Positions 1 through 62,733 are shown, numbered from the whole stretch's first letter. The stretch: 62,733 nt of DNA, filler included, from Choristocarpus tenellus KU-1152 (GCA_964200185.2; 9 parts of 9 records of this genome joined end to end with filler, not necessarily neighbours in it); one strand, 5' to 3'. A program made the numbers and translations. The notes: generated from the letters alone by a model not told the origin.

Positions 1-934
1 CAGAATAAGGTGATAGCCATCTTACTTCAAGGTAAGCTTGCAAGGCTATGACATCTGCAGTGTATGGAACAAGGTTATAGCAATCTTACGTCAAGGTATA
101 CCTTTTTGGGGTGCCCTCGATATTGAAGGTATACCTCCGGGTGCACTTTTTGTCATGAATGCTAAATGCAACGGGAATTTATTTCCCCATGGTGTCAACT
201 TAGGGACGGAATGTGGAACAATGCAACCCACAATTTGACCTTGCCATTTTCCTGACTTGCGATGAACCTTGCCCTAGATTGACCACCGTTCATTCTATTA
301 TTTCTCTCCTTTCTCTACCCTCCTCTTGCGCGTCCTCCTGCCTCACTTCATTCTGAAGACTCCTAGTATCACCTGTTTGACAAAAACACTGCGCATGAAA
401 ATACGTTTAAAAGGAGGATGGTCATACTACCGTACATTCACTAGCTATCATAACTTCTTGGCATGCAACCTGTTCATGTCCTCAATTCCATCAAACACAT
501 ATCCGCACTACCTGTCTGTGTCGATTTATTGTTGTGTGTGCACCATTCCTTCAACGAGTGTTACAGCACTCTCCAAAGCTTATCTCCACAGGATGTATAA
601 CTCCAATCCACAGGCGTATAGATGAAAATCGTGCCTGTACAGGACTCCTGGGATACTCCAGTCAATAGGTTCAACGAGAAATTGTGAATGTTAGATCAGC
701 GGATGAAGGCTACTTTGAATCAAAGGGGAAGTGCGCCTAGGAGATTTAAAAGTGAAACCTGGTAATGGTAAGTTTATTATGTATATTGTAGAAGAGTCAA
801 AGGCGCAAAGTTCTCTGCTCAAGGGGGCAATCACATTGGACTGAACTCTTTCACCTCAGAGGGTGAGATCGAGTTTCAAAGATCTTCGCTCAACACCTCA
901 GAACAGATGAGGAAATTCAGGGAGCACAAAAACC

Positions 935-1345
935 TTAAAATACAACAGATGTTCCCGAATGATTGAGCAACGTCACAGCAAAGGAATGAATCGGGCCGAA
1001 TCGGAATGTTTCTTCATTCTGACAGTCCATTTTGGCTGTTCGGTCAAATCCGGATCTTATGGATGTGGTTGGTTTGTTGAACAGGTCAGTATGGATGAGC
1101 TCAAATGACGTGGTTGGTGCGCACAATTGTGTATGACCACGCGTCTTCGGCACAAGTGTGTGTTTCGGAGATCCCAAAAAAGGAACCTGTCCCTGACATT
1201 GCCCCACCCCCGGTGTAGATACTATCTGACACGAACGTAAAGTGGCTGGCCAGCAGTTCATGTCGGACAGGTCCATCTTTGTGACGAAAAAAATGAAACA
1301 ACCTGGCTGTATCAACTCAGGGTAGATAAATAAAAGGTGGAGCAC
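935..1345 (-). pseudogene. Ty1/Copia integrase fragment, antisense to the Gypsy element
   Basis: Minus ORF contains PTTSFELIHTDL, matching the Copia integrase core start (xLELIHTDLxGP), preceded by a degenerate Cys-containing segment. Confidence 0.5.
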
Positions 1346-1681
1346 AAGTGGTGATCAGCCCTAGGTTGCAACCTAGTCCAAGTGAAATCTGATTTAACGG
1401 GTGGAAAGTATAGTGAGAAAAATGGCATGAACCTGCCTGTCTCCTACGTGCCTTCCGGGGATACTAGTAAATGAAGCTCAGTATCGCCACAGCTTTGGTA
1501 CATCAAGTCATCTATTGGGGAGTGTTGTGGGGATAGTGTCAAGGGTGGGTCACACGCATCATCCCATACTATCACGTCTTGTTCAACAACTTGCCTCCAA
1601 GGTGCTTGGACAACCAGAAAAAAATGGACTTTCAATGTTTGTTATATGCGCATTTGTTAATAGTGTGACGGACAGGTCCCT

Positions 1682-4600
1682 TTGGGAGCTGATATCAGTC
1701 CAAGTACACATTCGTGCGCACACACAAGTGCATTGCGCGTACCTTTCTTTGTCATCGGTGACTTTCCCGCCAATATCAAACATAGAAACGTTGAGGAACC
1801 TCAGACCACTTTTGGTTGGCATACATCTGCAATTCAACATTACTCTCAACACCCTTGTACTTTACAGGTTTCATCTCGTCGAGTATCAATTCCTGGCAAA
1901 ATTGATGATGATTTAGTTTCACATATCACATTTGATACCGCATCTGACATTCCAGTCATTAGCTATCGTTACATGCAAGCTCATCCCACCCTTTGTTCTG
2001 CTTACATCAATTCTATACCAGATGGTGCCTCACATTTAAGAGAAGCTGGGGGAAGACCTTTGCAAGTACATGGCTTTATTTTGTTTCAATTAACCTTGGG
2101 AAATAAAACACTACCTGTTCAAGCAGTTGTTCTACCATCCCTAGGAGTTGATAAAATACTTTTGGACAACAGTATCATGGCTGCTTTTGGAGCGAAGGTG
2201 GATTGGGATAGAGAAGAAATAACATTTACTGGGAGCACAGTTCGCATCCTAGCGCCTCATAAAATTTCTCCTATACCCATTGTTAATCCACCAACCACCA
2301 GTCAAAATACTGCTCAAACCTTTGCAACAAAAATGACAGTGGCTACAGTTTCGACTGAGTTCACCATACCTGTACATGTGAGACATAAAACATATTTACC
2401 CCCGGGAACCGAAACTGTTGAATCATTGTGTTCTCAGGCCTTACCTGGCTCAGCCAAAGATGCTGTAGTGGATACCATTGTCAAGACGAGCATGGACTTC
2501 ATCAATCAGGAACAGCACCACTCTCCAAGGAACGATATCACAACCTTACCTGGATCAGCCAAAGATGCTGTAGTGGATCCCATGGTCAGGACGAGCAAAG
2601 ACTTCATCAACCAGGAACAGCACCACTCTCCATGGAAAGATATCATGGTCAGTCGGTCTTTAACTGTTTGAAAAGACGATGGATCTTGGCTAGTTAAAAT
2701 TGTCAACCCTTCCAACCATGGTGTTAAAATACCTCCTCAATTTGTTGTAGGTCATATAGCATCAGTGGATCAAATTCATATCCTTTCTGAAGCACAGACC
2801 AGTACCATATCGGCTACCCCAAACACTCCAGAGGAGCTTAAACAAGCCCGTGATGAGTTGAAAGAGGTTTTTGGTAAAAAAGCCCTGGTAGATACAGTAT
2901 TATCTGATAAGGAACAAGAAGAACTATTTGACCTTGTTTCCAAATATCGACCTGTATTTTCACTCACTTCTGAAGAACTAGGCTGTTGCAATAATACCAG
3001 TTGTTGAATTTCCACTTAAGCCAGGTACAGTCCCTGTGAACCGTCCACCATATCGGACCGCACCCAGAATACGTGAGACAATATGTAGTTGTGTGGAGGA
3101 CATGGAAAATCAGGGAATAATTCAACCCTCCTCAAGTCTTTGGGCGTCACCAGTAACCATAGTGACAAAACCTGATGGGTCTCCTCGATTTTGAGTAGAC
3201 TTTAGGCTCTCATTGAACAATAAATTGGTATGTAATTCCTGGCCGTTACCATCTATGGAAGATTCTTTGGGTACACTAGGGGGAGCAAAATACCTGTCGT
3301 GTCTCGATGTTCAGTCAGCTTACTGGCAACTACCTATCACTGACGCTAACGAACGCCAAAAAATGTCTTTGTCACACTGGATGGAAAGTACGAATTCAAA
3401 AGGCTACCCTTTGGTGTTGCTAATGCACCATGGATATATCAACGCTTCGTGTCTGAAACGTTTTCAACACTAGGACCGAGTATGGGCTTACTGATTTATC
3501 TTGATGACATTGTACTAGCCTCCCTAACGTGGAACCATCATATCCAACTTCTTGAGAGCGCATTGTCGTTACTGCAGCAAGTAGGAGTCACCCTCAAACC
3601 CTCTAAAGCCCAATTTGGCTCAAAAACAGTTCATTATTTGGGACATGAAGTCAGCCCTAGTGGTATTGCTGTGTCACCAGATCGAATCCAGGCTATTACC
3701 GCTCTGAAAGCCCCTAAATCTATAAAGGAATTACAATCCTTTCTAGGTTCCATGAACTTTGTTAGGAAATATATTCCCCATTTGGCCACAATAACTGAAC
3801 CCCTAGTGTCACTTACAAGGAAAAGTACGAAAAAAGCTGGAGAAGACAAATATATATCTCATCTATGGGGACGAACACAGCAAACTTCTTTTAATGAGTG
3901 CAAACGCCTATTAAGTATGGCGCCAGTGTTAATCTTTCCAGATTTTACTCAAGAGTTCTTTATTCACGTGGACGCTAGCGAGGTTGGCATGGGAGCTTTT
4001 TTGGCACATAAAAGTGAGGATAATAGTTTCCAAATTGTAGCCTACCATAGTGCTCTTTTTAAGCCAACCCAAAGACGATATTCAGCAACTCAGAAATAAT
4101 GTCTGGCCGTCATTCTTGCCATCACACATTAGTGCCCATATATTTAGGGAAAGCACTTTACCATTGTAAGTGATCATTCGGCTTTACATTGGTTACATAC
4201 AATGCAAGATACTTCCAATATGTTGACCAGGTGGGCCTTAGCCCTACAAGCCTTTGACTTTACAGTTTTACATAAGCCGGGACGTTTACACTACATTCCG
4301 GATATGTTATTCCGGACACGGTTGGAGGAATTTATGTTGGATGAAACACCACTTCCACTGCTCCACTGTGCCGTAATATGGGCCAAACAGAGTCGGATGT
4401 CTCCACGCCCAAGGTTTACCCTGCATATGATCTATCAGTGGATAAGCTGGGTAAAATTACCAGAGTACAAAATGATACGGAACTATTCACTAGCACCGTT
4501 AATGTTTTCGCAACAGTGGATCCTGAAGTACTATTCAAAGCTCAACAAGCTCAATATGGAGACTATTTCAAATATTTGGCTAATCCAGGAAAAGCCCTTT

Positions 4601-5984
4601 TACCAAAAAACGAAACAATGTATACCATGTCTTACTTTTTCACACAAGAAATGGAAGGCAAACAGATGGTATACAATCGTATCAACCCAGTCACCTTCGA
4701 AGAACGATAAATTCCGAGATCAATTAGTAGTACCCACTGAGATACAAGGTTTAATACTTCATGCCCTTCATGACCATAACGTCTCAGGACACCTTGCATT
4801 CAAGCACAAATTTGATTGAATTCGTGACCGCTTTTGGTGGCCCACTTTACATAAAGATATTCCAACTTGGTGTGAAACATGTCAATCATGCCAAAGCCGC
4901 AAGATAACTCCTTCTAAACCATCAAACCCTCCAGGGCATATGCCAGTAACTCGCCCATTTCAGAGAGTGGCAATCGATTTGGTAAAGTACAAAACTCAAT
5001 CAGAGAAAAATACTTATGTCTTATCTGCTGTTGACCATTTAACGAGGTTTGCTTTACTCAGTGCTATTCCTGACAAACGAGAAGCAACGGTAGCAAAAGC
5101 ATTAAGAGAACGAGTGTTTTCTATTTTTGGCGCCCCTGAAACCTTACACTCAGACCAGGGTAAGGAGTTTGAACATAAACTGATCCTAGAACTTCAAAAG
5201 ATCTACGGATACAAGAAAACAAAAACAACACCGTATTGACCTCAAGGCAATAGCATTCTTGAAAGAATTCATAAGACAATGCATGGCATGCTAGCTATGT
5301 ATTCCAACATGAAGCAATCGGATTGGGCGTCATTATTGCCTTTTGTGCAACTGGCTCACAATACCGCTTACAATACCACTGTACAAGAAACACCCTTTTA
5401 TTTAATGTTTGAGAGACGTCCCACATTACCAATCGATATCATTTTGGGAGAACCAGATGCCATGCCTATTTCTATCCAGGAGTACAGTAAACAAACAGTG
5501 GATAATTTACAACTGGCATATGAACTGACTAGACAGAATATTGGTGAGATGACTTTACGTAACGAATCCAAGGCCACTGAACACACCATTCCTATTTATG
5601 AAGTTGGTGCTGAGGTGTGGCTACACAAACCCCACACTTCGGCAGACGCTCCTAACCCTAAGTCACTGTTCCCGTGGAGAGGACCATATGAAGTAAAAAA
5701 GAGACTAACTCCGGTAGTCTACCGTGTGAAGGTGCAAGCCAACCGTCGAGAAATCACTGTGCATATAGCACGACTTAAACCACACAAAGAGGGCCACCCT
5801 CCTGAACCAGACATTGACTCTCTCGATTATTTATTTCTGGGCAGAATAATACCTGAACCAAATATAGAACAAGATGCAAGCGTTCAACCAATTTTAGGGT
5901 CATACTTTGTTGAGGGCATTGCAGACCATAAACCTGGAGTGGGTCGGAAATCCCCACATAACTATTCATACCGGCTTAGATTTA
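1682..5984 (+). mobile_element. Decayed Ty3/Gypsy LTR retrotransposon pol (protease-RT-RNaseH-integrase-chromodomain), truncated by contig end
   Basis: Gypsy domain order: protease FDTASDIPVIS (~1930), RT SPWASP-like/LDVQSAYWQ/IYLDDIV (3130-3520), RNaseH FIHVDASEVGMGAFL (~3960), integrase HHCC (HDHNVSGH...CETCQSC, 4760-4900), core IDLV/HSDQGKEF/ERIH (4970-5280), WRGPY, chromodomain start YFVEGIADHK...YSYRLRF. Several stops and frameshifts. Confidence 0.95.
2439..2645 (+). repeat. 105-bp in-frame tandem duplication in the Gypsy protease-RT spacer
   Basis: LPGSAKDAVVD...DFINQEQHHSP occurs twice; units start at 2439 and 2544. Confidence 0.95.
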
Positions 5985-6084
5985 NNNNNNNNNNNNNNNN
6001 NNNNNNNNNNNNNNNNNNNNNNNNNNNNTTAATTAATTAANNNNNNNNNNNNNNNNNNNNNNNNNNNNNNNNNNNNNNNNNNNN
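5985..6084. other. Artificial contig linker (N44-TTAATTAATTAA-N44); also at 14138-14237, 17817-17916, 29949-30048, 37312-37411, 41658-41757, 46439-46538, 56376-56475
   Basis: Eight identical 100-bp N-flanked spacers with stops in all six frames. A separate 10-N gap lies at 16800-16809. Confidence 0.99.
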
Positions 6085-9000
6085 CCAATGGCTGCACCTA
6101 CCCTTGCCTTTACCCCAAACCCATCGCTAATGCTAGTATCATTTCCTCCTCTCCCCCCCCCCCCCCCACCCCCTCCTCCATTCCGAGGGGACCCTGGCCC
6201 AGCTCCCGGTCCTTTCCCGTCTAAGGTCCCCACACCAGTCCCTCTGGATCCCCCACCAGGTCCACCCCCAACACCCATGCACCCACCCGTCTCATGTTCC
6301 CATTCTGCCAAGAACTCGCGAAGGACTTGGACCTTCGCAAATAGAATTATGTTGAGAGCATGAAGTATAGTGCGGAAGCTTAGGGAAAAGAAATGGAAAG
6401 TAGCAGGAATGCCTCTAACTAAATGCCTGGGTTTTTGTTTGGTTGTCTGTCAGACTTGATGGTTGAAATGTGTTTGTACTATGATTGAAACTGTTTGAAT
6501 ACAAGGATCTGCTCCAATGATTGAGATGGGACAGTCCCTTCTATGGCCAAAAACCAATTTGTGCCCATAGTCAGAATTTGTTGATCTGTTTGTCAATATT
6601 CCTTTGCTGATTGGTGTACTGAATTGTGTATCGCATATCCAAGCACTTGTTTTGTCTAAAATCCATTCAATGCTGCCTCATAAGCCTGGCAACCCTTCCT
6701 TCACAACTTGTATACTGAACGTAGATTAAGGCAGACAGTGGTATTTGATGTACTGGAGAGGAGAGAGGTAATAGTTGTTGTAGCCATGACAAACATACAG
6801 TGTTTGGGTGACAGAGGGGGAGGGAGGGAGGGAGGGAGAGGAGACGGGGGTGGAGAGGGGGTGTAGTTTTTCTAAACCTGTCCCTCCAGCAGTTCATATA
6901 GTGAAGGTTCTTGTGCCAAGTTGACCATGGTGCCCATGGCAAGCTGTCGGTATGTCTGCTTGTGCAGAACATGGGAGCTTGACCCAAGCAAAGGGTCGTT
7001 GGTCAGCATGCCCTGAGGGATTAGGGAATGTTACCAATAGTGAGACTCAAATGAGGGGGTTACACACTCATTGCTCTGGGTCATTTCACTCTGCTAATTG
7101 GACTTGAGCCTGGAAAATCACTCCTGCACAATAGAGCTGCCATTACTCAGCCAAGGAGTGCGAAAAGGATTGCTCACGGTTGGTTGTGTAATGTGATGAC
7201 CAACTGCTTTGTAGCTTACTTTGATTCGGCCAAAAACTTGACCGTCACTGTGATGAGCGATAAGAAGTCTGTATGGCGGATAGAAAGACAGCTGCAGGAG
7301 GACAGCCAACCACATCACACAAGCATCTCCACCTAAGTCTTCCTCGGATCTGAAGTGGCCCGTCATTGGATGCAAGAAGTGAGACAAGTACAGTAATCCT
7401 ACGTTTTCAGTGGGAGCAGGAACATCCATATATGAAAAGGAAAAATTCAACAAGCAGTGAATTCGGCTCTGATTCTTATTACCACTTTGTATCATAAGAC
7501 ACTCTGAAGTTTGACAGAGCCAAAGTATCTTAGAGGGTAGAGCCGCGTCCACTTGGGGACCAAAGATCAATGTTGCGATTTTGATATAATTTTGTCTATC
7601 GTCTTTGTTAGGAAGTGTTAATATCCATGCTCCGGACACACCTTTTCATAACGTATACATTTTACCTACTGTTAAATATTTTGGAGTAGGAAAATGTCAT
7701 TAAAAAACCCATGGGAAGCCAAGCCCCAAATAATGAACAAACAGGGAAAAACTCGTACCCTCTAAGATACTTCCACACACATTGTGAAGGAAAACCAGGA
7801 ATCATTGAAAGCACAATCCTGCACATATATTACTTTGAATTGCAATTTGCAGTCCCCTGTTATTAACTGCTGATCAGGGGTCAAACAGCGATTTGAGGAG
7901 ATATCCTGCACTGGTGTGTCTTTACCCTATACAATAAGCTTGTTGGTCCTTACCTTCCATGGCTTCCATCTTCATCTTCATCCATGACCAATGCCAGGGT
8001 CGTCATAATCGTTGCTGGATCCATCTTTGGATGGTCCAAATTCATGGTTGTCAAGTTCATCACAGTAAAAAGCACATTCCGCCTTATCAACGGACTTGCC
8101 ACCCTGGTAGGGGGTTTGGCTGCTGTACCTCCCCCAGCTCCATCACTGTAGGCCAGCCCACCTGTGCGATCTCCATGGTTCTTTCCCTTGTCCTCTCCAG
8201 CCTCACCCCTGTCAAGAATCTGTCCCCCACCAGTCGACCTGCATCCATCTCCCCCTAGACCTTGCTGATATGAAGTGAGTTCAGCTCTTTCATTTACTTC
8301 CTTCCCCATCTCTGCTTCTCTCTCTGCTCCAAACGCTTTACCAGGTAGGGGGGAAGTGAGAGCACCAGATCTGATCGTTCCAGAGACCGCTGAAGATGTT
8401 GCACCTGAAACAGCTATCACTACGGTTGGGGCTGCAGATGTTTTCACGGTGGCTGCAGCAGCATCAACTGTAGTTGCTGACTCTGCCACCTGTCGGTCCA
8501 TCTTGGACCCACCTTCAGGGCTCGAAGTCAATAGTTCGATGAGGGTAGATATAATGCCTCCCTCAAGGAGAGCTACATGGAAGGATGATTCGCATGAGAG
8601 ATTGAAGAGGGTGGTAGAGGCCAGCTCATGGACCTGCATGAATGGAGTAGATTGATGGTCTTAACATGGTGTGCTCTCAAGTACAAGAGAGATGTAGGAG
8701 TTGCCTAGTACAACTAACTGTATAGAGAGGGTTAAGAATATGAGTGAAATTTTCTTAGAGGGTACGAGTTTTGCCCTGTTTGTCCATTTGGAGCCTGGCT
8801 TCCCATGGGTTTTTTATGACATTTACCGACTCCAAATGTTTCGGAGTAGATAAAATGTTTATGCTATGAAAGGTGTGTCCAGAACGTGAATATTGACACT
8901 TCCTAACAAACACGATGGCCAAAATTACATCAAAATCGCAACATTGGATTTTGACCCCCAAGTGGACGCGACTCTAATCTCTAAGATGCTTTGGCTCATA

Positions 9001-12000
9001 TGTTTCAAGAACACACAAAACACTTGAGGACTAGCAAATAAAGCTGTTCCTTATTCTGGCGAGAGAAATATATGTGGGATTGAGTGAGTAGTGCATGAGA
9101 AACTTGTCACGGCAGATATTGATAAAATAATATACATTGAACTTTAGTGCATGCTTTGTCCTCAAGAGGCTGGTGTGACAAAGGGAAAAGAGCTAAAGTA
9201 TCTTAGAGGGTAGAGCTGCGTCCATTTGGGGGTCAAAATATAATGTTGTAATTTTGATATAATTTTGGCTATCATGTTTGTTAGGAAGTGTCAATATCTA
9301 TGTTTCAGACACACCTTTTCATAACGTATACATTTTAACTACTCCGAAACATTTTGGAGTAGGAAAATGTCATAAAAAAACCCATGGGAAGCCAAGCCCC
9401 AAATGGAAAAATAGGACAAAACTCGTATCCTCTAAGATACTTTCACTCAAAAAATATACCTCTTCAAGTGGAGAAGCTGTGACACACTTTGTGAAAGATG
9501 AGTGATGGGCACATTCCTTCTGTAGGATACTTCCGCTATATATATATATATATATATATATGAAGATAAGAAGGGGAGGGGGGGATTCATCAGGTGGACA
9601 AGGCACCTGGGCCTCATGTGCTCGACTGCAACTACAGCTTAAAATGGCTAAGAAGTCCAAAGGGATATGGCCAAGGTGGTGAGGTGTGTGTTGGATATCC
9701 TCAACTTATTGACCTTATTATTTGACATGAATAGACCTTGTATGGGTTATTGTTGGAATTATTGTGGTCTCATGTTTTGTGCGCTCTGCCTCTGCCCCTC
9801 TCCATAGGTCTTAGACAATGACTCTGACATAGCAGAGGGATTACAGAAGAGGCAAGGTTATCACAGTTCCATCTCCTAAAAAGTAGTGATCCCGAGATTG
9901 TGGTGAGATTGAAAGCAAGACAGGAAAAAAAGCAACAGCAATATCTTACAAAATAATGCTCGGGGTTGGTGATGTAGATTATTTGGGGGTGGGGAAGCGA
10001 AAGGGGAAGGATTTGGTGTGTGTGAGAGGTTCAAAAACCTAAAGTAGGGGTGAGGGGGGAAGGGAAGGTAGCTACCCATGAGATTTAGAGCATCGAATTT
10101 TCTTGCCTCAGAGGAGTAGCCATTGACAAGACTGAAGAAGTTGGGGAGGCCACTCCCAAAGACAAGCGGTGCACGCAGCTCTGGCAAGCACATTAGATTA
10201 TGCAGGGTCTTCAAGAAGTTATCCTTCACTTTGCTGGAGGCTTGCAAGAGTCTACCACCAATAATTTCCTCTAGTATCCGAGTTGAGGCGATCCATCCCT
10301 TCTCCGTGTCTTGGTTAGTGTGAGGCTCTTTCACCTGTCCCTGGTCCTGAGTAATGTTGATTTGACGAAGCTGAACCTGCCCGACTGCTACAAGGTTGCA
10401 CAAGGAAAGACTAGCATATACCTAGGTCGGGGTCAAATCCAGGGTACAGGTGGCAAGCATGGGTGGGTGTGATATTTTGTTCACCTTGTAGAAAAAAATG
10501 CCAAGTGATGTTTTTCTGGGCGAGGGGGGGGGCAGGGGGCAGGTAGGTTTCGAGTGTGTGACTAGAAATCTGGATTAAAAAAGCGGGGAGCAAGGATGAT
10601 GCAATGAATACATTGGGAGGGAAATTAGCATATAAACAGTGGACAGACAAGTGGAAACCTTACACAATACTACAGTACCACTGCTGTAGAACACATACAA
10701 TGCACATGGGTCGATTGCAAGTGCCAGTCACCTCCAGAGATGAGGACAAGGTGACAGGGAAATCAAGTATTCCTGACTCTGGCTCAAAATCTGGCAGTCT
10801 AAGCCCTGGAAGGCTGAACCACCTAGCAGCCCCTCGCTCAAAATACACTTGTCAGGTACACTAACAATCTTTCTGTTTTTTTTCTCCTTTCACTTTGCCT
10901 ACACCCCCACCTGCGTCTTGTACTCAGTGCCCTGCATGAGAAAGCCCAGTGATGTGCCAGTTTTTGTTCTCCTGATCATCTCCCTTGCAAAGGCCGGCTT
11001 CAAGCTCCACAAGCCCATCAATCTCGCACAGTGTCTCATGAGGTGTGCATCGGACCTTGAGAGCAGGACGATATCCGCCAGGGTATCCACCATATTTCTC
11101 TACGCAATCGAGTGGGCAGTGGGCCAATCACTACATTGAGGCACATGAACCAGGTATAGAGCTCTTTGGGGTGGAAGGGAGTCTACACGTAGGTGCTTTG
11201 TACCCCTCTGGTCACAAATTGTCTTACTGTAATGACAGCAAAAACTCTGTGGTTCTTGGCTGGAAGTGTGTATTCCCTTACCTGTTCCAGGGCACAGCCT
11301 GCATTCTTTTTTTATCATGCAAATGTCAATACCATCGCACATTAACAACACAAACAAGACGAAACCAAGAGGGGAAAAGACATTCAGGAAAATATATCAT
11401 AATAATAATAGTAATAGTAATAATAAAAATAATAAAATAATATAATGATGATGTTGATGATGAAAATAATAGTAGAATAATAACAATGAATATAGTAACT
11501 ATAATGATGATGTTGATGATGATGATAATGATGATAATAGTAGAATAATAACAATGATTATAGTAATTATAACAATAGTAACAGTAACAACAATAATAAG
11601 CATCTACAACTGGGAATGCGTAGCATTGGTGGAAAGGGGATACACTAAGAACCATGATCATTTCGTGTGACTGTTGAGCACTCCAGGGACAAGTTAACAT
11701 CAACTGCTTGATTTCTTTAACCAAGAGAATCAGCAGCTCTCACAAATTTCGTGCAGGAATCCTGGTTTGAAAGAAAACACTAAAAAGGTCTTTGATGAAC
11801 TTGCAGTCGCTACTTCACTCACCACCATAACCTCTGACCCATGGAAACTTGACTGCGTTGTTCCCTTAGAATCTGCCTTGTAGTTCTGCTGCTGCCCGTT
11901 GGCACCACCTTCATCCTGTCCCTTGCACTTATTCTTGTCTTCACCCTTATCACACAATTCCCCTTCACTGTATTGGTGACCGCGTGCTTCCTCTGTAAGG

Positions 12001-13256
12001 TCATTCCCGAGACCCTGCATGATATTCACCACACATGCCCTTACGGCACCTGTGTTGCCTGATATGACTGTTGCATCTCCCATATCTCTGAGAAAATCAC
12101 CCATGCCTGTTGCTTTGTCATCACTTTCATACTCATCACTAGAGCAATCACTGGTAGTGCTGCCACTATGATCACTGTCATTCCCATGACTGCTGTTGAC
12201 GTTTCCCCCACTAATGCCACTCTCCCCTCTACTTTGGATTCCACTTTTTCGATCACCCTTGCCCTTATCCTTATTATGTCTCAAGCCGATATCCTCTCTC
12301 CCAATGCTGCAGGTGCTGTTGAACACAGGCCCATTTTGTCCCCCTTCAACAGTCCGAGCAGAGTCATGCCCCTGAAATGCATGTCTCCTGAGCATCCTTA
12401 CAGGATGTTGAAGAGCCCTGAACTTTGTGCGTACTGTGGGTTCCTTCATCATCTGAGCAAGAACAGCCAGATTAGCCAGCACATTAGATGAAGATGTTTG
12501 TGTTTTGCCGTGGACAGGGCTATAGCTATGGCTGTTGTCAAGGTAGAACCTTCTGAGGGCAAGGTCAGCCACCCCTTGCCGAGCAAGACTCTGACACAGG
12601 TCTGGAGAGAGGGCCAGGCGGTACAAGCTTGCTATGGCGATGAACTGGATATCCTCATAATCAGTCAGCTGGGTTGGGGTCAGGGTAGGGGGTTAAACGT
12701 TAGAGGTGGGGGCATAATAGGATGCAGGTGTCTCAAGGGTGGGATTGGAGGAGTGGGCGAGAGTGGAGTAGGGGAGCAGAATTCGACCAGAGTAAGCGGC
12801 AAGAACAAAGTAGAAGAAAAGGTGAAAATACTCAAGAGTGGACTGTGGTCGGGAGGAATTATTGCAATGAGAAGCAAGGGTGGTAAGGGGGGAGGACAGC
12901 AGATTTGTATATGAGGTTCAGAGTAAAGACGTTTGAGAAGGCTGCTCAGAAAGAGACCCAGTTCAGAAAAAATGGATGCAACTGCTTGAAGCATATGCCT
13001 CTACTCAAGTGTGCCCCCTTACTCTCACCAATAAGTCCTACCCTCGCTTATTCATAGCCTCCTACTACACTCTGCATTGTTGAACTCTATGCATTAAAGA
13101 ATTGTCTTGCAGTACATACCCAACCCTAACTTCAATATCGTGATAGAGGGATTGTAATCCTTCGACAGTAAAAAAGTTCCCTCAATGCAATGGCACCTGG
13201 AGGATCCTCTCACAGAGACAGGGCAGGTCGCCCTCCACAAGCTGTGGCCTGTCTTC
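6085..13256 (-). CDS. Armadillo/HEAT-repeat protein, multi-exon and partial. Exons approx 13256-13197, 12668-11823, 11099-10911, 10421-10107, 8633-7954, ~7012-6878, ~6379-6085
   Basis: Phase-compatible joins give ARM-like helices: ERILQ|LTDYEDIQFIAIASLYRLAL, KTQ|VYASLSLCNLV, SSE|VHELASTTLFNLSCE...LLEGGIISTLIELL, RRNVLFTVMNLT, RQLAMGTMVNLAQE, separated by Gly/Ser-rich inserts. Exons between 7950 and 6380 are incompletely resolved. Confidence 0.7.
7517..7778 (+). mobile_element. MITE family A copy (~260 bp, TIR GAGyyAAAGTATCTTAGAGGGTA)
   Basis: Left GAGCCAAAGTATCTTAGAGGGTA, right TACCCTCTAAGATACTT; internally similar to five other copies in the window. Confidence 0.9.
8742..8997 (-). mobile_element. 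MITE family A copy, TSD ATAT
   Basis: Reverse-complement of the 7517 copy; flanks ATAT|GAGTG...GGCTC|ATAT. Confidence 0.9.
9190..9448 (+). mobile_element. MITE family A copy, TSD AAAA
   Basis: AAAA|GAGCTAAAGTATCTTAGAGGGTA...TCTAAGATACTTTCACTC|AAAA. Confidence 0.9.
11395..11600. repeat. Degenerate (AAT/GAT/AAC)n microsatellite in ARM-gene intron
   Basis: Run of aat/gat/agt/aac triplets. Confidence 0.9.
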
Positions 13257-13622
13257 CTTGCGATAAGTTAGGGAAAAAATTATTTTCGACACCACCTACC
13301 CAGATAGGCAATAGGAAAGTGTTCAGAATGGGGTTAGGCCTGGACAATAGAAGCTAAGGTTGGGGGGTGGAATGGGAAAGGAGGTAGTTGTAACCTGATA
13401 TGGCTTTTGCCCCTATCAATAGCGCCTGATAGTCTTTTGGTTAGACCCCTAAATTGGTGCAGAGTCTTTCAATAACAGTGTAACCACAACCTTGACTAGG
13501 ATGACATTTTTTTTTTTCAATTGTTGTAGCAAAGAATGTCCACGAAATGCTGTAATACAATCGGCACCAGCTACCCACACATCCCTTGTGTATAGCACCC
13601 GTGCAAGAAGTAGACACGTTGA

Positions 13623-13879
13623 GGCCCAAAGCATTTAAGAGGGTAGGATTTTGCCCTGTTTGTCCATTCGGGGCTTTGCTTAGTGTTAGGGTTTTTTATG
13701 ACCTTGTTCGGTTTTATGTGTGAACACAGTTACCTAAAATGTATACAACTATGAAAAGTGTCTGGAGCAAGGATATTGACACTTGCTAACATATATGATA
13801 GCCAAAATTAACCAAAATCGAAACATTGGATTTATGACCCCAAAAAGACGTGGCCCTACCCTCTTAAATGATTAGACCC
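13623..13879 (-). mobile_element. Diverged MITE family A copy, TSD TTGA
   Basis: TTGA|GGCCCAAAGCATTTAAGAGGGTA...TACCCTCTTAAATGATTAGACCC|TTGA; interior matches family A (ttttgccctgtttgtccatt, gatattgacactt). Confidence 0.8.
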
Positions 13880-13887
13880 TTGAGTAA

Positions 13888-14075
13888 GGCTCAAAGTATC
13901 TGGGAGGGGATGGTGGCTGTCCGTTTGGGGGCAACTTTTTAATGTCGCAATTTTTGTGTGATTTGGTGGCATACGTTAGATGGATACTGTAAATACACTT
14001 TTCCTGATTTTGACCCAAATGGACCCCCTGGTGTAGACCCCCCCCCCCCCCCCCCCCCCCTCTTCTCTGATTTTC
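13888..14075 (+). mobile_element. MITE family B copy (~180 bp, TIR GGGTCAAAGTATCTGGGGG)
   Basis: GGCTCAAAGTATCTGGG...ggctgtccgtttgggggc...caaatggaccccctggtgtagacccc; matches copies at 30049, 37412, 46997, 49031 and 56476. Confidence 0.85.
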
Positions 14076-14306
14076 TCCAGCTCCCCCCTTCTCCTGTTGT
14101 TTTCTTTTTTTTTTTCGCGCGTTGGTTTTTTTTTTGTNNNNNNNNNNNNNNNNNNNNNNNNNNNNNNNNNNNNNNNNNNNNTTAATTAATTAANNNNNNN
14201 NNNNNNNNNNNNNNNNNNNNNNNNNNNNNNNNNNNNNTTGGTGGTTAGTGGGGGTGTAGGAGGGGGGGAGGGAGGGAGGTGGGGAGGGAGGGGGGGGGGG
14301 GGGGGG

Positions 14307-14340
<34 letters not shown>

Positions 14341-15707
14341 GTTAGGTGGGAGAGTGCCTAGCACAGTGCTCGTGGAAATTTTGCTGCATCTCTGCAGCTT
14401 GCTTACTGTAGCGCCCCCTTCGGGGATGATAATGTATGAAAAATTAGACACTTGCCTCACAACTACCTCAGGGCTAGTTATATCTGAAGCCTGGTGTATG
14501 TTTTGACTTAAACTGGTCCAATGATTTAAGGTCTTGAAACAAATCTCTTTGTCTTACATGACTCGAAAATGCAGTCATGTAGCAATGAGTTGAGAAACTG
14601 CTTGCCCTAGTGTCATTAGCAATCAAGCAACAGGAGAAGTGGTTGAAGGGTACAGATTGTGGGGCCAACACAATCAATTTTGTGAAAACAATGAATGGCA
14701 TGCAACATGTGAACAAGAGTGGATATACAGAAGAGGCTCATGTGTGATGAGCTCAACAGTGAATAATCACATTTTTGGTATGTACAATGCAGTGGATACA
14801 CAAAGGTTAATTTATTTGTGACCAGATCAAGAAATGCATACCCACTACTGCCCCATTGTGCATTGTATGGCAAGGTTGCTCTCCTACCCCAACTTCCTTC
14901 CCAGTATATACCTTGGAAGCCTTTCATCCTATTTTTCACCTTACGGTCGAACATATATTGCTGTGTGCAAGTATCCCTTAGTAGTTGCTACTTTCATTTG
15001 TTTCAGGCATGAATTGATCTCGTTTGCAGTCTCTAACCCTTGTTTGAGAAGATGAAACAAATTTGTGATTTGAGAATTGCCACAATGAATGTATGAGTAA
15101 CAAATCAGATGTTGCCTTTAGTTGTAAGGACTACTCCAAGAAGCCACCCTCTCTCAGTGAAATATTCGACCTCACAAATGCCAAAACAAGCTTACAAAAA
15201 ACAAACAAATCGAAAGCATTAAATGTTCAAATATACCCCTTTCATGGCAACTCAAGAAAAGTGGGAGCAATGACATGGTATTCAATAAGGCAATTCCACA
15301 CATACTACGTAGATTCAAATTGACTACACAAGATGATACACCACCTAAGCACAGAAAGGGAGGTCACTGAAGACATTCACTGTTTATGCTTGCAGTGTCA
15401 TTCTCATTTTAAAAAATCCATTCAAGCAGCCTGCAAAAAATGTGACTTGCGAGTTCAAACCCTCTCTTAAAACAGCCTATATCCTCGCTCTGCGCATCCA
15501 TTCCAGTCCTCCCTTACCCCCCTCCCTCTACCTACACAGCATAGGCTGAATGAAATTAAGGGACACCATGACAGGAACAGTTGAAGCATGAATACTCTAC
15601 CCCCCCTCCCTATCCCTGATCGAGTCACATCTCTCAACTTGCACTAGTCCCCACTACAAATCATCACCGGTTGACAGAGACGGGGACAAACACGCCTTTT
15701 GATGACA

Positions 15708-17499
15708 TCAACAGTTGTGTCCCTGCAGAAGGTTGACAATGCGTGGCAAGAGAGGTGTCAACGAACCCATATTCTCTTTTACAGCTTTGACACTACCAGG
15801 GAGGGTGACCACAAGAGTATTGTTGCGGGTCCCTGAAACGGGCCTTGAAAGCACAGCCAAGGGTGTAAACTTGAGGCCGCCTTGGTAGATGGCGTGGACT
15901 ACACCTGGGGCCTCTCTATGAAGGAGTGTGGAGGATGCCAACGGGGGGTGGGGGGCATGTGTGGTACTGGTTGAAATGGGTGATAACTGGGAAAAATGGG
16001 AAGGTTAACAACTTGAGAGTACCAGAGGGGCTGCACATGTCCTGAGTAAAGGCAGTTAGTTGAGCACATTCTTGTGGTTCATAACCTCAAAAGAGGTAAG
16101 TAATGTTCTCACCTGTGCAGCAGGGGTCGGATGGCTTCAGGGGTCGTATCTCTCCGCCCAAAGCCTGTTCCTCCTGATGTGAGGACGAGGTCAACTTTGA
16201 GGTCATCGCACCATCTCGTCACTGCCGCCTGCAATCATAGAGAGGTTGTCAGGACTAACCTGGCCTCTACAAGTTTGGGTGCTAAGAGATGTCACATCAG
16301 GATGACCTCAGTAGAATGAAAGATGCTATTAATACTTGATGAGGAAAAGACAAGGCAGGGGGACCTTGGGACTATGATGTCCTCAGGGAGCAGGGGTAGC
16401 TCTCTTGAGGGAGGCGTTGGCCAAGTTCAAAGGGACGAGAGATGCCAGGCCTCTCATGTTTTCAATCATCCATGTGCTAATAATTGTTTTGATAGCTTGT
16501 TAAATGCCACTCGAAACTAGTGTTTGGGCATTATCAAGATATCCTCCTCTTAGCAGGTCCAGCTGTTGAAAGGCTTGTGTCCAAGGAGGAAGTGCTTCTT
16601 TCACACCTATCATACCTGGATTTCGTCAGGCTCATCGGGTACTACTTTGGTCTCCACCACAGTGGCCTCGAATAGCAAGTCCTGTGAAACCCACAGTGTG
16701 ATTTTGCAACAGGTTGGGGGGGGGGGGGGGGGAGGGGGGGGGGGTTGAAAAGAAAGGGGGGGGCGTTCCCCCGCCGGCGTGGGGGGGGGGAGGATATAAN
16801 NNNNNNNNNGGGGGGGGGGGGGGGGGAAGAGGAGGAGTTAGTAAGACAATGGTGGTGCCTTCACCCACAGTCTGATGTTGGTGGCAGTAATCATGATCTG
16901 CGCATTCGGGCTACTTCAATAGACTGTCCAAACATTTCAGGAACATTGTTAAAGTTCGCCCATGTTTCCTTCATCCATCCATCCATACTCACACACAAAT
17001 AGTTATTTATATTTATGCAAGTGTTGCTGAGGACTGAAACACTTTGTTCCCGGGAGGGAAAGGGCGGAAATCCTCCTCCTCCTCCTCACGATGCAGAACA
17101 CACACGATTCACTCTTCCATAAGACAGTAACTGTGTCACTCACCGAGAAAAGAGATACGCTGTATACTGCAACAGTCACTTGGAAGACAGCAACAGCACA
17201 ACAAGCAGGGTAAACATCTCAACGAAACGGGTACAATTCAGGAGTAAGAAAAAAAAACAAGTCCCTCAAGCTTCAGGGGCAGTGCCCGGGTACACCATAC
17301 TTTTGAACAAATTGATGTAAAAATGTAAAATGCAAATTGCCCAATAAATTGAGAAGGACACACCAAACAAAACATAGGCACCCCACCTCCTTGCCCAGAA
17401 ATTCACGCATTGCAGGCCCACTGAGGTCCTCGTACACCCCCTGAGAAGCCCTGTCACTTACAGTCAGCAGGCAAGCTGAGATCTTGGTCTTTTCCCCTC
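15708..17499 (-). CDS. CNX1: Molybdopterin adenylyltransferase MogA/Cnx1G (gephyrin G) domain; 3' exons 17499-17387, 16681-16616, 16228-16113, 15915-15708; 5' part missing
   Basis: Spliced product has [63 protein letters not shown] and [12 protein letters not shown], all hallmark MogA motifs; canonical GT-AG junctions with matching phases. Confidence 0.93.
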
Positions 17500-18024
17500 C
17501 TGAATGTGAGACACACACACACACACAATACACAATTGTTGCCGGAGTGCAGCAATTGGCTCAGTAGTGTGTGAGCATGGCTTTGATGTGTCAGTCAACA
17601 TAGCGACCAATCACATACATGCAGAGAGATAGAGAAAGAGATACCTCACGAATTGAAACACTTACAGCAATCACAATTTGATCCATCAGGGGTATGGGAA
17701 GTTGGATAATACCCCGATTCATACTCAAGAACTCTATGTGCCAGAACCAAATTTAAAAAAGTTATCAAGTGGCAATTTGGGCGAGAACACAACCTTTCGG
17801 GCCAAGATGGGGGGGGNNNNNNNNNNNNNNNNNNNNNNNNNNNNNNNNNNNNNNNNNNNNTTAATTAATTAANNNNNNNNNNNNNNNNNNNNNNNNNNNN
17901 NNNNNNNNNNNNNNNNGTTTGGCCTGTGTGGCGATACTGAATCCCCCCCCCAAGATTTGCGGGCATCTTTTTTACGTCTTTTCCAGACTTTCTGTGAGCA
18001 CACACACGTGACTTACAAATCAAC

Positions 18025-19330
18025 ATGAACCACGACGGTGAGACAAGGAGAGCCTCCGAGACCACTCTGCCCACTGGATCTACCCCCGGTACCTTCTCTG
18101 TCGAGAGGTGACGGAAAAGCAAGTACTATGTGTCACTCAGTGCGATGTTAGGTGACGAGAAAGTGCGAGTAGTGTGGTGCAGCAGCATGATCAATTCACG
18201 ACACTGACGATGAGAGAAGATGCATTGAAAGCATTACCACACAAACGTGATTGGGTCTTCAACCACGTCGGAGTATTGCTCTGCAGTCCCTGCCGCCTCG
18301 GGAAAGCAGGAAGAGAGTGGCGAGTCCATCACCAGGTGGTACAGTTACAAAGTTTGTAGGGAAACCTGTTCACGGCGGGCAAAGAGAGAACCGAGGTGGC
18401 CGGCCAAAGGGAAGATTGGGGAATAGAGCAGTACGACTACATGTCATTGCGCTGAGGAATCGCCTAAGTGAAAACCTGGGTGTAGAATATCTTAGTAGTC
18501 GGCAATAATAGTGGGTCCTGACTGTTTGGAAGCTGTACGATCCGGAGTGGCTTCAGGAAACAAGAAAGAAGGTGTTAGGGTTGGGCTACAAGGGCTCTAA
18601 AGTCTGAAAGAAGGTCGAAAGGGCTCGCAAGGCGGAGGAGAAACGATCATAACAAGGGCAGCTGTGGAGACTTTTCGATACCAACAAATCCTTTACTTAG
18701 AAGAGGTCGCGAAGCAGGTGGAGGTAGCCATCGACGAGGACACCAGGGAAGAAGAGGAGGTGAGATTGAGACTATTTGCACACCGGTGGTTTATTGTCTC
18801 CCACTTCTTGCAACATGCTGTGCATTCACTTTGTTCCTAGACTTGGGGTTGGACGTTATAAAGTTGATTAAGACTTTCTCCCAGCCTGCATTCATTCGAG
18901 AAATCAACACAACTTTCGATCAACTCAAGTCTGTCCTCCCTCGCCCTTGCGCCTTGATGATAAACTATCGCCCGTCCAGGAAACATGGATGACGCCCATT
19001 TCCGACGCCCAACGAGGAAATGTTACAGATAAGGCTCTAACACTGTGAATTCTGTACGTGTGTATGTATGACGGGAAAGACCGTCAAATGGCCCTCGAGA
19101 TGGCAGCAGGATATGCGATGGTCAGGTCGGAAACTGTGAGTAAATGGGAGAGAGACTTCCTAATTAAGGGTCACATCAAGTTGTTGGAGCAAGGTCGCTA
19201 TGAGACGCGTTTCTTCCTGGGCCTCGACGAGGACATCCTTGCCGAGGTCAAAGAATGGGTGCGCAAACATAGAGGAAGAAAGGGTAGGGAGGCGTTTTTC
19301 CCGTCTAAACTTTATACTTCAATCAAGTAA
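18025..19330 (+). pseudogene. Probable DNA-transposase N-terminal remnant (HTH-like region)
   Basis: 19058-19330 RSETVSKWERDFLIKGHI..EQGRY...DEDILAEVKEWVR resembles the DNA-binding region of eukaryotic DDE transposases; upstream fragments are broken by stops; no DDE core seen. Confidence 0.4.
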
Positions 19331-19919
19331 TAGTACATCTGTTCCCACTCTTGGTGACCTAGAATTCAGCTTGGCTGTAGTCTGGAGCCCCCCATCACGA
19401 ATATGGTCTTAATCTGTTAATGCCATGTCCACATCAAAGAAGTTATGATAGAATAACCATATTGGTTTTACTGTAGCAACTGATTTCAGAAGGGGTAGGA
19501 TAGTCGTAGTAGAATAGATTAATATTGGTTTGTTTTGATATTGAAGGACTGGGTCTATTTTTTGTTCTTTTGGAAGAAATTCATAGAAGAAGTCAAATTT
19601 AATATATATTTAATATTGTCGTTTAATGCAAAAAATATTATTTCAAGTACATAATAAAACTATTTTTTTCAAGTTGACAAAATTTCACACAATTGCAAGT
19701 CTTCTCTACTTTTCATCTTATTCCTTCAATTTTCGGGTAATAGGTTCCTATTCGTATGGATAGTATGTAGGATAGACTATATCTGCAAAAGGACTAGGAA
19801 TATTTTTAACCGAAGGACAATCGTTTGATCCTCTGTACCTACATAGATGTCCAAGCGTGAGAGTGTTCCTGTATATATCTACAGGGGATCTCCACCAATA
19901 TACCAACCAGCGAACCGCA

Positions 19920-22900
19920 ATGAACACTCGACCCTACGTAAGGCCGCGATCTCGAATTTCAGGTCATCATAGGCCTACTGATACCCGCGTTCATGATTCG
20001 TCAATGCACCATGAGAGAACATTATCCTCAGTGGAGGTTCAGATCGAGAACCTCATTCTTTGGCTACAGCCTTCTCGTCAGGCAGAGGAACGGCGACAGT
20101 GAGTCTCTTGATGGGAGTGCAACCTCTAAATTCCTTTGTGGGCATTGACCATCTCCCAGTATTTCGCCTTGCCTCTGATGGTCTGTTCCCTTCTTGCGTC
20201 TAGTGGTTTGTTCCCTTCTTGCCTCAACGTCCAAGCAATTCTCTATTACAGATTCCACTCTCTTGTATGGGGATCAAAGTATCACTGTTCGATTAGAGGC
20301 GTAGGAAACGTGCGCTTGTTCTGACTACATTTTATTGCAATTTGTTTAAACTCCATTCTCATTTACAGGGCGGTTTTCGACCATGTTCGGACCATTGTGC
20401 GGGAGCAAATTCCATCTTGTGAGGTGTTTCCTGTAGGCTCATTCCCGCTCAAGTCTTACTTGCCTTGTTCGGATGTAGATATGGTGATGTTCATACCCAC
20501 CTCAGGGTCAGACGGCGAGGGGAGCTCATCTGAGCGAGGTGGAGAGGCCTTGGGTCGGACTGAGATGCCGTGGGCATGTACGACCGATAGGAGTGATGGA
20601 CTGTTGGAGGTTAACCAGGCATTATGCAGGGCATCTCTTCAGAGAGGCATGGATCGGGGAGACAGCAACATGGGTAGGATACACGGAGCAGAGGGTAGCC
20701 CTGGCGACCAGCGGGGACTAGAGATTCGAAATGTCTCGTTTGTGAATGCTCGAACGCCTATGGTAACGATGCGGGTGGGAAACATTGTTGTTGATCTGAC
20801 GGAAAATCAATTGGGGAGCATAGCTGCAGCTGCCCTGTTAGAGGAGGCGGATAAGCTCATCAGGCATGGTCACCTCTTCAAGCGCAGCATCCTTCTGCTC
20901 AAAACTTGGATGCTCTGCGAAGCCCCACGCCTTGTGGGTCAACGAGTATTTGGTGGAAAGGATAGTGGGCTCACAAGCTATGCTCTCTCCATCTTAGTCC
21001 TGCTTCTGTTCCAATCCGCAGAAGTAGCAAAGACACTCCAACACCCTGTTGACGTATTGCTCCGTTTTTTCCGAGTCTACTCAACTGTGGACTGGGAGCG
21101 AACGTGCTTCACATTCAGTGGGCCGTTATCGATGGATGAATCGGGGCACATGAGTTCTTCAAATCGCACAAGATCACGCAAGTCCCGGCTGTGGCGCCTC
21201 GTCAACCGGGTGCGAGCACAAGCGTGCCATGGGGAGAAAATAGTGAAGGGATGGCGGGGTAGGGGCCCTTACGATGAAGATGGTGAATCAAAGTCAAAGA
21301 AGTGTTTGAGGCGTGATAGTTGTGATGAGGTGAAGTTCCCGCTTCGATTTTGCAATGTCCAGGATCCGCTCAATCCTCTCAACAATCTGGGGCATTCTGT
21401 GAGTCATCGGACCCTAAAGGCTCTGCAGTGTGCCCTTAGCAAAGGGCGACATCACCTTGAGTATATTGTTGCAGGTTGCGCCATGCCTATTGCACAGTCA
21501 TCACCTGTGACAGAACAGACGGTACAAATCAGTGAGGATGGACTGTTGGCCACAGGCAGGGGAGCACAGACTGATGAGTCACATGGTGGTGGAAATGATG
21601 ATGTTGTGGCTCATCAGGCAGGTAGGGGGGGGTTCCCTGTTTATGGATACTGGTCATCTGCTGGTTGGCTAGATGATGGGCAAGCAGAAGTGATTGGGGC
21701 AAAACCAATCACCAGCTTGCTGCCAATGGTCCCCATGGAGATGATGAACCCTTTTCCCCCACACCCCACAACCCACCAGCAGATGCCTATGCACCATGGT
21801 ATCGTTATGAATACTCTGTGTCTGTCTGCTGTGAAGCCTCTTCTGCTGGCTCAGGACCCTGACTGGCTGCATCCGCATCAAACTTTGCAAGTCCCCTACA
21901 TGTTTCATCCGCATGGTGCACCACATATCCTCTTCCCAATGTTGGACCACCAACAAGTGCTTACGTATCCTCCTCCAGTTGACCCAACCCATGGATGGGG
22001 TACTTGGGAGATTGAGGAGTCCCAGTGGCAGGGGGGGGAATGGGGACAGACTACCTATAGTAGAGTTGGGGTTGGTGTGCCACAGCACGAGGACACAGAG
22101 CTGGATGAGCATGGAAATGGTCAAGAGGATGAGCCTATTGATGAAAGGACTGAGGAGATAGTGAATGAGGTGATGACGGATGGGGGGGTAGGTGGGCAGG
22201 AGCATAAGGAAGAAAAGAAGGAAAAGGTACCCATATCCCTACCAGAGCATCAAGGAGGGGAGGGGGATGACAAGCAATCATTGAGCACATCTACAATCTC
22301 CGTAACAGAATCATGGGATGATTGCAAAAAGGACCACCCAAACCATTCTGCAAGGAAGGAAGCTTGTGAAGAGGTCCCTCATTTGGGTAGAGATGATGAG
22401 AGGAAAAGTGGATCCCCTCCCACAGAATGGGTCAAAAATGAGGGAGGGAGTGGGGGAGAATGGTTCTTGCATGCGTTCTTTCCAGAGACCTTCCGTCGCT
22501 GGACTTCAGGAGATGGCTTCCGTGAAGATCTTCTAGACCATCCATGCCAACAGTGGAGTATGCTGCAGTCTACAACTCGGCAAGACAATTATTTTCTCAA
22601 GGGTAGGGGCAATAAGCTGTACTCTGCTTTGCATTGTGCAATGACTATTTCTGGCAGGACTGAAGTGGCAGAGGACCGCCTTCAAGAGCCGAGTTTGCAT
22701 CCTGAGAACAGTGAGGGTGAGCAGTCCTTTGAAGAGGGGTGTGTATTGGCCGGTCCCTCCAGAGGCAAGGGGAGCTTAGATGGCAATGCAATGGGCAAGA
22801 TTGGGGAAAGTATGGGTCAGAATCAAGGTCCAACACAGGTTGAAGGTGTGGGTGAGGGTATGGGTACAGATAGAGGAAAGGCAAGGCTAGCCACGGAAGG

Positions 22901-25900
22901 TTTGGAGGCAAGCCAGTCAGACGCAGGAGCCTTATTAGAAGGGTGTGAATCCAGTCTTGCTGCTCCTGATGGTGAGGTGAGCTTGGTGTTACTTACCACT
23001 ATATGCAAGCGTGCGTGAAAAGTAGTTTTCACAACCAATTGCCTTACTGTATTATCTGGAGTTTATGAGATGCTTAAGCCAGAAGAAAAAGTGTCAATTA
23101 TGTCTTCAAAATGCTTTTTCAAGAGTAAGCTGATTGACTCTGTGTTGCTCTGTAGCACTCTAGCTGTAACTGTATTAGTGAAGTAGGTTCCAGGCATATT
23201 GCTCTAAACAAGTATGCTCCACTAAAATCAAATAGAGAAGTTGGACCAGGTGCAGTTTGTATATTGGTTTCTCTAACCTTGACTCCAATGCCTGGTGTAA
23301 GCAGGTGCTGTACTTTGCAACAGTGTGAAGCAGTCAAGTACACTGACTAAGCCAACTGTGCAACATCCATGAAAACCTTACAAATATATCCACCTTGTTT
23401 GATTTAAAACTTACTCGTACTCTGAACGCCTTCCTGAGATTTTATCTGATACAAGGTGGATAGCCTCAAAACAGTTGGTTTGATCTTACTTGGGTTATGA
23501 TTTTCCTATAAATATTGACAGAAACTTGATGTTTGATTGCCCATTGCCGTACCGAGACCCTTGCTTTTGACTGCCCTCCCTGTGAATGATGAAGTATGAG
23601 ATTGGTGCTTGACAACAGATAGCCTCTATCCAGGAGGTCAACAGGAAATATAGGTAGAGACTACCAGTGTGAGCTTCATCGTTGTACAGGCGTATCATTG
23701 TGATGGGGTCTCAGATGAGCCGGTTGTCACTCTCTCAGATAGATGTTGCCAGCAGATAAAATGTGGATCAATTACCATGTTGGCAACTTACTGTGGTCAC
23801 ACCCTCTTCGGCCAAAAGGATAGTAAGAGTTTTGCTTTCAGGCACCCTTAAAAGATTATTTTAACGTTTGTTTCTTTTTTTTGTTTTTTTTTTGTTCCTG
23901 ATTTTTTTATTTTCTCGTTTGTTATACTCTTGATGCTTCATACATGGATGTTGATGGGGAAAAATTGATATCATTTTGGACTGGTGAGGACTGGATTTGA
24001 GGTCCTCGTATTTCGTAGTGGTTTTGCTCTCTCTTGATAATACTGTAAGGGAAAGAGGTATGTCAGATATGTGCCACTGCTAAAGCTAGAACCCAATTTA
24101 AATCTTCTATGTTCTCGTCCAGGTGGTCCCTCTTGCTTTGGAAGTTTGTAGTGCAGGAGAGATTGCCAGCCAGGCCTGTGGTACAGGAACTATGCCCAAG
24201 CCTGTTTCAACATTGGTACAGACCTGCTCTGTCACAACTGGCCCTCCAACTTTGTTTGGAAGTGAGGGTCAACTTGCTTGGCCTCCTTTGTCGTCCTCAG
24301 GAGGACATGTCAAGGGTGGCAGACCTAGAGCGTGTGAGGTAGGATCAATAGGCAGTGAGTGCAGATGCATCGGGCCAGGTGGGACTGTGTCTCCAGGACA
24401 ATACCAGCAGGCATCAGGCATGGGTCAAGGTCGTCTCCATTTGGCATGGGTTAATAATAGAGGGAGAATGGCTACCACAGAGCCAGGAAGCACCCTTTTG
24501 AATGCTCAACAGTGTCAGCACCAGAAGGTTGTGGGACAAAGCTCTATCTTGAGTTCAGTAGGTGATTCAGGGTTAGAGGTACCACCAGTCCAACCATCCT
24601 CGTCTGTTGACCTTGAGATCTCCATTAATAGCACCACTCAGGTGTGGAATGGGGGTTCATGGGAGGATTGTTTTCCAGTTGCAGTCCAGTCAGTCCAGTC
24701 CAGCAGTGTCGTCGAGCAAAATATGGAGGCATTACCTCCATCAGGGGGTGTGAAATCTACCGAGTTGATGGCTGATGCTGCTCCTGTAGATGAGGTAGTG
24801 GCGGCAAGCATGCCTATTGAGGTTGTGCAGTTCCACCAGTCTGAAGACTTGAATCGTCATGCCCCAACAAAGGCTGCTGGGGCAACTAGCAGAAATAGAG
24901 TTGTTGAAGTGGGAGGGGATGGGAAGAACATTGTGTTGGTATCATCCAAGGCATCAGTCATAGTTGAAGAGTGGGGGGTAATGGCTCATGTTGATGTTCC
25001 TGAATGTGAGCCCAAGGGGGATGAGCTCAATGTGATTTCATTGCAAGAGCGAGGTGTACCAGAAGACTTGGCAGTTTCAAAAGCAACCTCTTGGACTCCT
25101 GATGACCCTGCCCTCTGTAAGGGACGTTCAGCGATCGGGTTGGAAGGCGTTGGCAATGACAGTGTGGATGTTATGAACAACAAGGAATGCAAAGTTGTGT
25201 GCATCCCACTGGGTGGTGCAACCGCATGGGGTGTGATAAGTGCTGGGGATACCATCGGGAACAAGAACAAAAAAGCCAGGGACCAGGGGAACACAGTACT
25301 GTCAACTCGTCTGCTACAGAATGTTGGTGAGGAGGAGCTGAGTCCAGCACTGAGCTGGGTGACTAGAGGTGATGCTCTTAGCATGGGGAATGACAGTGCC
25401 TCTCTTGATGGAGATGGGTTGTCATTGGGTAGCTGCTTTCAATGGATGAAGGATGGTGCAATCATCCCAGGGGCCATCAGGTAGGAGACATTTAGGTCAC
25501 CGCCCACCTTTTTGCTTATTCTGTGTTTTGTGAGTTTTTATTTTCCATTTTTTCAAAGCATGTTTGTTGTCCTATGGTATACCAACCCCCCCCCTTCACC
25601 TGGTGTGTGCTCATCAAATTCATACGAATTTTTTGAGATATAGTGTTCAGATCTAGATTCAAAGGGGTTTTTTTCTTTTTTTTTTGGGACTGGACGACTT
25701 GAGTCCTAGTGGTCGCTCACGGCTCACAGATACCCTTCCCTTGGTGCTTCTGCCCTATACCCTCCATCCTCACCCCCAACAAAATTTACCAGATCAAGAT
25801 ATTCTATCTCTAATGTTTCATTGAAGGATGAAGGAACCTACACATGCCACATCACTACAATCGGGAAAGAGACGAACGAAACGTCTCTGTGGGCAGAGGT

Positions 25901-27311
25901 AATTCTTATTTTTATTTCAAGGGATCTGAGGATGTTGGAGCCCGTCTCTCATTTTTGTGATGTGAGGGATAAGATAATACCTGGAAAGTAATAATAAAAA
26001 TAATTCGATCACCCTCTTTGATTTCCATTTTGTTGGGCTTGTTAGAATAGCTCTGATCTTGATATATTTTGTCGGCTGCATTGGACATAGGGGGTCCTCC
26101 ACCTCCCCTCTTGTTTGCTGTTCTTTAGAAAGGGTCCAAGGCTTCCTACCAAAAACGTCTGAATACTGATGTCAGAAAGTGATTTTCCTGCATGATCAAC
26201 TCGGTCACAGTTGCTGCTCTTTCCTCTTTCAGGCCTTATTACGAATCAGTGAGCCCCCTGTAGTGGAAAGTCAATCACTCATGCAACGGGTGATACTGGG
26301 TGAGACCCTGGCGATAAGCTTCACTGCAAAAGGAATTCCCCAGCCCAAGTACCAGTGGTGCAGAGATGGAGTACCCATCCCTGGAGCGACAGAGCAGACA
26401 TTCCTGTGCTACAGAGCTACAGAAAGTGATATGGGAACATACACCTGTGATGTGAGTATCAACTGAAGGCCTTTTTGAGGGAATGGATATGTGGTAAATT
26501 ATAACTTAATACTTTTTTTTTAGTGCCATCCATTTTATCTCTCCTTGTGAAGCGTTTCAAGATGCAGGAAGGCCTCTAGTGAACAGTGTGTAGCAGGAAA
26601 CCCAAATATTTTGGTTTTTGTTTGACATGTTTATACTTCCTCAAGTTCCTTAAAAGAGCCAGTGCCATCATGGCAGTCCCAAATTAAACCAATGACTTAA
26701 ATATTGGTACTGTTTTGGGTAAGATGCTTTTTTTTTTTTAAGAATGCTTGACAGGTCCAAAGCTACATACACGTTGGAAGTGTTGCCAATGCAGGCGCAG
26801 AAGAGTTTCGACCTTGATAGAAAAGGGGGCTGCTTTGATTATGGGTGCTTACAGCTGAAGGCGATCATGCATGGCTGCTCATTAATTGGTCAATTCAAGT
26901 GCAAGTCACTGTTGTGCATTTCTTGTTCCACCAATGATAAGACACAGTACCCACAGGCAGTGTACTCTTCCTCCCTGTCATAGGCCCAAATTTCCTTCAT
27001 GTGTTTTTCATACAGGTTGATACCCTTGGTTATCAACACCCTTACTTACGTAAGCGGGGCCATGAGAAAATTGACAAAGAGCCCTGCTCTGTTTGCTCCC
27101 ATCTGGTACCCATCAGATCAAGATATCTGGAGTGTTGCTAGTTTTCTCATGTTTTTTTTCTTCTGTTCCTTGTCTGTCTTTGTTGTATGGGTGTGTGTGA
27201 TAAGTCCAGGTGAGTAACGTGGCTGGATGGGCACGGTGGGAAAAGATGTCAGTGGTTATGCAGGACAGACCTGGTATGCCCCACAGCAAGGCACATGCAC
27301 AAGGTCCATAG
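19920..27311 (+). CDS. Non-canonical poly(A) polymerase/terminal nucleotidyltransferase (NTase + PAP/OAS1-type substrate-binding domain) fused to two C-terminal Ig I-set-like domains. Exons 19920-20098, 20369-22976, 24123-25480, 25793-25898, 26233-26451, 27210-27311 (~1523 aa)
   Basis: LQPSRQAEERRQ|AVFDHVRTIV; GSFPLKSYLPCSDVD; VVDLT; HLFKRSILLLKTW..CEA; LTSYAL; NVQDPLNPLNNLGHSV. Ig motifs FQWMKDG...DEGTYTC and GIPQPKYQWCRDG...SDMGTYTCD|VSNVAG. All junctions are GT-AG with matching phases; total 4572 nt. The true start may be further upstream (possible acceptor at ~19884). Confidence 0.8.
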
Positions 27312-29082
27312 TAGCTATGGTTTTGCTGCTGTTGTGAGAAGGGAGACACGCCTTGGGTTCATCTTTTTGGGGGTTTTATGTCTGGAGCGATTTATTTCAT
27401 GTGTTTTTGCATGTCGTTTGGAAGTGCCCTTTTTTCATGTCCACATTCATATACTTTAAGCTGCCCTGTATTCATCTAGAGTCCCTGTTATTTGATATCA
27501 GGTTTTCAAGTCATGTCTCCATCTCTGTTTCTTAATTTTAGGATTTAGGTGTACGCGGCCCTTTTTGAAGAAAATGTGAACTCTTGAATATGCTTTACTA
27601 ATTATCTTGGTCAGTGGGTGTACCATACCGGTTTAGGTATTCATAGGGTTAAGGTTAGGGGAGGGATTGCATTGAAGAAGATGACACATGGACTGTTCTG
27701 TGCTCTTTTTTGAGTTTATATTTGTCTTGGTGGCAAGATATGTCACTTTACTGTGATTATTTTGGGCTGGGTAGCCTATTTACCTGCAACAGCTTGATAT
27801 TGTACGATTTTAGAGCTAGTTAGGTTCCAAGTGTATGTATGGCAAGGACAATAGGCCTTGAAACTGCACTAATGCTGAAGTTTATGCAGTTTTTATATAC
27901 TAGTGATTTCATAGCTATCATTTGTGTTTCATTAGCATCAATGGCTTGCGTGAGCTGATTGTATTGATATGTTTATCCCTGAGCAGCCTGTTTTCATGTC
28001 CATGATGATCATCGTTGCCAACTTTGACCAGGGACAAGAAAGGTTGTTGCAACCCAAAATAATTCCAACCCTTCATACAGTGCAATGATTGGGCTATGCA
28101 ATGACCTGGGCTCCTTGTGCACAAGGATGAGCGGAATTTTGTACTGGTAGGATCACAGGAGACATTGACATTGACTATATGCAGCAATGGGAACGAATTA
28201 TTTGACAATTGGCTACCTACTTTAGTGGTGTGTCTTGGCCGTATATAATGCCGTTTGTTATAATGAGATATGTTGACACGGCAACAATTACTGTGGTTGT
28301 CTCCTCCACCACAATAGTGAACAGCTCAGGATGGAGTTTGGACGGTAGGGTCTGGTGTTGCAGATTGTATGTACACGCAACATTTATGATACAGCTATAG
28401 TTGTAGCTCCATTTGATGCTGTGGTATGCTACGTTGTACGGGTGAAGTTTGGTTTTTGATTATTTTTTTATTTTGACATCACGGTTACGGTGGTTGTTTA
28501 GATTTTTGTGTGACGTTTCAAACTGTGTTTCTAGTACCCAACACAGTAGTTGAAGATGACTAATTCTCTTACTACTTCAGTACTATTGGTGCAGTTGAGC
28601 TTTAGGGACCCGATTTAGAGCAGGGTCCTACAATCTTTTTCTTTCAATACACAGACTTTGTACAATATGAAAGTAGAATATAGCAGTTACATCACTGGAT
28701 GTGGTTTTGTGCTTTACGGCAGTAGCATCAATCACTACTGGATGGCCCGTTCATGGTACAAGAATGGGTCTGGACATCATGGTACACTTGGGGATTTATG
28801 ACGACGGTTATCCGTGGTTTTCTGTTGTCTTCTTGGCTACAAACAGGACAGAACATGTTTCCAACGCAAAGATTGTGGTACAGGCCAAGTGGGAAAATAC
28901 AACCTATTTTTCAGGAGTGTGTTAAAGACGCTGTTGTTCCCCAAGACTGGTTGGTATATGCAAATGGTTCATTTCTTCTGATATTGACAGGGTGTACATG
29001 AAGCAAGGAGAAAGGAGGCGTGAGTCTTTGAGTCACAGGGGGATGTCCTTGTCACCAAATCAATAATTTCTGTGGATCACTT

Positions 29083-29369
29083 GAGTGAAAGTATCTTAGA
29101 GGGGGTACGAGTTTTGCCCTGTTTGTCCCTTTGGTGCTTGGCTTCCCGCGGGTTTTTTATGACATTTTCCTACTCCGAAATTGGGTTAGGAATAGGGTAC
29201 AAAATGTTTCGGAATAGGTAAAACGTGTACGTTCTGAAAAGTTGTGTCCGAAACAAGCATATTGACACTCCCTAACAATCACGATAGCCAGTGTTACATG
29301 CAAATCGCAACATTGAATTGTGACCTCCAAACAAACGGACGTGGTTCTACCCTCAAGATACTTTGACTC
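29083..29369 (-). mobile_element. MITE family A copy, TSD ACTT/ACCT
   Basis: ACTT|GAGTGAAAGTATCTTAGAGGG...CAAGATACTTTGACTC|ACCT. Confidence 0.88.
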
Positions 29370-29927
29370 ACCTACCAACAATCGTCACAGAGCACCTGCT
29401 ACAATGTTTCCTGTTCCTGAACTCTGCCAGATTCTAGTTCATTAACTCGTCTTTACGTCCTTTTCTTCAGGAAACAATCTTCTCTCTCAACTGATTGTTA
29501 CTTACATAATCTGGTCTTACGCAATTAGAATTAAAAGCATGTTCTTGATACACTCCCCTACATCATACTCCTAACAATAAAGTATGACCTCATTCCCTCT
29601 TAAACGTACCGCCAACACAAAAAAATCAGTCTCACTTCATCCTATGCATGATAACGCTTCAGTGCCTACCGAATTATTCCTCTGACACCCTTCGTAAAAC
29701 GATCTTCATGTTGGAGCTTCTTAGGTAAATACTGGAGTATGCAATTGTATTCTTCCCTCCCACTCTGACTGGCATACATAGTAGTATTGAATGTTTACAT
29801 GCTTTGTCTCTCCTCTGCATACAGCCAGCCTTCTGAGCAATCTTCATTGCACCACTGATATCCTCTAACACTGGTACAGTGTGATCTTTGTGAAGTGGTT
29901 GCATGAACAGGTCTAGTGGAAGATTAA

Positions 29928-29948
29928 GGGTCAAAGTATCTGGGGGGG
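29928..29948 (+). mobile_element. MITE family B left end, cut by contig break
   Basis: GGGTCAAAGTATCTGGGGGGG directly before the linker. Confidence 0.8.
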
Positions 29949-30048
29949 NNNNNNNNNNNNNNNNNNNNNNNNNNNNNNNNNNNNNNNNNNNNTTAATTAA
30001 TTAANNNNNNNNNNNNNNNNNNNNNNNNNNNNNNNNNNNNNNNNNNNN

Positions 30049-30309
30049 TCCGATCGGGGGGGGGGGGTCTAGCCCAGGGTGTCCATTCGGGCCCTGACTA
30101 GGTGTTTGAAAAGTGGTCTACTTGAGTCTTTTTATTCGTGAACGGTTGGTCCTTGTTATGATAAAGTGTGGAATGTTCTGCACTTTGGATATGTCCTTAG
30201 CGCTTGGGTTTGTGTGGACTGTTACGATGTCAAGATCAAATCAAAATCGCGATATGAAAAACTGGGCTCCGAATGGACAGCCGTCACCCCCCCCCAGATA
30301 CGTTGACTC
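30049..30309 (-). mobile_element. MITE family B copy with extra internal sequence, at contig start
   Basis: ggggtctagcccagggtgtccatt...aaatcgcgatatgaaaaa...aatggacagccgtcacccccccCAGATACGTTGACTC. Confidence 0.75.
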
Positions 30310-32399
30310 AACCGTTTGTGTATTCACACCATCAACCGAAAGCGTGGAATTATTACTGCGGAAGACAAAAAGTCGGCATTCATTGTAGCATCACCCTTGG
30401 TTGTTTTCCTTTCTCCAAGTAGTACCGATGCATACCATCACAGATCAAGTACAGTATTTGACTCTCAAGAGTTTCGACCTCATCTTTTCCCGCGTCCTTG
30501 TAGGCAGGAAGTCAATAGCCTTGTTGTTATGGCTATTCTTTTGCGTCTGAGTCGGAGCGTGTTAGTTGAGGCATGGACGATATAGATGTAAAAGGCTGCT
30601 GAAACAGGGGTGAATATTGTCCGTTTTGGTTACTAAAACCACAGGTATATAGGTGTACATTTTCGCTTTCTTCCCGAGAGAAGTTCAAAGTGTAGAATTT
30701 TGTGTTGTTAGTATCGTACTCATCCTTGTCCTTGTCCGGGATTGAGTCGTTTCATATGCGGTAGTAAAACTGCTGGCAGCAAACATTGCTACTCGTTTAT
30801 ATACCACATAGCAAAGACAGTATACAGCAATAAAACGGTGAAATTGTGAGGATGCATATATATTGTAGGGTCCGCGTTGAAGTCATTGGGTCTACATCTG
30901 AGGGATACCTGCTCTACACGCTAGACATGTGCGATTACAAATTCCTAGAAATAACGAGCAGTGACATATTGAAATACATCAATAAGAAAAAACAGCTGGA
31001 ACCAACCTCAGACTTCATCCTGTCTGGTCATGACAGAAACGTTGTAGGGGACATCCAAGTCTTCAAGGTAGTCAAAATTTGAGATAAAGCCATCCCCATA
31101 TGTGACTGGAAAATACCTTTTTTGTAGCTGGCCAGGGTAGGGGTGCTGTGATTTGCTGAGACTAGATTTGGGGATAATGACCTGGGGTACACACACAGAG
31201 ATAGTGATAGATGGTAGCTTCAAGGTGGTCCTTGCACATGCATGCCTTTTTGGGGAGGGGGCTCATCTTATACTGATGTTGTAATGGTTATGAGGTTTGT
31301 CAGACTGCTGCTAGAAAATGGGCAACACCAGAGCTTGTGACAGTTTGTCATTGATGGCATCACACCATCAGTCTCCCTGCATGTACCCTGGGTCAATTTG
31401 CCCCTGATCCAGTAACAACATACTTCGGTGCCCCTACCCTGGCCAGCTACAAAGGCAGTTTCCAGTTGCGTACACAGGGATGATATCATCTCAACTCTTG
31501 ACTCCCTGGACAACTTGGATGTCCTCTCCAGTGTCTCCATTGCGGTTAGGCTGGGATCAGATAAAGTGGAGGTTGGTTCCAGCCGTTTTTTCTTATTGGT
31601 GTGTTTGAAGAAGCCCTTGTTTGTGATGTGCTAGATTTTTTTTCATGTATGGATAGAGTTATCCCTCAGATACAATCCAAATGACTTGATCAAGAACCCA
31701 GTACAAAAATAAGGCCACTTTCCACCAATGATTTCTAAAATCGAGCCATTTTTTGTAGAGATCTTGTCCAGTCTTGATGTGACCTCACACCATTGCCAGT
31801 GCACTGGGATTCTCATCGTCTCCAACCATTAACACCAATCGATGACTAATCATCTCTACGGGAGTGTCTGACGTGTGGCCAAACAAAGGCAACTGAATCA
31901 CTGTGAGTGGGAAGACCGCTATATTTGTTCTGTGGTATGGCTCCCTCGTTTCTGTCAACCACCCAATAGTTACCATGTTACAATGCTTCTTTGTGTTAAG
32001 GGAAGTGACTTGGCATTAGTAGGAGTGCAAATAGTAAAAATGTTGCGATAGAGTAATGTCCAGATGCAACATCTATATAGTGAGCCAAAGTAAATGGGAG
32101 GTACCTAGAGTTGCACTTCAAGGATGTTGACAAAAATATGAACAAAATTCTACTATTGTTCAACTATTTATCGATTTTTTTTTAATTGTGTCGAAAAAGA
32201 TTCAAACAATGGAGAAATGGTCTCAAGTTCAATTTCGAACTTCATCGAAAAAAAGATAAGGAATTGCAAGAGATTGAAAAAAATGTGCAGAATAGTCAAA
32301 GCCTGAGTACCTATTGTTTAATTTGGCTCAGTGCATTTTGCTAAGTAACCTCAGTGTACCTTGACATTAAGAGTATTGTTAGATCAGACTAGGGGTGGT

Positions 32400-35300
32400 A
32401 TTACATATTCAGTACACACATTTGCAACTTGTACAGTTCCAACAGAAGATCTTAACCTTCGTTCTCTAGGCGTAAACAGAAATGCCAAGACCCACCTCAA
32501 GATAGATTGACATCTATCATGTTTTGGGAAGAAGTGTTGCTAACTGGTCCGTGACTGCATCTCATACAAGAAGAGATGTGAACCGAAATGCAATCACACC
32601 AAAGTGTCCGCAATAGAGTCGGACATAGCTATGTAGTCAAGTCCTACTACTGATTGTTTGCTTATACATTGTCCACAGAGCTTCTGCTGTACACTCAATC
32701 ATAGTGATAGCTACTGCTTGAAACAAACACGTCCACTGCATATCTTCTCTTGGCCATGCCTTGATTGTAGTGCGTTGTTACAAAAATATGTTTGGTGCTA
32801 GAAGATGTGGAGATCAACAAGTCATGCTCCGACACATATGTCATGACCAAAAACAGATCATCAGTATATGCTGGAAATTTTCAACAATTGTCATGAAGGT
32901 TGAGACCTGCAATATGTGTCATGTGCCACGCCCTCAAGTTTATGTCCTCGTCTCTAACCCCATACTATTTGCAGGTGCCCTTATGGCGTTCTGCAATCCG
33001 GAAACACCAGTGCATCTTGTCAAGAGTGTGCTATTAATTTTTGTATGCAAAAGTAGATTATGCGAGAAACAAGTAGTTGATGGAAGAGAAAAATATTGTG
33101 TTCTGAATTATAGTAGGGACGTGTGAGTAAATGCAGTAGTTATAGAAGAGTTCAGGAATAGGAGGCATTGTAGCAAGTAATCGGTGATGAGTGATTGGTG
33201 ATAAGGGAGTCCCTTTTAAGGCCATAGAGCTCACTCCTTTCTCCTTCTTCAGTTCATCTACATCTTGTCCAGTCCAGCAAGGAATTTCTCAATATGTTTA
33301 TATTCATAAGTCTTGGGGGTACGTACCACAACTTATTTAACACATTTCACACAGAATATTGGTCTGCACAGGCTCATGACTCAGTTGGAGGGCATTTTCA
33401 TTGGCACACAGTTGTGGCAACTGTATGGTGGACTTCTGTCAGTAAAATTAGGAATTGGTACCTTTCATATGAATGTTTCGAAACATGTCAGCGCTGTGGG
33501 ACATGGCACACACCATATTGCCCTCATTAACTATATAAGATTCTTATAGAATTTGGACCAGTCAAGAGGGTGTAGTTGACACAAATGTGGCATGAAGTCA
33601 GTAATACTTCTGGCACAGAGTACCTTTGTTGAGCTGGAGTTTCTATTGCTGCATGCATCTTCTTTCTTTTGCCTGTACATTCATCACCTTGATATTGTGC
33701 AAAAAATGTATTTGAGTAGGGTAGGTCTGACTACAAGCTATCGAGTCCTACATGCCTACTGCAGCCAGAAACAAGTGATTATACAAGAAACCTTGGAGTT
33801 GCAACCAACATCTTGACGGTGATAAATGTGACCTACCCCGACTGATGTGAAGCTCTTGTCTATGTCTGTGACCTCGTAGGTGTCCTTGTGATGGATAATA
33901 AATACTACAAAGGAACTGGGCTCAGAAAATAGGACTCGGCATCACAAAAGGCCAACAACTTCTTGACGGCATTACCAATCAGAAGGGTACTTGTGACCAT
34001 ATGAGATCGTGGGCCTTCAGTTTACGCAGATGGAGTATCGCATCCTTTCCAAGCAGAGTGTGTGGTGTGCAGGCCTATCGACAAGGTGTTTGCTAGTCTT
34101 GTACTGCTTTTAACGCCTTGTGAACCATGGGAGGCTTTATCTTACATGGTGAGGTGCATTGAAATGGTTGGCGTTGAAGCCACAGAGGAGGAAGTAACTG
34201 TGCTGTGCTCCAAGGGCACATCTTGAATGTGAAAGGTACTGAGCAGAGGTGGTGGATGACCTTGGTTGCGACAATGCCTAACAGCATTTTCCTCTCTCCT
34301 TTTTCATCCAGAATACATCAATGAAATTTTGACAATCTTACAGGGTACTCTCAGGGGACTAGCAAGTTGGTGATTTTTCATCTCCCATTACCTAACACCG
34401 CCTTTGCAGGCTCTGCCATTACTTGGGTTGGAAGGAAGGTCGAGATAGGTCAAGTGAGCAGACTTCAGTTGCCAGCTGGACTGAGGCTGAGGCCTGCATG
34501 ACCCATGCACAATTGTGAAGGGTTGACACCTCAATGCTTCCCTGTCCTCTGTCACCTAAGGGTGTACTGGCAAATCCAGTCTATTTTGTACTGGGCAGGT
34601 TTTTGCACGTTGGGGGGTGCATGGTAATTTCATACTCCTTGGTAAACTACCAGTGCATTGGTGCTGGGTAACCTATCTCTTGCACGCTTATCAAATCCAG
34701 CAGTTTGTGCGTGGCTGAGGATTTGGGCTTGAAGTAACAGTTGCAACAGGTATAATTTCCACACATCTCTCCATTATGGCATGAAATGATATCTCTAGTT
34801 TGACATGAGTCGGGCTGGGCTGCATTGACATAAAGTGATCTTTAAAAGAATACAGTACTGCTCGGATGTTATCTCAAGTCAAATTTTCTCTTTGTTTAAT
34901 CTATTTCGCTTCCTGCAGTGTCAGCCTAACAATTGGAGTTTCCTAAAATGACATGTTCTTTTGAGTTGGACTCAGAGTCCCCTGGACGACGTGGCTCTGG
35001 TTTTGGTAACACTAGCGGAGGAACACGTGTAGCTACTATTTATACGGTTCAATCCTAGCAGAACACCTCAAACACTGCTCTCCAGATGTAATGAAAATGA
35101 CAAGACCTACGTTGAAAGAGGTTGAATACCTCTACCGTATTATTTGAAAACGTATCGTTGATTGGTGCATGCTTGCATCTATCATAAGAAGAGATGGAAA
35201 CCAAAGCCGGATCACAAGTGTAGGCATAGCGTTGACTTGAGCTTGTAGTCAACTCCTCCTACTGTATAGTTGGTATACACCCGATTATAGTGATAGTCAT

Positions 35301-37280
35301 TGCTTGAGATGAACAAACAAGTTTACTGCACCTCTTTCCTGGTCTTCTCCCTGATGGTAGTGTGTTAGTACAAACAGTAGTTTTTGATAGACCAACAAGT
35401 CAACCCCGGACATAGATCTCATGCTCAGAAACAGAACTCAAGTATATACCCGAAATTTTTAACAGCCACCTTTAAGTTTCAGAACTGAAGCGCGTGTCAT
35501 GTTTCATATCCCCAAGTCCATGTCCTCATCTCTAACCTCAATATCATTTGCAGGTCCCTCATGGTGTTCCGCCCCTCAGGAAGACCAGTTCACACTCCAG
35601 AGCTGGGTCTCTGGCGGTCTTTCCTCCTTCTTACATGTTCATTCGGGTGGGTCTTTTTATGGTCGGAAGTGGTCTTGCTCTGTGAAGGATGTTTTGACCC
35701 AAACAACGGGTAAGCTGATATTTCTGGCTTGCCTAGCATCTGTGATTGTGGTTTGAGTGATGTGTGCGTTTCTGAGACAATCTCATATGTGTGAACTCCT
35801 TGATGGACCATTCTTAAAAATTGATCTGCGCTTGTTGTGAAGTGGGAAGTCTAATGACTCACAGTTGCTGAGAAAAACTCTGTGTGAGCACGATACATTG
35901 TTGCAGAAGTATTACCTCATTATGAACTTGTATCTTTTTTAATGCCTGGTTCGGTGGGCAGATCTGTCTTGACATGTGAGCGAAGTTGAGCAGGCCGGGC
36001 TTGTCTATTGTCACAGCACTGACAAAATGGAGGAGATTACCTATCAGGATAGACTGAACTGACTCCTATTGTAGCACTCTGTGATGGTTCATTGTTTGAC
36101 ATCATAGGTTTGTGCTCCACCAAGAATCTAAAGGCTTAGCCTTCACTTGTCAACCTTACTTTGAACTTGCAAATCATAGACTGGAAAATATCTGGGAGAA
36201 ACATGTGGAACAGTCATTGATTAATATGTGGACACAGAAGTCAACGGGGCTCTAGGGCACTAGCATCGATTAGACAGTCCCTGAAGGGGGTACCATGATT
36301 CAAGCCTCAGTGACCAGGAGTGGACTTGACTCTAGACTGGCTCTAGAAGAGCCAGATAAAAAATGGGCCAGATTCTCGGCGGATATCAGCACCATCTGGT
36401 GTTGTCCGTGGTAGTCTTCCTAGAGACCACGTTAACCAATCCCAGTCATAATGAGATCATCACCACCAGCACCCATCTCAGTGCAAGTTAGATAGCTACT
36501 GTATAGCAGCTGCTCCCCAAGCTGGGAATGCCAACAGGGGTCCTGATAGGGCATATAGAAGGGTGAAGGGTGGGGAACGTATTGGAAGAAATATGAATGT
36601 GCAGGGGTGGGAAGCCAAGTGTGGTAGATATTTTTACAGCATGCAGCAGCACATTGGGAAAGAGAGAAATGTGATCACCCTCTCGATCCAGTACTGCATG
36701 TGATTTGAGGTCAGGGGACAGGTCATACACAGATGAGGGGTATCAGGTGGCGATAAACGTGGGCACAGGATCAGAACTGGATTGCTTGGTGACAAGGTCA
36801 AATCAAATCTAGCACCATGCACCACAACAAGTTGTAAGGGTACCTCCCTAGGTCCTTGTAGATTTGGCATCTATTCCTGCATTGCTCACATGCTCTCTCG
36901 GAGCTCAATAGTTTTGAGTCGCTGTCTTTCCTCAATCTGTTCTTCCTCCATCCGACTGCAAGGCCCTTGGTCTCTCGCTGTCTAGTTCTTCCTCTATTTT
37001 TCTTTTCACCTTGTGCCTATTTGTCTTAGACCCTCGTTCTTCTTCCGTATATTCTTGGCTACATCTATAGCTTGCCTTGCTGCCAGTTGGGCTTCCCATT
37101 TCTTCTTCCCAGATGTACCCTCATTTACCATGCCATCACCACCTAGGCCATCCCTCTCTACCACCACTTGCACTTCTGCCAGTGTTGTCTGTGATGATCT
37201 CTCTGTGGTTGATACAGTGTTGTACTGGGAGCTTCTTACCAGGTGTGAATGCATTTTGTTTGCCATGACTGTCTGAGTCA
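32400..37280 (-). mobile_element. Highly decayed retroelement-like region (possibly Copia gag/integrase)
   Basis: No intact ORF or exon pattern; weak echoes only (charged coiled segment 37280-36850; STAQLLPPLW at ~34190 like Copia integrase xLPxxLW; PKTYE at ~33310). Confidence 0.25.
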
Positions 37281-37291
37281 TGTCGGCATAG

Positions 37292-37311
37292 GGGTCAAAG
37301 TATCTGGGGGG
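37292..37311 (+). mobile_element. MITE family B left end, cut by contig break
   Basis: GGGTCAAAGTATCTGGGGGG before the linker. Confidence 0.8.
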
Positions 37312-37411
37312 NNNNNNNNNNNNNNNNNNNNNNNNNNNNNNNNNNNNNNNNNNNNTTAATTAATTAANNNNNNNNNNNNNNNNNNNNNNNNNNNNNNNNN
37401 NNNNNNNNNNN

Positions 37412-37499
37412 GATGGATAATGTAAGTGCAGTTTTCTTGGTTAATTTCCAAATGGACCCCCTGGTGTAGACCCCCCCCCCCCTCCAGATACTTTGGGTC
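37412..37499 (+). mobile_element. MITE family B right half, at contig start
   Basis: gatggataatgtaa...caaatggaccccctggtgtagacccc...CCAGATACTTTGGGTC. Confidence 0.85.
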
Positions 37500-40400
37500 T
37501 GGACGACAGTATCCCCTGTACACCTGGGAGCATCCCAACTGCAAGCATTGTTGGCAAGATACTATACTACTCCCTTTTTCAAGCTCGGATTGTGCCTCCC
37601 CTTACAATTGGGAGGTCTCTCAAAACCATATTGGGGTAGTGTTCTGTGGCATTGCCCAGGGTACTCGTAGGTATATGGATAGGTATCTTCTTGCTTGCTA
37701 CCCCCCTCAGCTTCTGTTTGTACCGGAATGCATACTGGTTGCTGGATCATATGACCTAGATAGTTGTGAAACTGTTCTGTCCCTTACCCTTTTAGCTAGT
37801 GAACCCTCCACAAAGAAGTCAAGAGATTTTTTCATGTACATGCTATTATGCCAACGGTAATTTTGTGAGGGTGAGGTGATGCATATCCAGGTGAGAGGCA
37901 GAGTGGCGAGTTGAAAAGTAACATTTACTTCTTTGCACTACTGGTAGTAGGTTGGAAATATGGAGATGCAACTCCAATGTGAATCTGATGCCCATCCCTT
38001 CAGTTTTAAGGGCTTTTCGAACAGCTTATTGTGGATACGCGATTGATTGTGTGTTTGGCGAGGAACTTAAGGATCCTTGGGTGTTCACGGAAGGCCTTTT
38101 CGACTGGCGCATGTGGTGCTATGCGCCGGTGGCTGGCGAAGTTACGATACGTGTGACAAGTGTACGTGTTAATATGAGGTATAGGGTGTTGTACGTTTGG
38201 CGTGGGTATAGTATTTGCTCCTTATCTCGTATGAATGTGCTATGTGATGTGAGGGAAGGAAGAGAGGCTGTTGCGATGGTGCTCCTTTTTGACAGCTCAT
38301 ATTTCGTTCGCCTGTGATGTCTCCCAGTGATCTTGTTTATCTTGTGTTTCTGTCCCTACTCTCAGGCATCTTCTTTGAAAGGAAAGACAGGATTTGATGT
38401 TAGAATGCATCTGTGTGTAGCATATAGAAGTACATACTCTATTATTGTCTCCAGTTCGATTGTCCTCTGATAGATATTGAGGTTGGCAACCGCTTGGTCT
38501 GTAGCAAGAGGAGTGACAATGTGTTGAGCTTGATCCGTTCATGGAAAGCTTAAGGATGAGCAAATGCCCAGTAGGGTGAGGATAGTTGTGTATGGGGTAA
38601 GAGTGAGGCGATGCCTTTTTATCTTTTTGTACTTGCAGGTGGGCTAAAGTCTAGTAGATGAAGGAGTTTCAAGGTCTGTTAAGTACCCTGCAAATGCCCG
38701 AGGCTGTTCGTTGACCTTTGAGGTGCGACTAAGATAGCTACCTGGGTCGGCATGTTTGATGTGTTTCTTGCACTGTGTGCGTGAAGCCAGCCATTACTTT
38801 GTACTAAGTGCATCAATGATTGGAACTAATATTAGGTTTGCGTGTGATGATATGATGGTGAGGATGGAATATTTGCACTTGCTGTTGGATGTGTATATAT
38901 GGCAGTGCAATGTTGATATGAGTGAATAATGGGGCAGGAATGCTATGAAGCCCTACTTGCTACTTTGGAACATTTCTATTCGGGTGGTGACTGGGGCAGT
39001 TTCTCCCCCTATATGATGAGTACAAGAAGTATTATCCTCATACCTCAACAAAAACGGTGTACACGCCAAAGTTGTGTAAGATTGTAGGCTGGATCCTCAT
39101 GGATAGGTTTGTAATAAACCCCTTGATCACATGAAGAAAGCCGCATATAGAATCACTAAACATACGATCCATAAATATGACCAATATTTATATCCTTTGA
39201 AGCGTAATTGGCAACATTCGCTTCCAGCATTGTTTACATTTTTTGTCCGTTGTTGTTGTTGTTGTTGGTGGTGGTGGTGCTCTTAATTTTTCGTGGACTT
39301 GATTTGATGTGGTTTCTTGGACTATCGTCATCTTTTTTTTGTCTTCCTCTTGATCCATGTTATGATTTTTTTACGCACTTTTTTTTCCCCCAACGGAGTG
39401 AATGAAGGGGTGATTTTGGACCCTGACCCCTAACTACTCCATACATATATTAAAGCTTCATAACAAGGGGAAGGGACACTCCATACGTCCTTCCTCCACA
39501 CCAAAGGAGAGTCAGTCCAACGATTTGTTACAGCCTAAATCAGGATATACGTATGTAGTGCTGCCAGAGGATTTGAGGCCATGATGTGGAAGCAGAGGGG
39601 CTTGTTCCTTGATATCGGTACTGGTGTCCACTGGGAGCGATTCGTACACCCAGCTGAACTCTATCTCTGGCTATATTATCGTGTTTTCTACCTCGTTTTC
39701 TTCTGTTTGTTTATCTTCTTTGCAGTTCTTTGTTGATTAGGTGCTTTTCTCTGTGTGCTCTCTAGTACCGGACTTCAAGAAAGTCGGACTAACGTTCAGC
39801 GATTGAACACAATTGAACACTTACAACTCACTACTTATTGTATGTGCCAAACGCTACAACTAAATGGTAATATGGCCATTCACCGCACTATTTCTCTCTT
39901 CCAATCGACAACATTGTGGTGGTCCAAATCCGATTGTGGTAGTCGAGGTGATTTTACAAATCAAACATCTACACGAGGTTGCTGAGCATTCCACATGTCA
40001 TGTAATTCTAGGTGGAATTGTGAACCACTCAGAAAACAAAGACCGCAAAAGGTAAATGGCCAATGCCCCCATGTATTTTCTGGATATCCATGTATAGAAC
40101 GTGTCTTGATGTTTTGTATGTTAGGCAGTCCTTTCTTTGGCAGGGAGGAACTCAGCAGGGACACTGTGTAAGGAAGGGAGACGCATCTCCCACATATTTA
40201 AGTTAATTGAAGTTGGAAGGGTAAGGCGAGGGTGCAATTATGGGGCGAATACACTCCCGTCATAGCCACCAAAATTGGTGAGGAACCATACCTTTGATCA
40301 GAGGTAGAAGAACAATATCCCCTAAATGTCTGGAACAGTAAGAGTGAGTGAGTTTCGGCTACATGGCTCAACCCCCTCTCCTAGTGACCATTGAAAATAT

Positions 40401-40814
40401 ATTCCACACGTACCACTCGGGTTATTGTGTGTGTGGCAGAGCTGGTATTAAGAAAGTAGTGTGTAATCCCAAGAAACTGACAAGACTCTTTCCCCACTCG
40501 GCTTGCATCTCTACCTTGAAAGGCATGTCCCGGCTCTAGAGAGACACCTGTGGAATGGTAGACTTCACCTGTCTCAAACGGGACTGGACAGCCCTTTTCC
40601 TATAGTATCCCCCTGCCCCTCTCCCCCCTTCTGCGTGGGTGGCTATCTTATTCGAGAATTATATCCATACACTTACAGGTAAATGGTGGTTGGTACGACG
40701 TTTTTTATTTTTTATTTGCTGTGTTTGTGGGAGGAGGAGTGCAACATTATTCTGTAATGTTCAACATCATAGTATCAATTTTTGAGTTGCTAGCAATATT
40801 AATTGTGATATATG

Positions 40815-41600
40815 ATACTACTACTACTACTACTACTACTATTATTATTGTTATTATTATTATTATTACTATTTGTATTATTATTATTACTATTTGTATT
40901 ATTATTACTACTATTTGTATTATTATTATTACTATTTGTATTATTATTATTACTATTTGTATTATTGTTATTGTTATTATTATTATTGTTTATTATTATT
41001 TTTGCTTATTATTGTTATTGTTAATATTGTTATTGCTATTTTTATTCTTATACCCTCTCATATTTTGTAGATGTGTCAGGGGGAAAACCAATGAAAACTA
41101 TGCACATGTCAGTATAAGACTAATAGAAATATTAATGTGGATTTGAGATGGAGTGAATGGCACAAAAGTTAGAATTGGGGATTGTCATTGTTATTATATT
41201 GTCATTGCTATTGTTAATATTATATTATTATTATGCACTCTAACATTTTGCAGATGTGTCAGGGCACAATATTATTGTTATTGTTATTATTACCATTATT
41301 ATTATTATGGCTATTATTATCATTATTATTGCTATTATTACTATTAACTATTATTGTTGGTATTGCGACTATTATTATTGTTATTATTTTTGTTTTTATT
41401 ATCGTTCTTGTTATTACTCTTGTTTTTTTTATTATTATTATTATTAGCATTACTGTTACTATTGCCATTACTATTGCTATTATTTTTTATATTGTTATTT
41501 TTACCATTATACTATTATTATTACTATTATTATTTTTTATTATTATGCTCTCTGACATTTTGCAGATGTGTCAGGGGGGAATCCAATGAAAACTATATAT
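40815..41600. repeat. Compound (ATT/ACT/GTT)n microsatellite with three conserved non-microsatellite islands
   Basis: Long att-triplet arrays; island attttgyagatgtgtcaggg at ~41062, ~41245 and ~41557. The ORFs called here are low-complexity artefacts. Confidence 0.9.
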
Positions 41601-41757
41601 ATGTATGTATATAAAATGTCCTAAACAAAAGACTACTATAAAACATTGCGTGGAAACNNNNNNNNNNNNNNNNNNNNNNNNNNNNNNNNNNNNNNNNNNN
41701 NTTAATTAATTAANNNNNNNNNNNNNNNNNNNNNNNNNNNNNNNNNNNNNNNNNNNN

Positions 41758-41929
41758 TGTTAAGAGATGTCCATATCCTTGTTCCGGGTACACCTGTTCA
41801 TGACGTATACATTTGATCTACTCCAAAACATTTTGGAGAGGGTAAAATATAATTTTAAAAAAACTTGGGAAGTCAAGCTCCAAAGGGACAAACAGGGGAG
41901 AACTCATACCCTCTAAGATGCTTTCACTT
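41758..41929 (+). mobile_element. MITE family A partial copy at contig start
   Basis: ...gggaagtcaagctccaaagggacaaacagggg...TACCCTCTAAGATGCTTTCACT. Confidence 0.8.
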
Positions 41930-41962
41930 CCCCCCTCTGGGATATAATGGGTCTCACACCAC

Positions 41963-43780
41963 TTGCCTCTGGGAGGTGCTGACCCAACGGCTGTCGGTAC
42001 CACAGCTCGCCAGCTGGGAGACTTTCTTCCCAATCCAGTCCGCGAACCTTGGATTGAGTTGGGTAGGACTAGATACGAAACGCGTGCTAGAGTTGAAGGG
42101 AGTGCAGATGTTGGCGATGTGATGTCTCTCATTGTTAGTGCAGAGAGGAAACATTTTTCTTATGCCTTGACTGTACAGCCCATGCGCCAGTCTGTGTTGA
42201 TGTGTATCCCCCTACATTGTCTTCTTATTTCTGAGTTAGGACCAGCCCCACAGTCTTGTTATGCTGAGCCTCGAAAGTCTGGCTACTGGCCAGTATGGGA
42301 AGAAGCTATGTCTAAGGAGTTGGATGGTTTCTTGGACACAAGTACCTTAAGTATTGTAGATGTACCCTCGGGGCACAAGGCTATTGGTTCGAAGTGGGTC
42401 TTTAAGTGGAAGGAGACTGTTTTGGGATGGTCAGTAGGGCTAAGGCTAGGCTAGTTGCTTAAGGTTTTAGCCAGGAGTATGGTGTTGAGTACTTCGAAAC
42501 CTCTGCCTGCACAACTTCCACCTCATCGGTTAGGATAATGGGCAGTACAGCCTGTGAGTTGGGCCTGAGGATGTAGCACCTAGATGTAGGGCAGGCCTTT
42601 GTTCAATCTGAACTGGATGAGGAAGTGTACATACACCTCCGATAAGGATGTGGAGATCTCTCCAATACGACCGTTCACCTTCACAGGTCCCTGTATTGTT
42701 TAAAGCAAGCCTCTAGGACTTGGAATGCTAAGCTGACTTCCACCCTTAAGTGTCATGGTTTTGAGTAGTGTCTGATTGACCATTGTATATTTAGACTCAG
42801 GAGGGATGGATATAATCCATTAGTTCATGTGGATGACATTGTGGTTTTGGTGTCTGATGATGATTGGAATGATATTTGTGCCTCCCTGAATGAAGAGTTC
42901 TCCACCAAAAAACCTTGGCTTCTTGTCTCAGTTTTCTGGTTGCACTTACACAAGAGATTGGAAGCGTGGTACCCTCTCCATTACCCAAACTAACTACATC
43001 GACAGTCTGTATTAACGTTTTCCCACCAAATCAACAAGTCCCATCCCTGCTGCCCCTTCCAGAAAGCTGGGAATTAGGAAGGGAGATACCCTGTCAGAGG
43101 ATCTCTCTTCTCGAGAGGCAGTTGGGAGGTTGATGTAGGTCTATAACATGACCAGGCCAGATGTGGCTAATGCAGTGAGAGCTGTAGCCCGTCATTCACA
43201 TGCTCTAAGTTATATCCGCTGGAGAGCTGTAACCCACATCCTCAAGTACCTCAAAGGAATACGGGAGTTGGGCTTAACCTAGGAGAAAGGAGCAGGTCTG
43301 AAACTAGTGGCCTATGCTGATGCAGACTTCGCCAACGAGACTTTTGACAGACGTTCTGTGTCAGGGGGGGCAGTGATGTGTGGGGGGGAAACAGTAGCCT
43401 GGTTTTCTAAGACCTAGCGTATCATTGCACAATCCACTGCAGAGGCTGGGTACATGCCATGGAAGACTGCGTGAAGGAGTTGTTTTTGAGGGGTGTGTTG
43501 GTTTTATGTTCGACCTGATGTTCCTGGATCTTGTTATGTGATGTACGAGGACAACACAGGGGCCATCCATTTGGCAAATAACCCTTTGAGTTCTGGCAGG
43601 ACCAAGCATACAGATATGCGACACTATTTCCTGAGGAACTTGGTTACAAATAAGCAAATACAGCCCATTCATGTTAACTCAGATGAGCAGCATGCAGATG
43701 TGCTGACCAAGCCTCTAGCAGAGGAATCTTTTAGGAGGCATCCAGGGGGTTTGCTGAATTTAGACTGTTTAGCGGTTTGT
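41963..43780 (+). mobile_element. Decayed Ty1/Copia retrotransposon, RT + RNaseH
   Basis: WEEAMSKEL, KAIGSKWVFKWK, KARLVA*GFSQEYG, HLDVGQAF, SLYCLKQASRTWN, VHVDDI, TRPDVA, AYADADFA..DRRSVSG, YEDNTGAIHLANNP..RTKHTDMRHYFLR, ADVLTKPL; many stops and frameshifts. Confidence 0.95.
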
Positions 43781-43878
43781 TTTTCGTTGGATTTTGAATT
43801 CTTCGTGTTCGTTTAGATTTAGTTTTAAGTGAGTTTAGCAGGTACTATAGTTACGTCTAGTGACCAGTCAGAGTTTTT

Positions 43879-44145
43879 GAGGTAGGGAAGGTGTTCGAAT
43901 AGACTCTTCCAACTGTAACAGATATCACTAGTAGTATATACATGAAGAATCACAATACAAGGATTATTAGTTGGTTAACCCATTTGTGTTCTTGCATACG
44001 AACAGGTAGGAATTGATTCCACTAAGCATGGTGTTTTGGTGTTGTATGGTCACCCCTCGTGCTTAGGATAATCACTCTGCAACAATTGGTAATACTCCTG
44101 TATTTATCTCTTCTATCCATACATGAGGTGGGGGATACTTTAACA
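43879..44145 (+). repeat. Polypurine tract (43879-43891) and candidate 3' LTR (43892-44145) of the Copia element
   Basis: GAGGTAGGGAAGG followed immediately by TGTT; candidate AACA end at 44145 and a TATA-like tatata inside. The LTR end cannot be confirmed because the 5' LTR is absent. Confidence 0.55.
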
Positions 44146-46996
44146 ATAGATAGATACAGTTAGCCAAGTATTGTCAGGAGAAGAAGAAAAAAAAGGAGGG
44201 TAGATGGAAAGATAGAGACTGGATTACTGGGATAACAGTTTAATGAAGAAGGTAATAGGAAAGGAGTGGCAGGAGAGAATAAGGGAAGTACTTCCTCTGA
44301 CCCAAAATATAGGCTACATTCGGACAAAAACCGGTATAAATCATCATAGGTTTTTGTCCGAAAGTAGTTATATTTGGGGTCAGAGTAAGTAAAAAGGAGT
44401 AGGGCGGAACGAAAATTAAAGAGAGCAGATGCGAAATTACGAGGACAAGACGAAACAGGACTAAGCCAACCGTGGAGAAATCTTCCCCATTCGCCCACTG
44501 TCTCGAGTTACTCAAGATTGAGTGTGATGTTAGGAAAAGGGGGAGGTCAAGTTAGGGCGAAGTATGTCTTCTAGTTCAAAGGCGTGGTAGGGGAGTGGAT
44601 GATTGTGTTCTTGAACTAGTAGTATAGAGTGTTGTGGAGTGGGGTAGAGTGGTGTGATGGAGAGGTGCCATAGAGGAAGGTGGAGAGGATTCACAGAAAT
44701 TAACCTCATTATTGGTTGTTGAGTATATCGAACATTTTGCGGGCTACTTAACACAGTTTGAACGGTTTAAATTAACCCTGCGTGTGGTGTGGTTCCACAA
44801 AATATTATTGGAAATGCTTTAATAAATCCTTATCACCACAACTCCATTTTCATTCCTATATACTCTCGGACATTGTTGAACAGTTGCATATGTTACAGAT
44901 TTTAAGAATGAATATATTGAAAATTAACAATCTTCTGTATTGAATTATGGTATTGATCTTTCTTCTCTATTCCCTTTCCCTCAACCAATTATATTTTTGA
45001 AATGAAAACAATCACAAATATAATGGGCCTGCGTAGAGAAACACAACTGACTGTAGAAATAGAATGAGAGAACAGAGGGACTGATAGAACATGAGAGGAA
45101 GGATCTGGTGGTACTGAAGAGCCGAAGAACTTGAGAGGTAGGCAATGTTACATTTTAAGGATCATCAGGAAAAGCAGAAATTCGCCATTTTCTACAATGC
45201 AGACAGAGCCTCTACTGAAATGTGGTATTACGTTGTATATAGAATTGGGGAATGTCAATATTGCGTACACTATCGTGCTTATAAACCAACGAAATACTTT
45301 GTAGGGTGTATTGGATAGTGTAAGAAAGATTACTCAGAATGCAAAAAGGTCCAAATCTGCCCTACCTCTACGTTACTTTGACTCTGAAGTTGAAAATACA
45401 ACTAGAAAATGGGCAGGTGACAAATGTAGGTAACTGTGTTTCTAGTTAGGGTCTACTGCTACTGGTGATTCGCCCAGGTTCACGGTTCACGATTCTGAAT
45501 CTGTAAAGAGGAAATTTCAAAAATTATACTTTTCCTCTAGGTCCTATACCATACCGTTGTTGTTGTTGGTAGGAGTGGCTCAACACTGAAAAGAGTCAAA
45601 TACAGACTTTTGTATATGTCACTCAATAGGTATAGGTAGCATCTACACGACTAACGAGAGTTGTGGCGTAACCCCTACGATATAACATCTTCCTCTTCAA
45701 GATTACTACAACTGAATGTGGAAAGAGAGTAAGAGAACAAAGGAAGTGGTTGAACTTAACAGGAGGAACGGTCTGCTGGTACTGTTGATAGGTGGGAATT
45801 CATGGTTCACGATTCTGAACTTGCAAAGAGGAATTGGCAAAAGCAATATTTCCTATTGCTCCCAATTATCTTGGCTGTTGATGTTGGTAAGAGTCGTGGA
45901 AGGAGAGGTGTGATGGGAAATAGTGTAGGCGGTGATAGCAAGGCAGCGCGAAATGTTTGAGGGGCAGCTAGGCACACATTGACTTGGTTGTAAATAATGT
46001 AGTGTGGAGGGCATATGGTAAATTATTGGACTGGGTGCACACACGTCCCCCTTTTGCAGTCATGCAACGTGCATAGGTGCACATTCCATCAAAGCCATTG
46101 CACTACTAGGTGCGGTGATCAGAGACCTTCCAATCCTCTTCGGATATGTTACAGCGCGCTCCAGAAGCTTACCTTCACAGGATGTATATAGCTTCAATCT
46201 ACAGACCTATAGATGATATTGATGCACATATAGGACTCCTGATGCACAAGTCAAGTATGCTGTATCTCTCACTTGGATTATCACCAATACATATTATAAA
46301 AAGGAACTGATCAACAATGTCTTACCACAATCGGGGACCATAATGACCAAATAATAATTAAATAGTCAAGAAGTACAAATATATCAAATATAGGACTTCA
46401 AGGTCATAATGGGGTTTATGAAACCGCCATCAAGACATNNNNNNNNNNNNNNNNNNNNNNNNNNNNNNNNNNNNNNNNNNNNTTAATTAATTAANNNNNN
46501 NNNNNNNNNNNNNNNNNNNNNNNNNNNNNNNNNNNNNNGTGACTACCTCCCTCTCATAGACCCCCTAAGGCTGAAGGGGGGAACATTGACCTGCATATGA
46601 CTAGCCCCTTTAATGGTTCTTTACCATCTTGGTTAGGAAAAGTTAACAAATTGAGTTGTCCAGGCAAAGTGGAAAGGAGACTAAAATCAACCCCATCACA
46701 CCACCTTTCCTGGAGGAAATGGCCCCAAAATACAAGTGTACCCCAAAATATTCCTCCCCTTAATAGATGAGAGATCTTTTAGACTTTGGGCTAATGGCGA
46801 ATTGGCGGGGCTGGTACACATATCGCCATATATATATTAACCAAATTTCTACAGATTGCTTGATCAGACTGATAATACTCTAAAAGCAGGAGTCAAGCAC
46901 AAGGAAGCTTCAGAAGTCACAGAAGGAGAAAAGGCGAGTCGCAATCATTGACACTAAGGAGGACCAAGGCAAGGTTGGTGCTAAACATCCTGGTTT

Positions 46997-47173
46997 CGCT
47001 CAAAGCATCTGGGGTGGGAGGCTCTACACTAGAGTTTCCATTCGGACCCTAACCAGAAGAAGTGCGTTTACATTATCCATCCAATACATGCAACTAAATC
47101 ACCAAAAAATGATGACATGGAAAAATGGGGCCCCAAATGGACAGTCGTCACCTCCCACTAGATACTTTGGGCC
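46997..47173 (-). mobile_element. MITE family B complete copy
   Basis: GCTCAAAGCATCTGGGG...tacattatccatcc...ccccaaatggacagtcg...AGATACTTTGGGCC. Confidence 0.85.
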
Positions 47174-49030
47174 TTCAATGTTATGGTGTGAACAGAATGA
47201 CGCCGTCAAATGAACCTTGCATATTCTTAGGACCTTCTACGATGCCTAGAACATCAGCCATATATGCATATGAAAGCTGATCATGTCAACTACACATTTT
47301 TACTATCAACTTCTGTAAGGAATAAATTATACCACCTGTGCGAATATTCAAATACTTCGGGGCAACAGCAGTGATATATTCAGTAAGAACTTTTGTCATG
47401 TTGCAGAAAATGGAAGGGCATTTGCATGCCAACAATTCCAAGATGCCACCACATATTATCTCTCCAACGGACAGATGGTCGCTTTCCAATTCATTTTGAA
47501 TCTCCACTCTCTTTTCAAGAATACCCACTGGCGAGAAGTGACCGCAACCACTATAATGCCATTAGAAGGAGTGTCTCTCTGTCAACTTTGTTAGCAATGG
47601 TTCCCTCTCTAGCCCCTCAGGCAGCACCCTCTACTGCTCCTCAAGGATCAGCACCCCCCACCCCTATGGATGAATCAGGGTGCCTTGTCGCTTCCGTGTC
47701 TCGGGAGTTGTTGCTACTCACATTCAAAGATCCAAACCATTCCTTAATACCTCTACCATCTCCTTACTTCAGCATATAAAATAGGGTTTCAGTTTAGTCG
47801 GTGGTACAGTACGACTAAGCAAAATTGTTGACAATATATGTGGAATTAGAAATAGTTGTACCGTTCGGGGTAAACACATAGCGTTATCCAACTCCGCTGT
47901 TCTCACATATTTTACTAATGGAATTCCGGAATTTCTGGATTAATCAGCAATTCATGGTCGTATATACTTCTACATAAACCAGCTTCAACCAGACATATGC
48001 CAACCTTGAGGAAGACCCCTCTGGGGAGGGTGTTATGACCTTATAAAGAGATAAAGACGGAAGAGATTTCCCCTGTTTCTGCCTCTTCCACAAACTGCAC
48101 TTCGGTGCCCCTGTATCTGCTGCTGCACTGAAGTGTATTTTGTGCGTGGTAAGTAGTCAAGTGGTATCTTGCAAGAGGGTCTCAATGGACCCAGCAAACA
48201 CTGAAATATTGCCCTTATACCAGAGAGAACACAATTCCAGTCTCAAAGTAGTGCTGGTCCTCTGGGGAAAGTCAAACAGGCGGTGCCTGGTCGCCTTAAA
48301 GATCCAGAAGATGCAACCAATGACTACTTTTGACGCACCTGAAGTTGACTTGGACAACGAAAGACGTAGTTTGGAGAGTGAGGTGCAGAACTGAGGGTGC
48401 AGGTGGGGTTCGCCTTCAACCAGTGGAGCATAGAGCAAGCTCAACTGAGAGGTGGAACCAGCTCCATCATAGCTATGGTGCAAAAAAGAACATTCGGATT
48501 CACATGGTATTTTCATCTGCTGCTCCTATGTGACCATAACTAATATAAATATTAGACCAATACTGAATAGTGGACTTGCTGAGGAGTGCGCTAACAGAAA
48601 CAAAGTAATGAAGCATATTCCTCCATTTCTTTGTTGCTTGCATCCCCTGTGGACAACCACATCGACCCCCGCTTGATGTATGCACATCTACAGCAACCAG
48701 TGGCAGACACCCAAGCCGGGGAGAAAATGACTCTGCTCATCTTCACACTGACCACTATACATCAGTATCATGAAGCATTCACAGCATAAATAGCACTAGA
48801 AGTAGTAGTAGTGTTAACATAACGTTACACTATATTAACACTGTGGTCAGTGTTCAGCTGTGTTAACTCTTAATGGTATGTTACAGCACAACTTGATGTT
48901 ATGCCCTTGCAGCACTTTGGACATTGCGAACTAGTAATGTTCTTAGCTATGGCACAACATAATGGGGTGCTGTCACAATGCTTTGGAGAGCGTTAAGCTG
49001 TAATATTCTGTTATCTTGATATAACATGGC

Positions 49031-49209
49031 GACCCAAAGTATCTGGGGGAGGAGGCGGGGTCCACACCTGGGTGTCGAATTAGGTCAAAATAAGGTGAAG
49101 TGCATTTACATTATCCATTGGATGTATGCAACCAAATCACCAAAAAAACGCAACATGAAAAAATTGACCCAAATGGACAGCCGCCACCCCCCTTCAGATA
49201 CTTTGACCC
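49031..49209 (-). mobile_element. MITE family B complete copy
   Basis: GACCCAAAGTATCTGGGGG...cccaaatggacagccgccacccc...AGATACTTTGACCC. Confidence 0.9.
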
Positions 49210-49508
49210 AACATTTTGTGTCATGGCATAACATATGTGTTAACATGGCATCATATGTAGTGCATATTCTTGTCTCCAGTGCTACAGAAATAACATGGTG
49301 GCGAGTACTATGTTGTCCAAGGTGAGTAAAAATGCCATCACTGTACCGGACCTGGAGCAACCACATTTCTCTATCACACTGCCAATTACAAACAAGTAAT
49401 CACCAAATGCAATATACACACTAGGAACACTAATAAGAAGAAGAACTGTACTTCCCCCCATACTCCTCACTCTAAATCATACTCCTCTGGCAGATGTGCA
49501 GTACTTGC

Positions 49509-52500
49509 CTGAAGTATGCAGGCAAGAGCAACATGACCCTCGAGCAAGGCGAAGTTGCTGCCTATGCACCCTCGCTGACCAGCATTGAAGGGTAGGAATG
49601 AAAAAGGGTGTTGGCCCTCCGTTAGTCGAGGGCCAGCAAAGATCCCACCTCTTAGCCGTGATTCCCACCTAGCAGTGCCCACAAGCATCCCACCAGTAAA
49701 ACAGAAGCAGTAGAGGAGGGGAGACAAGGTAAGGAAAAGAGAAAAAACCATCTCGGTCAAGAACTGCACCAGGATGAGCAGCAAATTTTCATGTCTGCAA
49801 CCGTACATTATTTTCTGTCCAGGAGGAGCTTAAGCACAGTTGGGTTATTGAACACATCTCATATGCGCATAAATCCGACTTTATAATTCTTACATATGTA
49901 TCACTGTGGCACCAAGATAACACTGTCATTCCATATGCACACTATGGTTACCCCATCAACCCATCAGGCACATATACAACCTAGTCAACCCTCCCCCCTC
50001 CATTTACCGAAAAATGAAGCACCAAAAAGGCAGTAGGGAAATGTGTTGAAATAGTAGCAAATTTCCTCAATTTACAACCCCCCAACACACCTTCTGGGCT
50101 TGAATGCTTCTGGCTCATGGGGCCAGAACCGCGGATCCTTGTGCATGGACATGATATCCACAACCGCAAGGGCTCCCTTAGGTACAGTCATCTTCTTCCC
50201 TTCCACAATGAATGGGGTATCGGCTGACACAAACCGGGAAGTGATTGGTACTGGGGGACACAACCTGAGACTCTAGACCCAGCAAGATAAAGGTGGAGAT
50301 GTTGCAGTGAGGTGGAGTTACGAAACACAGGCAGAGGATCATGACCCAGATGAGAAGTTTCTAAAAATGTTTCAAATTCTGGATAATATCTTCCTCCACT
50401 TATTCAAGAGCTTGTGGGTACAGTCTTGCGACCATCATGTTTTCTCTCACTACTTCTTTCATTGTACCTCTTGCACATGTCTTGGTGGCTTGGTCAGATA
50501 CAGAGTACACCACAACTAAGTAGAAGAGCTTTATAGACTGCTTGTGCGCTCAAGAAGCTCTCAATATAATAGATGTACTACTACTATGTACAGCTCTGCC
50601 TGATTCCTGGTGAGAGTTGTAGGGAAGCATCCCCTCCCCTCTCTCTGCCACAGACACCCAGGATAGGCAAAGGACTCAAGAACATATTTTGCAAGTCAGT
50701 ACCAAAAGCGATAAATGTCCTCCAAACCCACACCCAAATCCCTTTGCCACTTTCAGTCCAGAACTATGGAAAACAAACACTCATGCCTCCACCCTGACCC
50801 CCTTTCTGCATACCTCATAGAGGGTCATTGTGACAAGATTGAGGCAGTTGACCTTATCAAACGACATATCCTCTGCTCCACCCTGATTGTTACAGCGACC
50901 ACATATCTCCCAGATCTGAGCACGAACTTCTGCCTGCCAGACTGAGTGAGGGTGTGTGTAGAGGACAGTGATGGTATTGGGTTTGGTTTAGTTTTACGCA
51001 AGTGTCACACCTAATCACTCAACAAAGTACTGTTTACCACTGCAGGATCAAGCGATCGTGTAGAGGACAGTGATGGTATTGGGTTAGGAGTCAGGGAGAT
51101 AAAATCTTTGTGTTCAGGGTCATGATGAAAAAAAGGGGTGAAAATATGTCAGGATTCAGAGGTTGAATCAGACTGCACAAGTAGACGGCCTGAGATACAG
51201 TCAGGGCTACACATTAGACTGCAAAGGAAAGAAAAGGTCACACAATCACTATGTTAGTATCAGATATATGGGCACCAAGAAATCAAGTCCTATTTACTGG
51301 GGCACCTTGCGCAGCTGTTTTTTGTGCAAGAAAGGAAAGCACATCTTGCCAATTCCAACCTTTCCTAGCTATATGCAATGCATGCACTAAAAGTGACAAA
51401 AGTTAATCCCAAGCTTGTACCCACTTCAAACTGAAGATGTATAGGGATTGATGAGAACATCCTTTGCAGTGCTCCAGCAGTAAACACAAGCCAGACTTGA
51501 ATTTACTTGCCTCGTTTTCAAGAGTACAAAAACACAGGGTTTAAGGTTGGAATAAACTACAGTGATAATTCCACACCACTGGTTTCACATTGTGTTCCTG
51601 CTCATTTTTGTGTGTATGAACCACTCACTTGGTCCAATCCAAATGAGTGTAACCAACCTGGGATTTGAGTACACTGCAGAAAAAACCCTAACCTCCATCC
51701 TTGCTCTAAACTACAAAAGGTTAGTCTATCAGTGCACTTGTAGAGTTAGCCTATCTGTATACTTGCATAGTTGGAGACTATTGAGGACCTCATGCCAGGA
51801 GTTTCCAAAAAATATTTATGTAGATGTACTTATTGAAACTATCCCCCACCAACCACGAATCTTCAACCTTAGCTCTAGAGAAGTCTCTCACACCAGAAAC
51901 CCTTACTCTTCACACTTTATTGTTCTCAGAGCACCACGTCTACACCTTGGCAGGACTCAACGATCTCTATGAAATCCAGTCAATCGTTGTCACACAAGGC
52001 TTCACAGGAACTAGGAGCTGCAAGTAACACACACAAAAAATAAGTCACCTCTCTCCCCGAAGAAACATACTGTCAATTCTAGGATTCTATCAATCTCCAT
52101 GTACTTCAAAGCAACGGACCGACTTGCCCTTGCCCTAGCACTTCCACTATTTTAGATAAAGGAGTATTAAGTCAGAGTCAGGGATACTGGCCGTCCCAAA
52201 TTGGGGGCATCCTCTCTTCACTCCCTCCTCATCGCACACACCGCAATTTGCTCACGAACCTCACTCAATCTCCCCTCAAACACATAAAACAAGCTTCTAG
52301 CTTACACTCCATAACACTGCTGTACCAAGGGTCAATAAAATGTCAATTTGACAACAACCAAAACAATTATTTGGTTTGGCTTAGACACATAAAAAAATGT
52401 TGCCCTTGGAAAACTGCTTGATAAAAATAAAATCTTCTAGGGTGTCTAATCTACAGTGATTTAAAATACAAAAATAAAGGCGAATAATGGTGTCGGTTAT

Positions 52501-55500
52501 GCAGGAACACAACACAATACTTTACGAACTTTTACAGGTACAGATACAGATACTTCACTCAAGTATGGATCACAAATTGACAGCAATGTATTCTCTTGCA
52601 GCAAATGCCATAGAATGTAACTACCATTCATGTGCATGAGCTCTCAAACGTTACAGGATTAGGACTCAGTTGTGCCATGCACAGTGGACATTGACAAACT
52701 AATTGTGCTATGCAATGACAATTACCGTACACCCAGAAACAAATTGGACAAGGAGAGTATGTAGTCATGCACACATCATACACTTTATGCACCTGGGTTC
52801 TCTGCCAACAGGAGCAACGTCCAACTCAGCATATTCGCAGTAGTCTCATGCCCAGCCAGAATGAAGGTGATAGCCTTCCTCCCACCACAGACCCAGAGCA
52901 GGAGCAAAAGAACGAGAGGAAAAGGAACAGAGAAAAAATCACGGTGAACAAATTTAGTGATGGAGGCCACAGAGGGATCAGGCAGATGGAGGGGGGGGTG
53001 TAATGGGCTCAAGAAAATCAGTGGTGGAAAGAGAAGGAGCAAGAACTGAAGGCACAGTCAGAAAGAGTTGTGGACTGGAGGGGAGAAATTGGAAGGGGTG
53101 ACTCTTTGGTGAAGAAAACAAAAATTAATGTAGGCTCTAAGTCACAATATACCAGGAAGGAGGTGCATCAAGGGAGACCCTATAAAACTATACACAGATG
53201 CCCCCCCTATCTTCCTCCCATCCAAAGGCAACTTATTACCTGGTCACGAATAGCTGTGTCTGAAAGTTTGGTTGTGTCCTCACCCGCCTCTCCCTCTTCT
53301 TCCCCACCCAGCAGCAATCCAAGGGGGCTACTCTTGTTCCCTCTATTCTTGTCCAGCATCTGCACAAAATTGGGTGAAAGGATTGGAGGGGAGGGGAGGA
53401 GCTTCAATTAGAGAAAGCTCATTTGAACTCATACATTAGTGAAGAATTCAGTACTTCAGCTCTGGTGCCACAAGATGAGAGAGCAAAAGTGGCATCTCAC
53501 CATGTCCTTTTTCAACAACCACACCCAGTGTTGTTGATCAAAACTGTTCTACCACTATTCATCCCTCCTTCAACACATTCTTAACCCTGACACAATGCGC
53601 CTATTCCCCTAGAATACTGTCACCCTCTATATCAAAGCCATCAAACATAACACCAGCTTGATATCCTACAGTCCAGACCTCAAGATCCTATAGTCCAGGC
53701 CTCCCCTGCAGAAGAAACAAAACCAATCCTCCTCCAAGCGCCACAATATTAATGTGAGAATAAGACCACCAAAAGAATCACTCTGACCACAACATATATC
53801 AGTGCACACAAATCTTTCTTGAGCTCCATTGACTCTTGTCGAGAGAGTCTATCAGGTTCTGGCACCTGCATACAAAGCTGGTCAAGGCGCTTCAATTTTC
53901 TTCTGGATGATATGCTGGAAGGGAGGGGTAGCAGGTCCTTCCAGGAGCCTTTTCCTGCTGCCCTCCGGAGCAATATACGAGACAGTGATATTTCCTCCAC
54001 CATCAAGCTCTACACAATGTAATGGCAGGGGATAGAAGGGATAGTACCAAGGGAGCTGGTCAGAAAAGGCTCCATAGAGGGAGGGAAGGGTCAAGTTGGT
54101 ATTAGGTCCATAAGGAATGGTCAAAAGACGAGGAAATGAGTGAACGGAAAAAGTAGTTATGGCAAGTGATGGAGCAATCCAGCTCTCAGATAGTGGGGTA
54201 ATTCATGGAATTGGATTTATGTTCTGGGGAGAGGGGAGGGAGGAATGTAAACCTTGAATGTTAAAGCTGTTCATTCCGTTGTAAGGTAGGGAAAGTAACA
54301 CAGACCAAGTCCACAGTACCATAGGTATTGTTGGGTGGAAATGTCAAATGACGTATTTTGACCCCCCCACGTGACCGACCACCTTCCCCTAGAACTACAG
54401 AGTACACATGTACCCCCTGTAACAAAACAGCATGGATACTCTCAGCACACCACTGCTGAAAACAGTTAGCAATTTGTGAACTTTATATTTCATGTCACAA
54501 ACTCACCTTAACCAAAGCGGTTAACTCTGGTTGTAGAAGGTGCATGGAACATGCTTCACCTTTCCCAACCTCACCAGTTATGCTGCTCTTATCCCCTTCT
54601 GCCTCCATACCAAACATGGTCCGAAAGAGCATAAGTAGCGTGAGGTGCTGGACCCTCTTGGCTGCTGCTACTACCAAAGAAGGGTTCCTGTCGGATAAAC
54701 CCCACTCCGCCATGTTCTACGATGATGACGTATGTATTGAAGGATGTTACAAGGTCTGGGATAAGCAAAAACATGGAGGTTGCGAAGGCATGCCTTCATA
54801 AACCTGGGAGGAGGAAGACGTGATATGGTGTCATGATTCCCGTAGAGCAGACTCTATCGCACCCTTGCCATTCCCTCTACACCACACACCGGGTGAATAT
54901 TCTGCCACTCTCTTTCCCCTTGCTCACCTCTCGAGCTACCCGTCCCATCTCTGGAACCATTGTCTGGAGGATATGGAGGGAGAAAGCTGGATTCAGCAAA
55001 CGTCTGTGGATCTTGTGTTCAGCACCATCCAGAAGGAGTAAGCTGCTGGGACCCATGACGCGATAGAAGGCGAGGCGCGCAAGATCTGTCTTGGGAAATC
55101 TCTCGCTGCTCAAGACCATGATCTGGAAAAAGATCGGAAACCGAGAAGTGATTTTTTTCAGCACACGGACTGCCAGTACGCCTCTCTTTCTATTATAGTC
55201 CCTTGCCTTCTTAGTGTAGTCAAGCCCCACCGCATGGGACACCACCACTATGCCTGCGAGGGAGAAAGAGCTCGTTCAAGTGCGACACTGGAAGCTTGAA
55301 TCATTCCCTCTACTCTGGAGGTTTCTCCCTCCTCTGTCGATGCTTGACACGTGTAAAACTTCCCTTTCATTAAAATAGCAATTCACGTCACTTCTGTTCT
55401 CTCTCACCTGCTTAACGATCTCGGGCTCAGACACATACACGCGGGGAAGCGGCCAGACCTTGCTGAGCACCACACTTCCGTGCCTCTTGTGATACTCTAG

Positions 55501-55832
55501 GCAATAGGCCAACTTGCTGTGTTGCTCTTTTTCCCATATCGACCTGCCCAACGCGTTGAAGTTGGTGTGTTACAATCGTGTAGGTGAGTCACAAGTATCC
55601 GCATGTGGGGTTTATTTGGTGTGAGGATAAGGATTCCAGGATTGAAATCAACCGGGGATGCCTAGAACAGCTCTATAAGTTACCTCTCGCGATACGATGC
55701 GGGGGTTGGCCACACCACAGGGATACCGTTTCTCCAGCACTTAAAGACGATGTTACAAAATTGGAGGACCTTCCACAAAAAAGAGCAGGCTAGCAGACAT
55801 GAAGCCAGAAGGATTGCTGTGAGGGCGATCAT
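49509..55832 (-). CDS. Cytochrome P450. Exons 55832-55684, 55543-55408, 55122-54928, 54716-54507, 54009-53866, 53359-53240, 52874-52793, 50941-50814, 50272-50091, 49668-49509; final exon not found
   Basis: N-terminal anchor MIALTAILLASCLLACSFLWK; C-helix HKIHRRLLNPAF; I-helix AGHETT; ExxR YE|SLR; PERF-like FKPRR|W; heme motif FNAGQRGCIG. All junctions are phase-compatible. Confidence 0.95.
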
Positions 55833-56475
55833 GAATCAGCACTCCTGTTAACCCTCAACACAGAGAGGTTCAAGGAGTGATACCATTCTGTGCGTTGAGT
55901 GTTGTGGAGTATAATAGTCGTGAAGTTTAGGAAGAGGCAACGTGTTCTGTGATATTTGACATTTACAGGATAGTAGTTGTGTAATGGAATGGAAAGAATA
56001 TATACCACCGTAGAGTATGTCCAAATTGTGTGGAAAAAAATCGATTTTGTCCGTTAGAATCGAACCATACATGTCGTATATGCTAGAAACCATTGAGTGA
56101 GATCCTAAATGTTTTGCTCTCTTTTTTCCTCTCTTTTTCCAAACTGTATACAATTTGATGCCATGCATGTTTTGAAGAAGGGACTCATTAGTTGTCAAGA
56201 CACATCATAGACATGAGATAGATTTTTGACCTAACCGACAAGTTGGGAGGTGTCACAATTTTGTATTTTAAGCATTTCAAGAAAGAGCGAAAAGACATTG
56301 TTTTCTACAATTAACAGTGGATTCGCAAAATTGAGGATGGAGCGGGACTATGAGGATGGTTGTTCTGCGAAAACGNNNNNNNNNNNNNNNNNNNNNNNNN
56401 NNNNNNNNNNNNNNNNNNNTTAATTAATTAANNNNNNNNNNNNNNNNNNNNNNNNNNNNNNNNNNNNNNNNNNNN

Positions 56476-56653
56476 TGTCTTTGGGGGGGGGGGGGTGGCG
56501 GCTGTCCATTTGGGGGCAATTTTTTCATGTCGCGATTTTTGGGTGATTTGGGTTTCATACGTCGGATGGATAATGTAAATGCACTTTTCCTGATTTTGTA
56601 ACAAATGGACACCCTGGTGTAGACCCCCCCCGCTCCCCCAGATCCTTTGGTCA
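56476..56653 (+). mobile_element. MITE family B copy at contig start
   Basis: ggctgtccatttgggggc...ggatggataatgtaaatgcac...caaatggacaccctggtgtagacccc...CCAGATCCTTTGGTC. Confidence 0.88.
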
Positions 56654-56878
56654 TACTCAGAGTAGTAACCGAGCCAGGCTTTCAATATTATCCTAAAGGT
56701 AAGCCTCATTCGACTAACAGTTCGAAACCATACCCAAGTCTCCTCCCCTGTCCTTATACATCATATCATTTTCTTACTATATGTTCAACTTGGTGTTGGG
56801 GAATAAGTGGACAGTGCAGACCATTATTGCAAAGAAAATGTAAATATTGCAGCCAAAACTAGGAAGATCAGATTATAC

Positions 56879-57749
56879 CTGAACAGGATCGAGAGCTCCG
56901 AACGTATGTGAGAACCCTGCCGAGGCTTGTTTGTCCTCAAGGAGGTTCCAAAGTTTGCGAGCCATGAAGTTTGACGAATAAGTTTCTGTGAGGGTTCCTC
57001 GTAAGGTAATCACATCATTCGCAGCAAAGGGACGTGATGTGTGGCGGAAGCGAGTGGATGAAAGCCATCTCTTTGTCTCTTCCACCTGTCCCGGAAGAGG
57101 TACCAGAGAAAGTTGCGGGCATATACATGCAAAAAGTCACGATCACACAGCTGCATAGCGTCTGGGTCACGGTCGCTCAGAACAATTTTGTTGCGTGCTG
57201 AACAACCATCTGAACAATACACCCTATTTTGGTTGATCTAGCTCTGGAATCAGCAGAGTCAGCTTGCTAGACTCGGTCGATGTGTATCCCAGTGGGTGGT
57301 ATGAATTTCGCTCGCAATATCGTTTAAGTCGAAGATTGGTCGACGTTCGTCGTGCAAACATAGCATCAACTCCATCCAAATCTCGCTGCCCTGCTCCATT
57401 AGATGAGGCTATCATGCTCACGGATCGAATCAAGCATTTCGTGCAGAGGACTTGGACCTTCTTCTAGGCTCTTTGAACTTACTAAGAACTCGGTCGGTAA
57501 CACTGAAAGGTGATGGGGTGTGCTTGATGCTATCCCAACCACTCCTTCTACATCGTCCAGGACGTTCGAAGGGAGCAACGAAACATTCTTGGCTCATCAA
57601 TACGAAACGAAGGGGTGGAGACGTGTGGTGCACACAGCAGCGTTAGAGACAACATAATGTAGAATGAGATGGTGTTTCCATACCTCGCGAGCGAACATTT
57701 TTGCATGGTCGCTTGACCTGGCAACGTTCTCCTGTCCCACTATTGACAT
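56879..57749 (-). CDS. ICL: Isocitrate lyase, first two exons (57749-57684, 57085-56879); remainder beyond contig end
   Basis: MSIVGQENVARSSDHAKMFARE|VEETKRWLSSTRFRHTSRPFAANDVITLRG...MARKLWNLL...SHTFGALDPVQ is the typical N-terminus of eukaryotic long-form ICL. Confidence 0.93.
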
Positions 57750-58623
57750 GGTGATGTGTAGTATTACTCAAATGTAGGGTACTGCAAGGTCGCGCTCGTA
57801 CAGTCTGCAGCTTACAATAACTCACACGAGAGAAAACAGGTGCAATTCGATGTAATAAACTTTGAATAATAACTAGGGGAGGAGGGAGGATGGGGAGTGG
57901 CAACTCGGTAAATCTTACAGAAAACTTCAACATTCTGGGGTTGGGGTTGAACATGAAACGGTTGTTCAACGTTGACACCTCACATCAACCGTCTCGCAGC
58001 CCGCGTTCATTTGAGGCGCGATCATTTTACTCACATTCATTGGATGCGCAAAACCATTTCCCCCGCATTTTTCTAACCTTTTTCTAAGTACTTACTACTC
58101 TATTATAAGTCTGGAAGTGAGGGTTGAGTGTGACAGGTGACCATCGCGAGGATCATTATACACCTTGCAATGGATGGTGGACACTTCCGTAGCCCGGTGC
58201 CAGTAATGCTTTCAAATGGAAGGGCAGAGGCCGACCAGGTGTGGGATTATTGTCCTGTGAAATTATGATGTAACATTTTACTGTGAGAGGCGATTTACTG
58301 TGTTGCTCTCGAGTTGTTCAAAAACATCACATCTAATGGGAAACATATTTGGAGACCCTTGAAAGAAAAGTAGGTGGTGTATTTCGTTCGGTATTTGCAG
58401 ACTTTCAGTATGTGGCATTCTCCAACCTGATGCAATACTCCATCTCTCGTATTTTTTGCTGTTGTGCGCATCGTCGCCAATCTCACTCTCAGCACAAATG
58501 ATACCATGCCGTTGATATGCATGCCGAGTATTTTGTGTTACAATTCTTAACTACAGCAATCGAAACGTTCAAAACCACCTCCCCTGCTCCCTACTTTTGC
58601 TTCTCCTAAACTCTGCTGGGAAC

Positions 58624-60607
58624 ATGGGTGATGTTCGAAACGGATCTCATTCTCCTCAGATCCTATTCTTTCTTCTACGGGAGAATGGCTGGTGAGTCCC
58701 TTCCCCCCATCTCCGCCCACTTCCGCCGTAAGACACCCTTTGACGGCTGACGTGTTGTTGTTGTGGAAGAATGCAGAGAGAAGTTGAACACAGGCGTACT
58801 ATGTGTCACGTTTGAACTGCTTACGTCTTGTGTTAGACACCTCGACTGTTATTTGTAGTCCATAGCAATGAACCTATGCCCTCCATGACTATGGAAAGTC
58901 TTCGAGTTCATCAGCGATTGGTTCAACAACATGTACAAGGAAGACTGCCAGCTTATTCAATATACATCATCACCCGATCACACCTCTTTCCCATATTTCA
59001 AAGTCACAAGTATCCGGCACCGTAAACCTATGAACCCAACCAATATTGTCAAAACGAGGCTCCCACACGGAAGTACGTTCATTACTTACCCTAAACCTCC
59101 CTATTACTGATTGATTAAATAGAACAATGCTGACCCTTGAGTTCCATTCTGCCTCATCCTTTCACTTTGTTGATATTGTTTCTGTAAAAAGGGGGGGTGA
59201 TTTACCCACCTACTCAATAGTAGTTGCTATGGTCTGCCTCAGGTATACGGCCCGAGGATTGAAATAATAGTGTGGAACTAGAGGAAATATACATTTTTCT
59301 CTATGCTATTCTTTTGCTTTTACTGTATTAAAAACTCAGTTGCTCCCCTTTCCTTACTTTCGCGAGCTACTCATTTAGACCCGCGCATCTAGTTTTGTTT
59401 TATTTTTGGACGATCGTAGACCAGAGACTGGATTCTGGGGGTGGTCTTTACTGTGAAGCTCATATCAGTGCAAATAGCTCTCTCTTGTCAGACATTCTTT
59501 TGTAGGCGTGTTCAGTCCCTAAACTGAGATCGAACAACACCCCCCTCTGTGATCCCCCAGCCAAATTCATTATTCCTTGCCATTTTTGTCCCTGCTTGTT
59601 TTGCATAGCCATATTCCCCCAGGTTTGGCTTCTACTGCACAAATGACCTCAGATGCTGTCATTCAAGCGGTGGGGACGTTGCTCAGCCGGGCTACAATTG
59701 GTCGGGTGAAGGTATAAATCTGTGTTCACCCCCCCCGCCCCCCCCCCGTTTTTTTTGCACCGAGTGCTCTGAAAGAGCTTGTTCAGCAATAAGGTTGGTG
59801 TTGCTAGAGGGGCTGTAAGTCTTCATATTTTAAATCCTTCTTTGATATCATAATGTTTATTCAATTTCATTGCTAGTCTTTACTGTGAGAGTGGGATAGG
59901 ATTTGGTTTCTCTCCCTACAATCCCCACCTTACATTCAGATGTGAAGGGTCTTTCCTCTGTATATAGTGAAGCAAGCAGTTTTAATCTACCACTACTCCT
60001 GTCACTATTCAATCACAAAAGCTATACCTTACCCTTGGCTATCTTTGCTCCCCCTTCCCCTACACCATTACTTATGCGCACTCTTGTTTATGACAATAAA
60101 AAATAAGTTCCCCACTTCAGAGGCGATTAGGATGCACACGGCGGCACGACTCAGCCTTTGTGCAGCAATGGCCAGCAAGGCCAGGGTGAGTGATTTTGTC
60201 GTTAGCCACTCCCCTGTCCCCATAACCTCCCTCGTATTTTGTAATAGAACTATTGGCCGGTTTCTTGAGGTGGATCTTCTGAAGTAATGGAATACAATTG
60301 TTAAGACGTTTTCATTGGGTTATGTGTTGAAGTTATTGTGGTGTAGGTTGACATGTGTTACCTTTGCATTGTGCATAATTTTTTCTGCTTTTTTGCTTTG
60401 AACTAGATTGTAGTGTTTCAGGTGTCCTGGAGTGTATGAAATGGATGGACTAGTCTTATGTAGTTGATAACTTTGAGGTACTATCCACCAATCCACTCAA
60501 TACCCTCTGTTTCTGTGGTTGAGTTCACTTACGGGAGGGAGGGGATAATCTTATTTTGTCTTCAGGTTTCGACATTCACTTTTTCAAATGAAGATGTATA
60601 TTGCAAA
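58624..60607 (+). CDS. Possible multi-exon gene of unknown product, divergent from ICL (candidate exons ~58624-58691, 59653-59711, 60121-60185, 60566-60607)
   Basis: Short blocks bounded by pyrimidine-CAG acceptors and GTGAGT/GTATAA/GTGAGG donors; one frame joins ...GYNWSGE|EAIRMHTAARLSLCAAMASKAR|VSTFTFSNEDVYCK. No recognisable domain. Confidence 0.35.
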
Positions 60608-61140
60608 GTGAGGCACAAGAACAAATTTCTTAGTGTATGTCATGTATTCCATGTTGTGTGGGATAGACAATCAGTGAGAATCATTTCACTGCAATATTCC
60701 ACCCCCTTGATAGGCAATGATGGCATGTCTTTAAAACTAAATACCGTGCACTTTAACCCAATCTCGACTTCAGCACGTTTCCTCTGTGATGAAGTGTGGC
60801 CAGCAGTAGCAAGAAAGCAATTTCCCCTATGAGTAACTGCAAATTTCATTTTTGCTGTCATTGAGCACAAAATTGGGAGGGCCTTTTGTGCTTTTTTTAA
60901 TCATGGAAAAACCTTTCTACCTCGACTTTATTCCCCCCCCTCTTCCCTCCTGGTTGTTGTACACACTCTTCACTCCCTTCTGGCCTGGGCTCATTAACGT
61001 CTTGTCACATCTATATTGTGCGCTATGTTAGACCCTTACAATATTTGATGCGGTAGCCATTGTGTTATTATTGTCATCTCTTATTATTATACCCTTTTCG
61101 TCATTGTTTAGATACAATTACTCCTCGCTTTCCACCGGTG

Positions 61141-61213
61141 GGGGCGATGGTGAAGGGGCTAACACGTTTCGCTTGCACCGAAAAGATCGAGGGTTCAAAT
61201 CACTCTCGCTCCA
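61141..61213 (+). tRNA. tRNA-Ala(TGC), possibly a slightly degenerate copy
   Basis: 73-nt cloverleaf: acceptor GGGGCGA/TCGCTCC with G3:U70, discriminator A, anticodon stem TTTCG/CGAAA, loop CT-TGC-AC, T-loop TTCAAAT, T5 terminator just downstream; one mismatch in the T stem. Confidence 0.85.
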
Positions 61214-62159
61214 ATGTTTTTCTTAAAATAATATCCTTTTTGTTGCCTTTTATAATACTAGTATCGTTCACTATTCTCTTACATTTTTCAACACCTGATC
61301 AAGCTAAATTTTCAATACGTGCCCCCTTAATACTACGTATTAATATTAACAAACACTAATACGCGTAAGGATATGTCACTAGACCAAGTAAATATGTGGA
61401 GACAAGGCTTCCATACAATCCCAAATATAAAATATTTTGACAGAATCAGTTCAGGGCCATCAGTTTCTTCACTACACCAGGCCATGGGTTGCTCCCAGTA
61501 AGACACTTTTAAACAGCGCCGGTCCTAGACCTTCAGTGTTTTCAACGAGATCAGGCCGCATGCTGGTCCCTGTGAACATGTTTACATTGTGACCATTCCA
61601 GAGTCGACAAAGATTGCAACTGGACTGGGGCACGATCCTGCTTGTGGCCATGACAAAGATACTGAACGGATGATACAGAACTGGCACGGCCAGCTCTCAG
61701 ATCTCATTCTGATGGCTGGAATGTCCTCAATGAGGTTTTTTTGTGGTGTGTTTATACCCACTATGTATATAGGACAAGTTGGGTGTCTGACATACTTTGT
61801 ACTGGGCAGGCTTGACCGTTCTTGACTGGGGCAGCCTGACTAAGATACCCTTTCCCCAGGATTTTAGCCAGACTGGACTCCGGGTCAGCCCTGGTTAGAT
61901 ATGTTCTAATTGGACTGGTCTAGGACTGCCAGAGCTTCAACCAGACCAGGCCTTGGTCTGGTCCCTGTGAAATATGTTTTAGTGGGACCGGTTCAGGGTT
62001 GGCCTGTGACCCTGGTATGGTCAGCCAGTCTTGCTGATCTGGTGAAAGTCCTGCTGCTGGGTTTCCTTAACTGCCTGTACGCACCTCCCATTCCAAAGTC
62101 CATTGCATCGACAACACGATATGTACTCCCTCTGTCCCTCGAGTCTGCGGCGTTAAGGG

Positions 62160-62640
62160 CATAACTTCTCGAGGTGACCTCTTGATGGCAAAAAACCCCT
62201 TTTTTCTTTTTTTAGGTTGAGTTCGATGACGTCTTTGACTCGAAAACTCAAATCTTCGCCGCTTTCCCTTGTGGACGCACACCGATATGCCAATCCACCG
62301 CCGTGTCGAAAACGAAAACGCCTCCTTCGATTCTTGACCGATTTTTGGAAGACTTCTCTTGTGGCTCCTTTTCTCGAGTCAAGTGTGCAGTGCCTCGAAA
62401 CCGTCAACTTCCGTCAACCCCTATAGAACAACTTGAAGAAACTTGATCGTACCACTTGAAGAGACTTTGCCACACCCTCTCCGAAGTAGCTACGTCGTAC
62501 GCGCCATGCGTGCTCTTTACTCTCTTACCCTCCCTTTGAAAAGTGGTCCATTGCGCCGTAAGCACTCTCCCTCCAAGACTCCACTCTTTAGGAACTCAAA
62601 GAACCCCAAGTCGTTGAGACGTTGAGATCAGGCGACTGCG
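62160..62640 (-). pseudogene. Possible Copia gag remnant
   Basis: Minus strand ATSERVWQSLFKWY and ESGEDL..RVKDV resemble Copia gag (UBN2-type) motifs; broken frames. Confidence 0.3.
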
Positions 62641-62733
62641 CAGGCTGTGTTACGAGCTTGACTTCCCCCCCCTCCCCCCCCCCCCGGCTTCGTTGAACTT
62701 CCGCGGGCGGGGGGCGTCTTTTCCTGTGTGGGG

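Follow-up and report, generated by a model that had tools for sequence, protein, structure and literature searches.

A terminal nucleotidyltransferase joined to a pair of immunoglobulin domains in Choristocarpus tenellus and its relatives: a candidate membrane-tethered RNA-tailing enzyme

Introduction

What might a single polypeptide do that carries an RNA-tailing type of enzyme at one end and two immunoglobulin (Ig) domains at the other, and do the two ends lie on the same side of a membrane? This question is raised by a locus of the brown alga Choristocarpus tenellus KU-1152 (GCA_964200185.2), which lies in a window of 62,733 nucleotides (the whole stretch of DNA that was analysed, made of 9 parts of 9 records joined end to end with filler). 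A first-pass annotation of this DNA had read the locus as a terminal nucleotidyltransferase (NTase) fused to tandem intracellular Ig domains, and had called the architecture undescribed. Known terminal nucleotidyltransferases of this kind (TENTs) are soluble and rely on partner proteins to bring them to their RNA targets. A TENT with its own membrane span and an Ig pair, found from chrysophytes to kelps, would confine RNA 3' tailing to one membrane, and could couple tailing to events across that membrane.

Our literature search found no paper describing an NTase plus Ig architecture, and to that extent the architecture is indeed undescribed; it is nevertheless already catalogued, as unnamed and uncharacterised gene models with automatic Pfam hits. 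Because these models are public but unnamed, the value of the present analysis lies in recognition and characterisation rather than in a new gene.

Results

One gene spans the enzyme and the Ig pair

The NTase-Ig gene model comprises six exons on the plus strand at 19920-27311 of the window, on a whole 12,032-bp C. tenellus contig where the annotated gene spans 2004-9395. Every intron has GT/AG borders and the six exons agree in phase; in the frame check the spliced sequence of 4,572 nt has one stop, at its end, and the 1,523-aa product is residue-for-residue identical to the public protein CAM9340290.1 ("unnamed protein product", 1,523 aa; hereafter P0042). Profile and sequence searches were run per exon and later on P0042. 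The parts of the gene are as follows:

19920 to 20098, plus strand: exon 1, with the start codon and the beginning of the NTase module's N-terminal helix; 59 codons plus 2 nt
20369 to 22976, plus strand: exon 2, encoding the catalytic core of the NTase with its PAP/OAS1-type helical domain (about 20370-21479), followed by low-complexity linker
22977 to 24122, plus strand: intron 2, phase 0, GTGAGC...CAG borders; the junction on which the fusion in the C. tenellus genome hinges
24123 to 25480, plus strand: exon 3, encoding further low-complexity linker, the hydrophobic segment, the stalk and Ig1 strands A-C' (from about 25353)
25793 to 25898, plus strand: exon 4, Ig1 strands D-G, including the G-T-Y-T-C motif; colinear with orthologues, and the same exon is present in Discosporangium
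26233 to 26451, plus strand: exon 5, Ig2 strands A-F; 50-61% identity to orthologues
27210 to 27311, plus strand: exon 6, Ig2 strand G, short tail, and stop codon (27309-27311)

The GT donor of exon 1 is at 20099, and residues 2-61 of the Discosporangium protein P0001 align to 19926-20105. Exon 3 is a 452-codon open frame whose 3' third is colinear with orthologues, and exon 6 finishes the motif Y-T-C-D/V-S-N-V-A-G across the preceding intron (slash), which is kept in Discosporangium and lost in Ectocarpus. No neighbouring gene or RNA was found on this piece by Pfam searches of twelve flank ORFs, an Rfam search of the whole piece, and a tandem-repeat scan.

Brown-algal orthologues of about 1,420-1,540 aa occur in seven other genera with the parts in the same order, and eight full-length orthologues are colinear with the C. 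tenellus model. The NTase core shows 45-61% identity to these orthologues, and the gene tree tracks the brown-algal orders, with the C. tenellus protein as sister to that of Discosporangium (support 99/97), whose gene has all 5 intron positions in common with the C. tenellus gene. Three distant relatives (L001, L004, and a contig of GCA_041443025.1) carry NTase, transmembrane (TM) segment and Ig in uninterrupted ORFs, so the fusion is independent of splicing; an NTase-Ig fusion is also present in a chrysophyte and in other assemblies.

Intron 2 is 1.1 kb long, and its retention leads to an in-frame stop at 23016-23018, 14 codons past the donor. These features would suit two adjacent genes, an NTase gene ending at that stop and an independent Ig gene, which the first-pass annotation and the annotation pipeline would both have merged in error. 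However, exon 3 has no upstream start and opens directly at a strong acceptor site, an intron at this position is also present in Discosporangium and Ectocarpus, part order and intron positions are conserved across brown algae, and the uninterrupted ORFs of three other organisms join the same parts; we therefore find a merger of two genes barely credible. An architecture search, suggested in the first-pass annotation, which had named orthologues that never join the domains as contrary evidence, returned orthologues that do join NTase and Ig. The phase-matched GT-AG introns and the single gene that it had proposed likewise held, and the sequence comparisons indicate that the NTase-Ig locus is one gene.

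The N-terminal module is predicted to be an intact TENT

The first-pass annotation had recognised an intact Pol-beta NTase from G-S, D-V-D and a third Asp, and these residues proved to be conserved in an alignment of 36 NTase relatives (A1):

20436 to 20441, plus strand: G-S of the helix-turn NTase motif (P0042 G83-S84), nearly invariant as G23 S24 in A1
20472 to 20480, plus strand: D-V-D metal-binding carboxylates (P0042 D95, D97), codons GAT GTA GAT, nearly invariant as D35 and D37 in A1
20793 to 20795, plus strand: third catalytic Asp (P0042 D202, in V-V-D-L-T), invariant as D142 in 36/36 of A1

Across distant lineages the Lys, Ser and Tyr of the NTP-binding site are also invariant or nearly so, and a G-L-T-S-Y motif, which is typical of TENTs, is conserved among the relatives (A1 positions T202, Y204). 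A chain so dominated by large disordered regions and binding modules might suggest a pseudoenzyme or pure scaffold that works by binding alone, but the near-invariance of the three carboxylates, the G-S and the NTP-binding residues makes this highly improbable.

Pfam searches of full P0042 identified the MTPAP-like palm domain PF22600 (MTPAP-like_central) at 38.4 bits, versus a cut-off of 27. PF26180 (PAP-OAS1) is precomputed on record for the C. tenellus gene and for all relatives, and was absent from our local Pfam scan; at the sequence level the NTase matched Trf4, URT1 and MTPAP-like proteins. The AF2 model of the NTase is of moderate confidence (mean pLDDT 61.5, core 70-90). Its top 49 Foldseek matches are all RNA TENTs or PAPs, led by MEAT1, Trf4, GLD-2, URT1, TUT7 and Cid1, and TENTs also fill ranks 1-14 in VIA-align, including GLD-2 (Z 13.2, rmsd 3.5 over 202 residues) and TUT7 (Z 12.9). 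The PAP/OAS1-type helical domain claimed from the raw sequence is thus borne out by the PF26180 record and by a modelled palm and helical fold nearest to solved TENTs. From sequence and predicted structure, we conclude that the N-terminal 440 residues are a catalytically intact TENT (non-canonical poly(A)/(U)/(C) polymerase) of the PAP-OAS1 (PF26180) family.

The enzyme had been described at first as either RNA-tailing or nucleotide-signalling, and TENT identity, in sequence and in structure, agrees with the former. The latter would have the NTase act like OAS, cGAS and the CD-NTases, making a 2'-5' or cyclic oligonucleotide messenger when switched on via the Ig pair, with no RNA tailing. These enzymes have the Pol-beta/PAP-OAS1 fold in common with it, the receptor-like layout suits a signalling enzyme, and CdnE, OAS2 and OAS1 reach Z 11.1-11.5 in VIA-align (cGAS 8.3), but all of them score below the TENTs, which outrank them in both aligners and at higher identity (17-22% vs 12-16%). 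The sequence matches and the TENT-typical G-L-T-S-Y motif also point away from a messenger synthase, and P0042 has no OAS1_C or Mab-21 Pfam match at E up to 0.001. We consider this alternative very unlikely.

The C-terminus carries two Ig domains without the canonical disulfide

On full P0042, the second Ig domain (Ig2) scored above the cut-offs of three Pfam families: Ig_3 (56.3 bits, cut-off 30), Ig_2 (49.9, cut-off 27) and I-set (41.6, cut-off 23.7). Exon 5 alone gave E 2.8e-10 for Ig_3 and 7e-7 for I-set. The first domain (Ig1) is represented in P0042 by weaker ig and V-set stretches at 1383-1409 only (Pfam) and is clearer in relatives. An intron splits Ig1 after strand C' and another splits Ig2 before strand G. 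In the C. tenellus protein, the Trp of strand C and the Y-x-C of strand F are retained in both domains. The canonical B-F disulfide is absent, the B-strand site being G/D in Ig1 and F/V/I/L in Ig2 in 15/15 aligned fusion proteins. Loss of this disulfide is a common Ig variation and no bar to membership of the Ig superfamily.

AF2 predicted two Ig beta-sandwiches with pLDDT 85-95 for the relative P0032, so that the fold is predicted on a relative rather than on the C. tenellus protein. The P0032 Ig2 aligned to MALT1 Ig2 with Z 14.1 and an rmsd of 1.4 A over 85/85 residues, and the Ig tandem reached Z 13.9; Ig domains of titin and MLCK also rank high. The first-pass comparison to MALT1 was therefore apt, as its Ig is the nearest solved one, and the two I-set-like domains proposed there agree with the Pfam scores and the predicted sandwiches. 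Profile matches together with the model of the relative indicate that the C-terminus consists of two I-set/Ig_3 domains without the canonical disulfide. The MALT1 structures (3bfo, 3k0w) are the best structural match to both Ig2 and the tandem, at 25-28% identity, and single domains match in sequence at 38.7-47 bits. MALT1 is soluble and cytosolic, and the likeness is limited to the domain rather than the whole protein: no Pfam match to the death domain or caspase-like domain of a MALT1-type paracaspase was found on P0042.

Classical-looking I-set/Ig_3 domains in stramenopiles raise the question of whether they were inherited, arose by convergence or were transferred. Phage and bacterial Ig_3-type repeats (9ncf_S, 'Immunoglobulin-like domain protein'; 9c2d_S, 'tail protein') match the algal domains over the full domain and nearly without gaps, have the pattern Y-Q-W...G-A-T...G-x-Y-T-C in common with them and likewise lack the B-strand Cys; unlike the algal pair, they stand on virion proteins in arrays of 3-4 repeats. 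That the algal domains came from phages or bacteria was considered and not accepted as a conclusion, since about 43 bits per repeat is on par with the 47 bits of MALT1 Ig2. Per-domain scores are no better than those of animal I-set domains, and hence no origin of the Ig pair can be inferred from them. A word search with the P0032 Ig tandem yielded just two multi-Ig proteins, both unrelated, and did not recover even the brown-algal orthologues, which makes it uninformative on origin, and an Atlas search with the Ig pair gave generic animal Ig clusters only.

A long linker leads to a hydrophobic segment

The long low-complexity linker noted at first is indeed long and disordered, spanning about 850 residues between the NTase and the hydrophobic segment with its Ig pair. 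Within it, starting about 330 residues beyond the N-terminal 440-residue module, lies a conserved island, and a short hydrophobic segment follows the linker:

22455 to 22622, plus strand: linker island FFP..Y.sGDGFR.DLL.HP.Q.W (P0042 756-811), a family-wide module
25188 to 25247, plus strand: degraded homologue of a transmembrane-like segment (P0042 1285-1304), placed by positional homology in BLASTP

The island is present in all brown-algal orthologues, and a local HMM detects it in 74 relatives of the NTase, whether or not they carry Ig domains; it has no Pfam match and no usable Atlas match.

Every fusion protein has a hydrophobic segment between the NTase and the Ig pair; in the C. tenellus protein a 36-residue stalk separates the segment from the Ig pair. 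We scored it by the best Kyte-Doolittle 19-mer (KD19), for which the classical TM threshold is 1.6. KD19 is 1.41 in C. tenellus and 1.66 in Discosporangium; the other brown algae range over 1.7-2.2, with 2.1-2.2 for Ectocarpus, Scytosiphon and Sphacelaria, and distant fusion proteins over 2.0-3.0, five distant members having 2.4-3.0. The segment is of membrane grade in the distant relatives and borderline in the majority of brown algae. The segment is the most hydrophobic 19-mer in 13/13 other full-length fusion proteins tested; only the C. tenellus protein departs from this, its most hydrophobic 19-mer lying at residue 261. In this protein the segment contains a Pro and four Gly, and its apparent insertion energy is near +6 kcal/mol (a rough figure). 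An annotation or frameshift artefact behind this weak segment was rejected, because it aligns in frame with that of Discosporangium and lies in a single exon in both species.

Across the wider family, a KD19 of at least 2.0 was found in 9/12 Ig-bearing versus 13/115 Ig-less relatives, a contrast for which the Fisher test ignores relatedness among sequences. Several Ig-less relatives, one of them with a PX domain, have a hydrophobic segment at the extreme C-terminus, and by sequence some of these look tail-anchored. The flanks of the segment show a weak positive-inside bias (38 vs 29 K+R), and AF2 confidence is low for the P0032 helix at the segment. N-termini are hydrophilic in all fusion proteins tested, in agreement with the first-pass view that there is no signal peptide. 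The same annotation saw no TM segment, which is right as far as the best 19-mer of 1.41 falls under the usual threshold, but relatives have a TM-grade segment at the homologous position.

Discussion

Known relatives of the two modules

Among plant enzymes, NTP2, NTP6, NTP7 and NTP8 form a clade of the PAP/OAS1 substrate-binding type (PMC13030794); NTP6 and NTP7 are reported to cytidylate pre-miRNAs, and NTP8 has been observed in P-bodies with UPF1 (PMC13030794). The C. tenellus enzyme module is like this clade in kind and has the same catalytic motifs, a probable link, made through the common Pfam family PF26180. The review of the plant members describes none with Ig domains or membrane spans (PMC13030794), unlike the C. 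tenellus protein with its about 850-residue disordered linker, TM-like segment and two Ig domains.

The nearest solved structures are GLD-2/TENT2, TUT4/7, TUT1, Trf4, Cid1, URT1 and the trypanosome TUTases (Z 11.6-13.2, 185-206 residues aligned; Foldseek probability 1.0). Animal and fungal TENTs have only 14-22% identity to the C. tenellus NTase; they carry no membrane span or Ig, their accessories being zinc knuckles, RRMs and partner proteins. Animal TENT5 (FAM46) is brought to the ER by the membrane proteins FNDC3A/B (PMC13291444). This pair is a functional analogue of a membrane-tethered TENT, and supports a tethered model by analogy; there, enzyme and anchor are separate proteins, whereas the algal family would combine them in one chain. 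No sequence relationship of the algal fusion to TENT5-FNDC3 was found.

Tethered or soluble

The account we favour, with a probability that we would put near the midpoint between doubt and belief, is that the fusion family is a membrane-tethered TENT with its Ig pair on the non-cytosolic side, acting in untemplated RNA 3' tailing. The hydrophobic segment would be a single membrane-spanning helix across the family. Lacking a signal peptide, the protein would keep its enzyme in the cytosol or nucleoplasm. The Ig pair would lie across the membrane from it, in a lumenal or extracellular position, given that all fusion relatives have the segment between the two modules and that some Ig-less relatives look tail-anchored. 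The enzyme's probable action would be the untemplated addition of nucleotides to RNA 3' ends beside one particular membrane, and on the opposite side the Ig pair might help to retain the protein, bind a partner or sense a ligand. Since the family reads best in this way, the "intracellular" label first given to the Ig domains is doubtful.

The absence of the B-strand Cys from the Ig pair in every lineage, and the presence of cytosolic MALT1 and titin among the best structural matches, count against a membrane location. So do the low KD19, the Pro and Gly and the unfavourable insertion energy of the C. tenellus segment, the small charge bias of the flanks and the low AF2 confidence for the P0032 helix.

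A soluble, cytosolic RNA-tailing enzyme is possible, albeit distinctly less probable. Here the Ig pair would be an intracellular scaffold as in MALT1, and the segment a buried or amphipathic helix, at least in Choristocarpus. The sub-threshold C. tenellus segment, the missing disulfide and signal peptide, and the top ranking of MALT1 Ig2 and tandem, with titin and MLCK also high, are all consistent with it. However, distant fusion proteins as well as those of Ectocarpus, Scytosiphon and Sphacelaria have a homologous segment above the classical threshold, and its place is invariably between enzyme and Ig pair; some Ig-less relatives look tail-anchored, and the Ig repeats of bacteria and phages function outside cells although they, too, have no such disulfide.

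A receptor-type nucleotidyltransferase, in which a ligand or partner bound by an Ig ectodomain would regulate, through the membrane, an NTase in the cytosol whose output is RNA tailing or a nucleotide signal, seems to us unlikely. We found no counterpart described in any kingdom; if true, it would represent a receptor-kinase-like layout conserved across photosynthetic stramenopiles.

For the membrane-tethered TENT, the C. tenellus copy may be a special case: its anchor has lost much hydrophobicity, and so this copy may be weakly tethered or untethered. As Ectocarpus is genetically tractable, the tethering hypothesis is testable.

A single six-exon gene encodes the enzyme and the immunoglobulin pair

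The piece at 17917-29948 is eukaryotic in character, with long open frames on the + strand broken by AT-richer stretches. On its contig, CAXNAD020002018.1 (12,032 bp, GCA_964200185.2), which matches the piece exactly in length, the public annotation holds a single gene at 2004-9395, equivalent to window 19920-27311, whose product CAM9340290.1 (P0042, 1,523 aa) is titled "unnamed protein product [Choristocarpus tenellus]". An exhaustive protein search found its nucleotidyltransferase (NTase) domain, from residue 61, to be 100% identical to that of the window. Window searches were run exon by exon, and the joined translation was used for the frame check and for comparison with P0042. The six exons are:

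19920-20098 (+), exon 1
20369-22976 (+), exon 2
24123-25480 (+), exon 3
25793-25898 (+), exon 4
26233-26451 (+), exon 5
27210-27311 (+), exon 6

All borders are GT/AG, the acceptors are rich in pyrimidines and the phases agree. Joined, these exons make 4,572 nt with a single stop at the end, and their translation is identical to P0042; the phase-matched model of the first-pass annotation thus coincides exactly with the public protein and the annotated gene span.

Predicted orthologs of 1,420-1,542 aa occur in Discosporangium, Scytosiphon, Sphacelaria, four Ectocarpus species, Ascophyllum and Laminaria (partial). The brown-algal orthologs are colinear with window exons 1 and 2, the 3' end of exon 3, and exons 4 and 5, and the complete ones carry the Ig Pfam matches and the NTase in one chain. 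The Discosporangium gene is likewise built of six exons, its five introns all falling at aligned positions, and in Ectocarpus only the last intron is lost, leaving the second immunoglobulin domain (Ig2) in one exon (L002:9903-10196 of the Ectocarpus locus, versus 26233-26451 plus 27210-27311 in the window). Elsewhere the fusion is independent of splicing inference, since relatives P0032 (905 aa; 3,048-nt JGI contig with UTR-like ends) and P0047 (875 aa; 3,016-nt contig from SRR14578344) are uninterrupted ORFs and P0049 (697 aa) is encoded by one 2,094-nt gene on an NCBI contig of 3.3 kb. A local Ig-pair HMM together with Pfam identified more NTase-Ig proteins, namely P0069, P0101, P0051, P0057, P0048 and the chrysophyte P0144. 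Because colinear orthologs, common intron positions and uninterrupted fusion ORFs form three independent lines, joined by these additional proteins, it is very unlikely on sequence grounds that two adjacent genes, one NTase and one Ig, were wrongly merged. The proposed single gene therefore stands, with its domains kept together in orthologs and in other lineages. The NTase-domain tree pairs the window with Discosporangium as its sister (support 99/97); the remaining branches track the brown-algal orders.

The enzyme module groups with terminal RNA nucleotidyltransferases

Alignment of 36 relatives revealed a nearly invariant G-S motif and D-x-D pair, an invariant third Asp, and likewise conserved helical-domain Lys, Ser, Tyr and other positions (K171, S173, K178, T202, Y204), which we take to be the NTP-binding residues by correspondence to Cid1-type enzymes. 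PF22600 scored above cut-off on full-length P0042 and the window's gene has a recorded PF26180 (PAP-OAS1) match, in agreement with the intact NTase and PAP/OAS1-type domain read from the sequence at first pass. The AF2 model of residues 61-430 was of moderate quality (mean pLDDT 61.5; core 70-90, insertions disordered). Its top 49 Foldseek matches were exclusively RNA-tailing enzymes and poly(A) polymerases, and a second, independent structure aligner placed GLD-2 (Z 13.2), TUT7, TbTUT4 and TUT1 among ranks 1-14. A profile search of solved structures with the NTase part returned Trf4 and URT1. The fold alone would be compatible with OAS-like chemistry, and a nucleotide-signal role of the OAS/cGAS kind had been suggested, but that reading is not favored, since CdnE, OAS2 and OAS1 (Z 11.1-11.5) and cGAS (8.3) followed after rank 14 in the same alignment search. 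Based on the conserved residues, Pfam, both structural comparisons and the Trf4/URT1 profile matches, we file the module as a terminal RNA nucleotidyltransferase (TENT). Plant NTP6, NTP7 and NTP8 are presumably members of the same Pfam family as the window's enzyme. NTP6 and NTP7 are reported to act in pre-miRNA cytidylation, and NTP8 to be located in P-bodies (PMC13030794).

The immunoglobulin pair lacks the canonical disulfide

Exon 5 alone matched Ig_3 (E 2.8e-10); in P0042, Ig_3, Ig_2 and I-set were all above cut-off for Ig2, with weaker matches for Ig1. Each of 15 aligned fusion proteins has two Ig domains with the C-strand Trp and the F-strand G-x-Y-x-C, and the B-strand Cys is absent from Ig1 and Ig2 in all 15, so that the canonical disulfide cannot form. 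The Ig pair of P0032 folds in AF2 at pLDDT 85-95, and its best solved match is MALT1 Ig2 (3bfo; Z 14.1, rmsd 1.4 A over 85/85 residues, 28% identity); the MALT1 tandem comes second (Z 13.9), ahead of CD22, MuSK, titin and Robo (Z 11-12.5). Pfam, alignment and the AF2 model of this relative thus agree on two I-set-like domains, as first proposed, with MALT1 as the nearest solved structure. Repeats of 9ncf_S ('Immunoglobulin-like domain protein') and 9c2d_S ("tail protein") align nearly gaplessly with Ig2 (26233-26451), share Y-Q-W...G-A-T...G-x-Y-T-C and likewise have no B-strand Cys. Their per-domain sequence scores are about as high as those of animal I-set domains (~43 bits, versus 47 for MALT1 Ig2), and so point to no one origin of the stramenopile Ig pair.

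A conserved island and a membrane-like segment precede the Ig pair

A low-complexity linker of ~850 residues runs from the enzyme core to the Ig pair; its equivalent in P0032 is disordered (AF2 pLDDT <50 over 405-713). Two features stand out between the modules:

22455-22622 (+), linker island (P0042 756-811), motif FFP..Y.sGDG[FW]R.DLL.HP.Q.W
25188-25247 (+), degraded transmembrane-like segment, with a Pro and four Gly in Choristocarpus

The island lies hundreds of residues 3' of the catalytic core, is kept in all orthologs and was picked up in 74 NTase relatives with a local HMM; it has no match in Pfam or Atlas. As both Ig-bearing and Ig-less relatives carry it, it belongs to the enzyme family rather than to the Ig add-on, and it may be an unrecognized module of this TENT family.

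We judged membrane grade by mean Kyte-Doolittle hydropathy over 19 residues (KD19). A hydrophobic stretch lies ~36 residues before Ig1 (14-55 in most relatives) in every fusion protein. It is the chain's most hydrophobic 19-mer in 13/13 other full-length fusion proteins tested; only the window's protein departs from this pattern, with its top 19-mer at residue 261 within the NTase domain. KD19 reaches 2.4-3.0 in P0101, P0057, P0049, P0051 and P0047, and 2.0-2.9 in P0069, P0048 and P0144, whose segment is set at a greater distance before the Ig pair. Ectocarpus, Scytosiphon and Sphacelaria score 2.1-2.2, Ascophyllum and Laminaria 1.7-1.9, Discosporangium 1.66, P0032 1.63 and the window only 1.41. 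By BLASTP, the window's segment is the positional homolog of Discosporangium's. The Ig pair downstream is still well conserved where the segment is degraded (Choristocarpus) or weak (Discosporangium), so that in the Discosporangiales it is the anchor that looks relaxed. Among representatives of at least 600 aa, 9/12 Ig-bearing proteins have KD19 of at least 2.0, versus 13/115 Ig-less ones (Fisher p ~5e-6, inflated by relatedness); in several Ig-less exceptions the segment lies within ~20-70 residues of the C-terminus, tail-anchor-like.

With hydrophilic N-termini throughout the fusion proteins, the family is most simply read as having one span, which would place the enzyme on the cytosolic/nuclear side and the Ig pair across the membrane from it. 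A soluble enzyme with an intracellular Ig pair, as the first-pass annotation had it, would suit Ig domains that have no disulfides and are closest to cytosolic ones, the weak positive-inside bias of the segment flanks (38 versus 29 K+R) and the low hydropathy in the window; at family level it is doubtful, given a hydrophobic segment between enzyme and Ig pair in every fusion protein. The earlier statement that no transmembrane segment is visible thus holds for the window's copy, which is below the usual threshold and so may be weakly anchored or soluble, but not for its homologs of transmembrane grade.

Among Ig-less relatives, P0054, P0065, P0067, P0086, P0125 and P0060 have just one strongly hydrophobic segment, at the very C-terminal end, and the Dinobryon relative P0034 has an N-terminal PX domain instead, making three different membrane-targeting devices on one NTase enzyme family.

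Proposed mechanism, novelty and flanking sequence

The gene, its domains, the catalytic residues and the conserved hydrophobic segment are shown; from these we infer membrane insertion, topology, RNA substrate and what the Ig pair does. The favored mechanism is a membrane-tethered TENT that would extend RNA 3' ends with untemplated nucleotides close to one membrane, while its Ig pair would serve retention, partner binding or sensing on the far side. The nearest functional analog is animal TENT5, which is recruited to the ER by the single-pass FN3 proteins FNDC3A/B that it binds, and which thereby tails secreted-protein mRNAs (PMC13291444); there enzyme and anchor are separate, whereas here they would form one chain.

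Literature text searches with partial coverage of subscription journals found no paper on a stramenopile NTase-Ig protein, on Ig domains in brown algae or on a membrane-spanning TENT, and the brown-algal genome paper mentions neither immunoglobulin nor nucleotidyltransferase. Within this incomplete coverage, which is short of proof, no description of the NTase-Ig architecture turned up, as anticipated; it is catalogued as unnamed models. Since these models and their automatic Pfam hits are already public, we see here a known enzyme class in an unrecognized form rather than a new gene.

Over its first 1.5 kb (17917-19400) the contig is rich in + strand ORFs and has 47-52% GC, with no publicly annotated gene and no Pfam or Rfam match; this stretch may represent a degraded element, or else an exon, missed by the annotation, of a gene that continues beyond the contig end. 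Directly 5' of the start codon, 19417-19916 has 32% GC, and intron 1 contains a 25-bp tandem repeat of 2.3 copies (20168-20225).
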